The notes under the pieces are model-generated. The model searched no databases and was not told the origin of the DNA. It saw only the letters and a list, made by a program, of their open reading frames with translations. From a virus: a stretch of DNA of 64,000 nt. How positions within the stretch are numbered: position 1 is the first letter of the stretch; every line of letters begins with the position of its first letter. A program made the translations under genes and the position numbers. This document shows, piece after piece, positions 1 to 64,000 of this stretch. The stretch lies in the IMG/VR virus record IMGVR_UViG_3300037067_022550; one strand, given 5' to 3'.

Positions 1-652
1 TGGCATCTCTCATGCTACCTCGAGATATTTTTGCAATATTTGTAAGCACATTATCCACTATTTCTATTTTTTCTTTTTTAGCTATTTGTTTTAAGTGGTT
101 AAACATTTCTTGCGTAGATATTTGATTAAAAATAAAGCTCTGACATCTTGAAGTTATAGTGGATGGAACTTTTCTGTGATCTGTTGTACAAAATATAAAA
201 GTAACATAAGATGGTGGCTCTTCTATTATTTTAAGAAGAGAATTCCATGCTTCTGTAGTAAGCATATGACACTCATCTATGATATATATCTTCTTTTTTA
301 ACTCTTGAGGAGCATAATTGGCAGTTTCTTTTATTTTCCTGGCATCATCTATGCCTCTCTTGCTTGCAGCATCTACTTCATAAACATCAACACAATAACC
401 GTTATGTATACTAGTACACGACCTACATTTACCACATGCAAGATACCCTTCTCTATGTTCGCAAGTCATCAAGGCAGAAATAATTCTTGCAATACTAGTC
501 TTACCAGAACCAAATTGACCAGCAAAAAGATAAGCATGACAAAACTTATCTTTTTCAGCTTGTTTTTTTATTGCAGAAACTATTTTATGCTGACCAACAA
601 TATCAGTAATTTGTATTGGACGCCATTTAGTATATAACGGTATGTTATTCAT
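1..652 (-). CDS. dnaX: DNA polymerase III gamma/tau clamp-loader subunit (DnaX-like), 3' end truncated by window start
   Basis: Minus-strand ORF starting at ATG at 652 (MNNIPLYTKWRP...), running off position 1. It has the YTKWRP...VGQ motif, a Walker A motif (AGQFGSGKTS) and a CxxC...C zinc module followed by DVYEVDAAS. The ORF track does not list it because it has no stop in the window. Confidence 0.7.
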   Translation of the reverse strand, partial: MNNIPLYTKWRPIQITDIVGQHKIVSAIKKQAEKDKFCHAYLFAGQFGSGKTSIARIISALMTCEHREGYLACGKCRSCTSIHNGYCVDVYEVDAASKRGIDDARKIKETANYAPQELKKKIYIIDECHMLTTEAWNSLLKIIEEPPSYVTFIFCTTDHRKVPSTITSRCQSFIFNQISTQEMFNHLKQIAKKEKIEIVDNVLTNIAKISRGSMRDA

Positions 653-660
653 AATATTTT

Positions 661-1185
661 TTATTTTTTCTTATCTTTATTTTTAATTGTCGTTTTTTCA
701 TTATACAATATGTTTATTAAATCATCAATTTTATTTTCAAAATTATCTAAAGATCCATCATTTGAGATGAAATAATTATAATTAAGGTCATCAATTGGTT
801 TTTCTTTATAAAAACCTATCCTTTCTACATAAATTAAAAAACCATTATTTACAATGAATTCGGATTCGTTTTTAAAATATACATTATCAAAAACAATTTT
901 ATCTACATTTTTTGGAATAGATGCTAATGATATATTAAGCCAATAGTTTTCATTTATTTTTCTTCCACTTTCACAAACTTGATTTAAAATAGACAAACCA
1001 TTTTTATCTTTTTTCCCATCCCAATTGCACAATTTCATTGCAGATTCTTCAACAGGATTCAATAAGTCACATAAATAAAAATTGTGTTTTTTTACTAAAA
1101 AGTTAGCAGCCGTGGTTTTACCAGCACAATGGGAGCAAAAATTTCCTCCACAAAAACCAACAACCATATTTGAAATTTTTGTCAT
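661..1185 (-). CDS. P-loop NTPase, possible (d)NMP kinase
   Basis: GxxxxGKTT P-loop near the N-terminus (CAGKTTAANFL); size about 170 aa. Confidence 0.35.
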   Translation of the reverse strand: MTKISNMVVGFCGGNFCSHCAGKTTAANFLVKKHNFYLCDLLNPVEESAMKLCNWDGKKDKNGLSILNQVCESGRKINENYWLNISLASIPKNVDKIVFDNVYFKNESEFIVNNGFLIYVERIGFYKEKPIDDLNYNYFISNDGSLDNFENKIDDLINILYNEKTTIKNKDKKK

Positions 1186-1625
1186 TTTGGTTTAATCTTT
1201 TGATTAATATTATTCCACCATTTTTTTGTATCTTCATCCATATCCTTTTCATTAATATAACATGGCATATCATACATATCTTTAGGCCAAAGTTCTCTTT
1301 GTATCATTTCTTCTCCGTGTAAAGCTGCATGAAGATTCCAAAAAGCTTGTCCAAGATGATCTTCATCTCTTTTACCTTCAATATATTGAGTTAGATGTCT
1401 AGTAGCAGAATCAATATATCTTGAAATTGGCATACCCTTTTCCCAATTCCTTTCAGAATATTTAATTGCCCCCTTTTCCGAAATGTCTGCTATTCTCTTT
1501 AAAGCAATTGGAGAAATTAAATCATATCTTCCTTTACCTATTTGTCTGTCTCTTTGAGCACCAGTACCGAAGACTTGTCTTTGACCAGAATCTTTAAGTT
1601 TAAACTCATTTTCATTTGATGGCAT
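1182..1625 (-). CDS. dATP/dGTP pyrophosphohydrolase-domain (MazG-like, phage-type) protein
   Basis: TGAQRD...KGRYDLISPIALKRIADISEKGAIKY..RNWEKGMP...DEDHL pattern, typical of the phage dATP/dGTP diphosphohydrolase domain. Confidence 0.55.
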   Translation of the reverse strand: MPSNENEFKLKDSGQRQVFGTGAQRDRQIGKGRYDLISPIALKRIADISEKGAIKYSERNWEKGMPISRYIDSATRHLTQYIEGKRDEDHLGQAFWNLHAALHGEEMIQRELWPKDMYDMPCYINEKDMDEDTKKWWNNINQKIKPK

Positions 1626-1733
1626 TTTTCCTCCTATATTAATTTAATATGTTTTTATTAATGCAATATTTATTTTTCAACAAATATAAAAATACAAATT
1701 AATTATACATTTTTTTTAAAATTAATGAAATAA

Positions 1734-2636
1734 TTAATTGTTAGCTATCCATACAGCACTATCACTTGCTCCTACAAAGGGAGTGGTAGCAACATAAGGC
1801 TCATTAGAACCACTTGCAGAACTTGGAGTAGGATTGTATAATACTTTTAATGACCACTCATCATCCCCTAATTTAAATTTTAATGTATCACTACTTGTAT
1901 TGTTCCAAGTATTAAAACCATATGTCCCTATACTTCCTGTAACTTCTTGCATTCCCAACCTTAATGCTTTTGGCCCATAATAATTACTATTTGTAACATA
2001 GTCGCTTTCAGGACCAGAAACATAAATAGGCAAAACATTGTTTTTAATATTAATTGAAAATGCCTGTATATCACCGTTTAAACTAGACGTAATAACGCAT
2101 TGATCCCAAGTTAACAATTTAGTGCATGAACTTTTTTTATAAGCAGTAGGAGTTCCTTCATTTTTCTTTGCAACCACGCCAACTTCAAAACTAGAAACAT
2201 CACCAGCATTTATAGTTAAAGTTAATGATTCAACTACTGCATTTTTAATTTGATGACCTTCTTTGGTTCCTGATCCGTCTGGAGAAGAAAAATATATAAA
2301 ATCAATTTGAGAAATTTCCGTTCCTTTAATGGCATATTCTATAAGACTTTTTGCATTTAGTGTAGAACCATCTACTGACATGGGAGCTGAAAATTTCCCC
2401 TTAAATATAGATGGCGGGTATCTATATATTTTCTTTTGAATGTTGTTATATCCTCCAGCCTTATCGTTATCTGTTTCTGGACCTTTTATATTTGTTCCTG
2501 TGTAATTTGTATCTCTTAAACCAACAACATGATCATAAAATTGGATGCTGTTTTCTATTCCGGAATTCATAGATAAAACAGGGATAATAGTAGTATTATC
2601 TAATATACAACTGCCTATATATGCCATTCTAGCCAT
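1734..2636 (-). CDS. hypothetical protein
   Basis: 300-aa ORF with no recognisable motif; Gly/Ser/Thr/Asn-rich, possibly structural. Confidence 0.4.
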   Translation of the reverse strand: MARMAYIGSCILDNTTIIPVLSMNSGIENSIQFYDHVVGLRDTNYTGTNIKGPETDNDKAGGYNNIQKKIYRYPPSIFKGKFSAPMSVDGSTLNAKSLIEYAIKGTEISQIDFIYFSSPDGSGTKEGHQIKNAVVESLTLTINAGDVSSFEVGVVAKKNEGTPTAYKKSSCTKLLTWDQCVITSSLNGDIQAFSINIKNNVLPIYVSGPESDYVTNSNYYGPKALRLGMQEVTGSIGTYGFNTWNNTSSDTLKFKLGDDEWSLKVLYNPTPSSASGSNEPYVATTPFVGASDSAVWIANN

Positions 2637-2662
2637 AAAAATAATTCTCCACTATTATATGA

Positions 2663-3325
2663 TTAAATATTTTTGCCACAACATTTTTTATATTTAATTG
2701 GTTCACCATTTATTTTTTTAGCCCCACAAGGACAAGGATCATTTCTTCCAACCTTAATCTTATTTCTCTCAATTGGTATACTCTTAACACAAAATTCTGT
2801 AATTATTTTCCCTTTAAAATGGTCAAGTTCATGCTGAATTGCTATTGTAACAATCTTATTGTCAACTAAGAACTTTTCATCATCCTTTTCTGTGGGATAA
2901 TTTAAATATATTTTATCTGTTATTAATATGTCCCCATCTATTCTATCATTTTCAATTACTAAATGTTTATATCTGTAAGTATTAAAAAACTGACCAGGAA
3001 ATGATAAACAACCTTCATTGAAAAACAAAAATTCTTCTTCCGCTTCAATAATTTTGGGATTAATTAGGCAAAAGTACTCCTTGCTGTTAAAAAACTCCTT
3101 TTTTAATACTGCAATTGTTTTAGGAATACCTATTTGAATGGCCGCTAACCCAACTCCATTTGGTTCATTATCTAATGTTGATTTGATATTTTCAACGATT
3201 TCTAGGGCTTCCTGGGCTGTTCTAACTGGTTCAGAAACTTGCTTTAAAACATTAATATCTCTAACTATTTTATTGAATCTCCCCACGAATGAATTCTGGG
3301 GATTCCTGATTACTAAGCTACACAT
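2663..3325 (-). CDS. def: peptide deformylase with C-terminal SEC-C metal-binding motif; 5' end overlaps the IS605 right end
   Basis: PDF motifs GVGLAAIQIG, EGCLSFPG and QHELDH. C-terminal DPCPCGAKK...KCCGKN resembles the SEC-C motif. The first 17 codons are encoded by the IS end hairpin sequence. Confidence 0.7.
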   Translation of the reverse strand: MCSLVIRNPQNSFVGRFNKIVRDINVLKQVSEPVRTAQEALEIVENIKSTLDNEPNGVGLAAIQIGIPKTIAVLKKEFFNSKEYFCLINPKIIEAEEEFLFFNEGCLSFPGQFFNTYRYKHLVIENDRIDGDILITDKIYLNYPTEKDDEKFLVDNKIVTIAIQHELDHFKGKIITEFCVKSIPIERNKIKVGRNDPCPCGAKKINGEPIKYKKCCGKNI

Positions 3326-3480
3326 AGTATAGCCTTTCTTTCGAGGCTTATTCCAAGCCCAGCATTGATAACTACCACGGCAGAATTAATATCTCTGTCG
3401 TGATCCGCCCCACAAGCGGAACATACCCAATGCCTTACCTTGAGCCCGCCCAATCCTGTGGGGCCGGTCAAAGCTCCGCA
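3284..3480 (-). ncRNA. putative omega (right-end) guide RNA of TnpB
   Basis: By the architecture of IS200/605 TnpB systems, the omega RNA overlaps the 3' end of tnpB and ends at the RE boundary. Only about 30 nt separate the tnpB stop from the RE hairpin. This is inferred and not seen directly. Confidence 0.3.
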
Positions 3481-4374
3481 GTCCGAACAGGTCATAGTGG
3501 TCTTTCTTGAATTTACCGGAATTATATTCCTACCGCAGATACTGCCCTTGTAGGTTATAAACTTTGCCAACTGTCCCAACCCAGCTTCCGTTACTGACTT
3601 GCCAAAAATTCCTGCTGCCATACCCTTAAAGTTGTCGTCACTGTAGCAAATGGTCTTGTAGTTTTCCACCAGCTTCCTGCTTATCTTATGGTTACGATCC
3701 AGTCTTCTATTAGCTTGCCTTTCCTGCAACCTTGCTGTCAACGCTTTTCTATGTCCTCTTTGAGCTTGAGCAAGGCGTTCTGCCCCTTTATGAAGCTCTC
3801 TAGGATTTTCGATCTTAGTGCCGTTGGACAAGGTTAGCAAGGTATCAAATCCAGGGTCTATTCCAACAGCAGTATTAGTTTCTTTGACTGTGAAAATATG
3901 TATTGTATCTAACCAAAGGCAGAGATACCAACCGGAAGCTTTCTTAACTATTCTACCGCACTTGATTTCTGCATTTGGCAATTCCTGTTTGACGAAGCGA
4001 ACTTTCTTCAATCCAGGAATACTAATTTTACCGTCCTTTGGTGGATTAATTGGATCTGGAAAGGGAATGGAATTGAACTTGTTGTGTCTTCCCTTGAGAT
4101 GTGGTTTCTTGGCTTGCTTTCTAAAACACTTTTTCCAAGCATCATAAACTTGAGATAGAGTTCCCTGAATAGTATGAGAAGGAATGCCTAGTTTCTTTCC
4201 GTGGTCAGCCAGTAAGTTGTGGAATGTCTTCTCAGAAAAGTAGATATTGTCTTTAGCATTAAGTTCTATTTTTTTAAGACCAAAGTTATATACACCCGTT
4301 AAGTTATTAAGCCATCCGTTTAGTGTTTGCTCTTGCTTCTTGGTTGGTCTAAGTTTTAGGGTTCTTACTATCAT
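3313..4374 (-). CDS. tnpB: TnpB (OrfB) RNA-guided nuclease-family protein
   Basis: 353 aa. C-terminal RuvC-III plus zinc ribbon (CSDCGALTG...HWVCSACGADHDRDINSAVVV). N-terminal OrfB helix-turn-helix-like region. Confidence 0.8.
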   Translation of the reverse strand: MIVRTLKLRPTKKQEQTLNGWLNNLTGVYNFGLKKIELNAKDNIYFSEKTFHNLLADHGKKLGIPSHTIQGTLSQVYDAWKKCFRKQAKKPHLKGRHNKFNSIPFPDPINPPKDGKISIPGLKKVRFVKQELPNAEIKCGRIVKKASGWYLCLWLDTIHIFTVKETNTAVGIDPGFDTLLTLSNGTKIENPRELHKGAERLAQAQRGHRKALTARLQERQANRRLDRNHKISRKLVENYKTICYSDDNFKGMAAGIFGKSVTEAGLGQLAKFITYKGSICGRNIIPVNSRKTTMTCSDCGALTGPTGLGGLKVRHWVCSACGADHDRDINSAVVVINAGLGISLERKAILCVA

Positions 4375-4784
4375 GTTTTTTTCTGTGCCTCTACATATTT
4401 TTTAATGGAAGACAAAGGATCACCACCAACTGTAGACAGGAAATAAGAATTTGTCCAAAGAGTGGGCAATCTAGTTCTCATCCACTTATATTCCTGTCTA
4501 AGATACTTAGATGATCTTCCTTTTAACTGCTTAACAAGTTTGTGTATTCCATATTGCGGATTGACTTCCACAAGCATATGAACATACTCTGGTAAAACTT
4601 CTAATGCCAAAATATCAGCTTGGCGTTCTTGACAAACTCCAGAAAGAATACTTTTAAGTCTTTTTTCAGAACCGTCAACTAAAACTTTCCTTTTGTATTT
4701 CGTACACCAAACGATGTGGTACTTTGATGAATAAACTACATTAAAACTAGACTTATAACCTTTCATACCTACATTATACCACAA
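4371..4784 (-). CDS. tnpA: IS200/IS605 Y1 (HUH) transposase TnpA
   Basis: 137 aa. YHIVWCTKYKRKVL (HuH) and Y-containing C-terminal half typical of IS200 TnpA. Confidence 0.8.
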   Translation of the reverse strand: MWYNVGMKGYKSSFNVVYSSKYHIVWCTKYKRKVLVDGSEKRLKSILSGVCQERQADILALEVLPEYVHMLVEVNPQYGIHKLVKQLKGRSSKYLRQEYKWMRTRLPTLWTNSYFLSTVGGDPLSSIKKYVEAQKKT

Positions 4785-4876
4785 ATAACTGTATAATCCT
4801 TCTTTTTATTTAACTTATTTTGTTTTGCCTTACCCCACGAATGAATTCGGGAATGTAGTTCAAAAGACGGCTCATT

Positions 4877-5101
4877 TTATTTACCTGTATCAAATTTATA
4901 AAAATCTTCCTCAGCTGAATTATTTGTTACTGGAGATGAATAGTATATTGCACTAGAATAACCTTCTGGAACTATTTCTGGCAATTTAGCCCAATCATAT
5001 GCAGCTTTATAAGTACAACCACAATTCCAAACACCTATTACTGGCTTGTCTTTATTGGGTTTAATTTCCTGCCTACAAACTGAACAAACAAATTTAGCCA
5101 T
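4877..5101 (-). CDS. small zinc-ribbon protein
   Basis: CSVC...CGC cysteine pairs; 74 aa. Confidence 0.4.
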   Translation of the reverse strand: MAKFVCSVCRQEIKPNKDKPVIGVWNCGCTYKAAYDWAKLPEIVPEGYSSAIYYSSPVTNNSAEEDFYKFDTGK

Positions 5102-5122
5102 AATATTATCCTATCTTTAATT

Positions 5123-5830
5123 TTACACATATCTTATTCTTGTATTTTTTATCTTTTGTCTAGCTATATTTAATAATTTTTGAACATCTTCTTTTTCGTA
5201 TAACTTAATTTTATCAGACAAATTACATCCAAGTAGGTTATTTTTCATTCTAAATTTTTGTAAAAACCAATTAGAATTATTTTTAATCTTAGTTGATATA
5301 GAAATAATATCTTGTTCATCAACTAATTCAGGAAACAGTGTAGTTCTAAATTCATGATCGACATTTTCACTATTCAAAATATCTATAGATTCTAAAATTT
5401 CGTAAAATACACAAGATTTGTCGCTAACAATATCCCACTTTTTTAAATCACAAAACCCGGTTTTAACATCCATTGCCACAAAAGAAACCATTTTATGAAA
5501 TATTAAGTTTTGCAATATTACAGGAAAACTACCATTAGTAGAAATTCTTACCTGAAAACCGTTGTTTTTTAGTTTTTCAATATATTCATATATTCTTTCG
5601 TTATTAAGCGGCTCTCCACCAGATATAAGAATTTTTTCTTCTTTACCCTTATATTTTTCAATAATAAAATCAAGTGGTATTTTCTTGTTATTTTCTTTTC
5701 TTACCAATTTTGCGTTTAAACAATAAGGGCATTTGAAATTGCAACCTTCTAAAAAAATTACTGGACATAAAACGTCTGGGAAACCAGCTTCTGCAATATC
5801 ACCATAACCTGCTACAAAAAGAGTTTCCAT
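5123..5830 (-). CDS. radical SAM activating enzyme (anaerobic RNR activase NrdG / PflA-like)
   Basis: N-terminal GCNFKCPYCLN (CxxxCxxC) and ILISGGEPL; about 235 aa. Confidence 0.6.
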   Translation of the reverse strand: METLFVAGYGDIAEAGFPDVLCPVIFLEGCNFKCPYCLNAKLVRKENNKKIPLDFIIEKYKGKEEKILISGGEPLNNERIYEYIEKLKNNGFQVRISTNGSFPVILQNLIFHKMVSFVAMDVKTGFCDLKKWDIVSDKSCVFYEILESIDILNSENVDHEFRTTLFPELVDEQDIISISTKIKNNSNWFLQKFRMKNNLLGCNLSDKIKLYEKEDVQKLLNIARQKIKNTRIRYV

Positions 5831-5831
5831 A

Positions 5832-6092
5832 TTATTTTAAAAAATCCTTAATATCTCTTATGGTAATATTTTGATTGAAAATAATTTTATTATCATTAAA
5901 AATAGCAAAAGGAACAGTATTTATATTAAAGTTAATTGATAAATTCATAGCTTCGTCCGAAATAGAATTTATCTTTTCTATTTTTATATTAATTTTTTTT
6001 TGTTGAACATAATCTTTTATTAAATTAAACAAAATATTGCAATCTTTGCAGTTGTCTGCTCCTATAATTTTAATTATGTTATTTTTGAGCAT
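5832..6092 (-). CDS. glutaredoxin/NrdH-like redoxin
   Basis: CKDC active-site pair and TVP cis-Pro motif of the thioredoxin fold; 86 aa. Confidence 0.5.
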   Translation of the reverse strand: MLKNNIIKIIGADNCKDCNILFNLIKDYVQQKKINIKIEKINSISDEAMNLSINFNINTVPFAIFNDNKIIFNQNITIRDIKDFLK

Positions 6093-6652
6093 ATGTCTAT
6101 AGGGGTATTTTTTATTTTAATATCATAAACTTCTCGTACTTTATCTAAATCTTTTTCGTTTTTAATGTGCAGTAACCAATCATCTTTTTTTATTTCTTCT
6201 TCAATTACATCAATACAAAAGGTTATAGGCATGAATGGAAAAGATTTAATGTATTGGTTACTACTTATTCCAGAAGATGTTGTTCCGTGCCATGTCGTTC
6301 CTTTTTGGGTTTTCCAAGAAATGGCATGTATATAATATGCTTGTCCGTCTTTACCTTCTTTAAATACTGCTGAATTTCTATTATTTTGATAACAATTTGT
6401 TTCTACATTGATAAGATTCCATTCATCATCTTTTCCGTTTAGGGGAGTAATGGTTTCATAATTTGACAATTTATTAAATATTCTTCTAACCATGCTTGCC
6501 GAACCTCCGCTATGCCCTTGATTAGAAAAAACATCAATTAATTCTATAACTGCTTCTCCTATTCCGCCATTATAATCACTATCTTTGTCAAACAATCCTG
6601 CCACTTGCAATTCTTTTCTTGCATGTTTTAATAAATTCGATTCTTCTTTCAT
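6074..6652 (-). CDS. hypothetical protein
   Basis: 192-aa ORF, tiled with neighbours (4-nt overlap). Confidence 0.4.
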   Translation of the reverse strand: MKEESNLLKHARKELQVAGLFDKDSDYNGGIGEAVIELIDVFSNQGHSGGSASMVRRIFNKLSNYETITPLNGKDDEWNLINVETNCYQNNRNSAVFKEGKDGQAYYIHAISWKTQKGTTWHGTTSSGISSNQYIKSFPFMPITFCIDVIEEEIKKDDWLLHIKNEKDLDKVREVYDIKIKNTPIDICSKIT

Positions 6653-6900
6653 TTTATATCTCCTTGTTGTTTTTCTGGATCATATGCTATAGTAATTGAA
6701 TATTTGAATCGTTTAAATAATTCTGTAGTTTTTTCAAGTTCTGTGTCTACATCTTGCCCGGGTTTAAATTTGAAACTTTCCTCATATAATGCAATAGGCT
6801 TTAATATTTTGCCATTATTTTCATCCTTTAGCTTAATCATTATACATCTTGCTTGTGGAATATAAGTAGCATTTAAAATTTTACCTCTTATTTTTTTCAT
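6649..6900 (-). CDS. hypothetical protein
   Basis: 83-aa ORF in an operon-like tiling. Confidence 0.35.
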   Translation of the reverse strand: MKKIRGKILNATYIPQARCIMIKLKDENNGKILKPIALYEESFKFKPGQDVDTELEKTTELFKRFKYSITIAYDPEKQQGDIK

Positions 6901-6903
6901 ATT

Positions 6904-7695
6904 TCACATTACTTTCTTTTCTAATAATTGTGGTACAACATTTTTCTCTAATATTTTAATAAAATCTTCCAATGCATCTTTTTTGGCAGCTAAAGAAAAA
7001 CTAGTCAAGTTAGCTAACCATTCTTCCCCAAAGAAAAGAAATAATAACCAATCGTGAATCGTTCTATAGTTCCACCTTGCCCCTATCTTATGTTCAATGT
7101 CTTCTTTTAGTGTTAAGTCGTTTTTAATAAGTAAATGAAGATCTAATTTATCTAATGCGCTATACATACTATTTATTTGCTCAATAGACAATGTTTCCTT
7201 GTTTTTTCTTTTAACAAATTCACATTGGGTATTTAATGGAACTTGTTCTTTTGGTAGATGAAGGGCATTAGCAACAGTTTCTGCTCTTTTGTCATAGACA
7301 TCTTTAGGCCAAAGACCGTATAATCTGCAACCAAGCGGGCGTTTTGAATATAATAAACAATCTTTTTCTTTAATCATTGGGCAAGGTTTAATCAAACTCT
7401 TGGAAAAGAAATACTTAATAGCTGTTACCAATAGTTTTGTTTTATCTTCCTTACTCCAATTTGTCCAAATATCATCTATAACAGAAACGGCTTCAGAATA
7501 GTTCATTTGTGGACAAGCAACCCTGCAACAATTACATTGTCTTAAACAGGTGGTTGCTAAATCCCCATGTAAGTTATAAATACTATTAAGTTCTTCTTCT
7601 AGGGTTTTGTTGGAAGAAACTTTTACTTTAAGTTTTTTGGGTTGTTTCTTAGGGGGATGTTTATTGTAACTAAATACTTTTTTGCCTTTTTTCAT
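6904..7695 (-). CDS. Cys-rich protein (YkgJ-like putative Fe-S/Zn-binding domain)
   Basis: CLRQCNCCRVACPQ cluster near the N-terminal third. Confidence 0.35.
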   Translation of the reverse strand: MKKGKKVFSYNKHPPKKQPKKLKVKVSSNKTLEEELNSIYNLHGDLATTCLRQCNCCRVACPQMNYSEAVSVIDDIWTNWSKEDKTKLLVTAIKYFFSKSLIKPCPMIKEKDCLLYSKRPLGCRLYGLWPKDVYDKRAETVANALHLPKEQVPLNTQCEFVKRKNKETLSIEQINSMYSALDKLDLHLLIKNDLTLKEDIEHKIGARWNYRTIHDWLLFLFFGEEWLANLTSFSLAAKKDALEDFIKILEKNVVPQLLEKKVM

Positions 7696-7793
7696 ATTTT
7701 ACTCTCCAATTTATTGACATAATTTAAAAATACAAAATATATTATACATAAAAAAAATAATAATGTATAATATATTTAATAAGGAGAATATTA

Positions 7794-8780
7794 ATGCATC
7801 CAAATTATAAGAATTATGATTATAAAGATCCTCTATTTGTGACTAGTTCAAAAGCATGGTGCTCTGTTTGTAAAAATGAAGATCCTCAAAAACCAACTTG
7901 TACAAACTGTAAGGGAACTGGTTATCAACCGCTAAATCTGAATGGCTTATGGTATCCATCTTCTGGTTTTCTTGTTTGCGGAGGACCTAGTATCAATAAA
8001 TTGCCATATCAAAGATTAAGAGAAAGAGGAATTGTTTCTTTAGCCGTAAATAATGTTGCTGCTTATGTACCAGTAACAGCATTTTGCTTTAGCGATCCAC
8101 AAACTAAATTTCATCACGGATTATTTTTAGATCCAAAATGTTTAACTTTTGCCCCAATCCCAAAATTAAGGCATCATATTGTTGCAAAGTTGCCAAATAA
8201 AAAATTTCAAGGCATGGATGCTAGAATAAGACATTGCCCATCTTCTTTTGGATTTTCTAGGCAAACGACATTTTCTGCAGAAAGCTTTTTAACAAGCGAA
8301 ACTGCATATTGGGGAAGAGGAGGAAAACAACCTGGCAATGACAATCCCTTCCAATGCTTATGCACAATGCTCCTTGGTTTTAGATTAATGCATTATTTAG
8401 GTTGTCCTAGAATATATTTGTTAGGAGTTGATTTTTGGATGGAAGAAGGCAAGCAAAATTATGCTTTTAAACAAGAAAAGACAGCAAGAAATGGGAGATA
8501 TAAAAATGAAAACTCCTATTTAAATGAATTAAAACCAATATTTGATAAAGCAGGATTTGAAGTTTTTAATTGCAACAAAGAATCAAAATGCGATGCTTTT
8601 CAATATGTCCCCTTTGATGAAGCACTAGAAGATTGCAGGGGTGGAGTTCCGATAGAGCCATTTGATACCGAAAATTATTACTCCAAGAGCATTGCCGAGA
8701 AAGACATGAAGGAAAACCCCAAAACGATCAGTATCGCAGAATTAGCCGAAATACAACAAAAATACAAAATGTCATCTTAA
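7794..8780 (+). CDS. hypothetical protein, DUF115/MptE-like (LVCGGPS motif); target of HNH endonuclease insertion
   Basis: AGGAG RBS at 7778. N-terminal CxxC...CxxC and GGPS motif. The 3' end is duplicated at 9752-9814. Confidence 0.45.
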   Translation: MHPNYKNYDYKDPLFVTSSKAWCSVCKNEDPQKPTCTNCKGTGYQPLNLNGLWYPSSGFLVCGGPSINKLPYQRLRERGIVSLAVNNVAAYVPVTAFCFSDPQTKFHHGLFLDPKCLTFAPIPKLRHHIVAKLPNKKFQGMDARIRHCPSSFGFSRQTTFSAESFLTSETAYWGRGGKQPGNDNPFQCLCTMLLGFRLMHYLGCPRIYLLGVDFWMEEGKQNYAFKQEKTARNGRYKNENSYLNELKPIFDKAGFEVFNCNKESKCDAFQYVPFDEALEDCRGGVPIEPFDTENYYSKSIAEKDMKENPKTISIAELAEIQQKYKMSS

Positions 8781-8837
8781 TTTAATCCATTATGTATAAA
8801 TTAATGGGTTATAAAAAGTTTAATAATATTTATAAAA

Positions 8838-9659
8838 TTACACATCAAAAGAGCCATCTGGTTTAATATGTCCTCCCCATCCAGTTCCATCTGTTAGACC
8901 TTCATGTTCATCAATTCCTTCTCTACAACCAGGTGTTTTTAACAACAATTTATTAACCACAGAAATAATTTTAACATCGCGATGTTGTGCATGAATAATA
9001 CGATGACAATTAGAACATATTAAGATGCATTTATTGAGTTCATTTTTAAGAACTCTCCATTTGCCATTTAATACTTCACTTATTGGTCTGTCCTTATCTC
9101 CGTTGCAATGATGAAAATCAAAAACATCATAATTATCATTATTTGCTTTTAATTTACACACGAAACAAACTCCTCCTTTATAAGAAATTGCTCTAACTTT
9201 TGATAATAATCTGTGAATTTTACTATAACAAGTTTGACAAAATTTCCGTTTCCTTTTCTGGTCTATAGGGTATTGTTTTTGGCATAAACTACAAGCAGAT
9301 GGAACAACAACATTAGATTTTCTTGGATACCATCCTATCTCACTAATTGGTATTTTCCACTTGTCTATGCAAAAACGAACAAAAGATTCACCTAACCTAA
9401 GACGTTGCCTTGTTCCATGTATGCCATATTTTTTTAAATGTATTCTTAAAATATTTTCATTAACAGATCGAATGGCAGTTTCATATTTAATGCGAATAGC
9501 ACGTTTTTGACGTTCAATTCCTTTTTTATATTGTTGTTCGGGAGTTAATTTAATATCATTTGCATAATATTTGGCTCTACGTTCTGGAATACCAAGTATT
9601 TCTCCTATTTCTGCCATACCATATCCTTGTCTACGTAATTCTCTAGCTTTTTCTTTCAT
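8838..9659 (-). CDS. HNH homing endonuclease with N-terminal HTH
   Basis: HHCNGDKDRP...NLQ..CSNCHRIIH (HNH) and multiple CxxC. Confidence 0.65.
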   Translation of the reverse strand: MKEKARELRRQGYGMAEIGEILGIPERRAKYYANDIKLTPEQQYKKGIERQKRAIRIKYETAIRSVNENILRIHLKKYGIHGTRQRLRLGESFVRFCIDKWKIPISEIGWYPRKSNVVVPSACSLCQKQYPIDQKRKRKFCQTCYSKIHRLLSKVRAISYKGGVCFVCKLKANNDNYDVFDFHHCNGDKDRPISEVLNGKWRVLKNELNKCILICSNCHRIIHAQHRDVKIISVVNKLLLKTPGCREGIDEHEGLTDGTGWGGHIKPDGSFDV

Positions 9660-9751
9660 ATGTTCCCCTTCCTTATTGGTTCTGTAACATTTGCATATTA
9701 TTCTCTATTATGGGGACAAAATCCTTTAATAATTAGTTCTGAAATATATGA

Positions 9752-9814
9752 ATAAAAACCCCAAAAACGATTAGCATAGCAGAATTGGCAAAAATTCAAC
9801 AAATGAAATCATAG
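9752..9814 (+). pseudogene. duplicated 3'-terminal remnant of gene 7794-8780 (homing footprint)
   Basis: Encodes KTPKTISIAELAKIQQMKS*, which matches ENPKTISIAELAEIQQKYKMSS* at 8712-8780. Confidence 0.6.
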
Positions 9815-10519
9815 TTGATTAATATATTCTTCTGGAAGCAATCTTCTTTCCCCGCGATAATTTCCGTTTGGAGAATAAAAACAATGGGCTTTGGGATTAT
9901 ATTTATAACATTCGCAAGTTCTGAATAACCAGCTTTCATACCAAAATCTTTTTATTCTTTTCCTACACACTACTGCTTTATAATCTAATACTGGAGTTAA
10001 TTTCTTTATATAGTCACTATTTGCCCACCAGAAATTTCCTAAAAAGTTCTTCCTTTTTCTATAACAAATTCCACAACAATCTACCCCTTCATCTAATTTC
10101 TTAATACAATCTTGCCATTTTAAAATATTGAAATATTCCATGCATTTACGCCAATCTGTAACTAATATTCTATCTTCACTATAAAGTGGAGATGAAATCC
10201 CTTTTGAATGAAAATATAAAACATAACTATTGTTTAAATCACAAAATTCTTTTAACCAAAATAAAGTAACATATTCAAAACAATTTTCTGTAGAATTCCT
10301 CATTTCTATTTTATTAACAGATGTATATTTTTTAATCATTTGCGGAAACCATAAATAAAATTTATCAATTTCAGTTTTAGTTCCTACAACACCAATATGC
10401 ATTTTATTGCATCTGTCATATAACCCAGACTTATAAACGCTATTAAATTGTTCCTCACACAATTCCATCCAATTATTAACAGCATAAACATGATAAAAAA
10501 TATTTATATCCTTATACAT
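9809..10519 (-). CDS. hypothetical protein
   Basis: 236-aa ORF, Cys/Trp/Tyr-rich; sits in the sugar-modification neighbourhood. Confidence 0.4.
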   Translation of the reverse strand: MYKDINIFYHVYAVNNWMELCEEQFNSVYKSGLYDRCNKMHIGVVGTKTEIDKFYLWFPQMIKKYTSVNKIEMRNSTENCFEYVTLFWLKEFCDLNNSYVLYFHSKGISSPLYSEDRILVTDWRKCMEYFNILKWQDCIKKLDEGVDCCGICYRKRKNFLGNFWWANSDYIKKLTPVLDYKAVVCRKRIKRFWYESWLFRTCECYKYNPKAHCFYSPNGNYRGERRLLPEEYINQL

Positions 10520-10533
10520 TTATAATTCCACCT

Positions 10534-11043
10534 TTATTTTTTAAATACTCCCACCAAATCTCCCCATCTACTTGTTTCATCTCTCCATAATTCAATAAGG
10601 TTTACTTTAGCATATTTAGCAAGTGCAGTATAACTGTCTGGATAAAATCTATAACAATCAACTGGAAACCTATGAATTCCTCCAGACGAAGGAGATATTA
10701 AAAATAAATATCCTTCTTTTTTAAGAATCCTATTCATTTCTAAAAAAGATTCCCAAAAAAATTCGCAATGTTCAAACGTTTGTCCAGAAATAACAACATC
10801 AATTGAATTTGATGCAAATGGATAATGATATGGATCTTTTAAAACAACATCAACTCCTTTGCCACTAGATAAATCTATGCCTATATACTTTATTTTATCG
10901 TTTTTAAATATTGATCTGTATGAACCATTAATATTTGCAGATCCGACATCTACAAGAGTTATAGATTCTTTTTTATCTAAAAAATCACCCAGAACATATT
11001 TTTCGTAGCAAATTTTCATATTATTTAGGCTGGTTTTATGCAT
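10534..11043 (-). CDS. SAM-dependent methyltransferase (FkbM-like)
   Basis: LVDVGSANINGSY motif I-like; 169 aa. Confidence 0.45.
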   Translation of the reverse strand: MHKTSLNNMKICYEKYVLGDFLDKKESITLVDVGSANINGSYRSIFKNDKIKYIGIDLSSGKGVDVVLKDPYHYPFASNSIDVVISGQTFEHCEFFWESFLEMNRILKKEGYLFLISPSSGGIHRFPVDCYRFYPDSYTALAKYAKVNLIELWRDETSRWGDLVGVFKK

Positions 11044-11054
11044 TTTAAATATCC

Positions 11055-11540
11055 TTAAGTTATTTTATCTTTGTAAAGTGAAACAACAAAATCACTTTTA
11101 CTTAAGTAATCCACTATCTTATTCATTTCGTTTTTTTCTTCATCTGTTAGAGATATTTTTCCTATCAAAAGTTCATTTAATGTTTTTACTAAATCTTGCT
11201 TTACTAATTTAAATATTTCTGGGTTATTTTCTACTTCTACAGGAGCATCTAAATAGTTTAAAAACCATGTAGTTGGACGCTCTATTTTGTTTTTCCAAAA
11301 CCAATTATATTCTGGGGGACAATTTTTATTTTCAGCTGCATATCTAGAAACCTCGTTATCTTTTCCTCTTCTTAAAACTTCTGCTAATGCTTCTGGCGGA
11401 CAATTTGGATTTTGAACAGCATATATAGAAACCCAATCATCTTTTTCCCTTCTTAACACTTCAGCTAATATTTCAGGAGGGCGATTAGGATCTAGAACCA
11501 TCTCTGCAGTTATTTCTGTAGCTATTTTAATTATTTTCAT
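11055..11540 (-). CDS. leucine-rich-repeat-variant (LRV)-like repeat protein, paralog of 17848-18351
   Basis: Tandem NPNCPPEALAEVLRRGKD..VSRYAA repeats. The C-terminal half is collinear with the 17848 protein. Confidence 0.5.
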   Translation of the reverse strand: MKIIKIATEITAEMVLDPNRPPEILAEVLRREKDDWVSIYAVQNPNCPPEALAEVLRRGKDNEVSRYAAENKNCPPEYNWFWKNKIERPTTWFLNYLDAPVEVENNPEIFKLVKQDLVKTLNELLIGKISLTDEEKNEMNKIVDYLSKSDFVVSLYKDKIT

Positions 11541-11659
11541 AATGATATTACAATATTTAGTGTATATGACTTAATAATATATTTAAATGAAATTTATAAT
11601 TTTACCTGTTTTTAAAGAAATTAACAGGTTTTAAATAATATTGAAAGAATTAAAATATC

Positions 11660-12229
11660 ATGAATAGAACAGAAATTATAAATTTTATTATAAATAAATT
11701 TAATTATAAAAAATATCTTGAAATAGGATGTAGCCGAGATGGTAATTTTAAAAAAATAAATATTGAAAAGGTTGGGGTTGATCCTGTAAGAGGAGGCACA
11801 ATTAGAAAAACATCTGACGAGTTTTTTAAGGATAACAAAGATAATTTTGATGTTGTTTTTATTGACGGTCTACATCATTTTGAACAAGTTTATAGAGATA
11901 TTATTAATTCACTTGATGTTCTAAATGATAACGGAACAATTATAGTACATGATTGTAACCCCATTAGTTATTCATCTCAAGTAGTTCCTAAACCAAGATG
12001 GCCAAGAGCGTGGAATGGAAACGTTTGGAAGGGGTGGTTAAAGTTGAGATGTGAAAATAAAGAATTAGAAATGTTTGTGGTTAATGCAGATAATGGTTGC
12101 GGTATTATTAGAAGAGGAAAACAAGAACTAATTAAAAAATGGGATATGGAGTATAAAGAATTTGAGAAAGACAAAAATAAGTTGTTAAATCTGTTTTCTG
12201 TAGAAGAATTTATAAATTATTTCAAATAA
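11660..12229 (+). CDS. class I SAM-dependent methyltransferase
   Basis: YLEIGCSRDG ... VVFIDGLHHFEQVYRDI ... IIVHDC. Confidence 0.5.
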   Translation: MNRTEIINFIINKFNYKKYLEIGCSRDGNFKKINIEKVGVDPVRGGTIRKTSDEFFKDNKDNFDVVFIDGLHHFEQVYRDIINSLDVLNDNGTIIVHDCNPISYSSQVVPKPRWPRAWNGNVWKGWLKLRCENKELEMFVVNADNGCGIIRRGKQELIKKWDMEYKEFEKDKNKLLNLFSVEEFINYFK

Positions 12230-12231
12230 AT

Positions 12232-13113
12232 TTAGGTATATATCCTTCCTCCAACTGTTGCACCAGCTATTTCCATCCAATCTTTAACCTTACGTATTCT
12301 CAAGTTATAATCATTGACTTCTTCCAATAATTTACAATCAACACTAAGTTCCCTACATCTACCTATAGCTGCTCCCAAATCCTTCGGAAAGCACTTCCCA
12401 CCAAAACCTCTTTCTGTTGTTATATCCAAATGAGTTGATCCTATTCTTTTATCTGCTGCCACTCCTTTTTTAACATCTTCATAACAAACTTCTAAAGATT
12501 GGCATAGGTCATAAAAAACATTAGCTATTGAAACTTTAGTGGCCAGTAAAACATTGGATTGATATTTTACTATTTCAGCAGCTGTAGAACTCATTTTTAT
12601 AATATTTACGGCAGGAAAACAAGTTCTATATAAATCTATCACTCTCTGAGATATCCAATCATTATCTGCTCCTATAATAACTCTGTCTGGATTTATAAAA
12701 TCTTGAAAATAATTAGCCTCCGTCAAAAACTCAGGATTCATTGAAAAATTAACTTCATTAAATGTTTTGGCGTATCTTACTGTTGTACCTGGAGCAACTG
12801 TTGATTTTATAATAATAATTTTACCACTATTTTTTATCATAGGACACAATTTGCCCATTACATCATCATAAATTGTTAAATCTATATGCAATGTCTTTTC
12901 ATCATATGGGGTCGGTAAGCAAACAAAAATAAATTCGCTTTTAGCTGCTATTTCTTCCAGAGAACCAATTTTTTTATATTTATCATAAATAACCACATGA
13001 TGTTTTGGTTCAAATCCGTTTTCTTTATCATGTCCATAAAATCCATATTCTACTGATTTGCCAACATAACCGTGTCCAACAATTCCAAGTGTACTCATAA
13101 TATTTTTCTCCAT
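12232..13113 (-). CDS. nucleotide-sugar dehydrogenase (UDP-glucose 6-dehydrogenase family, short form)
   Basis: GIVGHGYVGK Rossmann motif, KSTVAPGTT, NPEFLTEANYFQD, and catalytic GGKCFPKD. It lacks most of the C-terminal domain. Confidence 0.65.
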   Translation of the reverse strand: MEKNIMSTLGIVGHGYVGKSVEYGFYGHDKENGFEPKHHVVIYDKYKKIGSLEEIAAKSEFIFVCLPTPYDEKTLHIDLTIYDDVMGKLCPMIKNSGKIIIIKSTVAPGTTVRYAKTFNEVNFSMNPEFLTEANYFQDFINPDRVIIGADNDWISQRVIDLYRTCFPAVNIIKMSSTAAEIVKYQSNVLLATKVSIANVFYDLCQSLEVCYEDVKKGVAADKRIGSTHLDITTERGFGGKCFPKDLGAAIGRCRELSVDCKLLEEVNDYNLRIRKVKDWMEIAGATVGGRIYT

Positions 13114-15584
13114 TAATTTGCTCTTTTAATTTCGCTCATACCCAAGTCTCCAGTTGCTTTTTCTATAATTATTTTTCTTTCTATTATTTCATTAATTTGT
13201 GGTTTATGAGATATAATTAACACTCTAGAAAATTTATTTTTAAGGACGTTCAACATTTTAAAAACTGCTCCAGTATGTTCATTATCTAGACTACCCAAAA
13301 CTTCGTCCAACATTATAATTTCAGGTTTATTAGCACATCTGGTAAATGATAATAATCCCAAACCGATACTAACGGCTAGCTTAACCAAAACCTTTTCTCC
13401 TCCGCTTAACATGGCAAAATTATCTGCTGTTCCTCCGTTTAGTAAAATATCAACTTTTGATTTTTCATTAATAAATACTTCAATTCCCATATTTCCATTT
13501 GTTAAAACATCAATAAATTCTTTAATATAAACATTTAATAGGGGTAGATATCTAGAAACTATTCTGGTTTGAATTCCGTCTAGCCCGTAAATATCTTCTA
13601 GCATTATTAGTCTTTTTAGTTCTTTTTCTAATAAGTCTTGCTGTTTTTTTAAAGCAGACATTTTAGTGCTTATTTCTTTTATCATTTCTATTTCTTTATT
13701 TAAAGAACCGATAGAAGAATCACAAGCTGATTTTTCTTTAATCAATCTATTTTTATCTTCTGTTAATTTAGATATTTCTTCCTTAACTGACTTAGCATTA
13801 TTTTCTGCATTCTTATACTGTTCGATTAAAGATTTTATTTGACATTCTAATTTCTCTATATCCTTATTGTGCTTATTTTCTACTTCCTGTTTTTTTAGCA
13901 ATAGGTTTTTTTTCTGTTCTTGATTTTTATTAATGTTAATAAGTATATCTTGTTTATTTTTTGTTTGTTCTTGTAGATTTGATTGGATTTCGACAAGACG
14001 ATTTTTATCCATTTCAAACTGTTTTATTTTTGAAGAAATTTCAGAAGAACTAATAATATTGACACCAATAGTTTCTATTTCCTTTTGCAAAGAATTGATT
14101 TTTTCTTTAATTTTATCTCTTTCTGATTTTTTTAAAATTATTATCTTTAAATCTTTTTTAGATTCATATTCCTTTATTTTATTTTCTATATGTTCTCTAG
14201 AAACAAGACTCTTACATTCGGAACATTCAAATTTACCATCATTGCCAATTTTGTTAAGTTTAGAATTAAGTTCTGATATAATAGTAATATTTTGATTGTA
14301 TAGTGTTTCAAGACTACTAATATCTGATATTAACTGAGTATGATGCTCTCTTAGTTTTTGAATATTTAATTCTTTTTCTTTCTTGAACAATTTCTGATTT
14401 TCAATTTCTTTTAATTTATCTTCACATTCCTTTAAATTGAATTTAGCTATGCTTTCTTTCTTGAATTTTATTTGTTCATTGGTTTGCAAAATTTTACTGT
14501 CAAGTTCTAAAGATTTTTTATCATCTTCTTTTATGGAGTTTTCTGTTTTTTCTATGAGATCTTGCCACTCTTTTGTTTGGTTAGTAAGACCGTCTTTTTT
14601 ATTCTTAAGATCTTCTCTAACCCTCTTACCTTCCTGTTTAACTCTATCAATTTCTATTAATTTTTCAGATTTTGCTAAAAATTCAAGCTTGGAATCAATT
14701 CCATTAGTTGTAAGAATAATTTCTGTCAACTTTATTTTTAATCTATCTATTTGCCTTTGAATTTCTTCCTGAGACTGTTTTCCGGAAGTGTTTTCATTTA
14801 AAATAATTATTTGTGATTTTATATTTGATATTTCTCTATCTTTTTCATTTTTCTTAACTCTAATACTTTCAAGACATCCATCAACAACATGTTCAAGCCT
14901 CAATAATGAAACTATCATTTCTTTTTTAATTTTATCTGTTCCAGAAACAAATTTACCGGCATCGTTTTGGCCAAAAAGAACACTATTACAAAAAACATCA
15001 TATTCCATACCAATAACTTCTTTAATGGCATCTTGTGTATCTATTTTCCTATGAGAAGACTGACTATCATTATCATTTAAACATCTAAACTCGTGTATAG
15101 GTGAACTGTTATTATGAGTTTTAGTAAATGTTCTGCCTCTTTTGAGAATATAAATTTTATTATTAGATTCAAATATAACTTCTACATAAGATTCCTTCAT
15201 CCCCTTGATATATTTTTTATTAATTCTTGTTACAACTGCAAGACCGGCGTCAGACGCCTTATTGGTATTAACATTCTCTCTAACAATTCTATCATAAAGA
15301 GCATAAGAAACGCCTTCTAAAACAGTAGATTTACCAGTACCGTTAGAACTATCAAAATTGTTGTTTCTCATTCCGCAAATACTGATCAATCCATCAATTC
15401 CTCTTTTCTTTATTTTTTCAATTCTTTCAATAGGATTTTCCTTAAAATTATCATAGACCTGATCTATGGTTAATTTATTTTTGTTGATTAAATCTATTTC
15501 ATCATCGAATAAATCAAAGACAATTGAATTGTTCTTGTCTCCTAATCTCATGAAATAATTATATTTTATGGCATATATTTGCAT
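13113..15584 (-). CDS. sbcC: SbcC/Rad50-like ATPase
   Basis: N-terminal Walker A (SSNGTGKST), long coiled coil, C-terminal signature LSGGEKVLV and Walker B IIMLDEVLGSLD. Confidence 0.8.
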   Translation of the reverse strand: MQIYAIKYNYFMRLGDKNNSIVFDLFDDEIDLINKNKLTIDQVYDNFKENPIERIEKIKKRGIDGLISICGMRNNNFDSSNGTGKSTVLEGVSYALYDRIVRENVNTNKASDAGLAVVTRINKKYIKGMKESYVEVIFESNNKIYILKRGRTFTKTHNNSSPIHEFRCLNDNDSQSSHRKIDTQDAIKEVIGMEYDVFCNSVLFGQNDAGKFVSGTDKIKKEMIVSLLRLEHVVDGCLESIRVKKNEKDREISNIKSQIIILNENTSGKQSQEEIQRQIDRLKIKLTEIILTTNGIDSKLEFLAKSEKLIEIDRVKQEGKRVREDLKNKKDGLTNQTKEWQDLIEKTENSIKEDDKKSLELDSKILQTNEQIKFKKESIAKFNLKECEDKLKEIENQKLFKKEKELNIQKLREHHTQLISDISSLETLYNQNITIISELNSKLNKIGNDGKFECSECKSLVSREHIENKIKEYESKKDLKIIILKKSERDKIKEKINSLQKEIETIGVNIISSSEISSKIKQFEMDKNRLVEIQSNLQEQTKNKQDILININKNQEQKKNLLLKKQEVENKHNKDIEKLECQIKSLIEQYKNAENNAKSVKEEISKLTEDKNRLIKEKSACDSSIGSLNKEIEMIKEISTKMSALKKQQDLLEKELKRLIMLEDIYGLDGIQTRIVSRYLPLLNVYIKEFIDVLTNGNMGIEVFINEKSKVDILLNGGTADNFAMLSGGEKVLVKLAVSIGLGLLSFTRCANKPEIIMLDEVLGSLDNEHTGAVFKMLNVLKNKFSRVLIISHKPQINEIIERKIIIEKATGDLGMSEIKRAN

Positions 15585-15586
15585 AT

Positions 15587-15835
15587 TTATTTTTCCGTAT
15601 AGATGTTGTATAACGGTTTTTTAATACTTATTTTTTGAGGCTGTAAGGGTTTATCGAAAGACATAATCTGTACCCAAACTTTACCAGTTATTAAAAAAAT
15701 TATTCTTTCTACAAAGGAAGCTTTCCAACATGAAGTAATTATATTGCTTTTATCTTTATGTGCTGGCAAGGGCAAATATTCTTGCTGATTTTGGGCATAG
15801 ACACAGTTTTGTTGTTTAAATTTAATTGGTTTCAT
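15587..15835 (-). CDS. hypothetical protein
   Basis: 82-aa ORF between sbcD and sbcC. Confidence 0.35.
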   Translation of the reverse strand: MKPIKFKQQNCVYAQNQQEYLPLPAHKDKSNIITSCWKASFVERIIFLITGKVWVQIMSFDKPLQPQKISIKKPLYNIYTEK

Positions 15836-15839
15836 ATTT

Positions 15840-17204
15840 TTATATCATCCCCATTTTTTCTTCTTTTACTTCATCTCTAATCTTCTTATCTAATAAAAGA
15901 ATTTGTTTTTGTTCTTCTGGATCTTGTTCTCTTTCTTTTATCATTTCAGTAACAACAGATTCAACATCTGAAGCTTCAAGATTGCCTTTTTCAAGCATTT
16001 CTTTCTCTATTTTTAGAGCTTTTAACTCTTGTTCTTTGTCAGTTACCTTTTGGGTATGATATATATGTATGGGATCTATTGTTTTTGAAATTTGCGACTT
16101 CAATTCATCCAGCTTTATGTTAAAGTCATTAAGTTCTGATTTATCTCCACTAAAAGATAACTTGACTACTGAATTTTTTAATTTTTCTGGATTTATATTT
16201 TCTATGGCTTTTCTTATTTCTTGTAAATTTCCTTTGAATTCAATCATTGGTCTTGTATTGGGGTATTCTATAAATCTACATTTACCAAATTTAGGATCAG
16301 TTGTACTATCAGAATCATATAAGATGAATCCCTTTTCAGAATCTTTTTCTGACATATCTGTTTTCTCTAAACTACCAGAATAAAAAGACAAACATTTCTT
16401 TGTTGGCAGTATTTGAAATCTATGATAATCTCCCAAAAAAACATAATCGGAACCAATTAAATCTAAATCTGCAACAGAAATATCATCCTTCTTTTTGTTG
16501 AAAAAAGATTTCTTTATTATTTCAACTTCACCGTCGTCTTCATCAGAAGAAACTTCTTCAAATTCATTTATTTTTCCACCAGAAACACCAAAATGACCAA
16601 AAAATAATGAATTTTTTTCTTGCTTTTTATCATGTACTTCCTTAATAAATTTGTAAAATTCATCTTTTATGGTTATGTTCTTTTGCTCAACATCCATAGT
16701 ATAGGGGAATAGTATGAGATTCTTATCTTTAAATTTCATGACAGTTGGTGAAGAAACTACAGTAATATTATCCAAATGCAATTTTTGAATATCTAATAGA
16801 CCGTGATTTTTTCTGCAAATGTCATGATTACCTATTAACATAATAATGGGTATTTTATTACTAGATATTTTATAAATTTGGCTACTAAAAAAACCTCTTA
16901 TTTCATTGGAGGGATTATGATTATCATAAGAATCTCCATTAATAATCATTAAATCTGGTGAATTTTCTACAGTTTTATCACATACATAACTAAACGCTTT
17001 CATAAAATCAACATTTCTAAAAGGGAGAATGGGTTGATCTTTATCCATGATACCCTTATAAACCGACTTATTTAAATGCAAATCACCTGTAATTACTATT
17101 TTCATTTTTTTTAAAATTAATATGTTACAAAATAAAGTTTTTGTCAACTTTTTATAATTATACAACAAAATATGAAAATTGGTAGACAAACCATTAGATG
17201 CCAC
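15840..17204 (-). CDS. sbcD: SbcD/Mre11-like nuclease
   Basis: Calcineurin-like phosphoesterase motifs ITGDLHL, INGDSYDNH and GNHD. Confidence 0.75.
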   Translation of the reverse strand: MASNGLSTNFHILLYNYKKLTKTLFCNILILKKMKIVITGDLHLNKSVYKGIMDKDQPILPFRNVDFMKAFSYVCDKTVENSPDLMIINGDSYDNHNPSNEIRGFFSSQIYKISSNKIPIIMLIGNHDICRKNHGLLDIQKLHLDNITVVSSPTVMKFKDKNLILFPYTMDVEQKNITIKDEFYKFIKEVHDKKQEKNSLFFGHFGVSGGKINEFEEVSSDEDDGEVEIIKKSFFNKKKDDISVADLDLIGSDYVFLGDYHRFQILPTKKCLSFYSGSLEKTDMSEKDSEKGFILYDSDSTTDPKFGKCRFIEYPNTRPMIEFKGNLQEIRKAIENINPEKLKNSVVKLSFSGDKSELNDFNIKLDELKSQISKTIDPIHIYHTQKVTDKEQELKALKIEKEMLEKGNLEASDVESVVTEMIKEREQDPEEQKQILLLDKKIRDEVKEEKMGMI

Positions 17205-17231
17205 AAAAATGTTTGAATTGTGAAATAAATT

Positions 17232-17268
17232 AAAAAAGGCACTGCTTTTTTAAACAGTGCCTTTTTTA
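17232..17268 (-). terminator. rho-independent terminator (bidirectional hairpin)
   Basis: GGCACTG-N10-CAGTGCC stem flanked by A-run and T-run. Confidence 0.6.
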
Positions 17269-17288
17269 ATCCCGTCATTTAATCTGTT

Positions 17289-17684
17289 TTATTCTACTTT
17301 TTTTGAATCTGTTTTGTTAGTAAAACATTCGTAACATATACCTGTTTTCATCTGTCCACCCATGTCTGTCTCAATGAAAGAACAGATTGTAAACAGATCA
17401 AACCCCTGAACGGCCACAAAACCCCTAGCTATGGCTATAGCTTTGGAAGCCTTAAAACATGTGGCTGGGCTAAAACATCTAACATAGACAACTCCAAATT
17501 GTCTTAATCCGTGAGCTATCGCTCCTGCAAGATTTTTGACTCTTCTTTTTCTTTCTTCTGGATCTATGTCTTTGTCATCAGCTTTGACCTTTAGGATATT
17601 GCTAAATTCCTTATGGTCTTTTGTTTCAAGCTTTTTTTCAACTTCTTCTTTTTCAATCTCTGTGTTTTCCATTTTTTCCTCCAT
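17289..17684 (-). CDS. hypothetical protein
   Basis: 131-aa ORF followed by a terminator. Confidence 0.4.
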   Translation of the reverse strand: MEEKMENTEIEKEEVEKKLETKDHKEFSNILKVKADDKDIDPEERKRRVKNLAGAIAHGLRQFGVVYVRCFSPATCFKASKAIAIARGFVAVQGFDLFTICSFIETDMGGQMKTGICYECFTNKTDSKKVE

Positions 17685-17847
17685 TGTTTAATAACGTTTT
17701 GTAATTACATTATACACCAAAAATAAATAAAATACCTTTTTATTTGCTTTTTTTAAAAGATATATTATTATATAATGGGGATGTATCATTAAAATTTTTA
17801 AAAAAAACACAAAAGGTAAAATGATTAAAAGTTTAGAACAATGTTGA

Positions 17848-18351
17848 ATGAACTGGTATAAAATATCCCAAGCAGAAACATCTCAATCAAAAATAACACT
17901 AGAAATGGTCAACAATCCTAACTGTCCACCAGAAATATTAGTAGAAGTTTTAAGAATGGGAAAAGATGATTGGGTGTCTAGGTATGCAGCTAAAAATCAT
18001 AACTGCCCACCTGAAACATTAGCAGAAGTTTTAAGAAGGGGAAATGATGATGGCGTTTCTTATTCTGCTTACAATAATGATAACTGTCCCATAGAAGAAA
18101 AGTGGATATGGAAAAACACTGTAATAGATCCATTAGGATTTTTAAACTATGTAGATGATCCACCGGAAATAAAAAATAATCCAAAAATAGTAAAAGTAGT
18201 AAAAATATATTTAATAGAAATTTTAAATGAGTATATTAGAAAACATTTATTTACTATTAGAGATAAAGTTAAAATAAAAAAACTGATAGACCTATTTAGT
18301 GATAAAGACTTTATAATTTCTTTATATAAAAATAAAATAGAAGAGCTATAA
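17848..18351 (+). CDS. LRV-like repeat protein with MNWYKISQ N-terminus
   Basis: NPNCPPEILVEVLRMGKDDWVSRYAAKNHNCPPETLAEVLRRG repeats; paralog of 11055-11540. Confidence 0.5.
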   Translation: MNWYKISQAETSQSKITLEMVNNPNCPPEILVEVLRMGKDDWVSRYAAKNHNCPPETLAEVLRRGNDDGVSYSAYNNDNCPIEEKWIWKNTVIDPLGFLNYVDDPPEIKNNPKIVKVVKIYLIEILNEYIRKHLFTIRDKVKIKKLIDLFSDKDFIISLYKNKIEEL

Positions 18352-18374
18352 TATTTAATTTTTACCACAAAAAA

Positions 18375-19370
18375 TTAAATTGATGTTTTAGCTTCTAGCT
18401 TCTGCCTGTATCTTTTTAATGCCTTAACTGTTTTTCTTAATATTTTAGTATCTTTTCTCTTAACTTCAAAAGTAATAACATTGCTTTTGTCATCAAATCT
18501 AAAATTTAATAATTTATATCCCCTAGAATATTTATTAGACTCATCTATAATATTCTTTAGTCTCTTTTTAGCAGTTCCCTTATGCCCCTTAAATATTTTA
18601 GCATCATTTACACAAACATTTATTTGCTCAACAACATTCTGACAAGCATTAGATATTTTCTTTACGTGTGGATCACTAACAAATCTTCTTAATGCATCTC
18701 TAATATCATTGTCACCCCTAGAAATATCTTCTATCATAGTATCTGTTGCATATTTAGACCTTGTACATGGCTCTTGACTAACTAATGTATCCTTTAAGCA
18801 AACTTTTTTTGAATCACTTTTATTTGTATTATATTCATAATCAAGACTCATCAAATTCAATTCTTGGGGCTTGCCATTACTATCAACTCTTTTTTTACTA
18901 TGCTGTCTTTTAGCAATGTTAGACATGTAATGCCTTAAAGAAGTATATAAGAAAGTATTAAAAGGAGTTCTTTTAAAAACTGTTTTTTTCTTGCCATTAC
19001 TTCCTAAAACAAGATTACCATTTTTTGTTTTAACTATTCTTTTTTTAGGTTTATATTCATAATGATCAACGCATTTTTGCCATATCATTGTTATATCTGA
19101 AAGCAAATCTTCTTCACTCATACGTAAATATGCATATTTTTTTGCCCATATTTTAAGAGTTTGTTGCCTTATTTCATACAATTTAGTTAAAGTTGCCATA
19201 TTTTTTGTTTTTTGATATTTATTTACAAGAGCATCTTCTGTATCTCTATCAATTGCTTTGAAATTTGTTTGTGGCAAATTTAAGTTTATTCCATTTTTAT
19301 CTTCTATTTTATTTTCAACATCATTGTCTAAAACAAGATCCTTTAATATCACGGATGAATTATAAACCAT
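18375..19370 (-). CDS. hypothetical protein
   Basis: 331-aa ORF. Confidence 0.4.
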   Translation of the reverse strand: MVYNSSVILKDLVLDNDVENKIEDKNGINLNLPQTNFKAIDRDTEDALVNKYQKTKNMATLTKLYEIRQQTLKIWAKKYAYLRMSEEDLLSDITMIWQKCVDHYEYKPKKRIVKTKNGNLVLGSNGKKKTVFKRTPFNTFLYTSLRHYMSNIAKRQHSKKRVDSNGKPQELNLMSLDYEYNTNKSDSKKVCLKDTLVSQEPCTRSKYATDTMIEDISRGDNDIRDALRRFVSDPHVKKISNACQNVVEQINVCVNDAKIFKGHKGTAKKRLKNIIDESNKYSRGYKLLNFRFDDKSNVITFEVKRKDTKILRKTVKALKRYRQKLEAKTSI

Positions 19371-19381
19371 ACTTATTTCTC

Positions 19382-20041
19382 CTATACTTTTTTAATACAC
19401 CTATTGTTACACTTTTTATTTTCATAACCCCGACACTTTTCTGGAACATTTTTATTGATTAAAAACATATTTATTTTATTGCACTTATCTATTATTGAAT
19501 CTGAAACTTCTTTTGAACTCTTAACATGATAAACTAAAGGAGTTTTGTGATGATATATTAAAATTCCGTCATGAAGTTGAGAAAGAAACAAACAGCATAT
19601 CATATCAATTATGTCCTTCCTAATTGCCCCATTCTGATTAACATTTTCAAATTCTTTTTTATTTAAATATCTAAATAAAAAGACAAAAGGCTCCATACCT
19701 ACTCTAATTATTGCATCTATTGAACAAGATAAGTTAATTGAAGAGTCATTAAAACAAATATCTCTGTTCATTATAATGTAGTTTTCGTTTTCAGACAACA
19801 AATCAATCCAAATGTTTTTTATAAAATTATCCATTATTATTCTTTTTTTTTCTTCTATAGAAATAGTTTTCCCATATAACTTTTGACAAACCAATAGCCT
19901 TGAACATTTTGATATTTCTTTGGAATTTAAAAGAAATGGATTATATTTTTTTGAAAATAAATATTCTTTATCTTCAAAAACTCTACCAATAAAATTAATT
20001 TGATCAACAAAATTATCTGAATTGAAAACTATTTGTTTCAT
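19382..20041 (-). CDS. hypothetical protein
   Basis: 219-aa ORF; 4-nt overlap with the downstream primase gene. Confidence 0.4.
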   Translation of the reverse strand: MKQIVFNSDNFVDQINFIGRVFEDKEYLFSKKYNPFLLNSKEISKCSRLLVCQKLYGKTISIEEKKRIIMDNFIKNIWIDLLSENENYIIMNRDICFNDSSINLSCSIDAIIRVGMEPFVFLFRYLNKKEFENVNQNGAIRKDIIDMICCLFLSQLHDGILIYHHKTPLVYHVKSSKEVSDSIIDKCNKINMFLINKNVPEKCRGYENKKCNNRCIKKV

Positions 20042-20814
20042 TTTCCCGTATATTTTCTGTATTTTGAAGCAACTCTTATAATATCTTCTTGAGTAAGTTT
20101 TCTTTCTAAAGCAAGAAACCTATCTTTGCCATTATTTATAACAAACTCATCAGGATCAATTCCTAATGGAACAGAAATAACTGAAATATCTTTCCAACCA
20201 TATTGATAAAGTTCATTAATTGCCCTTGCCCTAGCTAATTGACCAGCAGCAACTTGAGTGTTCTTATTTTTTTCGTCAGTATCATAACATAAACAAATCT
20301 TATCACAGTACCTTGCCAAAATACCAATTTTTCTATGCCCCAAAGCAACACCCATTAAAGCACAAACATTTTTGATTCCAAATTGGTAAAGAGTAATTGC
20401 ATCAAAATATCCTTCAACAATATAAATTTTGCTACTGTTTATGACATCATCTCTAGATTTGTTTAACAGAAACAAATTATTATTTTTTTCAAATGTTTGA
20501 TTCCACCAATCTCCTTTTATTTCTGCTGAAGGGCTTCTAGATGCAAATGCTAAAAATTCATCACAATCTGATTTGATGGGGACTACTATCTTACCATTAA
20601 GCATCCTGTTTAAGTATTTTTCTTCTTTTGTTATTCCTGGAACTTCTGATTTATGTCCACAATAACCAATTTCAAGAAATTTAATAATATTTTCTGACAA
20701 CCCTCTATTAATTTTCAAATAATTTAAGGCAGTATGGCTTTCCTGTTCATTAGAAAATAAAAGATTGGCATATTCCTGTATATAGGCATTATAATCCATA
20801 CTAATAAAATACAA
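20038..20814 (-). CDS. Toprim-domain DNA primase-like protein
   Basis: IYIVEGYFDAITL and YDTDE (Toprim E and DxD motifs). Confidence 0.55.
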   Translation of the reverse strand: MYFISMDYNAYIQEYANLLFSNEQESHTALNYLKINRGLSENIIKFLEIGYCGHKSEVPGITKEEKYLNRMLNGKIVVPIKSDCDEFLAFASRSPSAEIKGDWWNQTFEKNNNLFLLNKSRDDVINSSKIYIVEGYFDAITLYQFGIKNVCALMGVALGHRKIGILARYCDKICLCYDTDEKNKNTQVAAGQLARARAINELYQYGWKDISVISVPLGIDPDEFVINNGKDRFLALERKLTQEDIIRVASKYRKYTGK

Positions 20815-20842
20815 CTTAACAATAAATTATGCAATATAAAAA

Positions 20843-22036
20843 TTAACCTTTTGTTTCTTGTGATATAATTTCAGAGGCTTCTTTTGGCAACTCGTCACTA
20901 TCTTGGGTTGTATTTAATTCAGCATCAATTGCTTGAATGTTTAAGATTTCTTCTGATAAAGTAATTCCTTTTTCTTCTGCCTTTTCTTTCATAACCCCAA
21001 TTAATTCCAATACCTTGTTGTTCTTAGTAAACCACTCTGCCAATGAAATAAAGTCAGTACAACCAGTAACTTCTTGATCTTTACCCTTACCAAATACATA
21101 TGTCATCTTTTCTTCTATATTTTTTCTGCTAACTGCTTTAATTTCATAAGCATATTTTACAAGATTAACTATAGGATTATTTGCTCCTTCATTAAACTGC
21201 ACTTCAAATTCCCCTTCTCCAAATGGGGCTGCAACCTTATTTTTTACAACCTTAATTTTACTATTAATAGCTACTACCTTACTATCATCTTCAGTTGCTC
21301 CTTTTTCTTTGACATTTCCAGTCCTAACAACTCTTAGCCTCATGTGAGAATAAAATTTCAAAGCTCTGCCACCAGGAGTAGTTTCTGAATCTCCCCATGC
21401 AGGTTTATTAATACTTAATTTCTCTCTGATTTGATTTACCCAAACAACTGTAGTATTTGTTTTTGAGCTTGAATCCATAATTTGTCTAACAGCTTTTGAC
21501 ATCATTCTAGCAGCAATACCTGGATTAGAATCTATAATATCACCATCAATTTCAGTTTTAGGTATTAAAGCTGCAGTAGAATCAACCACAACAAGAGATA
21601 CTATTCCGGATGCACATAGTTTACTGACATATTCCAAGGCTTGTTCTCCATAATCAAAATCAGCACCATACAGAAGGTTGCCTATGTCTACTCCGTTTGA
21701 AGATGCCCATTGTGGTACAAAACTGTGTTCTATATCAATGAGTGCAGCTTTTTGTCCCATCTTTTGGGCAGAAGCTATTAATTTTAAAGTTAAATAGCTT
21801 TTACCACCAGATTCCGGACCAAAAAGCTCTATCATTCTACCTCTTGGAACACCGCCAATATTTGTGGCATCATCAACAGATTTAATTCCGAAAGGTATGA
21901 CTTCGATGTTCATCCTATTGTCTTTATCCATATAAGATGAAAACAACTGAATTTTAGGTCTACCATCTTTATTTCCAAGACCTTTTTCAAGATTTTCCAA
22001 TGCAACGCTAATATCTTGTCCTTTTTTTTCTTTCAT
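20843..22036 (-). CDS. recA: RecA/UvsX-family recombinase
   Basis: GGVPRGRMIELFGPESGGKSYLTL Walker A region and L1/L2 region; 397 aa. Confidence 0.8.
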   Translation of the reverse strand: MKEKKGQDISVALENLEKGLGNKDGRPKIQLFSSYMDKDNRMNIEVIPFGIKSVDDATNIGGVPRGRMIELFGPESGGKSYLTLKLIASAQKMGQKAALIDIEHSFVPQWASSNGVDIGNLLYGADFDYGEQALEYVSKLCASGIVSLVVVDSTAALIPKTEIDGDIIDSNPGIAARMMSKAVRQIMDSSSKTNTTVVWVNQIREKLSINKPAWGDSETTPGGRALKFYSHMRLRVVRTGNVKEKGATEDDSKVVAINSKIKVVKNKVAAPFGEGEFEVQFNEGANNPIVNLVKYAYEIKAVSRKNIEEKMTYVFGKGKDQEVTGCTDFISLAEWFTKNNKVLELIGVMKEKAEEKGITLSEEILNIQAIDAELNTTQDSDELPKEASEIISQETKG

Positions 22037-22074
22037 TTTTATTTCCTTTGTGTTATTACTAATTTACTTTATTG

Positions 22075-22953
22075 TTAGAAGGGTAAATTGTCTTGATCGT
22101 CGTCTGTTTCTGTGTTAATATGATCAGGTTCGTTTTTTACAACTGGATCTTTTTTGGCAGGTTGTTCTGGCAGACTATTATCTTCTTTTTTAAGTGAATT
22201 ATTTTCTGGCGTTGTCTTTTCTTCTATCTTGCCATATCTTTTTTCAAAATCATCCTTATTAAAAGTTGTACCAGCCTTATACTTGCTTTTAGGGTTGTAT
22301 TTTTGAGAATCATCAAGTTGCAACCACATTTTTTTTATTTCTTCTGGAGTTTTTATCTTGATAACTTTATCCAGATCAAACGGAGGATTAGCTAATATCT
22401 TTTTTTCATCTTCTGTGAAAGGAGAAGACTTAATATCTGGAGTTGCTGAATATTCAGTAGTTCCCCCATTATTTTTAACCCAAATAAACCAATCTGTACC
22501 CTCAGATGATGACGGATTTACTCCGGTTGCCTTATACCAATTCCCAAAATGTGAGAAAACGCTGTCACCAGCTTCTAATACTTTTAATTTATTGCCGTCG
22601 TCTCTGTCAAAAACTTTACAAGAATGTCTTCTTTGCGGCAACCAATCTCCTTCTGACCAAGCGATATCTAAAACTTTTTCATCTATAGAATATGCTGGAC
22701 TTCTTACTGGAGCTTTGGAAATAGATTTAAAGGCACCCCAATGTGATCTAAAATTTTTGGGATTACTAGCAATTCTAACTCTGAATGGATTTTCTTGGGC
22801 TTTTAGTTTAACAAAAATATTATATTCTACTTTTGTATATTGAGCTGTTTGCTTCTGAGTTTTATTTTTTTCTTTATCGAAATTCCAACTAGCACCATCA
22901 TTAACTTTGTTTTCTTCTGACATATTATACCTCCTTATGTTTGGCTCAATCAA
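22075..22953 (-). CDS. single-stranded DNA-binding protein (acidic C-terminal tip)
   Basis: C-terminus TDDDQDNLPF resembles the SSB DDDIPF tail. Located directly downstream of the recombinase. Confidence 0.45.
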   Translation of the reverse strand: MIEPNIRRYNMSEENKVNDGASWNFDKEKNKTQKQTAQYTKVEYNIFVKLKAQENPFRVRIASNPKNFRSHWGAFKSISKAPVRSPAYSIDEKVLDIAWSEGDWLPQRRHSCKVFDRDDGNKLKVLEAGDSVFSHFGNWYKATGVNPSSSEGTDWFIWVKNNGGTTEYSATPDIKSSPFTEDEKKILANPPFDLDKVIKIKTPEEIKKMWLQLDDSQKYNPKSKYKAGTTFNKDDFEKRYGKIEEKTTPENNSLKKEDNSLPEQPAKKDPVVKNEPDHINTETDDDQDNLPF

Positions 22954-23046
22954 GAACCTTTTGGTTTATAATGTCATTTATATTATACAACAAAAAAATA
23001 TTTTTACCTTTTTATTTTTTAAAAATATTTTTCATAATTAAAATAA

Positions 23047-23685
23047 TTATTTTTCTCCCCAATTATACAAATCTTCATCATCTTTTTTTTCTCCAAAGTC
23101 TTGATCATCTTTTAAATCGTTGCTAATGCTTTTTTGAGCATTAAATACAGCACCAGCAACTTGTTTATTCCTATCAAAAGAACCACTAGAAAAATCATTT
23201 AACCTTAATGCTAAGTTATATACCGTAACTTGTCTAGATAAACTTTCGTGTTTATCATCTAGATTCTTCATGATGTGAGCAGTTGATTTGTAAAGAGATT
23301 CTGCTTCTGATGCAGATTCAATAAATTGACGCATTTTTAAAAAGGATTCGCCTTTTCTTTTTTCTGCAGAAGCTTGTGTAGAAAAAGTTAACCATCCTTC
23401 TCTAAGTAATTCACATACTCTTTTTCTTACTATAAAATTTCTATGAACATCAACTAATATTTGAGAAACCCTGTCTTTTGCAGATTGAACTTTTTGAATT
23501 TCTATACTAATTTGTTGTAAACTTGGATTAGGTGATATAGAAATATTTAGGTTTCTGAGTTCATTATAAACATTAGAATAATCTTCTTCTACTGGGTGTA
23601 ATGATTTAAGAAGATCCGTAGACTTGTCAACAATTCTTTGAAAATCATCTACGGATTCAACTTTTTCTACAACTGGGAATGCCAT
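23047..23685 (-). CDS. hypothetical protein
   Basis: 212-aa ORF. Confidence 0.4.
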   Translation of the reverse strand: MAFPVVEKVESVDDFQRIVDKSTDLLKSLHPVEEDYSNVYNELRNLNISISPNPSLQQISIEIQKVQSAKDRVSQILVDVHRNFIVRKRVCELLREGWLTFSTQASAEKRKGESFLKMRQFIESASEAESLYKSTAHIMKNLDDKHESLSRQVTVYNLALRLNDFSSGSFDRNKQVAGAVFNAQKSISNDLKDDQDFGEKKDDEDLYNWGEK

Positions 23686-23726
23686 ATTTATCTATCCCCT
23701 ACTACTTTTATTTAAAACATCAAATA

Positions 23727-24077
23727 TTATTCGTTAACATAAACCAAAACATAATCATTTGTGTTCAAGTCGTATGAACTATCAAATTTAAAAGAATAAT
23801 TTCCAACTTTTATCTTGTTAAATCCTTCTATGACTTTGCCTGTTTTTTTATTATGGAACTTAGATTTTGAAGTGGTTCCTGCCAAACCATAAACAGTAAC
23901 ATTTACTTTAACAATTTCTGCAATTATGTCTTTTTCAACAGCACATTCTAATTCGTCCATAGAGACTGCACCCCTACTATCGTTAACGGCTTCCTTAAAA
24001 GAATGTGTAAATAGATCTTCTATCTTTTCACTTTCAACCTTAAATACATTTGAAGTTTTACTAACTTGTTTTTTCAT
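23727..24077 (-). CDS. hypothetical protein
   Basis: 116-aa ORF. Confidence 0.4.
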   Translation of the reverse strand: MKKQVSKTSNVFKVESEKIEDLFTHSFKEAVNDSRGAVSMDELECAVEKDIIAEIVKVNVTVYGLAGTTSKSKFHNKKTGKVIEGFNKIKVGNYSFKFDSSYDLNTNDYVLVYVNE

Positions 24078-24097
24078 TTTGTTCTCCTTTTGTTTTT

Positions 24098-24379
24098 TTA
24101 TTTATTAATTCTATTTAATGCCCAAGTCTCTTCCCCACCAGCATCTTCTATATCTTTATCAATTTCTGCCTCAATTTCTTCTATGGCCGTCATTTCTTCT
24201 TCTGAAAGTTCAAAGTGCAACCTTGGATCCCAACAGGCACCTTCTGCTTCAATCCAGCTCTCCATACATTTTTTTAATAATTTTCTATAATCTATAAAAT
24301 TGTTTTCTATTTTGTTGGTTTGATTCATTTTAATATCCTCTTTAATATTATACATTGTTTTGATTGTTTTCAGAAACAT
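24098..24379 (-). CDS. hypothetical protein
   Basis: 93-aa acidic ORF. Confidence 0.35.
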   Translation of the reverse strand: MFLKTIKTMYNIKEDIKMNQTNKIENNFIDYRKLLKKCMESWIEAEGACWDPRLHFELSEEEMTAIEEIEAEIDKDIEDAGGEETWALNRINK

Positions 24380-24965
24380 TTTCTACTTTTTTAACAGTTA
24401 ATTTTTGTTTACATAATTCAGAAAATTTTTCAGCAGCATCGGTCTTCTTACCAAGAGAATCAAAAAATAGAACCATACAACCTTCTATATCTTCTGCTAT
24501 TTCGTCCCATTTTTCAGACTCTATTTTCTTTCTTTCCCCTTCTGATGCGTATTCAATAGACCACTCCTTACCACTCGAAAACTTTGAACTTTGATATTGG
24601 CCTTTAGCATTTAATATCTCTACTGTTATTTCACAACTTTTTCTGATGATTGCTGACAAAGATTTTTCTTTTTGTTCTTCATTATTTATTTTAAGTTGAG
24701 GCTTTTCCATTTTGGCTATTTTTCTCAAGCAGCACTTTAAGCCATATTTTAAATCATCTCCTCTATCAACCCATATTTTTTTATTCAATTTGATTTCTTC
24801 TTCTTTTGTCAACCCTTCTGCCACAGTAGAATAAGAACTATATAATTTAATATTTTGATATTTAGCCAGGTCCACAGTAATCACTGCTGACTTATAAATG
24901 TTAGTATTACAAGATCCGCTTTTAACATCACCAACATTAGTCATTAAATCTTCATTATTTTCCAT
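24348..24965 (-). CDS. hypothetical protein
   Basis: 205-aa ORF. Confidence 0.4.
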   Translation of the reverse strand: MENNEDLMTNVGDVKSGSCNTNIYKSAVITVDLAKYQNIKLYSSYSTVAEGLTKEEEIKLNKKIWVDRGDDLKYGLKCCLRKIAKMEKPQLKINNEEQKEKSLSAIIRKSCEITVEILNAKGQYQSSKFSSGKEWSIEYASEGERKKIESEKWDEIAEDIEGCMVLFFDSLGKKTDAAEKFSELCKQKLTVKKVENVSENNQNNV

Positions 24966-25060
24966 CGTATTTCTCCTTTGTTTTTTGGTATATCATCAAT
25001 CCTCAATTTCATTACTATTGGTTTTTACATATTGAGACTTCATATTAACATTATACAAAG

Positions 25061-25687
25061 TTAAAACAAATCTCCGTCAAATTCTTTGTTTTTCTTTTCT
25101 TTTTTGTTTTTAGCTAAAACCAATTCCTTAGTCTTAACAAAACTTTCCAATAATTTCTTTTTATCTCCCCAATCTCTCATACAACCGCAATCAACTAATG
25201 TTTCAAATACATTTTTGTTCAAAGAACGTCCGCTATTATTAGTTATCAAATCTTCTAAATTTTTATATGGTTGTCTACTAATAATTTCTTTTATAACAAC
25301 ATCCCCTAGTCCTTTTAAAACTGAAAGAGGACGCCTAATTCCACCATTTTCAATTGTATAAACATCTTTGCTTAAATTAATGTCATAAGGGAGTAATTCT
25401 ATCCCATATCTTGGTAAAGAATCCTCATATGGTTCTCTTTTTTCTCTTTGTTGCTCTGACATAACAGAAGACAATAATGAACACATAAATTCTATTGTAT
25501 AATGATTTTTAAGCCATGCTGTTTGATAAGCAAGCATAGCATAGGCTGCCGAATGGCTGTTTGATGTATAAATGCCTAAATCATAATCGTTTACAATTTT
25601 ATAGTTGTGTTGATTAGATTTCATGGTTAAATTATAGGCTTCTTCAACACCTAACGGTTTTATTGATTTTATTTTGCACTTTAGCAT
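25061..25687 (-). CDS. dnaE: DNA polymerase III alpha (DnaE) C-terminal fragment with N-terminal C-intein half (43 aa)
   Basis: Own ATG with AAGGAG RBS. MLKCKIKSIK...IYTSN resembles the split DnaE IntC (MIKIATRKYLGK...ASN). It is followed by SHSAAYAMLAYQTAWLKNHY, which matches the DnaE KSHSAAYA motif. Confidence 0.7.
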   Translation of the reverse strand: MLKCKIKSIKPLGVEEAYNLTMKSNQHNYKIVNDYDLGIYTSNSHSAAYAMLAYQTAWLKNHYTIEFMCSLLSSVMSEQQREKREPYEDSLPRYGIELLPYDINLSKDVYTIENGGIRRPLSVLKGLGDVVIKEIISRQPYKNLEDLITNNSGRSLNKNVFETLVDCGCMRDWGDKKKLLESFVKTKELVLAKNKKEKKNKEFDGDLF

Positions 25688-26783
25688 ATTTTCTCCTTAA
25701 AAATAAATCTTTTTTATTAGAATATATCCATTTTAAGAAACTTATACAAGCTTTTCTTCCCCCCAACAAATATAAATTATAATAAATATTACCATTTTTA
25801 TGTATACTATTATGTATGTGAAATTTAAATTTGCTTTTAATATGACTTAAATCTTCTAAAAATTTAACAGATGCACTTGACAACTGTATTTGGTATCTTC
25901 CACTATTACTTCTATAAATACATCCGTCTCCATCTATCAAACCTCTAAAAAATGAATTAATGAATTTTTTAGGAACACAACCATTATACCTTAATACTTT
26001 TGATTTATTCCTTAATACTCCTAATTTTTTTAAGTCCATAGCAATTTTTTTATTAAACACACAAAGCCTAGCCATATCTTTTGCGTTTGGCATGTTTTTT
26101 CTTCTTGTAGAACAGTTTATATGTGTTATTGGATTACTTCCTCCAATTAAATTTCTTATTTTCTTAAGTATATATCCGTCATTTTTTGTTAATTGTATTC
26201 CAAAACCATCATATTTTTTTATAATATAACCGTCTGTCATAATTAAGCCAAATATATATGCTTTTTCAGAAGAATCTATTTTTTTAAAAAAATCTTCTTT
26301 GTAATGTGTTTGTATTTTGGGTTCTCTTCTTTTAATTCCTCTTTTTTTCAAACACGCATATACTGTTTCTTTTCTTTTAAATCCATATTTTTTGGCAATT
26401 TTATTGGCAACTCCACCATTTATATATTCTTTGATAATCTTTTTTTCAATATCATCTGTAATTTTTTTATTCCAAGAGCATTTTATTGGCAATGGAATTT
26501 TGTTTTTTTTATGAATTCTACATATGGCATAATATTTTGCCCCTGTTTTTTTAGATATTTTAGCCAATGAAATATTGTTACGATAAGCGTAATATGCAAG
26601 ATATTTTAAATATCTTTCTCTTTTTAACATCCATTTATTCTCATTAATTATTCTTCTAATTATTCTTTCTGTTAGTTTTGTTTCTTTTTCTATATTTTTC
26701 ATTTCTTCTTGTCTAAAAAACATAGAACGTATTATTTTTTTTGTTTTTTTATCAACATTTATTTTATTATATGCCATTCTCAT
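25644..26783 (-). CDS. free-standing LAGLIDADG homing endonuclease (two motifs) with N-terminal HTH repeats
   Basis: YIFGLIMTDGYI and RGLIDGDGCI motifs. Lies between the two dnaE halves, in a different frame from both. Confidence 0.75.
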   Translation of the reverse strand: MRMAYNKINVDKKTKKIIRSMFFRQEEMKNIEKETKLTERIIRRIINENKWMLKRERYLKYLAYYAYRNNISLAKISKKTGAKYYAICRIHKKNKIPLPIKCSWNKKITDDIEKKIIKEYINGGVANKIAKKYGFKRKETVYACLKKRGIKRREPKIQTHYKEDFFKKIDSSEKAYIFGLIMTDGYIIKKYDGFGIQLTKNDGYILKKIRNLIGGSNPITHINCSTRRKNMPNAKDMARLCVFNKKIAMDLKKLGVLRNKSKVLRYNGCVPKKFINSFFRGLIDGDGCIYRSNSGRYQIQLSSASVKFLEDLSHIKSKFKFHIHNSIHKNGNIYYNLYLLGGRKACISFLKWIYSNKKDLFLRRKYAKVQNKINKTVRC

Positions 26784-26853
26784 TCTGTTTCCTCTTTTAA
26801 TAGTATATATTCAGCAACATATGCTATTATTCAAAAAGAAACAGATAAAACCT

Positions 26854-29541
26854 TTATTTTATATTTTCTTCATATAAAATATTCATGTCTTTTTCAATAA
26901 TTTCGCTAACAGTATGAGCTTTTCCATCTTCACAAATAAATTTATGATTTAAGGTGCATTTAATTATCATTCCGTTTGATAATTCAATTTCATAAACTTC
27001 TTTTTTACCTGTTTTAAAAACTTTAACAACTTCGTCATCTATTGTATTGCCATCAACATAACTGTCTAAAACAACCTTTATATTACTATTACAAAGTTCT
27101 TCTAATGAATATCTTTTTTTATCAATTTTATTAAAAACTTTGGTTGAACCTAGTAAGCATTCATTGAATCCATATCCTCCAAAATACTGACATAGAGAAA
27201 ACACCCTTTCAGCAATATCCTTTTCAACTCCATGGTTAATGCACCCCTTAATAAACTTATCTTTTAATTTCATTATCTTTTCTGGCTCTTTTTTTCCTAT
27301 ACCTTTTCTTAAAGTATCAGCTTCTGATGCACTGAAGCCAGCCATTTTTATTGAAACTAACATTATTTGTTCCTGAAAAATCATATTGCCATAAGTTTTA
27401 CTAAGCAATTCTTTCATTATTGGATGTATATATTCTACTTGCTTTCTGTTATGCTTATAATCACAATAATCTGTATGGATGTCTGCATTAAGCACCCCTG
27501 GTCTATAAAGAGCATTTGCAACTACTATATCATTAAATGTATCTATTCTTAAATCTCCAATTAATTTGGTCATTCCTGTACTTTCAAGTTGGAATACCCC
27601 TCCTGTATCTCCATTAGTTAGCATATCAAAAACTTTCTGATCATTTGGTTCTAATGAATTAATATCAATGTCTTTATTATGCCTCTTTTTTATTAAGTCT
27701 AAACATTGCTCAACAAGAGTTAGAGTTTTTAATGCAAGAAAATCGAACTTTAGTAATCCCAATTCCTCTACTTCTTTAAGGTTATATTGAGTACAAATTA
27801 CATCTTTAGCTAATCTTAGTGGAACGTGTTGAACTACAGGATCTTTGCAAACAATTATTCCTGCAGGATGAACTCCCGCTGCTGAAAGCTTACCTTCTAT
27901 TTTTTTTGCATAACTAAAAACATCTTTATATTTATCAACATATTCTTTCAAGTTGCTAATATATCTGTTTTTTTTGTATGTAGTAAGTTTATCAATTTCA
28001 ATATTTGGACCATTGGGAATTGATTTGCATATCTCATTGGCAAGCTGTAATGTTTTTTCTCCTGATTCCCAATTGCCCTTAAAATCACCCTTCATGTTTT
28101 CAAAATCATTTCCTATATCTAAAACCTTGCAGACTCTCCTAACAGCGTCTTTTGCCTTCAAACTAGTATATGTTCCTATTCTTGTTGTGCATTCAACTCC
28201 ATATTTATGAGTTAAATATTGAAAAACTTGCTCTTGTTTTGTATAATCAAAATCCAAATCAACATCAGGAGGGCTAACTCTATCTTTATTTAAAAATCTT
28301 GAAAAAAGTAAATTGTATTTTACAGGATCTACGTGGGTAATTCCAAGACAATATAAACATAACGAAGCCACACCACTTCCTCTTCCAGGCCCAGTCCTTA
28401 TCCCTTCTCTTTTAGAGTAGGCAATAACATCCCAAAGTATTAAAAAATATTTTGCATATTTAAGACTTACAATAACATCCCATTCTTCTGCTATCCTTTC
28501 CTCATATTCTGGTTTACCTTTTAAACCCCTATTTACCATACCGTCATCAATTAAACTCTTTAAATATACTTGTTCTGATGATTCTCCAGGTGGCAATTTG
28601 AAATCAGGTAACAAATCTTTTTCAATTTCAATAAGATTATCTTCAATTTTATCAGATATAATAATACTATTGCTTAATAACTCTGGAAGATTTTTATATA
28701 CTTTCTCTAATTCTTCAAAAGGTTTAATATAAAAATCACTAGATTCAAAAGAAAACCTCTTTGGATTTTTAATAGTATCTTTAGTTGCTATACTTAAGAG
28801 AACATCTTGAGCTAAATAATCTTCCTTATCAGCATAATGAGAGTCACATGTAGCTACAGGAAGAATGTGCAGTTCCTTAGCTAATTTATATAACTTATGC
28901 ATAACAATTTTAAATTCACTGGTAGTCTTTTCGTCGTTATATTTGTGAACCATTATTTCAACAAAAAAATCATCACCATATATTTCTTTAAACAATAATA
29001 AGTTTTTTCTAGCAGTTTCCATGTCGTTTTTTAATATATAATGAGCTGCCAAACCATTAATACAAGCAGATCCACAAATAATACCGTCTTTATGCTTCTT
29101 TAACAAATCAACATCAATCCTTGGACGACTATAAAACCCCTTTAAATAGGCCACAGAGCTAAGAGCTATTAAATTCTTATAGCCAACCTTATTTTTAGCT
29201 AATAAGGTCACGTGAAGCCTTTTGTCATCTTTATTCTTAATATTTATATCATCAACTAAATATAATTCTGTTCCCAATATTGGCTTAATCTTTTCTTTTA
29301 TCTCTTCTTTGTTGCCATGATGAACTTTTTGTTCTTTACAAGCATTATAGAACCTATATAAACCAGCACAAGTACCATGATCTGTTAACGCAATTGCTCT
29401 AAAGCGGTTTTTCCTAGCAGTGTTAGCCATATCTTCAGGAGAGCAAAAACCATCTAATAGAGAGAAATAACTATGGCAATGAAGAGGGACATAACCTGCC
29501 CATTGTTTATTTACTGTAGATATAGATGTTTCTTCAGACAT
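26854..29541 (-). CDS. dnaE: DNA polymerase III alpha (DnaE) N-terminal fragment ending in N-intein half (101 aa, 26857-27159)
   Basis: PHP domain HCHSYFSLLDG and pol III alpha core. ...YFGGYGFNE|CLLGSTKV... begins a Hint N-terminal block that runs 101 aa to a stop codon. Confidence 0.8.
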   Translation of the reverse strand: MSEETSISTVNKQWAGYVPLHCHSYFSLLDGFCSPEDMANTARKNRFRAIALTDHGTCAGLYRFYNACKEQKVHHGNKEEIKEKIKPILGTELYLVDDINIKNKDDKRLHVTLLAKNKVGYKNLIALSSVAYLKGFYSRPRIDVDLLKKHKDGIICGSACINGLAAHYILKNDMETARKNLLLFKEIYGDDFFVEIMVHKYNDEKTTSEFKIVMHKLYKLAKELHILPVATCDSHYADKEDYLAQDVLLSIATKDTIKNPKRFSFESSDFYIKPFEELEKVYKNLPELLSNSIIISDKIEDNLIEIEKDLLPDFKLPPGESSEQVYLKSLIDDGMVNRGLKGKPEYEERIAEEWDVIVSLKYAKYFLILWDVIAYSKREGIRTGPGRGSGVASLCLYCLGITHVDPVKYNLLFSRFLNKDRVSPPDVDLDFDYTKQEQVFQYLTHKYGVECTTRIGTYTSLKAKDAVRRVCKVLDIGNDFENMKGDFKGNWESGEKTLQLANEICKSIPNGPNIEIDKLTTYKKNRYISNLKEYVDKYKDVFSYAKKIEGKLSAAGVHPAGIIVCKDPVVQHVPLRLAKDVICTQYNLKEVEELGLLKFDFLALKTLTLVEQCLDLIKKRHNKDIDINSLEPNDQKVFDMLTNGDTGGVFQLESTGMTKLIGDLRIDTFNDIVVANALYRPGVLNADIHTDYCDYKHNRKQVEYIHPIMKELLSKTYGNMIFQEQIMLVSIKMAGFSASEADTLRKGIGKKEPEKIMKLKDKFIKGCINHGVEKDIAERVFSLCQYFGGYGFNECLLGSTKVFNKIDKKRYSLEELCNSNIKVVLDSYVDGNTIDDEVVKVFKTGKKEVYEIELSNGMIIKCTLNHKFICEDGKAHTVSEIIEKDMNILYEENIK

Positions 29542-29593
29542 TTTACTTCTTCGTTTGTTAGTTTATTTGTTTTAATATTATACAACGATTTTA

Positions 29594-30139
29594 TTAACTA
29601 ATTGCATTTTCAATAGCTTCTTTTCTTCTATATGAAGATTTATGTATTACATCTTCAACATACAAAGTAAATTCTTTCCAATTGAATTCATCATTTAAAA
29701 CATTGCTAAACTTTTTCGTTTGATCATTTTGAGACCAAACCAAAAAAGACAAGTTGCCAGGATGTCCAAGTGCTACTCCTTCATAAATAAAAACATTTCT
29801 TCCGTAATTTAGCATATAAACAAAAGATGTCCCATAATCTACAGTAAGAGCTATAGACCTAAGAAAAGAAGTTCCTTCAACAATTACTTCGATTTCTTTA
29901 TAATTGCTAATTACTTTTGCATCTTTAAGTATTTTTGCTATAAAAGACAATTTAGCATAGGTTAAATCAACTTCCATTTTAAAATCTGATAAAGCTTTTT
30001 CTATAGAACTAGAAAACTTACCAATAAATTTATCATGTTTTTCTTTAACTGATTCTAAAACATCTTGATAATCAATTACATTTTGTAATCTATTCATCTT
30101 TTTTTTGTACTCCTTTGCTTTCTGAATTTTTAAATTCAT
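29594..30139 (-). CDS. hypothetical protein
   Basis: 181-aa ORF. Confidence 0.4.
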   Translation of the reverse strand: MNLKIQKAKEYKKKMNRLQNVIDYQDVLESVKEKHDKFIGKFSSSIEKALSDFKMEVDLTYAKLSFIAKILKDAKVISNYKEIEVIVEGTSFLRSIALTVDYGTSFVYMLNYGRNVFIYEGVALGHPGNLSFLVWSQNDQTKKFSNVLNDEFNWKEFTLYVEDVIHKSSYRRKEAIENAIS

Positions 30140-30674
30140 CTCCTCCTTTAAAAAGATGGACAGGGAATTTAAGAGTTGAATTCTTGATAAGAACAGGATT
30201 TTGATAAAATCCTCTTGCTTCTTCTGAATAATATGGCTTAAATATTGGAAAATTATTAATAATTATGTCATCTTCTATTTTTATTTCTGTACCAATTAAA
30301 TTAGTGCTTTCTATATATGGAAAAGGGGCTTCTTCAATTAAACCTATATTATCATAAGGAATAATTACAATTCTTGGAATCAAAATAAAAGCTCTGGTAA
30401 CTTCAACAATATTAATCTCTTTATTGTTTTCAATTTGTCTTTCAAGCTTTTGCTCACTTTCACAAAAACCAAACTCGCATTTTGGTTGATTTTTCTTATC
30501 AAACATATACATAAGACGCTCTAATGAAACATTGCCAATAAGATTTTGTTCTCCTTTTTCGTCAACAACAATATTATGTGTAGATCCACCTTTTTTAAGA
30601 ACAATAGAATATCCTTTATCTATATTAATTTTATCAATCATTTCTCCATATGGTGCTGAAAAAGTTTTGTTCAT
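30090..30674 (-). CDS. hypothetical protein
   Basis: 194-aa ORF. Confidence 0.4.
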   Translation of the reverse strand: MNKTFSAPYGEMIDKINIDKGYSIVLKKGGSTHNIVVDEKGEQNLIGNVSLERLMYMFDKKNQPKCEFGFCESEQKLERQIENNKEINIVEVTRAFILIPRIVIIPYDNIGLIEEAPFPYIESTNLIGTEIKIEDDIIINNFPIFKPYYSEEARGFYQNPVLIKNSTLKFPVHLFKGGDEFKNSESKGVQKKDE

Positions 30675-30828
30675 AATGTTTTCTCCTTATTTATTATTAA
30701 TTTTATTATCACTTCATAAAACTATTATTTTTCTATTTGCAACCTACATTATACAACAAAAAAATATTTGCAAGGGTTTTTAAAATAAAAAAAGAATTAT
30801 ATAATTAAGTTAAGTAAAACGAAATATT

Positions 30829-31767
30829 TTGATAAGGAGATATATGCCTAATATAATACAACTTTTAATCAATTTATTCAGAAATATAAATAAAAAAGAA
30901 GAAGATTTAATACCACAAGGCACTAACACACCTTCAGTTCAAATTATTGTTCCTGCACCAATTACTCTCCCAGTATTAACGGCTGGTAAGAAAAGGGGAC
31001 TATTTCTCGGGATTAATGACTATCCTGGCTCATCAAATGACTTGAGGGGTTGCTTAAATGATGATATTGAATGGATTTCATTGCTAAAAGATTGTTATAA
31101 ACTTGATGAGATTACTAATTTAACAAACAGCCAATGTACTATAGCAAATGTTAAAAAATATATGACGGAAATAATTAATGTTTCTATGCCCAACGACGTA
31201 TTAATTATTCAATATAGTGGACACGGATCTTATAGAGCAGACATGCATAATGATGAAATTGATGGTAAAGACGAAGCCATTGTTATGTATGATGGTTTTA
31301 TAATAGATGATGAAATTGAAGAAATGTTATCAAAAATAAAAAATGGCGTAAGAACAACTATTATACTTGATTCATGCTTTAGCGGTAGCGGAACTAGATC
31401 ATTTAACTTTAATGATGAAAGCTTTTATAGAGTAGGAAGATTCATGCCTCCAAAGGATAATGGTAAAATAATGGGTCTAAAAATAAAAAGCAGGGTATTT
31501 AGATCTATTGGAAAAACAGAAGAAGAAATGAATCATATTTTAATTTCTGGTTGTTCTGATTCAGAAGTAAGCTATGATGCTGAATTTAATGGAAAATATT
31601 ATGGTGCCATGAGTTATTATGCCACAAAAGTTTTAAGAGAAAATCCCATGATTACATATACTGAATTTTATAAAAAGTTAAGAGAAAAACTACCTAGTTC
31701 CATGTACCCTCAAACTCCCCAACTTGAAGGAAAATCTGAGTTTAAGAACATAATAATGTTTAGTTAA
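30829..31767 (+). CDS. caspase-family (peptidase C14, metacaspase-like) protein
   Basis: AAGGAG RBS. KRGLFLGINDYPGSSNDLRGCLND, catalytic His in IQYSGHGSY, and catalytic Cys in ILDSCFSGSG. Confidence 0.6.
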   Translation: MIRRYMPNIIQLLINLFRNINKKEEDLIPQGTNTPSVQIIVPAPITLPVLTAGKKRGLFLGINDYPGSSNDLRGCLNDDIEWISLLKDCYKLDEITNLTNSQCTIANVKKYMTEIINVSMPNDVLIIQYSGHGSYRADMHNDEIDGKDEAIVMYDGFIIDDEIEEMLSKIKNGVRTTIILDSCFSGSGTRSFNFNDESFYRVGRFMPPKDNGKIMGLKIKSRVFRSIGKTEEEMNHILISGCSDSEVSYDAEFNGKYYGAMSYYATKVLRENPMITYTEFYKKLREKLPSSMYPQTPQLEGKSEFKNIIMFS

Positions 31768-32327
31768 TCCAACATTTTTGCCATATCTGTAAGTTCTTTT
31801 GAAATTTTTAAAAAACTGTTTTTAGAATTAACTTTGCCAATGTTTCTGATCTTTATTCTAGACACCCTTGCCATATGTAGAGTCGGTTTCCAATCATATT
31901 CTATCGTATTGGTATCAATAATATCTGTTAAAACAATTTCTTTAATACCTGATTGAATAATTGTTTTCATACACTCGTTACATGGTAAATACTTGCGTTC
32001 AGAATAAACATACATTGTAGAACCGTTCAAATCTCTCGTAGCATTAAGAATGGCATTTATTTCGCAATGTATGACATATGGATATTTTGTTTTATATCTT
32101 TCTTTAGAATCTTTTGACCAAGGGTAATTATCATCATCTCCTAATGGCATTCCAGAATATCCCATAGATATAAGTCTACGATTAATAGGATTAACAATAG
32201 CTGCTCCATGTTTAGTAGATGGGTCTTTAGATCTCATAGATGCTAAAGCTGCAATTCCCATAAATAATTCATCCCAATTCAATTTTGCTTCAATTATTTT
32301 CATTTTTTCTCCTATCTTGAGGGGCAT
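31764..32327 (-). CDS. dCMP deaminase (cytidine/deoxycytidylate deaminase family)
   Basis: HCEINAI zinc-binding motif and PCNECMKTIIQSGI. Confidence 0.75.
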   Translation of the reverse strand: MPLKIGEKMKIIEAKLNWDELFMGIAALASMRSKDPSTKHGAAIVNPINRRLISMGYSGMPLGDDDNYPWSKDSKERYKTKYPYVIHCEINAILNATRDLNGSTMYVYSERKYLPCNECMKTIIQSGIKEIVLTDIIDTNTIEYDWKPTLHMARVSRIKIRNIGKVNSKNSFLKISKELTDMAKMLD

Positions 32328-32673
32328 CTATATTGTCTAACCTAATAGCTTCTGCTAAAATTAACAAGGCGTTTCTAACTCTAGGAGATTGCCATCCTCC
32401 AATTAAAGGCATTCTAAATCTCATAGATAAATGATAATCTTCCTCATCAGGTTTACTCAAAATAGTTATCCAACCGTCACCATCCTGAGTAAATTGAACA
32501 GAAATATTACCGTTATAACTATCATCTTCAAACCTAGAATACGAATTTTGAGTTTCTATAGTATCTATCCAAAAAGGTTTTTCAAGTAATTTTTTAACAA
32601 TTTTTGCAATCTTTTTATTTTCTGATTTTTCATCCATATAACCATCCAAGTTCTTTGTTCTTCTATATAACAC
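32290..32673 (-). CDS. hypothetical protein
   Basis: 127-aa ORF. Confidence 0.35.
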   Translation of the reverse strand: MLYRRTKNLDGYMDEKSENKKIAKIVKKLLEKPFWIDTIETQNSYSRFEDDSYNGNISVQFTQDGDGWITILSKPDEEDYHLSMRFRMPLIGGWQSPRVRNALLILAEAIRLDNIDAPQDRRKNENN

Positions 32674-32811
32674 TAAATGTTCTATTTGATATAATAACTT
32701 ATCTTTCAGTTATTTCTCTTGACAATATTTGGCTACTTGGTATATTTAATTGTGTTTTTGAAAAGAAAGATTTATAAATTTCAACTATAATTATACATAA
32801 AAATAATAAAA

Positions 32812-33879
32812 ATGGCAAAAAACATGGAAACAAAAGATTATATAAATGAATTAAAAAAGATATTTTCACAAGAAAACGAAAAAGTAGTTATTTTTATAGG
32901 TCATCCAGACCCGGATTCTATTGGTTCTGGCATGGGAATTAAATTGCTATTGCAAAACATAAGTAAGTCTGATTGCACCATTGTTTATTCTGGGGAAATT
33001 TCTCATCCTCAAAATAGAACATTAGTCAATGTTCTCAATATAGATTTAATAGAGCAAGAAAAATTCTTTCTCGATAATAAAAATGAAATCTGTAAAAAAT
33101 ATTCAAAATTTGTATGGGTAGATAGCGTTCCGAGAGAAAAATTTTCAGAAGAAATAAAGCCATCATTAGTTATTGATCACCATAAAACTAATTATGACAA
33201 AAATGGTTCTATTGTTGATATAAGAAATGTTGGAGCTTGTTGCTCTATCGTTTGGGAATACATTAAAAATTCCGGTTATAAACTATCTCCAGATAAAGAA
33301 TCTGACACAAAAATAGCTATTGCAATGCTTTTCGGAATTAAAACAGATACTGGAGATTTAATTTCAGATAACACAACTGATCTAGACTTTATAGCATATC
33401 AAGATTTAGCAGTTATAGTTAAAGAAAACAATATATCAGATATTATTAATTATAAATATCCTGCTTACTTTTTTGAAGTTAGATCAAGATTAGATGAAGA
33501 AGGTAATTCAGTTATAAAAGATTCTTTTTTTATTGGAGGAATAGAATTTATCTCCCCAGTAAGACGAGATTGTTTGCCAATGCTAGCTGATGAAAGGGTT
33601 AGGATGGAAGGCATTTCAACATCCATTTTGTATGCCATTGTTGGAGACAATCTAGAGGTAAGTATTAGAAGCAATAATCCGGCTATTGATGTAAATAAAT
33701 TGTGTAAAGATATTTTTGGAGAAGACTATGCTGGTGGAAGAACAGGAGCAGGAGCAGCAAGAGTTCCATTAGGTATTTTAAGTGCTAGTACCATGTCAGA
33801 CGACGATAAGAAAATTATATGGGGAGCATATCGTTCAATTATACTACATAAAATATTACATTATTGTGGCGGTCATTAA
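32812..33879 (+). CDS. DHH-family phosphoesterase (NrnA-like nanoRNase/pAp phosphatase)
   Basis: GHPDPDSIGSG, VIDHHKT (DHH), and C-terminal GGH, which is DHHA1-like. Confidence 0.6.
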   Translation: MAKNMETKDYINELKKIFSQENEKVVIFIGHPDPDSIGSGMGIKLLLQNISKSDCTIVYSGEISHPQNRTLVNVLNIDLIEQEKFFLDNKNEICKKYSKFVWVDSVPREKFSEEIKPSLVIDHHKTNYDKNGSIVDIRNVGACCSIVWEYIKNSGYKLSPDKESDTKIAIAMLFGIKTDTGDLISDNTTDLDFIAYQDLAVIVKENNISDIINYKYPAYFFEVRSRLDEEGNSVIKDSFFIGGIEFISPVRRDCLPMLADERVRMEGISTSILYAIVGDNLEVSIRSNNPAIDVNKLCKDIFGEDYAGGRTGAGAARVPLGILSASTMSDDDKKIIWGAYRSIILHKILHYCGGH

Positions 33880-34406
33880 GGAGTCAAGGAGCTTAAACTA
33901 GATTCTGAACTTTGACTGCTTGGGCTACTTAAACTTGACTCTGAACTTTGACTTGATACTGAGCTTATACTTGAACTGCTTGCACTAGACTGAGAAACTA
34001 TAGAACTTGAACTTCCAGAACTTGCAGAACTTATACTACTTGATGAAAGACTTTGCGAACTAGAACTTGCCGAACTTTGAGTTGTTCTAGAACTACTAGA
34101 AGAACTTGACCCTGTAGATTCAGAACTTGAACTAGAAGACAACATTCTTCCTCCAGAAACTTCATCCATGATAACTACAGCCCGTGCTTTAAGTTCTTCT
34201 GTTACATCATAATTTGGAGCAGGTAGATTAAGAACTATTTCTGCAGGAACAGCAACACCAGTACCAAAAACCTTTTGCCCTGTTGAACATCTTATATAGT
34301 AATTTGGATACCCGGAATGACTTTGATTAACAACAGCATTTTCAACAGTAAAATCAATATTATAATTTATATCATAAATTTCATCATAAACTTGAATTGT
34401 TGCCAT
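33876..34406 (-). CDS. protein with serine-rich low-complexity C-terminal tail
   Basis: The C-terminal roughly 90 aa are almost pure S/T/Q repeats (SSSSSESTGSSSSSSSRTTQSS...). Confidence 0.4.
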   Translation of the reverse strand: MATIQVYDEIYDINYNIDFTVENAVVNQSHSGYPNYYIRCSTGQKVFGTGVAVPAEIVLNLPAPNYDVTEELKARAVVIMDEVSGGRMLSSSSSSESTGSSSSSSSRTTQSSASSSSQSLSSSSISSASSGSSSSIVSQSSASSSSISSVSSQSSESSLSSPSSQSSESSLSSLTP

Positions 34407-34552
34407 ATTTTATTCTCCTTTTAAGAATATTTACATATTATTCTTACTTCATTTAAATTTAACCTTTTTATTTGGTTATATTTATTAAATATTTCTTTTT
34501 ATTGAAATATTATTAACTAAGAATATGGCAAAATCCTTTATTTAATAAAAAG

Positions 34553-34624
34553 AGCACCTTGAGGGAATCGAACCCCCGTCTGAAAGTTTGCAGCTTTCTG
34601 CCTGAACCACTCGACCAAAGGTGC
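34553..34624 (-). tRNA. tRNA-Cys (GCA)
   Basis: Cloverleaf fits. Anticodon stem GAAAG/CTTTC with loop CTGCAAA, and T-arm GGGGGTTCGATTCCC. Confidence 0.65.
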
Positions 34625-34631
34625 TTGAAAA

Positions 34632-34710
34632 TGGTGGGGGAGAAGGGAGTTGAACCCATATTTTCGGATTTTCAGTCCGTTTCCGATTGACCGCGTTGGA
34701 ACACTCCCCC
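34632..34710 (-). tRNA. tRNA-Phe (GAA), somewhat irregular D-arm
   Basis: Acceptor GGGGGAG/CTCCCCC, anticodon loop CTGAAAA, T-loop TTCAACT, and CCA encoded. Confidence 0.55.
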
Positions 34711-34724
34711 ATTACAAGTAAAAC

Positions 34725-34800
34725 TGGTAGTGTCGGTGGGATTCAAACCCACAATTTCAAGCTTCGGAGGCTTGTGCCCTATTCATTAGGCTACAACACT
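34725..34800 (-). tRNA. tRNA-Arg (CCG)
   Basis: Anticodon stem CAAGC/GCTTG with loop CTCCGAA; T-arm GTGGGTTTGAATCCCAC. Confidence 0.65.
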
Positions 34801-34803
34801 ATT

Positions 34804-34884
34804 GGTAGCCCTGACAGGATTTGAACCTGCATTTTCATTTCCATTATGCACTTGACGGGTAGAAACCGCCGCCACTACAGGGCT
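34804..34884 (-). tRNA. tRNA, anticodon undetermined (irregular anticodon/variable region)
   Basis: Acceptor AGCCCTG/CAGGGCT, T-arm GCAGGTTCAAATCCTGT and CCA are clear. No clean 5-7-5 anticodon arm was found. Confidence 0.45.
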
Positions 34885-34891
34885 ATAAAAA

Positions 34892-34982
34892 TGGTGGCGT
34901 CGGATGGATTTGAACCACCAGCGTTTAGCCATAGGCACCTGATTTACAGTCAGGCGGTTTCAGCCAATTCACCCACGACGCC
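34892..34982 (-). tRNA. tRNA-Tyr (GTA), class II long variable arm
   Basis: Anticodon stem CCTGA/TCAGG with loop CTGTAAA; long variable arm; T-arm GGTGGTTCAAATCCATC. Confidence 0.65.
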
Positions 34983-35044
34983 ATAAACTAAATTTTTCAA
35001 AGAGCAATCAACACTTTATATCAATTTCCATAAGCCATCCACAC

Positions 35045-35088
35045 GCAAAAAACCCTTCATCCAGCAGTTGCCCAGATGAAGGGTTGTT
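35045..35088 (-). terminator. rho-independent terminator
   Basis: CCCTTCATC-N13-GATGAAGGG stem followed by a T6 run on the minus strand. Confidence 0.65.
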
Positions 35089-35213
35089 TAAGTGCTATTA
35101 TCTATGAACAGACTCCAGCAACCACGCCTTCAACGGGCATGTTTCTAAAGTAACAATAATATCTGTTCCGTAATGTGTTCATAATTCTTTCTTATTCCTT
35201 ATTTATTCTTATA

Positions 35214-35241
35214 TTTATACAACAAATCCTTTATTTGTCAA
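35214..35241 (-). promoter_or_regulatory. sigma70-type promoter (TTGACA-N16-TATAAA), copy 1 of a thrice-repeated promoter cassette
   Basis: Minus strand reads TTGACAAATAAAGGATTTGTTGTATAAAT with an AT-rich UP element. Nearly identical cassettes are at 56781-56809 and 56943-56970. Confidence 0.6.
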
Positions 35242-35289
35242 GATTTATTTTAAAAAACTTTTCACATATGTTTTTTTAACCTACATTTA

Positions 35290-35679
35290 TTAATATAAAG
35301 ATTTTATTTTTTTATCTTTTTTACCATCAATAACAAAAGAAGAAATAATTGATGGCCTATTAACAAGTACACCAAATTTTTTTCCTATTAAATAAACAGC
35401 TAAATCAAATGTTGTTTTGTTTCCAGATATAAATTTATTTTCATTAACCATTTTTTGTAATTGATCATATAGATTTGCTTCTTTTAGGAACGGAATTAAA
35501 CTTAGATATAACTTTTTATAATATTTACTTCTACTACATATTACTGTTGCTTTTAGATTTCTAAACAATTTTGGTTGGTTTTGTTTAGCACAAGGTTTGC
35601 TGCATGAAGTATTCAATTCACTATTCATAGATTCCATCATAATTTCATTCAATTTTACTCTTAATTTTGATGTTCTCAT
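35290..35679 (-). CDS. hypothetical protein
   Basis: 129-aa ORF. Confidence 0.4.
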   Translation of the reverse strand: MRTSKLRVKLNEIMMESMNSELNTSCSKPCAKQNQPKLFRNLKATVICSRSKYYKKLYLSLIPFLKEANLYDQLQKMVNENKFISGNKTTFDLAVYLIGKKFGVLVNRPSIISSFVIDGKKDKKIKSLY

Positions 35680-35718
35680 TTAACTTTCTCCTTGTCTTTT
35701 TTATATTATACAAAATAA

Positions 35719-36162
35719 TTAACACAATTTAATTTTTTTTAAATTTTCCTTAGTCCAAGCAAAGGGTATACGTACAGCATTGGGTAAAGCATCATTAATA
35801 TTTTTTGCCCCAACTGAATTCAAACTATGTACAACAATATTCCGTGGCATAAATTGTTGGTTTTCTTCAAGGAATTTGGCAACTTCATACCCTGTGTTTT
35901 CTCCAGAAGGAACATAAGCTTCACCACCTAAATCGTGGTCTAGAAACAGAATATCCCATTTTTCATTTGATAGTTTTTGTATTGCTGTTTTAGATGAATC
36001 AGTTATTTCAACATCATAATTTATAAGATTTTTATAAAATTGTTCTTGTCTCTCAACACTATCTTCTAGTATAAGTATTCTCATTATATTTTTTTCCCAT
36101 AAGTTTCTACTAAACAATAAAGTGACAAAAATAATGCATTCATTGTAGCCAAGAAGGGGCAC
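35719..36162 (-). CDS. stand-alone response-regulator receiver (CheY-like REC) domain protein
   Basis: MRILILEDS..., the phospho-acceptor context DILFLDHDLGG, and NIVVHSLNSVGA. Confidence 0.55.
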   Translation of the reverse strand: MPLLGYNECIIFVTLLFSRNLWEKNIMRILILEDSVERQEQFYKNLINYDVEITDSSKTAIQKLSNEKWDILFLDHDLGGEAYVPSGENTGYEVAKFLEENQQFMPRNIVVHSLNSVGAKNINDALPNAVRIPFAWTKENLKKIKLC

Positions 36163-36230
36163 AAGTTTTTTAATGAAGGATAATAGTAACCATAGAAAAG
36201 ATCTTTCTCTAATTTTAATATATTCATTAT

Positions 36231-36665
36231 TTACCTCGTTTTTATAATTTTATTAAAAATTGTTTTTATAATTTTATTAAAAAGTTTCATGATTTGATGA
36301 TCTTGTATATTATCTTGATTTGAAATTAATTTACCACTAAAATCCCATTCATCATTTGAGTTTTTTATCATTGGTTCAAAAAAATCGTATTCTTTTCCAT
36401 ATTGATCTTTTACATCTTTAAAAGACGACCCCTTAACAACTATAACTCTTCCTGTTTTCTTTTTCTTTAAATAGAAAGTTAAAGATTTACCAATATTATC
36501 TATTTTTGTTTTGTTTTTTTTATTAATGAAAGAAGAACAGCTATTCATTGCAAATTTGTTTATGTTTTCAAGTTCTTTTCTTTGTATATACAATTTATAT
36601 TTTACTGGGAAAAATATCTTAAAAAGAAACATTAATTTATTTTTTAATATCTTCATAAAACTCAA
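36231..36665 (-). CDS. hypothetical protein with duplicated C-terminal heptad
   Basis: FNKIIKT is repeated because of a 22-nt tandem duplication at 36240-36290. Confidence 0.35.
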   Translation of the reverse strand: MSFMKILKNKLMFLFKIFFPVKYKLYIQRKELENINKFAMNSCSSFINKKNKTKIDNIGKSLTFYLKKKKTGRVIVVKGSSFKDVKDQYGKEYDFFEPMIKNSNDEWDFSGKLISNQDNIQDHQIMKLFNKIIKTIFNKIIKTR

Positions 36666-36966
36666 ATTTTAATTGTTTTTTATCTAATTCTTCTCTATTT
36701 TTTATTAATTTATCTGTTTCTATAATTTCTTTAATAATTTCACTACAAGTTTTATAACTACATAAATAATTATTACTATAAGGAATAACATCTTTCCAAC
36801 TATCATCTATATATGGGTAGGAAGGAAGTATTTCTTCTACATCAATATGAAAACTACAAACGTCTTCACAGATTATACTTTTTCTTGCTATTTCTTTTGC
36901 TTCTTGTTGATCCTCAGCCATAACATAAATCAAATTTTTAGCATCAGCTCTAAATAATTTTTTCAT
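36637..36966 (-). CDS. hypothetical protein
   Basis: 109-aa acidic ORF. Confidence 0.35.
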   Translation of the reverse strand: MKKLFRADAKNLIYVMAEDQQEAKEIARKSIICEDVCSFHIDVEEILPSYPYIDDSWKDVIPYSNNYLCSYKTCSEIIKEIIETDKLIKNREELDKKQLKFEFYEDIKK

Positions 36967-36973
36967 TTTTATC

Positions 36974-37402
36974 CTATTTTAATTCTTTTGAACAATAAAT
37001 AAATTTTTTACCTTTACAATAATTTCTTTTTTGAACAAAATTTAGCATATTTTTATTGGTTGATTCTACAAACATTTCTATTTCTCCTATATTTTTTGAT
37101 ATGGCAAATTTTTCAATAAATGCCAAAAGTTCATTTCCTATTCCACAATTTCTGTATTTTGAGTCAACAACAAAATCTGCAACATAAATATAACACTTGT
37201 GAATCTCAACATATATTAATCCTAAAACCTTTTTGTCAGACTCATAAACTACTATCATATTCGATTTGTTCTTGATATAGTCTTTAATATCATTAACAGT
37301 GTATTTATCATTTTTACCACCAATTAAATATTCAGAACTATTAAAAAGATCAAATAGTATTTCTGAGTCTTTGATGTTAGCAGGTCTTATTTTATTTGTC
37401 AT
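36974..37402 (-). CDS. GNAT-family N-acetyltransferase
   Basis: Motif A RNCGIGNELLAFIEKFA. Confidence 0.6.
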   Translation of the reverse strand: MTNKIRPANIKDSEILFDLFNSSEYLIGGKNDKYTVNDIKDYIKNKSNMIVVYESDKKVLGLIYVEIHKCYIYVADFVVDSKYRNCGIGNELLAFIEKFAISKNIGEIEMFVESTNKNMLNFVQKRNYCKGKKFIYCSKELK

Positions 37403-38667
37403 AAAAACAAACTACCTTTCTCTTTTGCCAATGATTCTATTCTTTTCCTACTTATTTTACAATATATTAATTCTTGATCTATACCTATGAATTTTCTATT
37501 TTCACTAATACAAGCAAGAGCCATTGATCCAGACCCCATAAAAGGATCTAATACAGTACCACCTGTTGGTGTTTTAGAAAGTTTAGTTAAAAATTTCAAA
37601 ATTCCTTGTGGTTTTACGGCAGGATGATAAATTAAATGTTTAATATCCCCTTCAGGATTGCCGTGCATGTGTTCTTTTTCTTCGGTTCTGGGATAAGCAT
37701 CATTACATATTGTACAATAAAAGAACCTATCATCAGAACTAGCTTTTGCACAATAAAAGAATCTAGATGCAGTTCCAACGTCTCCATAAGTTGTTTGAAC
37801 ATCTCCTGATTTACCTAGCCCTCCATGTTCAAGAAACTTACCTTCTCTTCTCCTTACACAATTATTGCCGCTTTTTAATATCCCACTTTGATCATCCAAT
37901 ATTTTTATAGGACAATCTGGATGGCAATCCCCCTTTTCAACTGTTTCTAATCCAGACATTTTACAATCAGGATGATGAGTTAATATTGTGTTAGATGGGA
38001 ATCTACCTTTTGAAGAACTACTTATTTCATTTCCTGCTAATCCTCCACCGTATACCTTTTTCATGCCCTTATCTGTTTTCCAACTTCCTCTTCCACCCAA
38101 TCTTGAATCTTCCCCTTCTTTTTGCAATTCAATTCTGCACTCGTCTATATTAAAACCACAAACACCCCATTTCAAAGCATTCTCAACAAAACCACCTTCA
38201 CAAGGTTTCATTGCTACAGTAATAGGTTCCCAACTAGGCTTAAGAGTAGTAGCCCAACCGTTCCATTTGTTAATTTCTTCTTCTAAATTGATATTGTCTT
38301 TTTTAGCAACTTTTTTCAAAGCATTGCAAATATTTAAACCTTTAGGCATTCCTTTCCCATACATCCACGAAATAGTGTCTATTAGTTCCCATCCAGCATC
38401 TTCTATTAAACAAGCCAACCTATGATAGGTTCTGGTATGCCCAAATGCCATTAAGATTGCACCTGGTTTACTAACCCTTAATAGTTCTTTCCAAATGTCT
38501 ATTGAAGGAAGGGCTTTGTCCCAATTATTATTCATGATTGCAAGAAGATATGGAGGATCTGTAATTACTGTATCTATCACATTATCATCCCAAGTTTTCA
38601 TAACTTCTAAACAATCTTTGTTATATAAAGAAACAAATTCGTTTTTAAAAAATAAATTATTTTCCAT
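37399..38667 (-). CDS. DNA methyltransferase (N6-adenine/N4-cytosine class, DPPY motif)
   Basis: VITDPPY motif IV near the N-terminus; C-terminal SAM-binding region FMGSGS. Confidence 0.6.
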   Translation of the reverse strand: MENNLFFKNEFVSLYNKDCLEVMKTWDDNVIDTVITDPPYLLAIMNNNWDKALPSIDIWKELLRVSKPGAILMAFGHTRTYHRLACLIEDAGWELIDTISWMYGKGMPKGLNICNALKKVAKKDNINLEEEINKWNGWATTLKPSWEPITVAMKPCEGGFVENALKWGVCGFNIDECRIELQKEGEDSRLGGRGSWKTDKGMKKVYGGGLAGNEISSSSKGRFPSNTILTHHPDCKMSGLETVEKGDCHPDCPIKILDDQSGILKSGNNCVRRREGKFLEHGGLGKSGDVQTTYGDVGTASRFFYCAKASSDDRFFYCTICNDAYPRTEEKEHMHGNPEGDIKHLIYHPAVKPQGILKFLTKLSKTPTGGTVLDPFMGSGSMALACISENRKFIGIDQELIYCKISRKRIESLAKEKGSLFL

Positions 38668-38776
38668 AAATTTGATAATTTTCTAGTTAAAACACAGTTT
38701 TTTTTAAATTATACAACAAAAAGGTATTTATACTTAAAATTTGGAATAATTAATTATATTTAATTATGGAGAAAAT

Positions 38777-40540
38777 ATGAAAAAAATAGAAATTAAATTT
38801 GCCCAACCAACAATTAAATTAGCTATGCCTGTACAAATGACTCCAGAAACCAAAGAAAAAATGAAAGGATCAAATTGGTTTTTTGCTCCAGAAGTATCCA
38901 CTACTCCTCAAGACCTAAGCATCGTAAGAAAATTAAAAGAACAAGGAATAGAATCCGAAATAACTTTACCAAAAATATACAAATATAAACCTAAAAACGC
39001 TAGAAATATTAATGGTCAACCCTATTTAATTTTTGAAATAGAAGAACCTTATTTATATTCATCATTAGGTAGAGTTCCTAAAAATAAAAAAAATTTAGTT
39101 TCTATAACTTCTGAAGGAAAATTTTCATATCCCGGTAAAATAAGAGCCATTAATATTAATACTGGCAACGTTGAAGTTTTTACTTACCAAGAAGCTTTTG
39201 ATTCTATTAAAACTCAATCTATTCAATTTAGTGAAAAAACAAGATTAGAAATTAATAAAGCAGTAAATAGATATAATGAAAAAATTTCTAAAATTGATGC
39301 AGCAGCTGCAGATTTAACTAGATTGCCCTTACAACTATCCAGTGCTAAAAACATTGTGGATGAAAGAATTCAAACACTAGATGAAATGATTAATGCATTA
39401 AATCAAGAAATAAATTCTAATAAACCATCTGGAATATCAGAATATGAACAGGAAATTGAAGAAAAAATTAATTCTGGTCAATTAGGAGAAAGAGATTTTA
39501 AAGAATATGCATTAGCTAAATACCCATATCATTATGACCAGCTTGTAAAAGACTTAAAAGATGGCAAATTAATAATTCCTAATAACATACCTAACCCAGA
39601 AGAATATAAGCAAAAACTAATATCAATGGGGCAAATAGCTTTTGATAAATATATGGAAGAAAGATCCAAAAGACTTCAGGAAGATGATGAAGAAGAAGAA
39701 ATTAAAGAACCTTTCGATATAAGTCAACAAGAAATTAAAGATCTTAAAGAACTTGCAGAGGGAGAAGTACCTGTTTCTTTAAAAACAAAGGGATATCCAT
39801 CTTATGAAGGCTATATCAAAACTCAATTTGCAGCACTCAAAGGATGCGAAAGAGATAAAAAAGAGTTATCAAAAATGTCTTCTATGTTAGACGGCATAGC
39901 TAATGAAATAGGCAGATTGGGTGCTGGTCAAAGATCTATTGAATATCTTAAAACACAAGAAGGACAAAAAATAGTGGGGTATTTAAAAACACTATGTAAT
40001 GAAGGATTGAAAAGGTTTACAGAAAGATATTCTAGAAAAATAGTAGACGAACAAGGAAGAATAGATCCATCTAAATTTGGCAGAGAAGGCAGTATGGGGA
40101 ACGCTTTGTTGATAGTTGTATTTACTAGAATTTATACTGTTATATCGGAATTGTTTAAAAAAGCTGGATTACCTAATCCTATCGTTCCAACCCCTTCTAT
40201 ATCTATTGAACAAACAAAAGATCCAACATCTTTACCACAAAAACAAAATCCATCTCCTGTTCAAGCAAATTCCATAAAAACAATAAAAATTGCCCAGTCC
40301 TCTGATCCATTAAAAAATGAAATAGAAGAACATGAAGAAAATAACATAATTAATAATGAAGAAGAAACAGACCCAAACTATTTAATTGAAGATCTTCATA
40401 AAGCTATTTTTGATCTTCTAAACAATAATGTTATTGGACATAATATAACAGCTGAAAAATTATCTAATTTGACTGGTTTATCAGAAGAAAGATGTCAAGA
40501 AATCATAGATCTATCAAAAACAAAACATGCAATTTATTAA
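38777..40540 (+). CDS. hypothetical protein (coiled-coil rich)
   Basis: 587-aa ORF with GGAG RBS. Confidence 0.45.
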   Translation: MKKIEIKFAQPTIKLAMPVQMTPETKEKMKGSNWFFAPEVSTTPQDLSIVRKLKEQGIESEITLPKIYKYKPKNARNINGQPYLIFEIEEPYLYSSLGRVPKNKKNLVSITSEGKFSYPGKIRAININTGNVEVFTYQEAFDSIKTQSIQFSEKTRLEINKAVNRYNEKISKIDAAAADLTRLPLQLSSAKNIVDERIQTLDEMINALNQEINSNKPSGISEYEQEIEEKINSGQLGERDFKEYALAKYPYHYDQLVKDLKDGKLIIPNNIPNPEEYKQKLISMGQIAFDKYMEERSKRLQEDDEEEEIKEPFDISQQEIKDLKELAEGEVPVSLKTKGYPSYEGYIKTQFAALKGCERDKKELSKMSSMLDGIANEIGRLGAGQRSIEYLKTQEGQKIVGYLKTLCNEGLKRFTERYSRKIVDEQGRIDPSKFGREGSMGNALLIVVFTRIYTVISELFKKAGLPNPIVPTPSISIEQTKDPTSLPQKQNPSPVQANSIKTIKIAQSSDPLKNEIEEHEENNIINNEEETDPNYLIEDLHKAIFDLLNNNVIGHNITAEKLSNLTGLSEERCQEIIDLSKTKHAIY

Positions 40541-40591
40541 TGGAGCATAAAACCCCAACATCTTTAGTGATTCAGTAGTTGACAAATAAAA

Positions 40592-41848
40592 TTATTGGGG
40601 CATCATAACAGCCCAATTATATGAACGATTTAATAAGTTAGAAGCAACCTTATTGCAATCTCCTATTGTTGTCTTTTCAATACCGCTGATAATATCTTCA
40701 ACCGTTTTGTTATTATCGAATAATAAAGATTTCATAACTGTGCTAGCCATTCCAAACGATGTTTCTGTATTTCTAAATATTTGAGACAACAAATCAGTTT
40801 TTGCACATTCAAAAACTTTATTGGCTAAACCGTTATGTTTAATTTTGTGTAATTCGTTTTCACATTCTTCAATAAATAAATTAACGTTTTTAGGTGAAGT
40901 ATTGCCATAAATCATAGGAAGAATACAATTAGGATAAGATATATCTGTTACTTGAGAACCTACAGAATAACATAAACCCAATTGCTCTCTTATTCTAGAG
41001 AATAGAATTGAATACATACCACCTCCAATACACTTAAAAAGTATCTTTTGAGCAAAATAATAAAGATCATTTGCCCCTAACCCTAATAGTGGCAAACAAA
41101 CCTGAGACTGAGTTATTTTATTTCTTTTGACAAGTAATTTAATTTTCTTGTTGTTTATAAAATCCTTTTTCCAAAGCTTATTATCACAAATGTTTTTAGT
41201 TCCATGTTTTAAAAAAGAATGCTGTTTTGGGAAATTTAATTTAATGTATTCTATTATATCTTCTGTTTTTGTTGGTCCACAAAAAACAAATAATATATTT
41301 TCATAACAATTGTTTTTATGGAGATATTGAATGATTTTGTCTCTATTAATCCCTTTTATGGTTTTAACAGTGCCAATTATAGAATGACCCTTTTCTTCTG
41401 TGAACATTTTGTTTCCAATGTTTTCATAAAAGAAAGACGTATGGTCATCATTATATCCTTTTCTTTCTTCAATAATAACATTTCTTTCTTTCTCAATCTC
41501 TTCTACTGGAAACAGAGAATTAAAAAACATATCTGTCATTAAACTAATTGCATTTTTTATATTTTTGGCTGGAAAAGTACAATGATATAAAACTTCTGTA
41601 TTATCAGTATAAGCATTTTGACTTGCTCCAATAGATGCAAATTCTTCATTAATTTGTTTCCAGTCTCTATTTTTTGTACCTTTAAAAAACATATGCTCTG
41701 CAAAATGAGAAATTCCGTAAATATCGGGGGTTTCAAAATTGCTTCCACAAATAGTGCAAATTCCCATAAAATTTATATTGCTATTATTATAAATGTTTGC
41801 TACTCTTAATCCATTGACATTTGATATTTCTATGTTTCCGTTTTTCAT
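40592..41848 (-). CDS. M16-family (pitrilysin/insulinase-like) zinc peptidase
   Basis: Inverted zinc motif HFAEHMFFKGT (HxxEH). Confidence 0.6.
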   Translation of the reverse strand: MKNGNIEISNVNGLRVANIYNNSNINFMGICTICGSNFETPDIYGISHFAEHMFFKGTKNRDWKQINEEFASIGASQNAYTDNTEVLYHCTFPAKNIKNAISLMTDMFFNSLFPVEEIEKERNVIIEERKGYNDDHTSFFYENIGNKMFTEEKGHSIIGTVKTIKGINRDKIIQYLHKNNCYENILFVFCGPTKTEDIIEYIKLNFPKQHSFLKHGTKNICDNKLWKKDFINNKKIKLLVKRNKITQSQVCLPLLGLGANDLYYFAQKILFKCIGGGMYSILFSRIREQLGLCYSVGSQVTDISYPNCILPMIYGNTSPKNVNLFIEECENELHKIKHNGLANKVFECAKTDLLSQIFRNTETSFGMASTVMKSLLFDNNKTVEDIISGIEKTTIGDCNKVASNLLNRSYNWAVMMPQ

Positions 41849-41893
41849 TTTTTTGTTTCTCCTAATATAATTAAACTATAAGGATATTATACA

Positions 41894-42934
41894 ATGGAAC
41901 AATTATTTACAAGAAAAGAATTTAGAGAAAAAGTTTTTCAAAGAGACGGCAATAAATGCGTAATATGCAATGAAACCAAAAATCTGGATGCTCATCATAT
42001 TGTTGATCGTAGACTTTGGGATGATGGAGGGTACTATCTTTCCAATGGCGTAACCTTGTGTTCAACTCATCATATTCAAGCAGAGCAAACGGTATTAAGT
42101 TGTAATAATGTCAGAGATGCTGCTAAAATTAAAACGATACTGCTGCCGCCTACTTTTTATAATGATGAACAAATAGACAAATGGGGTAACATAATACTTC
42201 CAAATGGCCAAAGATTTATAGGAGAACTTTTCTTTGATGAATCTGTTCACAAAATATTAGAACTTGGAGGGGTTTTAAATCAATTTACTAAGTTCATAAA
42301 ATACCCCAAAACCCAACACCTGCCTTGGTCTCCTGGAATAACTAAAGATGATAGGGTTATGAAAATTCAAGACTTAGAAAAAAACTTTGGGGGCAAGGAA
42401 GTTGTTATAAGTGAAAAAGTTGATGGGGAAAACACAACATGCTACAACAATTATATTCATGCTCGTTCAATTGATGGCAGAAATCATGTTTCTAGAAATT
42501 GGATCAAGAATTTACACTCCAAAATAAAATATGACATACCTGAAGGATGGAGAATTTGCGGTGAAAACCTTTATGCAAAACATACAATAGCATATTCTAA
42601 TCTTCCATCTTATTTCTTGGTTTTTGCAATATTTAATGAAAAAAACACTTGTTTGAGCTTTTTAGAAACAGTTGAATATTGTAAATTGCTGGGTTTAAGT
42701 TGGGTACAACCAAAATTTATTATGAAATATGATGAAAAATTTATAAAAGAAAACTGTTATACCGGCAATTCAATGTATGGGGGAGAACAAGAAGGTTATG
42801 TGATTAGATTGTCTTCTGAAATTCCATTTACAAATTATAAAAATAGTATTGCCAAATATGTTAGAAAGAATCATGTTCAAACAAATCAAAATTGGATGTA
42901 TCAACCAATAATAAAAAACAAATTGTCAATTTAA
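41894..42934 (+). CDS. HNH-motif / Rnl2-like RNA ligase fusion protein
   Basis: N-terminus CVICNETKNLDAHHIV...CSTHH (HNH). Ligase motif I EKVDGEN, motif III-like RICGENLYAKH, and motif IV EGYVIR. Confidence 0.6.
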   Translation: MEQLFTRKEFREKVFQRDGNKCVICNETKNLDAHHIVDRRLWDDGGYYLSNGVTLCSTHHIQAEQTVLSCNNVRDAAKIKTILLPPTFYNDEQIDKWGNIILPNGQRFIGELFFDESVHKILELGGVLNQFTKFIKYPKTQHLPWSPGITKDDRVMKIQDLEKNFGGKEVVISEKVDGENTTCYNNYIHARSIDGRNHVSRNWIKNLHSKIKYDIPEGWRICGENLYAKHTIAYSNLPSYFLVFAIFNEKNTCLSFLETVEYCKLLGLSWVQPKFIMKYDEKFIKENCYTGNSMYGGEQEGYVIRLSSEIPFTNYKNSIAKYVRKNHVQTNQNWMYQPIIKNKLSI

Positions 42935-42935
42935 A

Positions 42936-44015
42936 TTATTTCTTCTTTTTGGTTTTAGTTGCCTGTTTAGGTTGCAATTTTTCTTTTAAAGATTGTAACT
43001 TTTTATATGCCATATTTCCAAATTGATATGGTTCAAAATCTTCTTGTAATTCTATTTCTTGTTTATCACGTTCTTCTTTTGCATCATTATATTCTTTAAC
43101 AGCTTTATTATAAGCTTCTTCATTGAAAAATACATTTTTGGATTTTTCAAAATCTTCATTTTCAAACTCTTGTTGATTAGGAGATTTTTTATATTCCATA
43201 GTAAAATCTTCTTTGGATGGCTCTTCTGGAATTTGGGGCAATGATTCTCCCCAATCAGAAGTTGCCCAAGAATCAAAAGCCCATTCTTCTAAAGATTGAA
43301 CAGCAGAATCTAATAATCCTATTTCTTCTCTGACATTAGCAAATGAAAATATATCATCAATAAGTTCACTAGCTTTTCCGCTATAATAATATTGACCACC
43401 CCATGCTTCTGAAAAAGCCTGCCTTAAGGCTTCATAATAAGAATCAGAATCTCCCCCAATTTTAAAAGATTGTCTTTTGTCATCTTCACCATAAACCAAA
43501 GGGGGAACTCCCATTTCATCAACAATATAATCCTTTAAATCTTTTATTTCTATCTTTCCGATATCCTGTCTATCATTTATCCACTTTGGTTTTAAACCCA
43601 ATGTTTTTAAGTAATCAAAAAATTCTTTTAATAAGGTATTACAATATTTTTCATTATCAAGATTTTGTTCTGGAACATAATCATAATTAACTTCTAGTAT
43701 ACCAAAAAAAGAAGGATCTTTTGTAGACATCTGAACAACAAAATTAGCTCTAGGAAAGTTATATTCGTTTCTTAATGAATAAACATGTTCTCCATGCTTT
43801 TCATCTGCATAAGTATCAATTTTTAAAAGATTACTTTCAATATCATAATCTTTTTCTACTTTTTGTATCGTCCATCCATTATTAAAACGAAATATAACAT
43901 AATGCTCGGTAAATTCTTTTGCAGCATCAATTTCGTCAGGAGATGTTACTAAGTCTGGTTTTGGTGGGACAGCAGGATCTGTTTTATTTTGTTGTGATAT
44001 TTTATACCAATTCAT
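42936..44015 (-). CDS. hypothetical protein with MNWYKISQ N-terminus (shared with 17848 protein)
   Basis: Identical first 8 residues, MNWYKISQ; acidic and Trp-rich. Confidence 0.4.
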   Translation of the reverse strand: MNWYKISQQNKTDPAVPPKPDLVTSPDEIDAAKEFTEHYVIFRFNNGWTIQKVEKDYDIESNLLKIDTYADEKHGEHVYSLRNEYNFPRANFVVQMSTKDPSFFGILEVNYDYVPEQNLDNEKYCNTLLKEFFDYLKTLGLKPKWINDRQDIGKIEIKDLKDYIVDEMGVPPLVYGEDDKRQSFKIGGDSDSYYEALRQAFSEAWGGQYYYSGKASELIDDIFSFANVREEIGLLDSAVQSLEEWAFDSWATSDWGESLPQIPEEPSKEDFTMEYKKSPNQQEFENEDFEKSKNVFFNEEAYNKAVKEYNDAKEERDKQEIELQEDFEPYQFGNMAYKKLQSLKEKLQPKQATKTKKKK

Positions 44016-44060
44016 ACATTAATAATTCAAGAAAACAATATAAAAACCTATAGAAAAAAT

Positions 44061-44336
44061 TTATTGGTTTCTAATTCTTTTTGCAATATCAATCAAAAAG
44101 TCACTTTCTTTAATATCTAATGCCAATATGCAACTAATTTTTTCTAATATTTTTTTATTTTCTTTTTTATTTTCTTTTTTATTTCCAAAATGAGATAAAA
44201 AATCCCATATAGTAGATTCATCTGAAACCAATGCATCAGGATGTCCAAGAATTTTTAATATTTTTTTGATTTCCTTTGTGTATTGATCTACTTTAATAGT
44301 CGCTGCCATTACCATCTCTATTTTATTTTTTTTCAT
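44061..44336 (-). CDS. hypothetical protein
   Basis: 91-aa ORF. Confidence 0.35.
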   Translation of the reverse strand: MKKNKIEMVMAATIKVDQYTKEIKKILKILGHPDALVSDESTIWDFLSHFGNKKENKKENKKILEKISCILALDIKESDFLIDIAKRIRNQ

Positions 44337-44758
44337 TTTTTTACAATATTATGATCCTTATCATAAATAGGAACAAAATTATTAGTGTTCCATTTAGACA
44401 ACTTTATTAGTTCTTTAACGGATTTATTTTCATTATCAAATCTACAATCCATTTCTCTCAAAACATAAAATGTTGTTTTTAATTCATTAGCAATTTTAAT
44501 AAGTATAGGTGCATCTTTAGTCAAATCCAAGTCTCCAAACCAAACCTTGCCTAGTTTTTCGTCAATTAAATTAGCATTAAAAAAAACAATGTTTTGCGGA
44601 TTACTTATACAATAAAAAGATTTAGACCCCCCAATTAAACGAGAAAAACAAAATCCGTTTTCTGCCAGTTTGTTAGTTATTGTTTCTGGAGTTAGTTTTT
44701 TATTAATAGTGTTTTTCATTTTTAATCCTTTATAGGGCATAAGCAAACTACCTAACAA
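44333..44758 (-). CDS. hypothetical protein
   Basis: 141-aa ORF. Confidence 0.35.
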   Translation of the reverse strand: MLGSLLMPYKGLKMKNTINKKLTPETITNKLAENGFCFSRLIGGSKSFYCISNPQNIVFFNANLIDEKLGKVWFGDLDLTKDAPILIKIANELKTTFYVLREMDCRFDNENKSVKELIKLSKWNTNNFVPIYDKDHNIVKK

Positions 44759-44954
44759 TTTTAGTTCCGCATTTTATGCAAATATCAAAAAGATAGGTTT
44801 TACTTTTTGTTTTTTCATCTAACTTAAAAGAAATTCCTCCATTTTCTATTAAAAGTTTAATACCTTTGTCTAATGCCTGATGGTCTATCTTATCTTCCTC
44901 ATCATATCTTGGCTCAAATTTATGTTCATTATATGTACCGCAACACATACTCAT
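44748..44954 (-). CDS. hypothetical small Cys-containing protein
   Basis: 68-aa ORF. Confidence 0.3.
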   Translation of the reverse strand: MSMCCGTYNEHKFEPRYDEEDKIDHQALDKGIKLLIENGGISFKLDEKTKSKTYLFDICIKCGTKIVR

Positions 44955-45002
44955 AATATTTATCCTTTTGTTTTATAAATTATTTAATAACTTTTATATA
45001 GA

Positions 45003-45077
45003 TGGTGGACCCAGGGAGAATCGAACTCCCACTAAAAGCTTGCAAAGCTCCCGTGCTACCATTATCACTATGAGCCC
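45003..45077 (-). tRNA. tRNA-Ala (UGC), solitary
   Basis: G3:U70 pair, anticodon loop TTTGCAA, T-arm GGGAGTTCGATTCTCCC, and CCA encoded. Confidence 0.65.
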
Positions 45078-45095
45078 ATTATTTTATTATTTGTT

Positions 45096-45305
45096 TTAAA
45101 CAACACTATCAGAAACAGTCTCTTTATCAGTTATATTTTGCCATACCGGATAATTTTCCTTGCATGGGCAGATACGATTTCTGAACCTAGTCGCTTTTAA
45201 ATGTTCAGGAATCTTATCATCACTATAAGTAATTTCAATTTTACATGGAGATCCACATATTGAACACTCCCACTTTTCTGTAAATAAAGCATCTTTTTCA
45301 TTCAT
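45096..45305 (-). CDS. small Cys-rich protein
   Basis: CSICGSPC ... CPC; 69 aa. Confidence 0.35.
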   Translation of the reverse strand: MNEKDALFTEKWECSICGSPCKIEITYSDDKIPEHLKATRFRNRICPCKENYPVWQNITDKETVSDSVV

Positions 45306-45525
45306 ACAGCTTTACTGAGTCCTTTCTAATATTTTCATCTTTAATAGAATCTATAATTTTAAAACCATTGCATTTACCGTCTTCTCCAATTACAGCAATT
45401 GAAGGAACTGTACATTTAAAACTTATATTATATTGGCACAGTTTTGCTAAACAATCTATATCTTCCCAATCACGACTTAAATATGGGAAACCGTCGTTGT
45501 GAGGCATTAAATTATTTTTTTCCAT
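45298..45525 (-). CDS. small hypothetical protein
   Basis: 75-aa ORF. Confidence 0.3.
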   Translation of the reverse strand: MEKNNLMPHNDGFPYLSRDWEDIDCLAKLCQYNISFKCTVPSIAVIGEDGKCNGFKIIDSIKDENIRKDSVKLYE

Positions 45526-45705
45526 TATTTTAATTCCTTTACATCTTTATATTTGCATTCTTTTTCATCATGCATTTCCCATTTCAACCCGTAGCAATAA
45601 CTATTTTTACATTTAGAACAAATATAACAAACAGATCATCCACCATCAGCAACCTTATAAATAGTAGAGTCGCACTTTGGACAAATTAATTTATCTAATT
45701 TACTT

Positions 45706-46140
45706 TTAGATCTTGCAACCATGGTCTTTTCCTATTAACTCCTTATCTTTTAAATGTTTTTTAAATTCATCCAAATGTTCTTCACACGAATTCATTTCAC
45801 AATAGTAAGGCCACAAATGGTCTAATCTAACAGCAGGTTTTTCACAAAAAAAACATTTAATGATGTCTTTTTCTTTAGCCTTATTTATATCAACCCTTTT
45901 CCAAGAATCAAATTCTTCAATATTTCCATCAGTAAATTTATGCTTATATGTATATTTAATAAAAACCTTACCATTAGAATCATATGGCATACTTACATGT
46001 AAAAATCCGCCAATTCCCAAACCAGAATTACCAACAATACCATATTTGCCAATTTGATTAGCATTTTTAGCTTTTTCTATCATTGATTTAAATTTTGATT
46101 TAATTTTTTTAATTTCTTTTTTATTGCTTTTTTTTATCAT
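45706..46140 (-). CDS. hypothetical Cys-rich protein
   Basis: 144-aa ORF. Confidence 0.35.
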   Translation of the reverse strand: MIKKSNKKEIKKIKSKFKSMIEKAKNANQIGKYGIVGNSGLGIGGFLHVSMPYDSNGKVFIKYTYKHKFTDGNIEEFDSWKRVDINKAKEKDIIKCFFCEKPAVRLDHLWPYYCEMNSCEEHLDEFKKHLKDKELIGKDHGCKI

Positions 46141-46326
46141 TTTTATTCTCCTCTAACTATAGCCAAAATCATGCAAAATGGACAAAAAACAAAATTTATA
46201 AGTGAAATTAATATAACTCTTGATCTTGCCAAACTATTTGACCATCCGTGTATTTTTAACTGTCTGCGTGCAGTATAAATACTCCAAAGTAAACACAAAA
46301 ATAAAAATTTAAGCATGTTCTAATCC

Positions 46327-46656
46327 TTAACCGTCATTAACTTCTACTTTTGCTTCATAATCCGAATTTAATAATACTGTTTTCCATTTGGGATATGAAT
46401 CTGTTGTGTATTTTTCTAGGTTTTCAAAAGTAACTTCCAAAAAACTTTTGTCTTTGGTTTTAATTACATGCATACCCATGATAATGTTGCCATCTTTTAC
46501 TTTTACTTTTTTATTAATTTCAGTTTTAGAAATTCCATTATACCAATTTTCTACTTCCTGAATTTCTTTTTTGCCTAGTTTAACGCAATTTGGTTCATCA
46601 CGATTAATTGCCACAAATTGTTCTTGTAACTTTTTAATTTCTTCTATTATATTCAT
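46327..46656 (-). CDS. hypothetical protein
   Basis: 109-aa ORF. Confidence 0.35.
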   Translation of the reverse strand: MNIIEEIKKLQEQFVAINRDEPNCVKLGKKEIQEVENWYNGISKTEINKKVKVKDGNIIMGMHVIKTKDKSFLEVTFENLEKYTTDSYPKWKTVLLNSDYEAKVEVNDG

Positions 46657-47435
46657 TTTTTTAATCTCCCTTCATTATACTCCTTGATTGCTTTTAACCA
46701 TGTTGGAGAAATAAGATTTTTATCAACATTGGCTTTGTAATAAGCATATAAACCACATTTAGGGCAAAGTGGTGCATACTGTTCTATAAGTCTTTTAACT
46801 GTTATTTCTGCTACCGTTTTAATGGCTACATCTAGTTTAAAAATTCTAGCTATGGCTGCTCCAACTGGACAACAATAAAAACCTGTTATATCATATCCTA
46901 ATCCGCACAATCTTGAACCATCGTTACAACCATGGTATAGATGATCTTTATTATATTTATCTGGTTCCATATCTACCGGAGCTTGGAACTGAGCTATTTT
47001 ATGAACTCTTGCTTTTTGTTTCATTGTATCTTTAACTTCAAAATCAGGATACTTTTTCATAACATTTTCTATCTTATAATAAAATTTTGGATGATGATAT
47101 GTATAAGTTCCGACATTACACTCCTGGTTATATTTTCTTTTATAATACATTAATATATCAACAATTTCTTCAAAATTTTCATGCATTGTCGGTTCGCCAC
47201 CAGTTAAAGTTATTCTTGTCCAAGACTTGTTATTTTTGACACAATCGTTTAACATGTTTTCTATTTGTTTTGGACTTAAATCTTCTTTTTTTGATGAAGG
47301 ACACAATCCTGTTGCCCTATTACAATTTGTACACCCCCTATCACAACGATATGTTACATTAATTTTTAAATGTTGAATTCTTGGCAAAAACACTCTAACA
47401 TCTACTCCATATAAATCTGCTTCTCTTTGTTTCAT
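46653..47435 (-). CDS. radical SAM enzyme with C-terminal Cys-rich (SPASM/twitch-like) extension; QueE-like core
   Basis: YRCDRGCTNCN (CxxxCxxC) and LTGGEPT; C-terminal CNDGSRLCGLG...CCPVG...CPKCG. Confidence 0.55.
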   Translation of the reverse strand: MKQREADLYGVDVRVFLPRIQHLKINVTYRCDRGCTNCNRATGLCPSSKKEDLSPKQIENMLNDCVKNNKSWTRITLTGGEPTMHENFEEIVDILMYYKRKYNQECNVGTYTYHHPKFYYKIENVMKKYPDFEVKDTMKQKARVHKIAQFQAPVDMEPDKYNKDHLYHGCNDGSRLCGLGYDITGFYCCPVGAAIARIFKLDVAIKTVAEITVKRLIEQYAPLCPKCGLYAYYKANVDKNLISPTWLKAIKEYNEGRLKK

Positions 47436-47456
47436 AATGTTTAATATTTCCTTTAA

Positions 47457-47639
47457 CTATATCTCTATTATAAATCTTTTTTTAACAATAATCTTTGCTT
47501 TCTCCTTTTTTAACATCTCAATTCTATCTAATAAGTTCTTTTTGTCAGCAACTGGTTCATCACAAAAACATATTTGTGTTTCAGGTTTAAAGTGATATAA
47601 AACGTATTCCTTTTTAAAAACTAAATTTCCAATTTTCAT
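47457..47639 (-). CDS. hypothetical small protein
   Basis: 60-aa ORF. Confidence 0.25.
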   Translation of the reverse strand: MKIGNLVFKKEYVLYHFKPETQICFCDEPVADKKNLLDRIEMLKKEKAKIIVKKRFIIEI

Positions 47640-47660
47640 TGTTTTAATTCCTCCAAAAAA

Positions 47661-48095
47661 TCATAATGAAACAATTATTACTCTATCATCTAAAATTGGT
47701 TCTATTATTTTTTTAACATCTTTCCAGTCTAACCCCCCATTAGCGCAACCTGGTCTAGGAAGAACAACTTTTTTATAGTTATTTTTATTAATTAATTCCA
47801 TTAATTCTTCTGTAGATTTTTCTATTAATCTTATATCAGAAGGATCTTTCCAGTGATATTTTGTTGGAAAAGATATTAAATCTGTTAAATCTGCCGTATA
47901 GAAAACTCCAACATTATGTCCCATTTTTTTAATACGAATACCCAAATACTTATCACAGCCAGGAAACTTTTTAACAGCAGCCAAAGCAACTCCTGCACCC
48001 ATTACTGCACAACCATTTGCCTTAATAATACCGTTCGTGGTAATACAATAAGCATTAGCAAGTATATCCCACATATTTCCAGTTAATTCTTTCAT
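47661..48095 (-). CDS. macro-domain-like protein (ADP-ribose binding/processing)
   Basis: NGCAVMGAGVALAA glycine-rich loop and PRPGCANGG. Confidence 0.4.
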   Translation of the reverse strand: MKELTGNMWDILANAYCITTNGIIKANGCAVMGAGVALAAVKKFPGCDKYLGIRIKKMGHNVGVFYTADLTDLISFPTKYHWKDPSDIRLIEKSTEELMELINKNNYKKVVLPRPGCANGGLDWKDVKKIIEPILDDRVIIVSL

Positions 48096-48197
48096 TTTTT
48101 ATATTTTCTTTCTCTATAATGTTTACAATAATAATGTTTTGCACGTGGTTGTTCTGCATGACAACTCAATGGTTCAGAACAATTATCGCAACATTTT

Positions 48198-48701
48198 TTA
48201 CTTTTTGCTATTTTTTTCTTTATCCCATTTTTCATAAAAACTATTAATTTCTTTGTTTAATATATAAAGAAATGACTCAACTTCTTTCTTTAAATAACAA
48301 CGCCTAACTTTATCAGATATATTTATAACATCAGATAATTTTGGATGAGAATAAATTTCACTTAATGCTTCTGCTTTTTTTTCTTTCCTATACCTATAAA
48401 AATCTCCCCTGCCACAAAACCATTCGTGACCAAACACCGTGTCATCCCACAAATATCTTCTTAAAATAGAACATCCATCCGTTGAATAATTTTCTTCAAC
48501 AATTTCAAATATATCTTTTTTAATTTTAGATTTAGTTTTCCATTGTTCTAATGAATTATAAACAATATTTAAAACACAATCAGCTGCAGGAATATAATAA
48601 TCATATTTTAATTCTTTTGTAAATGCAGTTAAAATTAAATTAGATAGGATATCTTGATAATTTAATTTATTATTAAAACAAGATGCACTTGTTTTTTTCA
48701 T
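48198..48701 (-). CDS. hypothetical protein
   Basis: 167-aa ORF. Confidence 0.35.
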   Translation of the reverse strand: MKKTSASCFNNKLNYQDILSNLILTAFTKELKYDYYIPAADCVLNIVYNSLEQWKTKSKIKKDIFEIVEENYSTDGCSILRRYLWDDTVFGHEWFCGRGDFYRYRKEKKAEALSEIYSHPKLSDVINISDKVRRCYLKKEVESFLYILNKEINSFYEKWDKEKNSKK

Positions 48702-48704
48702 TAT

Positions 48705-48983
48705 TTATCCTCTTGTTTTATTTACCTTTGGATTTGATGGGCATGGTCCAAATGGGTCTACTGGCCCGCTTGAAGAATATCCTCCCATATAACATCCACA
48801 TGGACATTCATGGGGATTATTATAATTTATCATATAAGTATGTGGTCCGTACTTTTTTTTATTTACAGACCTTGCTTTATACCAAATACCATTCTCAATC
48901 CATAATGACCAACCCTTACCAACCTTAGGATTTTTATGTACTCCAGAATCTCCAATTTTTATTTTCATATTAAATTTCCTCAC
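48705..48983 (-). CDS. hypothetical Cys/Gly/Pro-rich protein
   Basis: 92-aa ORF. Confidence 0.3.
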   Translation of the reverse strand: MRKFNMKIKIGDSGVHKNPKVGKGWSLWIENGIWYKARSVNKKKYGPHTYMINYNNPHECPCGCYMGGYSSSGPVDPFGPCPSNPKVNKTRG

Positions 48984-49065
48984 GTTCTATATAATGTTTC
49001 CAATAAGTTTTACAATGTTTACAATCCACATATAAGTGGTCATATTTTATTATACAATGTTTGTT

Positions 49066-49464
49066 TTATTTGTACAATTTTAAAGATTTGAAAAATGGCT
49101 CAAAATTATCTCTAGGCTTAAATACTATGGCGACTTCCATCCCGCCTAGGCCAGACTCCACCATAATTCTGTAGTCCTTCATATTGGTTCCGTAGGTCTT
49201 GGCCTTCTCAAATTCCGTCGCAGATACCTTGCAGACAACCTTGCGAAAGGAGTTCATTGACCAATCTTGGGTTGGACATTCAACAAACACAGGCTTTTCG
49301 TCATCCTCTTTGTCATCAAAGGCATGTATTTCATTGCTTATAAACGTCAAATACCCGCTCAAGGAAGCGTGAGCAGCTGCAAGAATGGCATGACCTAAAT
49401 CAACATCGTCTCTAATAAGAATATACATTTTAGATTTATTTACACTAATATTTTGATATTTCAT
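49066..49464 (-). CDS. peptidyl-tRNA hydrolase, PTH2 family
   Basis: MYILIRDDVDLGHAILAAAHASLSGYL matches the PTH2 core (VVRxDLxMxxGKxxAQxxHA); 132 aa. Confidence 0.55.
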   Translation of the reverse strand: MKYQNISVNKSKMYILIRDDVDLGHAILAAAHASLSGYLTFISNEIHAFDDKEDDEKPVFVECPTQDWSMNSFRKVVCKVSATEFEKAKTYGTNMKDYRIMVESGLGGMEVAIVFKPRDNFEPFFKSLKLYK

Positions 49465-49483
49465 ATTTTTTAAATTATTAGTA

Positions 49484-49729
49484 TTATTTCTTTTCTACTT
49501 TTGATTTTTTTAAAATTCCATTAATCATTAATAAAGTTAAATCAGCAATAAATGTTGTTAATATTATCAATATTAGAGTTAAACTTAAATTGCATAATAA
49601 ATAATACAAAATATAAGGAAAAGAAATATCTACTTTAAAAAACGCTATTGAAAGTATTTGTCCTATAAAAATACCTACATAAATTCCACTACTTGTAAAA
49701 ACTCTTCTAATCATCGTTTTTTGGAACAT
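49484..49729 (-). CDS. small membrane protein
   Basis: Two hydrophobic helices; 81 aa. Confidence 0.35.
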   Translation of the reverse strand: MFQKTMIRRVFTSSGIYVGIFIGQILSIAFFKVDISFPYILYYLLCNLSLTLILIILTTFIADLTLLMINGILKKSKVEKK

Positions 49730-49749
49730 AGTAACTCCTTATTTATTAT

Positions 49750-50280
49750 TCAAACATAATTACCTGCATCAGTATCTTTTTTCATAGTTTTATATTTTGC
49801 ATCAGAACATGTCTTTTTAGAATTTTTATTGTGCAGAAACATATGGTCTTTATGAGATAGTAAAACACCATTAGATATTAATTTTTTTTCTGTGTCTGAT
49901 TTAGAATTAAAATAGTCAATTAAATCATCTTGACGCTCCTCATGACATTTTTTATTAGTACATTCCCATCCAATGGCATGAACATATTCTAAACTTTTTT
50001 TACCGCATTCAGGGCATTTTCTTTTTTCGTTTTTGCTATTTACACAAAGTTTACAATTGCACTCTTCTGGATACTTTTTGCCATAATTTGTTGGAGTTGA
50101 AGTAACATATAAAGGAGTATATATAATAGATAATCCGCACTTATCTATTGTTATATCTATTCCTTTTTTACGAAACCATTCTTTAGTTTCTGCCCTTAAC
50201 TTTGCAGAACCAGCCAATTCATTCATTGTCTTAAATAAATCTTTAGCTGTACAACCAATCATTTTTTTGTTTTTATTCAT
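49750..50280 (-). CDS. hypothetical Cys-rich protein
   Basis: CNCKLC...CPECGKK. Confidence 0.35.
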   Translation of the reverse strand: MNKNKKMIGCTAKDLFKTMNELAGSAKLRAETKEWFRKKGIDITIDKCGLSIIYTPLYVTSTPTNYGKKYPEECNCKLCVNSKNEKRKCPECGKKSLEYVHAIGWECTNKKCHEERQDDLIDYFNSKSDTEKKLISNGVLLSHKDHMFLHNKNSKKTCSDAKYKTMKKDTDAGNYV

Positions 50281-50366
50281 AATTCGGTCTAATCAGCTCT
50301 TTTTTATGCTTCATAAAACCATATGGTTTTTTCCACTTCTGCTTGCTTATTTTTATAGTCGCCATA

Positions 50367-50759
50367 TTATCTTCTTGTTTGATAAAATGCCCGCTCGTTT
50401 GCCTTGAATCTTTCAACATGATCGCTTGTGTCAAGACCATCGGTATTAGCAATTGTATCGTAATACCTTGTCATCTTTTCCAACAACTCTTCCTTGGTTG
50501 CAGCAAAAATAAGTTCCCCGTTTCGCATCCTGAATTGGTACAGACCATTATCGCTTGAACTCTGATTGCCACTCCAGAAACAACAACTTTCTGTTCCTGG
50601 CGTGTGGCTTGTTCCGAGAGACGAATTGATGCGACTTTCCATCACATTCAACTTTCGGTCAATTTCTGGTTCATCCCAGCCAGCCTTTCTTCCGATCAGT
50701 TCCCACTGCTGTTTGTTTATTTTTATGGCTGTCATGGTTGTTTTATCTATGCTTTTCAA
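50367..50759 (-). CDS. hypothetical protein on a GC-rich compositional island
   Basis: 130-aa ORF; local GC clearly above the window average between about 50290 and 50800. Confidence 0.4.
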   Translation of the reverse strand: MKSIDKTTMTAIKINKQQWELIGRKAGWDEPEIDRKLNVMESRINSSLGTSHTPGTESCCFWSGNQSSSDNGLYQFRMRNGELIFAATKEELLEKMTRYYDTIANTDGLDTSDHVERFKANERAFYQTRR

Positions 50760-50804
50760 TTTATTCGTATCCCAAGATTGACTAAATGTTCCTTAAAAAT
50801 ATTT

Positions 50805-51035
50805 TTAATTTGCTGGGACAACAACGCAAGTGTTTTTTTCTGTATCAATCTCAATAGTCACATATTCTCCCCATTTAATCCACCTTTTTGTTGATTCTTC
50901 AATCAACATCTTACGGCTTTCTGTTAATTCTTCAAACTCGTTTTCATCTAAGTCTTTTGGCAAATCATTATTAATTGCTTCTTGGATACTATCAGAAACT
51001 CCATCCGGATCTTTAAAAGATATTTGAAATTTCAT
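50805..51035 (-). CDS. hypothetical small acidic protein
   Basis: 76-aa ORF. Confidence 0.3.
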   Translation of the reverse strand: MKFQISFKDPDGVSDSIQEAINNDLPKDLDENEFEELTESRKMLIEESTKRWIKWGEYVTIEIDTEKNTCVVVPAN

Positions 51036-51483
51036 CTTCTACTCCTTTTATGATTACAATTAAATGCCCATGACATAGGGTAACTGTAATTTATATAGAT
51101 AGCAATTCTATATAACACAACCACTTTGTCCCATGAGTTTACTCACTTCGGAATGGAGCTGCGAAACTATAACAGAAGCTACTCTGCTAATTGTAACCAG
51201 TGCCCATTCACCCTTCTTAGTTGTTTCGATTATCATGGTCATTTTAAATTATAGACATTTTTTATTAAAAACAACCTTTTTATTTAATTTTATTTAAATA
51301 TTTGGATGTTTTCTTATTAAGTCTTTTATCAAGTCTTTTATCAACTTCTTCTTTTAACCACAATAAACCCATTGTTCCTGTGGCATCAATAAGTTTTCTA
51401 GTGCTTTCTATAATATCCTGTAAAGCAGCCTTGGTCTCTTTTGTATTTAACTTTCCCATATGTGCCTCCTTTTTTGTTATAGC

Positions 51484-52254
51484 TTAAATATGACAATCAA
51501 CACCAATAATATAATAATCTGGATATTTTTTAATAATTCTAGTTGCTTCATATAACCATTTTTCTTCATCCTTTTCATCAGAAACAATTGCCCACCATCC
51601 CATTCTTCCTTTTTCGCACCATTCCCCGTCTGGAGTAACTATTGCAAAAGGAATAATGTCTTCTGCATGATCCTGTGCGATTTTTAAATATTCCTTAACA
51701 GAAATAATATTATTACCTAATATATGATGATCTTCAGAAAAATTAAACCCACCATCATTGCTTTGCCTTCTATTATTCATTATAACACCATCATATCTAC
51801 CTCCAACCACATACCAATCCCATTTTGATTTAGGATTATATGTGCTAGACCTTTTGCCAGTTCCATTACATTCTTCACACGCAACGTTTGCCTTATTAAT
51901 GTCTGGATGACTTTCTTTTAGTAATTCTTCAGCATCAGACCTTGGTTTCATTTCTTTCTTCCATGCATTATCTATATATTTTCTGCCTTCTTTACTAAAT
52001 TGCCATTCTTTATCTTTCATCTGCGATAAAGAATTGACCCTTTCCCAAAAAATCTTTCTGTAACTTTCAATTGATCCAAATTTTTCATCCAATGTTTTAT
52101 AGATTTCTTCTTCTGCCTTTTCTCCAATACAATAGCACTCTTCATCATACGGAGCAACACTAATATTTTCATTATATGGTGACATAAGATTTTTCAACTC
52201 TTCGTCAGCATTATTAATGTCCTTAACAATAACCCCAACAAGAAAATGACTCAT
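51484..52254 (-). CDS. hypothetical protein
   Basis: 256-aa ORF. Confidence 0.4.
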   Translation of the reverse strand: MSHFLVGVIVKDINNADEELKNLMSPYNENISVAPYDEECYCIGEKAEEEIYKTLDEKFGSIESYRKIFWERVNSLSQMKDKEWQFSKEGRKYIDNAWKKEMKPRSDAEELLKESHPDINKANVACEECNGTGKRSSTYNPKSKWDWYVVGGRYDGVIMNNRRQSNDGGFNFSEDHHILGNNIISVKEYLKIAQDHAEDIIPFAIVTPDGEWCEKGRMGWWAIVSDEKDEEKWLYEATRIIKKYPDYYIIGVDCHI

Positions 52255-52307
52255 AATTTGATCTCCTTATTTGATACTATTTTTAAAAAAAATCCACCAA
52301 TTAAACA

Positions 52308-52817
52308 TTATATCATATCTGCTCTTGCTGCTAAAGCATAATGAGCTAAACGATATTTGTCCTTTAAAGAACATTCCTTAAGATTGAACATGTTATCTTC
52401 CAAATCAAAAATTTTTATTTCCCGATATGGAGTTTGTTTTATTCTCATAATAAAATCATAATAGTTTTCATGTTCCCTTCTTGTAAGAGCCTCAAATCCT
52501 TCAATAATATATGAAGTAAAAAACTCCTTAACATCTTCTATTTTCGTTTTTGTATCTTCAAAAACATCGTGGCACAAAGCAATAGCAATATTTTCATCAA
52601 GCCTATCAAACATTTCAGCAGTAGGTAATGCATACATAGGTTGAATAAAAATCTTCCAAGCTACTCTAACAGGATGATTAATATAATCTTCATTTATAAA
52701 TTTTCTTTTTTGTCCTCTATGAGAGATGTCTGCAATAGAAAGAGCTTTTAAACTATATTTAAACTTTTGCTCTTTTTTCTTTAACTCTTCGTAAAAATCT
52801 GTTGTTTTTTTATTCAA
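52308..52817 (-). CDS. HD-domain small alarmone hydrolase (SpoT/Mesh1-like (p)ppGpp pyrophosphohydrolase)
   Basis: HRGQKRKFINEDYINHPVRVA...AIALCHDVFEDT parallels the SpoT HD motif RKGSGEPYITHPLAVA...ALLHDVIEDT. Confidence 0.55.
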   Translation of the reverse strand: MNKKTTDFYEELKKKEQKFKYSLKALSIADISHRGQKRKFINEDYINHPVRVAWKIFIQPMYALPTAEMFDRLDENIAIALCHDVFEDTKTKIEDVKEFFTSYIIEGFEALTRREHENYYDFIMRIKQTPYREIKIFDLEDNMFNLKECSLKDKYRLAHYALAARADMI

Positions 52818-53220
52818 TTATTTTTCCTTTATAAAAGTTTTTTATATAATTTTCAAGATCTTTTGCAACATCAAATAGCTTAGTTGCAGATGCCCCAAAA
52901 CATGATGATGAATCAGACCAATTTGCTAAATCAATTACTTGTTTATGCTTCTCTTTTAAAATATTCAATGTTTTTTGACAATCATGATTTTTCCATCTGG
53001 CGATAGCACGATCAGCAACAACAGGATGAGACTGACATAAAACGATAACATCCTCAGAATCAACATCTTCCCAAAGCATATCCCCTTCAACTGATACAAG
53101 AATAAAAGGTTTTATGTTTGCAATAATAGCACAAGGATATAAATTACTACCACTATGAAGTATTAAGGATTCACTAATACCGCTTATTCTACGTGGAATA
53201 ACAACATCTCCAATTTCCAT
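52810..53220 (-). CDS. hypothetical protein
   Basis: 136-aa ORF. Confidence 0.35.
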   Translation of the reverse strand: MEIGDVVIPRRISGISESLILHSGSNLYPCAIIANIKPFILVSVEGDMLWEDVDSEDVIVLCQSHPVVADRAIARWKNHDCQKTLNILKEKHKQVIDLANWSDSSSCFGASATKLFDVAKDLENYIKNFYKGKIIE

Positions 53221-53425
53221 AATATTTCCCTTTCCTTCATTTATTTACTACAAAATAACATGCTATATAAAATTGTCAAGAAAAAAGTTACAATTTTAAA
53301 AAAAACTATTCTTCGGACATAATGTTCCATTGTTATGCCAAAAATATGTTCTAAAATGACCGTGGAAGAGCTAAAACTAGTCAATATAGACATAATATGA
53401 TAATTGAATATTTTGTATTTAAACC

Positions 53426-53896
53426 TTATCTAACTCTATTTTTGTGAGAATCTTTATGACAACGTAAACAAAGCGTTCTATAATTTTCTAAACCACAGCA
53501 TCCACCACCTTGTGATACAGGAATTATGTGGTCTGCTTCCCAAAATACATAATTTTTAGTATGCCACGGACCCCAATATTTCTTGAACTCAAAATAATTC
53601 CAAGACAACCTTTTTATGTTTATAGCCTCTTTTCTAATTTCGTTGGTGTCAATTCCACACAAAGAGCATATTCCGTGGTCTCTATTAAAAACATAATAAC
53701 TAACATATGAGCCAGTATACCTAATATTGGCTTCTTCTTGGCAAGCATCTGAACAATACTTAAGCCCTTTGCGACCTTTTCCACCACACCAAGCACAAGA
53801 ATCTGGATACCTAATTAGATCTTTTAACGGCTTCAAAAACCTTTGAAATCTCAACTTGTATAGAATATCTTTTACTTCTGGACGTGGAGTAATCAT
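53426..53896 (-). CDS. HNH endonuclease
   Basis: ADHIIPVSQGG...NYRTLCLRCH plus upstream CxxC pairs. Confidence 0.6.
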   Translation of the reverse strand: MITPRPEVKDILYKLRFQRFLKPLKDLIRYPDSCAWCGGKGRKGLKYCSDACQEEANIRYTGSYVSYYVFNRDHGICSLCGIDTNEIRKEAINIKRLSWNYFEFKKYWGPWHTKNYVFWEADHIIPVSQGGGCCGLENYRTLCLRCHKDSHKNRVR

Positions 53897-53941
53897 ATGT
53901 TCATTATACTACAAAACATAAATAATTGATATTTTTTAAAT

Positions 53942-54018
53942 TGGTGGAACCAGTGGAAGTTGAATCCACACTTACAGGGTGCAGACCTGTCGTGCTATCC
54001 GTTGAACACTATGGCCCC
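53942..54018 (-). tRNA. tRNA-Ala (UGC) with G3:U70; unusual C at position 33
   Basis: Acceptor GGGGCCA/TGGTTCC, anticodon stem ACAGG/CCTGT with loop TCTGCAC, and T-arm GTGGATTCAACTTCCAC. Confidence 0.55.
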
Positions 54019-54028
54019 AAAATTAAAC

Positions 54029-54105
54029 TGGAGCGGGAAACGGGAGTCGAACCCGTACCTGAACTTAGGCAAAGTCCCATGCTAACCATTGAACACCATT
54101 CCCGC
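54029..54105 (-). tRNA. tRNA-Gly (GCC)
   Basis: Anticodon loop TTGCCTA; T-arm ACGGGTTCGACTCCCGT. Confidence 0.6.
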
Positions 54106-54114
54106 ACTAAAAAT

Positions 54115-54197
54115 TGGTGGGCGGAGTGGGACTCGAACCCACGACGCTTACGCAACAGGGTGTAGACCTGTCCTCCTAGCCACTAGAGTACCCGCCC
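54115..54197 (-). tRNA. tRNA, anticodon UAC (Val?) with C33 and an extended variable region
   Basis: Acceptor GGGCGGG/CCCGCCC, anticodon arm ACAGG-TCTACAC-CCTGT, variable region about 12 nt, and T-arm GTGGGTTCGAGTCCCAC. Confidence 0.45.
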
Positions 54198-54250
54198 AAA
54201 AATTGTTTTATCATTATGTATTATACAAAAAAACATTTATTTCTTCATGA

Positions 54251-54324
54251 AGCCCAAGGAGGGATTTGAACCCCCAACATTCTCAGTACGAAAGAGATGT
54301 TCTACCAATTAGAACTACTTGGGC
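54251..54324 (-). tRNA. tRNA-Thr (CGU)
   Basis: D-arm GTTC/GAAC, anticodon loop TTCGTAC, T-arm GGGGGTTCAAATCCCTC; CCA not encoded. Confidence 0.55.
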
Positions 54325-54331
54325 AAAAAAA

Positions 54332-54406
54332 TGGAGCCGCAAATTGGATTTGAACCAATGACCCCGATCTTACCAAGATCGTATTCTGCCCCTGAACTAT
54401 TGCGGC
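54332..54406 (-). tRNA. tRNA-Thr (GGU)
   Basis: Anticodon stem CGATC/GATCG with loop TTGGTAA. Confidence 0.6.
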
Positions 54407-54432
54407 ATTAAATTATTTCATTTCAATTTGTA

Positions 54433-54469
54433 GCTGAAGTCTGGAATTGAACCCACAAGCATCTTCAGC
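54433..54469 (-). other. tRNA-like minihelix / truncated tRNA remnant (acceptor-like 7-bp stem + T-arm-like loop)
   Basis: GCTGAAG-(TCTGGAATTGAACCCACAAGCAT)-CTTCAGC; too short for a full tRNA. Confidence 0.3.
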
Positions 54470-54474
54470 AAAAT

Positions 54475-54549
54475 TGGTACTCCCATCGGGACTCGAACCC
54501 GCTTCACCAGATTAAAAGTCTGGTACTTCACCATAAAAGCTTTGGGAGC
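54475..54549 (-). tRNA. tRNA-Lys (UUU)
   Basis: Anticodon stem CCAGA/TCTGG with loop CTTTTAA; G1:U72. Confidence 0.6.
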
Positions 54550-54555
54550 AAAAAA

Positions 54556-54631
54556 TGGTGATTGCGGGGGGACTTGAACCCCCAGCGTCCAGGGTAAGAA
54601 CCTGGCACTCTGCCAATTGAGTTACGCAACC
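54556..54631 (-). tRNA. tRNA-Lys (CUU)
   Basis: Anticodon stem CCAGG/CCTGG with loop TTCTTAC; T-arm GGGGGTTCAAGTCCCCC. Confidence 0.65.
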
Positions 54632-54636
54632 GAAAA

Positions 54637-54714
54637 TGGTGGGTGCTGTGGGATTTTGACCCACGACTCCCAGGGTAAAAACCTGGTACTCTGTTCATGC
54701 TGAGTTAAGCACCC
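54637..54714 (-). tRNA. tRNA-Lys (UUU), paralog of preceding gene
   Basis: Same anticodon stem, with loop TTTTTAC. Confidence 0.65.
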
Positions 54715-54721
54715 GAAAAAT

Positions 54722-54795
54722 TGGAGCTGGCGGCGGGTACGAGACCGCATAATCCTCATTACAAGAGAGGCACATAACCTTTCTGTCACGCCAGC
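54722..54795 (-). tRNA. tRNA-Thr (UGU), irregular T-arm
   Basis: Perfect acceptor GCTGGCG/CGCCAGC; anticodon loop CTTGTAA; T-loop region non-canonical. Confidence 0.45.
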
Positions 54796-54799
54796 ATAA

Positions 54800-55429
54800 T
54801 TAATAACTTTTTTCACTTTGATATCTAAGTTTTCTATAAAATCTTCCGTTTCCTCTGTTCTTTCCTTTATATGTTGATGTTTGCATATCACAATTTCCGC
54901 ATATTAATCTTAAATTTAAAATACTCCAATTAGTAGAATTACCGTCTATGTGGTCTAACACTAAAGGAACTTCTTTTCCCATCCATTCTGTTGTTCCGCA
55001 TATTGTGCATTTTCCACCTTTAGTTTCTTTTAAATATCTTCTTGCAACTTTAGAATTAAAAATAGGATTTAAAAAAGCATTTCCTTTTGATTCTATTGCT
55101 TTCTTTTTTAAACTCCACTCAAAATCCTTTTGACATTTAATAGTACAATATTTTCTATTGGAAAATAATAATTTTTTACCACAAAATAAACAATTAGATG
55201 GTTCTTCTCCGTGTCTTCTTACTCCTTTGTTATTAAATGAAGCAGCACAAGAATGATTACAAAAAGTTAAACGTCTTTTTTTATATGATAAAACAGAATT
55301 GCAGAATTTACATATTTTGGGATTTGAAATATAATTTTCTCTAAACTTTTTAAATCTTTCTTGATTTTTAATATTAGATTTTTCTGATCCAATCTTACCA
55401 GCTTCCGAACAACTCATTCCTTTTCTCAT
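54800..55429 (-). CDS. HNH homing endonuclease embedded in tRNA array
   Basis: CTICGTTEWMGKEVPLVLDHIDGNSTNWSILNLRLICGNCD plus several CxxC. Confidence 0.6.
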   Translation of the reverse strand: MRKGMSCSEAGKIGSEKSNIKNQERFKKFRENYISNPKICKFCNSVLSYKKRRLTFCNHSCAASFNNKGVRRHGEEPSNCLFCGKKLLFSNRKYCTIKCQKDFEWSLKKKAIESKGNAFLNPIFNSKVARRYLKETKGGKCTICGTTEWMGKEVPLVLDHIDGNSTNWSILNLRLICGNCDMQTSTYKGKNRGNGRFYRKLRYQSEKSY

Positions 55430-55518
55430 TTTTGAACTCCTTATCAGTTGTTAATATACAACTGCTATATGGTTCAAAAATGATTTGTGGCTAACCTGCT
55501 TTTATTTTTCAACAAAAA

Positions 55519-55592
55519 TGGAGCGTCCCAACGGATTTGAACCGTCTCCCAGACCTTGGAAGGGTCTAATGCTACCGTTACACCAGGGACGC
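55519..55592 (-). tRNA. tRNA-Gly (UCC)
   Basis: Anticodon stem AGACC/GGTCT with loop CTTCCAA. Confidence 0.6.
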
Positions 55593-55618
55593 ATCTTTTC
55601 ATTATACAACAAAATAAT

Positions 55619-55697
55619 TGGAGCACCTAATGGGATTTGAACCCATACCATCAGCTTGGAAGGCTGTCATGCTAGATCCGTTGAACACCATAGGTGC
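55619..55697 (-). tRNA. tRNA-Gly (UCC), second copy with longer D-region
   Basis: Anticodon stem CAGC/GCTG with loop CTTCCAA; T-arm ATGGGTTCAAATCCCAT. Confidence 0.5.
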
Positions 55698-55706
55698 ATT
55701 TAAAAA

Positions 55707-55791
55707 TGGTAGGGGGGCGGTATTTATCCAATTATGTGCATTTAAAGCCTCTTGGTTATGAGCCAAGCGATAAAAGCTTTACCTACCCCGC
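55707..55791 (-). tRNA. aberrant tRNA-like element with CAU anticodon arm (possible pseudo-tRNA)
   Basis: Clean anticodon arm CTTGG-CTCATAA-CCAAG, but no canonical T-arm and an acceptor with a 5' extension. Confidence 0.3.
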
Positions 55792-55956
55792 TATAAACTT
55801 TTCAGGGATTTCACGAAATGTTCCACTGTTGGCGACCCGACCGCCATCTTCCTGGTGACCCAGGCGTGCTCCATACACCACGTAGCGTCTATCCTTTTTA
55901 GGTTACTGCCCTTTAGTTCGTCAACTTTCAGGCACACCTCTTGCAAGATTTCAAAT

Positions 55957-56033
55957 TGGTAACGGGGGCCGGATTTGAACCGGCGACCTACAGGTTATGA
56001 GCCTGCCGAGCTACCAGGCTGCTCCACCCCGTA
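55957..56033 (-). tRNA. initiator tRNA-fMet (CAU)
   Basis: Near-identity to bacterial tRNA-fMet (GGGGTGGAGCAGCCTGGTAGCTCG...CTCATAACC...GGTTCAAATCCGGCCCCCG) with a 1:72 mismatch. Confidence 0.8.
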
Positions 56034-56041
56034 ATATTAAA

Positions 56042-56118
56042 TGGTAGCAGGGATGGGACTTGAACCCACAACCTACGGGTTATGAGCCCGTGAAGCTTCC
56101 TATTGCTAGCACCCTGCA
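56042..56118 (-). tRNA. tRNA-Met or tRNA-Ile2 (CAU)
   Basis: Anticodon stem CGGG/CCCG with loop CTCATAA; T-arm GTGGGTTCAAGTCCCAT. Confidence 0.6.
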
Positions 56119-56129
56119 AATCAGTAAAA

Positions 56130-56205
56130 TGGTGCCGGGGAGGGGAATTGAACCCCTGATCTTTCGGGTATGAGCCGAACGTCTTGCACACTCGACCACC
56201 CCGGC
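56130..56205 (-). tRNA. tRNA-Met or tRNA-Ile2 (CAU)
   Basis: Anticodon stem TTCGG/CCGAA with loop CTCATAC; T-arm AGGGGTTCAATTCCCCT. Confidence 0.6.
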
Positions 56206-56320
56206 AAAAATATTCAATTATCAAAGAACTGCAAATCCATTTGTAAACTTTACCGTTAGGGAACTTTTTAAATATATTTTTCCAATTAGAACAAAATATT
56301 CCCGAAAGGCAACTAAAAGC

Positions 56321-56348
56321 AAAAAAGCCTCGCATTATCTGCGAGGCT
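56321..56348 (-). terminator. rho-independent terminator of the ncRNA transcript
   Basis: Minus strand reads GCCTCGCAGATAATGCGAGGC followed by TTTTTT. Confidence 0.7.
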
Positions 56349-56774
56349 GCTCTACTAAATTCTACTTTATCTGTTTGGGTTACAGCAAAGCAGAGAGCCC
56401 CGCGAGAGAACCGGCTGTGGTTCCCTTCGTTGCTTTCCCTTTTACTGTAACCATTAAGTACATTGAATGCTTCACCTATTTATTAATTGTAATTAAACTA
56501 AAGCAATCAGGGATGCTTTCGCACCATCAGCCGTACACTTACAACTGTCCCAACTGCACTAACCTTACTCTGCTGACCTACCTTGCTGAACTCTGCCTGT
56601 CAACCTACTCTGACTTGCACCGCCTTACTTTTCAACTGCGGGTTGCTAGGCATCCCTGTTGTCGCTTGGCGTTTTCTTTCATCTTCAAATACAGGTTGTC
56701 AACACCATTACATGTTGTCATCAGCCCCTTTTTCGATATTTGAAGACAATCATCTTTTCTTTACTAATTGTTAT
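56321..56774 (-). ncRNA. structured GC-rich non-coding RNA of about 450 nt (family unknown; GOLLD/ROOL-like context)
   Basis: No credible ORF on either strand. GC far above background. Consensus promoters immediately upstream and a terminator downstream on the minus strand. Long-range complementarity CAGGGATGC...GCATCCCTG. Confidence 0.5.
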
Positions 56775-56780
56775 ACTACA

Positions 56781-56809
56781 TTTATACAACAAAATCCTTT
56801 ATTTGTCAA
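56781..56809 (-). promoter_or_regulatory. sigma70-type promoter TTGACA-N17-TATAAA (cassette copy 2)
   Basis: Minus strand reads TTGACAAATAAAGGATTTTGTTGTATAAA with an upstream A/T UP element. Confidence 0.6.
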
Positions 56810-56942
56810 GATTTATTTTAAAATATTTTCAAATCAAATAATAATATAATTGATGGCGAATCTTATTTTTATGACCTTCTTTCTTATCTCTGGGAACGGT
56901 CAAGCCAGCGACCATCAATATTATTTACTCCTTTTGCTTTCA

Positions 56943-56970
56943 TTTATACCACAAAGCAATTCTTTGTCAA
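56943..56970 (-). promoter_or_regulatory. sigma70-type promoter TTGACA-N16-TATAAA (cassette copy 3)
   Basis: Minus strand reads TTGACAAAGAATTGCTTTGTGGTATAAAT. Confidence 0.55.
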
Positions 56971-56988
56971 GATTTATTTTAAAATATT

Positions 56989-64000: not shown

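Follow-up and report, generated by a model that had tools for sequence, protein, structure and literature searches.

PaSpo of the Salmonella phage SSU5 and PbcSpo of phage PVP-SE1 are stand-alone small alarmone hydrolases (SAHs) of phages, and they neutralise all tested toxic small alarmone synthetases (toxSAS; Jimmy et al. 2020, PMC7229694). The stringent response restricts phage T7, and elevated (p)ppGpp delays T7 lysis (bioRxiv 10.64898/2026.01.27.700999). Adenosine 3ʹ-pyrophosphohydrolase 1 (Aph1, PDB 7smg), encoded by a Bacteroides caccae prophage, is strictly (p)ppApp-specific and assembles into tetramers (Ahmad et al. 2023, PMC10083569). The Aph1 protomer is compact, with eight helices and without the N-terminal α0 and C-terminal α9, and the C-terminal ~53 residues were used by Ahmad et al. 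to delimit the Aph1 family (PMC10083569). All 12 of the 12 Aph1 homologues tested hydrolysed ppApp, with modest ppGpp activity in only 2; the specificity of Aph1 is a concerted effect of several residues, and ppGpp becomes a substrate of the D24R+R119A double mutant (PMC10083569). Phage SAHs are already recognised and presumed to counter alarmone growth arrest and toxSAS, and one more example changes little. None of the studies retrieved for this analysis shows a phage SAH at work in a real infection.

The SAH gene described here comes from a large, uncultured, low-GC phage, of which a stretch of 64,000 nt (64 kb) was analysed; this whole stretch is called the window. The gene occupies positions 52308..52817 on the minus strand and encodes a protein of 169 aa, with a TTG start and a TAA stop. 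An SAH of 169 aa had been claimed at this place in the original prediction, in which the strand was absent, and the ORF listing held exactly this ORF. The two motifs on which the claim was based, HPVRVA and LCHDVFEDT, are present at residues 48–53 and 81–89, and the reverse complement of 52551..52577 (TTG TGC CAC GAT GTT TTT GAA GAT ACA) translates directly into the latter. A Shine-Dalgarno-like AAGGA, read from the sequence as a candidate ribosome-binding site (52825..52829, minus strand), stands 7 nt before the TTG. The gene is preceded by a co-oriented ORF of 136 aa (ORF136; 52810..53220, minus strand), whose stop overlaps the SAH start by 8 nt (TTGAATAA), an arrangement that suggests translational coupling.

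The protein matched PHROG 990 (metal-dependent phosphohydrolase) at 1.5e-25 and NCBIfam TIGR00691 (spoT_relA) at 6.2e-10, the latter with its hydrolase end only (profile positions 1–81 of 687). The best PDB match of the SAH sequence in phmmer was Aph1 (7smg, 1.5e-14), the others being Rel, PaSAH, Mesh1, and related chains. With the family profile, Aph1 reached 7.4e-31 and SpoT, Rel, Mesh1, and PaSAH 1e-16 to 1e-11, and 23 of the 23 PDB sequence matches were Rel/SpoT/Mesh1/SAH hydrolase domains. Judged by these scores, the similarity of the sequence to known families is far above chance. When an AF2 model (pLDDT 92.9, pTM 0.89) was submitted to Foldseek, 7smg was again the top match (TM 0.80, normalised to the target length), followed by PaSAH, Mesh1, Rel, and SpoT, and PDB ranks 1–44 were all RSH hydrolase chains. 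Generic HD phosphohydrolases, the kind of best match that the original prediction had named as its counter-evidence, appeared only at chance level, the first being YfbR at an E value of at least 0.35. The Pfam and NCBIfam scans found no synthetase, TGS, or ACT domain in the 169-aa protein, so that the claimed absence of a synthetase domain was borne out by Pfam as well as by the partial TIGR00691 match. Pfam, whose HD_4 model (PF13328) the original prediction had proposed as a check, gave no HD_4 match at E ≤ 10 and no RelA_SpoT match for the query, but merely a chance-level D123 match; a precomputed PF13328 match exists for 16 of 29 relatives, and this model is too insensitive for the divergent clade. 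The sequence matches and the predicted fold thus support a single-domain RSH hydrolase, i.e., an SAH. Of the earlier label "SpoT/Mesh1-like", the RSH hydrolase part agrees with all matches, but the nearest characterised relative is Aph1 and not SpoT or Mesh1.

The catalytic and substrate-binding motifs were located in alignments, with the residue numbering checked against profile-to-chain ranges and PMC10083569. The substrate-binding motif HRGQKRK (residues 33–39; 52701..52721, minus strand; HMMER alignments) contains R38/K39, which correspond to TtRel R43/R44 and to Aph1 D24/K25; the roles of the equivalent residues are taken from PMC10083569. HPVRVA (52659..52676, minus strand) lines up with the HP found in Rel, SpoT, and Aph1, and its H48 is the first metal-binding His. 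LCHDVFEDT, read directly from the minus strand as given above, combines the H83-D84 metal dyad with the E87-D88 catalytic dyad. KIFDLEDNMFN (residues 135–145; 52383..52415, minus strand) aligns with K135, the metal ligand D138, N142, and N145 in place; N142 corresponds to TtRel N150 and Aph1 N114, while N145 corresponds to TtRel T153 and aligns with Aph1 R119 past a 2-residue deletion. The last motif, LKDKYRLAHY (residues 151–160; 52338..52367, minus strand), is a clade-specific C-terminal helix homologous to EKDIYRLNKY of Aph1, with Y160 equivalent to Aph1 Y134 and H159 to Aph1 K133.

The RSH hydrolase motifs are therefore complete (R38/K39, H48, H83-D84, E87-D88, K135/D138, and N142) and show little or no variation in the family. 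In the closer alignment of 29 relatives, R38, K39, H48, H83-D84, E87-D88, D138, and N142 were invariant. The wider clade sample consisted of 177 cluster representatives, all of which had H83, D84, and E87 (177/177), and D88 was found in 172; the K39 position was occupied by K in 105 and by R in 19, and every other hydrolase-motif residue was kept in at least 172.

Aph1 is the best match in both sequence and fold, with 39% identity over 141 aa (8e-21). Both enzymes are phage-encoded and consist of a compact single HD domain that ends just past the ...YRL..Y helix, with no α9. The C-terminal halves are homologous (E.Y.DFI.R ... K..DLEDNM ... KD.YRL..Y), and the alignment spans Aph1 residues 89–140 of the family-delimiting C-terminal region (~53 residues, Y90–E143). 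Nevertheless, only two of six Aph1 signature residues are present in the query (R125 for R96 and Y160 for Y134), and in the clade these positions are R in 135/177 and Y in 86/177, respectively. Aph1 D24 is replaced by R38, with R in 173 of the 177 clade members compared to D in 120 of the 120 listed Aph1 relatives, and R119 is replaced by N145, at which the listed Aph1 relatives have R in 115/120 and the clade has D in 138, and N, S, and T in 10 each (168 of 177 in total). As aligned, D24/R119 versus R38/N145 (mostly D145 in the clade) is a reciprocal charge swap between the two clades. A search of Aph1 homologues for sequences that bridge the D/R and R/D clades listed 120 matches, all at least 80% identical to Aph1, so that this covariation is a two-clade contrast and not a graded series. 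In addition, the 2-residue deletion removes D116 and I117 of Aph1, and K133 is replaced by H159 at a position that is variable in the clade (H in 40, K in 26, R in 24, L in 24, and others). The query further differs by an additional N-terminal helix (residues 3–13) and by an insertion of ~14 residues between H48 and the HD helices. Nine helices including the N-terminal one were predicted in the AF2 model, with nothing helical past 151–163 and the chain end at residue 169, a C-terminal layout like that of Aph1.

PaSpo and PbcSpo resemble the query as stand-alone SAHs of lytic-type phage genomes with no cognate toxin, and a broad toxSAS antidote role is proposed alike. The N-terminal motifs GQKRK(F/Y)..EDYINHPV and ALxHDVxEDT are near-identical in PaSpo, and BLASTP aligned 126 aa at 40% identity, within residues 35–146 only. 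However, the similarity to PaSpo ends at N142: PaSpo, with 213 aa, is Rel-like after DxxxN and has a longer C-terminus, whereas the C-terminal helix of the query is Aph1-like. The long RSH enzymes (TtRel 6s2t, RelSeq 1vj7, and SpoT 7qpr) have the same fold and six hydrolase motifs, and the guanine-contacting residues of TtRel (R43, R44, N150, and T153) have their counterparts in R38, K39, N142, and N145. They differ in that the query is without synthetase, TGS, and ACT domains and without α9, in that S45 of Rel is replaced by F40 and the equivalent of M157 is C149, and in their weak sequence similarity (family-profile E values of 1e-16 to 1e-13). PaSAH (6yvc) and MESH1 (3nr1/5vxa) are single-domain SAHs with the common fold (Foldseek E ~1e-4, TM ~0.65–0.70), but they are 19–23% identical, comprise ~175–180 residues in the solved chains, possess an additional C-terminal helix, and stand in other genomic contexts.

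Judged by the aligned residues, the base pocket is Rel-like rather than Aph1-like, on an Aph1-like scaffold. Transfer of the annotation "(p)ppApp hydrolase" is unsafe for this clade, because the protein and at least 173 related cluster representatives carry the opposite residues at both experimentally shown specificity positions. The clade also offers a natural test case, already at hand, for the specificity model based on D24 and R119.

The best explanation, which we consider probable, is that the gene product is a single-domain, catalytically competent RSH hydrolase that lowers 3ʹ-pyrophosphorylated nucleotides and thereby counters the stringent response and toxSAS. A divalent metal (Mn2+ or Mg2+), on which the enzyme is predicted to depend, would be held by H48, H83, D84, and D138; the E87-D88 dyad would activate a water molecule for cleavage of the 3ʹ-pyrophosphate from a 3ʹ-pyrophosphorylated purine nucleotide, and R38/K39, N142, and N145 would line the base and ribose pocket. 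Since R38 and N145 take the places of R43 and T153 in TtRel, hydrolysis of (p)ppGpp is expected and that of (p)ppApp is probable as well, and the enzyme would not be (p)ppApp-specific. The similarity to the Aph1 scaffold argues for (p)ppApp, as the tested Aph1 homologues favour ppApp. Because several Aph1 residues act in concert, two positions alone cannot settle specificity, and the sequence does not reveal the preference among (p)ppGpp, (p)ppApp, and pyrophosphorylated tRNA. The ORF, fold, motifs, family relations, and context were observed or computed, whereas metal dependence, substrate range, expression timing, and the role in infection are inferred. In the role considered most likely, growth-arresting 3ʹ-pyrophosphorylated nucleotides would be kept low in the infected cell. 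Low alarmone levels would counter the stringent response and those toxSAS by which abortive infection is set off. The earlier suggestion that such an enzyme blunts the stringent response or alarmone-based defence agrees with PMC7229694 and with the T7 work; for this phage, the role is a proposed one.

Like most genes of the window, the SAH gene is on the minus strand, and it lies in the DNA-replication/accessory-gene part of the phage genome. The window encodes a DnaE-type polymerase, UvsX-like and SbcC-like proteins, a primase, and 18 tRNAs, together with genes of counter-defence type, namely Tad3 (1.6e-35) and a DarG-like macrodomain (1.4e-22). Tad3, the DarG-like macrodomain, and the 18 tRNAs point to host takeover or counter-defence, and with the former two in its genome the phage is a good source of anti-defence candidates. 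A cREC_REC and a MazZ-like diphosphohydrolase are also encoded in the window, and an RNA ligase gene is located ~10 kb from the SAH gene. A cluster of 13 tRNA genes, including those for Gly and Thr tRNAs, lies ~1.1 kb from the SAH gene.

ORF136 had no Pfam, PADLOC, or significant PDB match, and its homologue (47% identity) takes the same position in the related contig L023. The co-oriented downstream ORF of 256 aa (ORF256; 51484..52254, minus strand; ORF listing), assigned to phrog_10079 and carrying a CxxCxGxG motif, gave no significant match in a PDB sequence search, and a homologue with 66% identity directly follows the SAH gene in L023. PADLOC returned zero matches for the SAH and both flanking ORFs. 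A consensus scan detected a promoter-like site on the minus strand (53252..53279; TTGACA, a 16-nt spacer, and TATTTT, with an upstream TG) immediately upstream of ORF136, which may drive the ORF136-SAH-ORF256 block; the region contained 22 such sites, not clearly above the shuffled expectation of 16.3 ± 4.0. This synteny was present in the close relative L023 and absent in L021. When the 10 kb around the SAH gene were compared with GenBank phages by megablast, there was no match, so that no close annotated relative could supply context. Across 16 related IMG/VR loci, no window gene besides the SAH gene recurred, except for single matches to a cREC_REC-like ORF (L010) and an endonuclease (L016). 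As only the SAH gene recurred in the 16 loci, it has no operon partner that is conserved among relatives so distant. Genes for tRNAs were found within ~2.5 kb of the SAH gene in 4 of the 16 related viral loci and in none of the other 12, and tRNA adjacency was therefore rejected as a family trait.

These tRNA genes bear on another possible function, that of a tRNA 3ʹ-end de-pyrophosphorylase, which would strip the pyrophosphorylated CCA ends made by toxSAS (CapRel, FaRel2, and PhRel) and restore aminoacylation during infection. Some SAHs (MESH1 and ATfaRel) restore the aminoacylation of FaRel2-modified tRNA; PaSpo, which reportedly takes the modification off the tRNA, neutralises the toxins CapRel, PhRel2, and FaRel2 (PMC7229694), and the GQKRK..EDYINHP motif is common to PaSpo and the query. 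Gly and Thr tRNAs, which are FaRel2 targets, are encoded in the adjacent cluster, four related loci likewise have tRNA genes close by, and the RNA ligase gene would fit such a function. However, accessory-gene clustering may explain this proximity, which 12 of the 16 related loci lack, and two of the loci, L005 and L006, probably belong to related phages. Sequence features do not separate pyrophosphorylated tRNA from nucleotide substrates, and activity on tRNA need not exclude alarmone hydrolysis. We regard this function as possible but rather doubtful. With similar reserve, we suggest that the clade could be a phage-specialised broad "eraser" of 3ʹ-pyrophosphate marks, including the tRNA CCA ends made by CapRel and FaRel2, deployed beside the phage tRNA bank as a translation-protection module; if true, phages would here have a natural means of countering toxSAS immunity, and the pocket swap would explain how the substrate range of SAHs is set.

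It is unlikely that the protein acts as an Aph1-type (p)ppApp-specific immunity enzyme that protects the phage or lysogen against a phage-borne (p)ppApp synthetase toxin (Apk/Tas1-like, MuF-fused), as in the B. caccae prophage. Such a role would fit the top rank of the prophage-encoded Aph1 in sequence and structure and the homology across the family-defining C-terminal 53 residues, but four of the six signature residues are lost, R125 and Y160 being those kept. No RSH-type synthetase (RelA_SpoT) and no toxin was detected among the Pfam-scanned ORFs of the 64-kb window, and the precomputed Pfam annotation of ~10 kb downstream and 4 kb upstream of the SAH gene contained no synthetase domain, which makes immunity to the phage's own toxin unlikely. 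The flanking ORFs had no toxin-like or Tis1-like match, so that, different from Aph1, neither a (p)ppApp synthetase toxin nor a counterpart of Tis1 was found beside the SAH gene; a toxin link is in any case absent from most Aph1 homologues (PMC10083569).

Very improbable, too, is a non-alarmone substrate, whether through 3ʹ-/2ʹ-phosphatase activity towards NADPH or PAPS of the kind that MESH1 is reported to have, or with an immune signal or a component of the nucleotide pool as the target. The catalysis of RSH hydrolases is versatile, the fold matches included structures of MESH1 with NADPH and PAPS (5vxa and 9chy), and several window genes (Tad3, the macrodomain, cREC_REC, and the MazZ-like diphosphohydrolase) are directed against nucleotide signals or modifications. 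However, the similarity to Mesh1 is far weaker than that to Aph1 or Rel, the equivalents of Rel R43, R44, and N150 are either unchanged or conservative substitutions, with T153 changed to the also hydrogen-bonding N145, and nothing positive points to another substrate. That the protein is a generic phosphohydrolase of the HD superfamily, or a relic without activity and without an alarmone role, can practically be dismissed: the query has no Pfam domain and PHROG 990 is named only for a metal-dependent phosphohydrolase, but generic identity was rejected on the family-profile PDB search and Foldseek, in which all significant matches were RSH hydrolases, and the conservation of the catalytic residues across the 177 relatives argues for purifying selection on activity.

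Scans with two C-terminal clade motifs, one of which was LKDKYRLAHY, retrieved 16 viral contigs and 1 bacterial MAG contig. The latter, the single match of the genome-contig motif scan, is 3.3 kb long and uninformative on hosts. Nearly all contigs retrieved by the two-motif scans were thus viral, and this distribution of the clade suggests a phage-adapted enzyme. The N-terminus of the query, MNKKTT, resembles those of homologues (MNETT, MNEKT, and MNKET), and the helix-forming N-terminal extension is common only to the closest relatives (P0001–P0008).

The 169-aa open reading frame (ORF) proposed to encode a small alarmone hydrolase (SAH) was borne out by the ORF listing, which places it, with a TTG start, at exactly 52308..52817 (-). 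The two motifs that had drawn attention to it were confirmed by direct reading of the sequence, HPVRVA at residues 48-53 and LCHDVFEDT at residues 81-89 (52551..52577). The start codon and the stop of an upstream 136-aa ORF overlap (TTGAATAA), and AAGGA precedes the TTG by 7 nt. Because the N-terminus, MNKKTT, matches the N-termini of homologues with 53-60% identity, this start is credible.

A Pfam scan of the protein gave no match. PHROG 990 'metal-dependent phosphohydrolase' matched it at 1.5e-25, and NCBIfam spoT_relA matched at the hydrolase end only (6.2e-10). When PDB sequences were searched, the top match was 7smg, '(p)ppApp hydrolase' (1.5e-14), which is Aph1 of a Bacteroides caccae prophage, followed by Rel, PaSAH, Mesh1 and other SAHs. 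Alignment of 29 relatives from a search of 5.8 billion proteins showed invariant positions at H33, Q36, R38, K39, Y45, H48, H83, D84, E87, D88, Y119, D121-M124, K135, D138, N142 and L151-Y155. The profile of this alignment matched 7smg at 7.4e-31 (110 bits), with SpoT second (63 bits), and 23/23 PDB matches were RelA/SpoT homologue (RSH) hydrolase domains. In a Foldseek comparison with the PDB, the AlphaFold2 model built from the same alignment (pLDDT 92.9) was closest to Aph1 (E 2.4e-7, TM 0.80 on target), then to PaSAH, Mesh1, Rel and SpoT. Generic HD phosphohydrolases were not the best matches, the earliest being YfbR at only E 0.35. The same fold was found in many phage proteins in BFVD. 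Since the significant PDB and fold matches were all of RSH type, the protein is predicted to be a single-domain RSH hydrolase, that is, a SAH, which supports the original prediction.

Aph1 is defined by a six-residue signature, D24, R96, D116, R119, K133 and Y134 (Ahmad et al., PMC10083569). We rebuilt Aph1 residues 6-140 from HMMER output; they were identical to B. caccae protein P0178. Only 2/6 signature residues were kept, R96 (R125 here) and Y134 (Y160), while D24, R119 and K133 corresponded to R38, N145 and H159, and D116 was missing through a 2-residue deletion. In TtRel, guanine is contacted by R43, R44, S45, N150, T153 and M157 (PMC10083569). With the relatives' profile (6-139) aligned to TtRel 27-156, R43 falls at the family's R, N150 at N142 and T153 at position 145, so the pocket looks Rel-like at these positions. 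The BLASTP alignment with Aph1 (39% identity over 141 aa) extended into the C-terminal helix, whereas that with PaSpo, the SAH of phage SSU5 (40% over 126 aa), ended at N142; the N-terminal substrate motif is thus PaSpo/Rel-like and the C-terminal half Aph1-like. Helix alpha9 is absent from the model, as it is from Aph1. In contrast to Aph1, the model has an additional N-terminal helix (residues 3-13), formed by an extension common only to the closest relatives.

A representative-library search gave 41,390 matches at E<=1e-3, of which 249 reached E<=1e-30, and its best representatives together with the 29 relatives made up a clade alignment of 177 sequences. Position 38 was R in 173 of these; position 145 was mostly D (138), with N, S and T found 10 times apiece; and 135/177 carried the (R, D) pair. 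The equivalent pair was (D, R) in 115 of 120 close Aph1 relatives among the matches listed. These counts show two sister clades with a reciprocal charge swap at the two positions. In Aph1 both specificity positions adjoin the base, so the swapped residues would lie near each other in space, and the D24R+R119A double mutant acquires ppGpp hydrolysis (PMC10083569). Because its clade's specificity positions are swapped, the protein should not carry the annotation '(p)ppApp-specific hydrolase'.

As is established for RSH hydrolases, the metal would be bound by H48, H83, D84 and D138, and E87/D88 would activate water for removal of the 3'-pyrophosphate. Acceptance of (p)ppGpp is suggested by the Rel-like pocket and that of (p)ppApp by the Aph1-like scaffold, since 12/12 tested Aph1 homologues cleave ppApp (PMC10083569); a broad substrate range is favoured. 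The phage SAHs PaSpo and PbcSpo (the latter from PVP-SE1) neutralised every toxic small alarmone synthetase tested (PMC7229694), and T7 lysis is delayed at high (p)ppGpp (bioRxiv 10.64898/2026.01.27.700999). The role would most likely be clearance of growth-arresting 3'-pyrophosphorylated nucleotides during infection. Some SAHs de-pyrophosphorylate tRNA, PaSpo reportedly among them, and a tRNA-repair function is possible, weakly hinted at by a tRNA cluster 1.1 kb from the gene and by a tRNA within ~2.5 kb of it in 4/16 related loci. The 18 tRNA genes (53942..56205, also 34552..34982 and 45003..45077; all (-)) include three each for Met, Lys and Gly and two for Thr, and two HNH endonuclease genes (53426..53896, 54800..55429) lie beside or within the main cluster.

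We scanned for the clade with the motifs YFDFIMR and SLKDKYRL. IMG/VR yielded 16 confirmed loci on viral contigs of 22-304 kb, and 185,579 bacterial and archaeal species, at one genome each, yielded a single 3.3-kb MAG contig. The clade so delimited is essentially viral, and the protein is a further example of the already known phage-encoded SAHs, in a mostly viral, Aph1-related clade.

The flanking co-oriented ORFs of 136 aa (52810..53220 (-)) and 256 aa (51484..52254 (-)) gave no informative match in searches; one close relative shares this arrangement of three genes, which is absent from another and from more distant viral loci. Pfam found no RelA_SpoT synthetase domain in the scanned window ORFs, nor did precomputed Pfam hits of genes around the SAH.

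No GenBank phage is closely related at the DNA level to the window (GC 30.2%, most genes on the minus strand). Its phage replication and repair genes encode a DnaE-type polymerase, SbcC-like and UvsX-like proteins, a primase and a dCMP deaminase, and there is a weak tail-tube match; the polymerase shares only ~35% identity with its counterparts on human-faecal phage contigs. The polymerase gene (25061..29541 (-)) appears split, with an 895-aa N-terminal part (26854..29541 (-)), then an endonuclease ORF (25644..26783 (-); phrog_4645, 1.7e-43) and a 208-aa ORF with a DnaE HHH_6 domain (25061..25687 (-); 7.7e-17), which looks like insertion of a mobile endonuclease. An IS200/IS605-type element (3313..4784 (-)) comprises a Y1 transposase (4371..4784 (-); PF01797, 8.2e-38) and a TnpB-like transposase (3313..4374 (-); phrog_506, 1.1e-70).

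Genes of counter-defence type accompany the SAH in the window. A 192-aa ORF (6074..6652 (-)) matching the Type I Thoeris inhibitor Tad3 (Pfam, 1.6e-35) is a likely anti-Thoeris gene, and a 144-aa DarG-like macrodomain protein (47661..48095 (-); Pfam Macro 1.5e-7, PHROG 335 'phosphatase' 1.5e-31, PADLOC DarG 1.4e-22) may be an antidote to DarT-type DNA ADP-ribosylation. The others are a 147-aa cREC_REC 'cyclic-phosphate processing receiver' ORF (35719..36162 (-); 3.5e-15, weak PADLOC PDC-M60 matches), with a homologue in viral locus L010 that lies ~3.3 kb downstream of the SAH relative there, and a 312-aa caspase-like peptidase (30829..31767 (+), opposite to most genes; Peptidase_C14 7.5e-23, PADLOC 'caspase' 9.8e-10). 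An 810-aa MVP-like protein (57591..60023 (-); major vault protein shoulder 3.7e-23, vault repeat 4.3e-8, weak SPFH/Band_7) had no PADLOC match. A 176-aa ORF (33876..34406 (-)), which had no family match, carries an extremely serine-rich low-complexity tract in its C-terminal half (SSSSSESTGSSSSSSS...). Also encoded are a MazZ-like dATP/dGTP diphosphohydrolase N-terminal domain (1182..1625 (-); 5.8e-20), a peptide deformylase (2663..3325 (-); 2e-25), an RNA ligase whose N-terminus is HNH_2-like (41894..42934 (+); 2.3e-26), an M16 peptidase (40592..41848 (-)) and a SpoVS homologue (17289..17684 (-); 4.6e-13), the last of which hints at a Firmicutes-type host.

Follow-up and report, generated by a model that had tools for sequence, protein, structure and literature searches.

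The minus-strand region from position 53942 to 56205 of this viral sequence raises the question of whether its tRNA genes, several of which depart from the canonical form, make up a functional array or a decaying one. By "the window" we mean the whole 64,000-nt stretch of DNA that was analyzed. Its proteins include a tail tube, Pol III alpha, RecA, an RNA ligase (gene at 41894-42934), and a major-vault-like protein that has 44 to 47% matches in the 462- to 735-kb phage records LR756500/501. We conclude that the source is a huge, AT-rich phage (30% G+C). No close relative was found in phage databases, and the sole close comparator array that we found is on a metagenome contig, L079, which has a syntenic array with the same 14 anticodons and no HNH gene at the corresponding site. 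Orthologous genes of the window and L079 are 77 to 88% identical with covarying stems, and the gene order of the two arrays differs.

Gene content of the array

ARAGORN finds 13 tRNA genes on the minus strand of 53942-56205, with the same anticodons that had been assigned by eye in the original prediction. All 13 are above the gathering threshold of Rfam model RF00005 (30.0 to 66.8 bits versus a threshold of 29 bits), which was our criterion for a canonical cloverleaf. Thr-UGU (40.3 bits), which standard ARAGORN does not call but which was recovered by Rfam and in the permissive -mt mode, brings the number of genes above this threshold to 14. The predicted array is thus borne out by ARAGORN and Rfam as 14 genes plus a fifteenth tRNA-like element, and no anticodon was in conflict with the by-eye assignments. 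The predicted trio of tRNA-Lys genes (two UUU and one CUU) is present, although the order given for them was wrong and is in fact UUU, CUU, UUU, and the UAC tRNA that had been noticed for its long variable region is Val-UAC, in which ARAGORN shows this region to be 13 nt. Gly-GCC and Ala-UGC are scarcely above the Rfam threshold (30.0 and 34.0 bits versus 29). The discriminator bases match the anticodons (A73 in Lys, Val, Ala, and the CAU genes and U73 in Gly and Thr), and CCA is already encoded in most of the genes. We conclude that 53942-56205 is a real tRNA cluster, which is an ordinary kind of feature with conserved non-canonical details. The features are as follows.

56130..56205, minus strand: tRNA(CAU) no. 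1, elongator-type (ARAGORN; Rfam 66.8 bits)
56042..56118, minus strand: tRNA(CAU) no. 2, initiator-like (ARAGORN; Rfam 31.8 bits)
55957..56033, minus strand: tRNA(CAU) no. 3, initiator-like (ARAGORN; Rfam 60.5 bits)
55793..55956, minus strand: G+C-rich spacer, 164 nt (composition, partial L079 alignment)
55707..55792, minus strand: CAU no. 4, putative non-canonical initiator-derived tRNA-like gene (L079 comparison, family alignment)
55619..55697, minus strand: tRNA-Gly(UCC) a, 79 nt, discriminator U73, 82% identity with the L079 orthologue (ARAGORN; Rfam 51.1 bits)
55519..55592, minus strand: tRNA-Gly(UCC) b (ARAGORN; Rfam 54.3 bits)
54800..55429, minus strand: HNH gene, 209 aa, free-standing (PHROG)
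54722..54795 (Rfam bounds 54725-54795), minus strand: tRNA-Thr(UGU) (Rfam 40.3 bits, E 1.9e-6; ARAGORN -mt)
54637..54714, minus strand: tRNA-Lys(UUU) a (ARAGORN; Rfam 57.7 bits)
54556..54631, minus strand: tRNA-Lys(CUU) (ARAGORN; Rfam 64.6 bits)
54475..54549, minus strand: tRNA-Lys(UUU) b, 6-bp anticodon stem, short variable region (ARAGORN; Rfam 49.5 bits)
54429..54469, minus strand: minihelix-like tRNA remnant (sequence reading and fold)
54332..54406, minus strand: tRNA-Thr(GGU) (ARAGORN; Rfam 61.5 bits)
54251..54324, minus strand: tRNA-Thr(CGU), CCA not encoded, U31xU39 (ARAGORN; Rfam 58.4 bits)
54115..54197, minus strand: tRNA-Val(UAC), C33, 13-nt variable region (ARAGORN; Rfam 52.2 bits)
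54029..54105, minus strand: tRNA-Gly(GCC), U37 (ARAGORN; Rfam 30.0 bits)
53942..54018, minus strand: tRNA-Ala(UGC), C33, G3:U70 alanine identity pair (ARAGORN; Rfam 34.0 bits)
53426..53896, minus strand: second HNH endonuclease gene (Pfam PF01844 E 9e-8; PHROG HNH E 1.4e-10)

The 164-nt spacer is 49 to 53% GC, has no Rfam match, and does not fold significantly (z-score of -1.17). Its 5' half aligns partially to L079, and judging from this alignment it is probably related to the tRNA-like RNA at L079 6713-6866 but has degenerated. A tmRNA (a tRNA-like domain with G3:U70 and a tag reading frame) was considered for the spacer and upstream RNA module and rejected, as ARAGORN reports none there and Rfam gives no tmRNA match at threshold; permuted tmRNA calls appear only at lowered ARAGORN thresholds and are implausible. 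The minihelix at 54429-54469 consists of an acceptor stem (GCUGAAG/CUUCAGC) and a T-arm-like hairpin; the D and anticodon arms are missing. It has a fold z-score of -2.1, and no counterpart was found in L079.

These two elements could be taken to mean that all of the non-canonical members (55707-55792, Thr-UGU, Gly-GCC, Ala-UGC, the spacer, and the minihelix) are pseudogenes of a decaying, rearranging array. The evident remnant at 54429-54469 and the degenerate spacer are consistent with this, as are the low or absent predictor scores of the odd members, a gene order unlike that of L079, and the acceptor- and T-stem deletions in the window's CAU no. 4. In contrast, identity elements are intact, CAU no. 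4 is conserved in L079 with a compensatory change, and the C33 loops of Ala and Val are kept while their stems covary (see below). We consider general decay unlikely; only the minihelix and the spacer are probably explained by it.

The four CAU genes

Based on their sequences, the four CAU genes comprise three that resemble initiators and a single one, 56130-56205, that resembles an elongator (Met, possibly Ile2). Position 1:72, which is unpaired in initiators, is a U1xU72 mismatch in both 56042-56118 and 55957-56033. The former is the only CAU gene with the G:C triplet at 29-31:39-41 (three G:C pairs), and it has an irregular D stem; it is 87% identical to L079 6432-6506, which shares the odd D arm. 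The latter has A11:U24 and carries A29:U41 where the triplet would begin with a G:C pair, an anticodon arm found exactly in 18 IMG/VR contigs, and is ~90% identical to an enterobacterial initiator over 79 nt. The elongator-type gene has a paired G1-C72, the anticodon loop CUCAUAC, and an encoded CCA; it shares 82% identity with the orthologue in L079, and the stems covary. The original prediction had one initiator and two further CAU tRNAs (Met or Ile2). The first of these assignments (55957-56033) holds, as does Met or Ile2 for 56130-56205, but 56042-56118 looks like an initiator rather than an elongator.

If 56130-56205 were tRNA-Ile2, host TilS would convert C34 to lysidine and the tRNA would read ATA, which is a frequent codon here (38 per 1000 codons and 44% of Ile codons). 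It is the only CAU gene called by ARAGORN that has a paired 1:72, and ARAGORN finds no Ile tRNA in the window, which covers only part of the genome. The E. coli-type Ile2 determinants for TilS and IleRS are C4:G69, C5:G68, A37, and A38, and tRNA-Ile2 determinants vary among bacterial lineages. A37 is present in 56130-56205, whereas G4:C69, G5:C68, and C38 differ, so the E. coli-type set is absent. Its partial BLAST matches include both tRNA-Met and tRNA-Ile annotations; one is to a phage gene annotated as tRNA-Ile, but equal or better ones are to tRNA-Met. In addition, related phages decode ATA by a dedicated Ile(UAU) tRNA (L084/85; LR756501). An Ile2 identity for this gene is improbable in our judgment.

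The fourth CAU element, 55707-55792, has no Rfam match at E<=10 and no standard ARAGORN call; ARAGORN -mt alone reports a 56-nt CAU fragment within it. As had been predicted, it combines a perfect CAU anticodon arm (CTTGG-CTCATAA-CCAAG) with the lack of a canonical T arm. Its anticodon stem has U29:A41 instead of G:C, its D stem is GGUA/UAUC, its D loop (AAGCUUU) lacks GG, its T loop is AUAAAUA, and its long variable region contains GCACAUAAUUGG. The acceptor stem has a weak A1-U72 pair and C3xC70, and CCA is encoded. This element is nevertheless the best-conserved member of the array, since it is 88% identical to L079 6622-6709, which is above the value for any canonical member, with a compensatory D-stem change from G12-C23 to U12-A23. 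The window copy lacks one pair of the T stem and one nucleotide of the acceptor that the L079 copy retains, with C3xC70 as the result, and thus may be weakened.

CAU no. 4 scores 75.8 bits against family model R1, which represents initiator-like tRNAs with a conserved GCGCAUAAGUGG insertion; all contigs in which they were seen are viral or metagenomic. The family alignment has 98.7% of cells paired and 5 pairs that change on both sides, and the observed score was reached by 0 of 500 shuffles. A11:U24 is present in 7 of 8 family members (the window copy has G11.U24), and position 1:72 in the other members is U1xU72 or A1xA72. The other members also have a normal T loop and are located in arrays like ordinary tRNAs. 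The anticodon arm of CAU no. 4 is shared exactly with 54 viral contigs. Its conservation relative to the syntenic array and its membership in a virus-only family strongly suggest that CAU no. 4 is not junk, and the alignment indicates that in the lineage of the window and L079 this family member has lost the D-loop/T-loop elbow.

Because the elbow loss is conserved in two lineages and the initiator-type anticodon arm remains perfect and exactly shared in those 54 contigs, CAU no. 4, like the remaining tRNA-like pieces, might be thought of as a decoy or regulator rather than a translation substrate, such as a bait for initiator-tRNA-cleaving nucleases or a signal in the processing of a polycistronic transcript. 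A passage of PMC10264068 cites the cleavage of initiator tRNA by VapC-type toxins. We regard such a role as highly unlikely. The retained acceptor stem, A73, and encoded CCA would fit charging, and the other family members, with their normal T loops and positions within arrays, look like tRNAs.

Anticodon loops, codon usage, and HNH genes

Position 33 is nearly invariant in tRNAs, and C is rare there.

The original prediction of C33 in two tRNAs was correct: exactly two genes of the array have it, Ala-UGC (loop UCUGCAC) and Val-UAC (loop UCUACAC). Gly-GCC has U37 instead of a purine, and the remaining 11 called genes have U33 and a purine at 37. The 7-nt Val(UAC) loop is identical in L079 and in another contig, L082, with covarying stems, and the L079 orthologue of Ala(UGC) also has C33. 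Among tRNAs of the same array type, 13 of 60 have C33; for the remaining viral loci that we fetched, the count is 8 of 314. Because C33 is kept in L079 despite covariation of the stems, these comparisons argue that it is selected in Ala and Val and is not decay. Phage tRNAs with changed anticodon loops have been proposed to resist anticodon nucleases (PMC10264068). U33C has no effect on cleavage by the K. lactis gamma-toxin (PMC2275089), and therefore C33 is not a general protection.

The elbow (D-loop GG plus T-loop UUCRANY) is absent from Lys-UUU a as well as from CAU no. 4. Lys-UUU a has no D-loop GG and has the T loop UCAAAAU, and its L079 orthologue (77% identical) shows the same loss. 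The T loop of Thr-UGU is also non-canonical (UCUCGUAC), and the rest of the genes are normal in this respect.

The codon usage of the 62 ORFs of the window (GC 30.2%, GC3 19.5%) agrees in part with the earlier suggestion that the Lys, Thr, and Gly decoders of the array compensate for AAA/AAG-rich codon usage. Lys is the commonest amino acid (10.9%) and AAA is the top codon (86.8 per 1000 codons), which fits, but neither Thr (4.4%) nor Gly (5.8%) is enriched. A purely compensatory array would only top up codons that are overused relative to the host, with its odd features due to neutral drift. The Lys and AAA values would be expected from this, and GGA, ACA, and GCA, the A-ending codons that lead their respective families, are matched by U34 tRNAs. 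It does not account for the unremarkable Thr and Gly content, for the decoders of the rare codons ACG (2.6 per 1000) and ACC (4.8 per 1000), which are retained in both the window and L079 arrays, or for three to four CAU genes at an ATG usage of 21 per 1000. Nor do the C33 loops and the architecture of CAU no. 4 look neutral, as they are conserved between diverged arrays, and a mycobacteriophage study saw no codon-frequency signal for phage tRNAs (PMC10264068). We therefore find compensation as the sole explanation rather unlikely.

The HNH gene that had been placed within the array is confirmed as ORF 54800-55429, which matches PHROG phrog_10822 (HNH; E 4.3e-21) and falls below the Pfam HNH_3 cutoff (18.1 versus 24.8 bits, E 0.002). 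It lies between Gly(UCC) b and Thr(UGU), and Thr(UGU) begins 5 nt past its stop codon. The gap between Gly-UCC and Thr-UGU is 16 nt with no ORF in L079 and 723 nt including the HNH ORF in the window, and the Thr-UGU genes of the two arrays are 57% identical, which is at most an indirect hint at co-conversion of the flanks. In each of the six other contig groups that we examined, HNH homologues adjoin Thr tRNA genes; those in L082, L084/85, L087, L088/89, and L090 are 52 to 60% identical, and L084/85 and L090 have an identical type of HNH-to-Thr(UGU) junction. The second HNH gene is directly downstream of the array.

Proposed function and comparison with known systems

Based on the sequence comparisons, we consider it quite probable that the best overall explanation combines a tRNA operon, conserved odd features, and invasion by an HNH gene. 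The region would serve a huge AT-rich phage as a functional tRNA operon, with 14 tRNAs (one elongator and two initiator-like CAU, Gly-UCC x2, Thr-UGU/GGU/CGU, Lys-UUU x2, Lys-CUU, Val-UAC, Gly-GCC, and Ala-UGC) and, as a fifteenth member, an elbow-less initiator-derived tRNA-like RNA. It would be transcribed from the minus strand, as are the flanking genes, from A/T-rich TATAAT-type promoters, and the transcript would then be cut into single tRNAs; a simple sigma-70 scan found no minus-strand promoter within the array. During infection, the products would lessen the dependence of the phage on the host tRNA pool by supplying decoders for the dominant A-ending codons AAA, GGA, ACA, GCA, and GUA and extra initiator tRNA. 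Selection rather than decay would account for three lineage-conserved traits (the C33 of Val and Ala, the missing elbow of Lys-UUU a and CAU no. 4, and the enlarged variable regions), which would most likely alter recognition by host tRNA-targeting nucleases or modification enzymes. We count the RNA ligase gene in favor of this anti-nuclease idea. The embedded HNH gene would be a selfish element that encodes a homing endonuclease. Its lineage would be one that occupies sites next to Thr tRNA genes within the tRNA arrays of phages, and the gene would have entered the array of the window after the split from the L079 lineage.

A more specific hypothesis, which is possible but which we hold only tentatively, is that a clade of huge phages carries a dedicated set of several divergent initiator tRNAs, including the virus-only GCGCAUAAGUGG family, whose elbow is lost here although it stays under purifying selection, together with C33 Val/Ala/Thr tRNAs, and that these are specialized for initiating and elongating under attack on host tRNAs or with phage initiation factors. 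If true, the specialized initiator and C33 tRNAs would add a tRNA-level component to the "translation redirection" suggested for huge phages. In the literature that we searched on these topics, we found no description of an array that combines C33 Val/Ala/Thr tRNAs with initiator-like CAU genes in tandem, of which one is elbow-less, and to our knowledge this array type has not been described so far.

Some mitochondrial-type tRNAs lack the D-loop/T-loop interaction, and mitochondria use dedicated factors. CAU no. 4 and Lys-UUU a resemble these tRNAs in having lost G18G19 and T54-psi55-C56 together while keeping the acceptor and anticodon arms, but they are phage genes used with bacterial-type translation, with no sign of dedicated mitochondrial-style factors. 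Features shared with bacterial initiator tRNA-fMet are the CAU anticodon, A73, the G:C-rich end of the anticodon stem, the 1x72 mismatch of CAU no. 2 and no. 3, and A11:U24 in CAU no. 3 and the CAU no. 4 family. In contrast to tRNA-fMet, the mismatch is U1xU72 rather than C1xA72, the full G:C triplet is present only in CAU no. 2, and CAU no. 4 has A1-U72, an insertion of ~20 nt, and no elbow.

As many as 67 tRNAs are found in huge phages (Al-Shayeb et al. 2020, PMC7162821), and the window agrees with the tRNA complements of such phages in its large genome of origin, translation-related genes, nearby RNA ligase gene, and many tRNAs diverging from host tRNAs, as well as in the adjacent major-vault-like protein, which matches the huge-phage records at 44 to 47%. 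The tRNAs of cluster C1 mycobacteriophages (PMC10264068) likewise occur in many-tRNA arrays and have substitutions at conserved anticodon-loop positions. Those changes map to known VapC cleavage sites of a known host, whereas the position changed here is 33, which that paper does not discuss. The homing endonuclease SegB is located inside the T4 tRNA cluster (PMC2330249), which is also a free-standing gene among tRNA genes that is absent in a relative. SegB differs in being a GIY-YIG enzyme for which cleavage and homing were shown, while both are inferred for the HNH enzyme here, and the HNH lineage is distinct in consistently adjoining Thr tRNA genes.

Gene calls and codon usage of the tRNA array

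By ARAGORN, the minus strand of 53942-56205 has 13 tRNA genes, and the Rfam tRNA scores of all 13 (30.0 to 66.8 bits) are above the gathering score of 29. A 14th gene, at 54725-54795, is found by a more permissive Rfam scan (40.3 bits; E value, 1.9e-6) and is called Thr(UGU) by the permissive mode of ARAGORN. It begins 5 nt past the stop codon of an open reading frame (ORF) embedded in the array (54800-55429), which matches HNH endonuclease families. The 15th element, CAU no. 4 (55707-55792), has no Rfam call even at an E value of ≤10 and none by standard ARAGORN; it has the perfect anticodon arm CTTGG-CTCATAA-CCAAG without a canonical T arm, just as the original prediction had described it. 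The anticodons in that prediction, which were assigned by eye, are exactly those that ARAGORN gives for its 13 genes, and the HNH gene that it placed within the array and its two tRNAs with C at position 33 are also borne out. The gene calls of the original prediction are accurate.

C33 is present in exactly two array genes, Ala-UGC (loop UCUGCAC) and Val-UAC (loop UCUACAC; variable region, 13 nt), while Gly-GCC has U37. The discriminator base is A73 in the Lys, Val, Ala, and CAU genes and U73 in every Gly and Thr gene, the Ala gene carries G3:U70, and these elements agree with the names given by anticodon. For the C33 loops, a shift of the anticodon to CUA or CUG was considered and ruled out, since the loops have 7 nt, their stems are closed, and the Val and Ala discriminators and identity pairs fit. 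CCA is encoded in 14 of the 15 elements, the exception being Thr-CGU.

The original prediction had explained the Lys, Thr, and Gly decoders as compensation for AT-rich codon usage. In the window ORFs, Lys is indeed the most frequent amino acid (10.9%), AAA is the top codon (86.8 per 1,000), and GGA, ACA, and GCA are each the top codon of their own family and are matched by U34 tRNAs. In contrast, Thr and Gly are not enriched, the rare codons ACG and ACC (2.6 and 4.8 per 1,000) have dedicated tRNAs, and ATG usage (21 per 1,000) does not demand four CAU genes. On these grounds, codon compensation would be at best part of the story. Outside the array, the window has the following:

34552-34982 and 45003-45077, minus strand: further tRNAs, namely Tyr-GUA, Arg-CCG, Phe-GAA, Cys-GCA, and a second Ala-UGC (canonical, U33)
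34803-34884, minus strand: tRNA-like gene in the second tRNA cluster, called by Rfam only (32.3 bits)

The phage therefore has Ala-UGC in two copies, one with U33 and the other with C33. Arg-CCG decodes CGG, the rarest codon of the window (0.3 per 1,000).

A comparison array and the CAU genes

A metagenome scan with a pattern from CAU no. 4 found an 8.2-kb contig, Ga0247841_10018578 (L079), with tRNAs in near-identical order to those of the window: three CAU genes, an uncalled CAU no. 4 homologue, two Gly-UCC genes, Thr-UGU, two Lys-UUU genes, Thr-GGU, Thr-CGU, Lys-CUU, Val-UAC, Gly-GCC, and Ala-UGC. The two have RNA genes alone in common, and the rest of L079 has no protein-coding similarity to the 64-kb window. 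CAU no. 1 (82% identical), CAU no. 2 (87%), and the first-named copies (a) of Gly-UCC (82%) and Lys-UUU (77%) are clear orthologues, and other members are about 60 to 70% identical; the identity of CAU no. 4, 88%, is the highest in the array. In the phage collection, a near-identity search with the array gave no match, and a distant search gave initiator-type tRNA matches only and no syntenic array. An exact scan of IMG/VR for the irregular D arm of CAU no. 2 gave 0 hits, as did one for the 5' half of Gly-UCC a. An identical 2.25-kb piece of the array is present in Logan assembly SRR18595300.

The window copy of CAU no. 4 shares with that of L079 the acceptor 5' strand, the entire anticodon arm, the sequence of the variable region, and an unusual T loop (GGAUAAAUACC). 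From L079 to the window, its D stem shows a compensatory change of G12-C23 to U12-A23, plus A11-U24 to G11·U24. The window copy has also lost one T-stem nucleotide and one acceptor 3'-strand nucleotide, which results in a C3×C70 mismatch, so it is probably somewhat weakened. Since both copies lack the elbow motifs (D-loop GG and T-loop UUC), the elbow loss is older than the divergence of the window and L079, and the sequence stayed conserved despite this loss.

Ten loci with eight distinct sequences make up the CAU no. 4 family (IMG/VR contigs L018, L027, L029, and L075 to L078; metagenome contigs L079 and L080; and the window), which is defined by a conserved (C)GCGCAUAAGUGG stretch from the variable loop to the T loop. 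Its initiator hallmarks are A11:U24, an unpaired or weak 1:72 (U1×U72, A1×A72, or A1-U72), and an anticodon stem with a G:C-rich end. In the family alignment, 98.7% of cells are paired, 5 pairs are changed on both sides, and none of 500 shuffles scores as high as the alignment itself. This covariation supports the predicted cloverleaf, with no signal from the T stem, which is invariant across members and for which GCG..GG/CC.CGC and GUGG/CCGC are both candidate pairings. The family covariance model gives the window copy 75.8 bits and ranks canonical initiator-like tRNAs (62 to 66 bits) and window CAU no. 3 (58.5 bits) below the family. It recovered no additional members from 29 sources, and the family motifs had 0 hits when 185,579 genomes of bacteria and archaea were scanned twice. 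At permissive thresholds, Rfam has nothing for CAU no. 4, the 164-nt spacer, or the upstream region. In folding energy, neither CAU no. 4 nor the spacer nor the X element of L079 is significantly better than its shuffles, and thermodynamics alone is therefore uninformative. We take the uncallable CAU no. 4 to be a member of a virus-only, initiator-derived family.

Other tRNA-like elements were also seen. The L079 counterpart (6713-6866) of 55793-55956 is a tRNA-like RNA of ~155 nt with an initiator-style acceptor stem (UGCAGAG/CUCUGCU) plus ACCA and a T arm, in which an insert of ~110 nt takes the place of the D and anticodon arms; the window copy retains just the 5' half and is found on the opposite side of CAU no. 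4. Also in L079, another uncalled element, closed by GGUCUG/CAGAUC and with CCACCA at its end, lies in the 100 nt that separate Gly-GCC from Ala-UGC (7735-7834). The tRNA-like gene at 34803-34884 has good acceptor, D, and T arms, and its anticodon arm is replaced by 28 nt with no convincing anticodon stem. Within these 28 nt, GUGCAUAAUG is similar to the motif GCGCAUAAGU of the CAU no. 4 family and to AUGCAUAC of the L079 X element.

CAU no. 3 (55957-56033) has U1×U72, A11:U24, and A29:U41 instead of the first G:C pair; it is ~90% identical to an enterobacterial initiator, and its exact anticodon arm is present in 18 viral contigs. CAU no. 2 (56042-56118) has U1×U72, all three G:C pairs, and an irregular D stem that is kept in L079. 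Thus, three of the four CAU genes look initiator-like. Among CAU nos. 1 to 3, 1:72 is paired only in CAU no. 1 (56130-56205), which could be elongator Met or Ile2, the choice that the original prediction had offered: it does not carry E. coli-type Ile2 determinants, its similarity matches are split between Met and Ile annotations, and ATA is decoded by Ile(UAU) in related phages. The 735-kb phage LR756501 (L086, 7870-8213) has three tandem initiator-like CAU genes (C1×U72 with a long 7-bp variable arm, U1×U72, and C1×A72) followed directly by Ile-UAU. Divergent initiator-like tRNA sets therefore recur in distant huge phages.

Conserved tRNA oddities and the upstream region

The Ala and Val orthologues in L079 also have C33, and their anticodon stems covary relative to those of the window (for Val, ACAGG/CCUGT to ACUGG/CCAGU); the loop UCUACAC is the same in Val genes of three lineages. 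C33 is present in 13 of 60 tRNAs in arrays of this type versus 8 of 314 in the other viral loci fetched. The elbow motifs are absent from Lys-UUU a and from its L079 orthologue, and normally class I tRNAs (Lys, Thr, Val, and CAU) often have long variable regions in these arrays. The conservation of these features across arrays indicates that they are selected, and we regard them as conserved traits, not defects. It has been proposed that loop changes let phage tRNAs escape anticodon nucleases (PMC10264068). Such escape would be a reason for the selection, and one further gene is noted alongside, 11 kb from the array:

41894-42934, plus strand: RNA ligase gene (Pfam PF09414; E value, 2.3e-26)

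In T4, RNA ligases repair tRNA-Lys after its cleavage by PrrC, an anticodon nuclease of the host (PMC10264068), which is relevant here in that the array has three Lys tRNAs. However, cleavage by one yeast anticodon nuclease was unaffected by U33C (PMC2275089), which counts against protection as a general role.

Arrays of tRNA genes are a familiar feature of phages, and this one by itself adds little. The main value is the comparative result: features that predictors flag as defects (C33, missing elbows, enlarged variable regions, and the uncallable CAU gene) are conserved between diverged arrays, and automated pseudogene calls would therefore undercount functional phage tRNAs. These tRNAs are testable candidates for evasion of host tRNA-targeting immunity or for phage-specific initiation.

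Upstream of the array, also on the minus strand, block A (56849-56989) is 88% identical to L079 5643-5783. In this block, a TTGACA/TATAAA-type promoter precedes a hairpin-rich RNA of ~70 nt whose closing stem, UUGAUGG/CCAUCAA, is UUGCUGG/CCAGCAA in L079, a compensatory change; the block has no Rfam match. The minus strand of 56312-56832 is 44 to 50% G+C versus a background of 30%, with no ORF of ≥40 amino acids. It includes a second conserved promoter region (56755-56832), a 40-nt block (56640-56679) that is 97.5% identical to L079, and block B (56312-56481), at 93% identity above every tRNA and with 0 hits in an exact scan of IMG/VR. Block B has an ORF of 27 codons (56380-56463; MYLMVTVKGKATKGTTAGSLAGLSALL) that differs from that of L079 only by one synonymous, one Thr-to-Lys, and one stop-to-stop change, and a terminator lies downstream (56326-56348). 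Block B may encode a small protein or act as a dual-function RNA. For this ORF-bearing RNA and the tRNA-like pieces, a tmRNA in one or two pieces was considered and ruled out, as no predictor supports it and a tRNA-like domain with G3:U70 is absent. TATAAT boxes are also present:

55601-55606, 54220-54225, and 53903-53908, minus strand: TATAAT boxes after UUG/UGU, inside or just after the array

The box that lies between Gly-UCC a and b (UUGUUGUAUAAUG) has a conserved counterpart at L079 6958-6970. A sigma-70 consensus scan did not call these boxes because there is no fitting -35 box.

Phage context and HNH genes

The window is 30.2% G+C, has 55 of its 62 long ORFs on the minus strand, and encodes a phage tail tube protein, RecA, an SbcC-like ATPase, a DNA methylase, and the RNA ligase. 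It also carries mobile elements:

25644-29541, minus strand: Pol III alpha gene with an intein-like segment at its end and a LAGLIDADG ORF beside it
3313-4374, minus strand: TnpB/Cas12f-like ORF

Upstream of the array is an 810-amino-acid major-vault/SPFH-like protein with metagenomic homologues in the thousands. Its phage-database matches are only in LR756500, LR756501, and LR756503 (44 to 47% identity), uncultured phage records of 462 kb and 735 kb; there are no tRNAs within 12 kb of the homologues in LR756500 and LR756501, and an IMG/VR protein-anchored search with this protein gave no match.

The embedded HNH protein has 327 homologues, and its site in L079 is a junction of only 16 nt. In six further contig groups that were checked, homologues at 52 to 60% identity are all in tRNA arrays beside Thr genes. 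The positions, and that of a second HNH gene in the window, are as follows:

L084/85 and L090: homologue directly upstream of Thr-UGU, as in the window
L082 and L087: homologue ~80 nt downstream of Thr-UGU
L088/89: homologue between Gly-UCC and Thr-GGU
53426-53896 of the window: second HNH gene, after the array

This consistent association with Thr tRNAs marks out a putative tRNA-array-specific homing-endonuclease lineage, and the HNH gene appears to behave as a homing endonuclease specialised on tRNA arrays.

Huge phages have up to 67 tRNAs and genes that ligate cleaved tRNAs (PMC7162821). Based on this precedent, the phage proteins, and the matches of the 810-amino-acid protein, we conclude that the array is a real tRNA operon of a huge phage, into which the gene of a putative homing endonuclease has inserted. 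It is a known kind of feature, and its HNH gene is analogous to SegB of T4 (PMC2330249).
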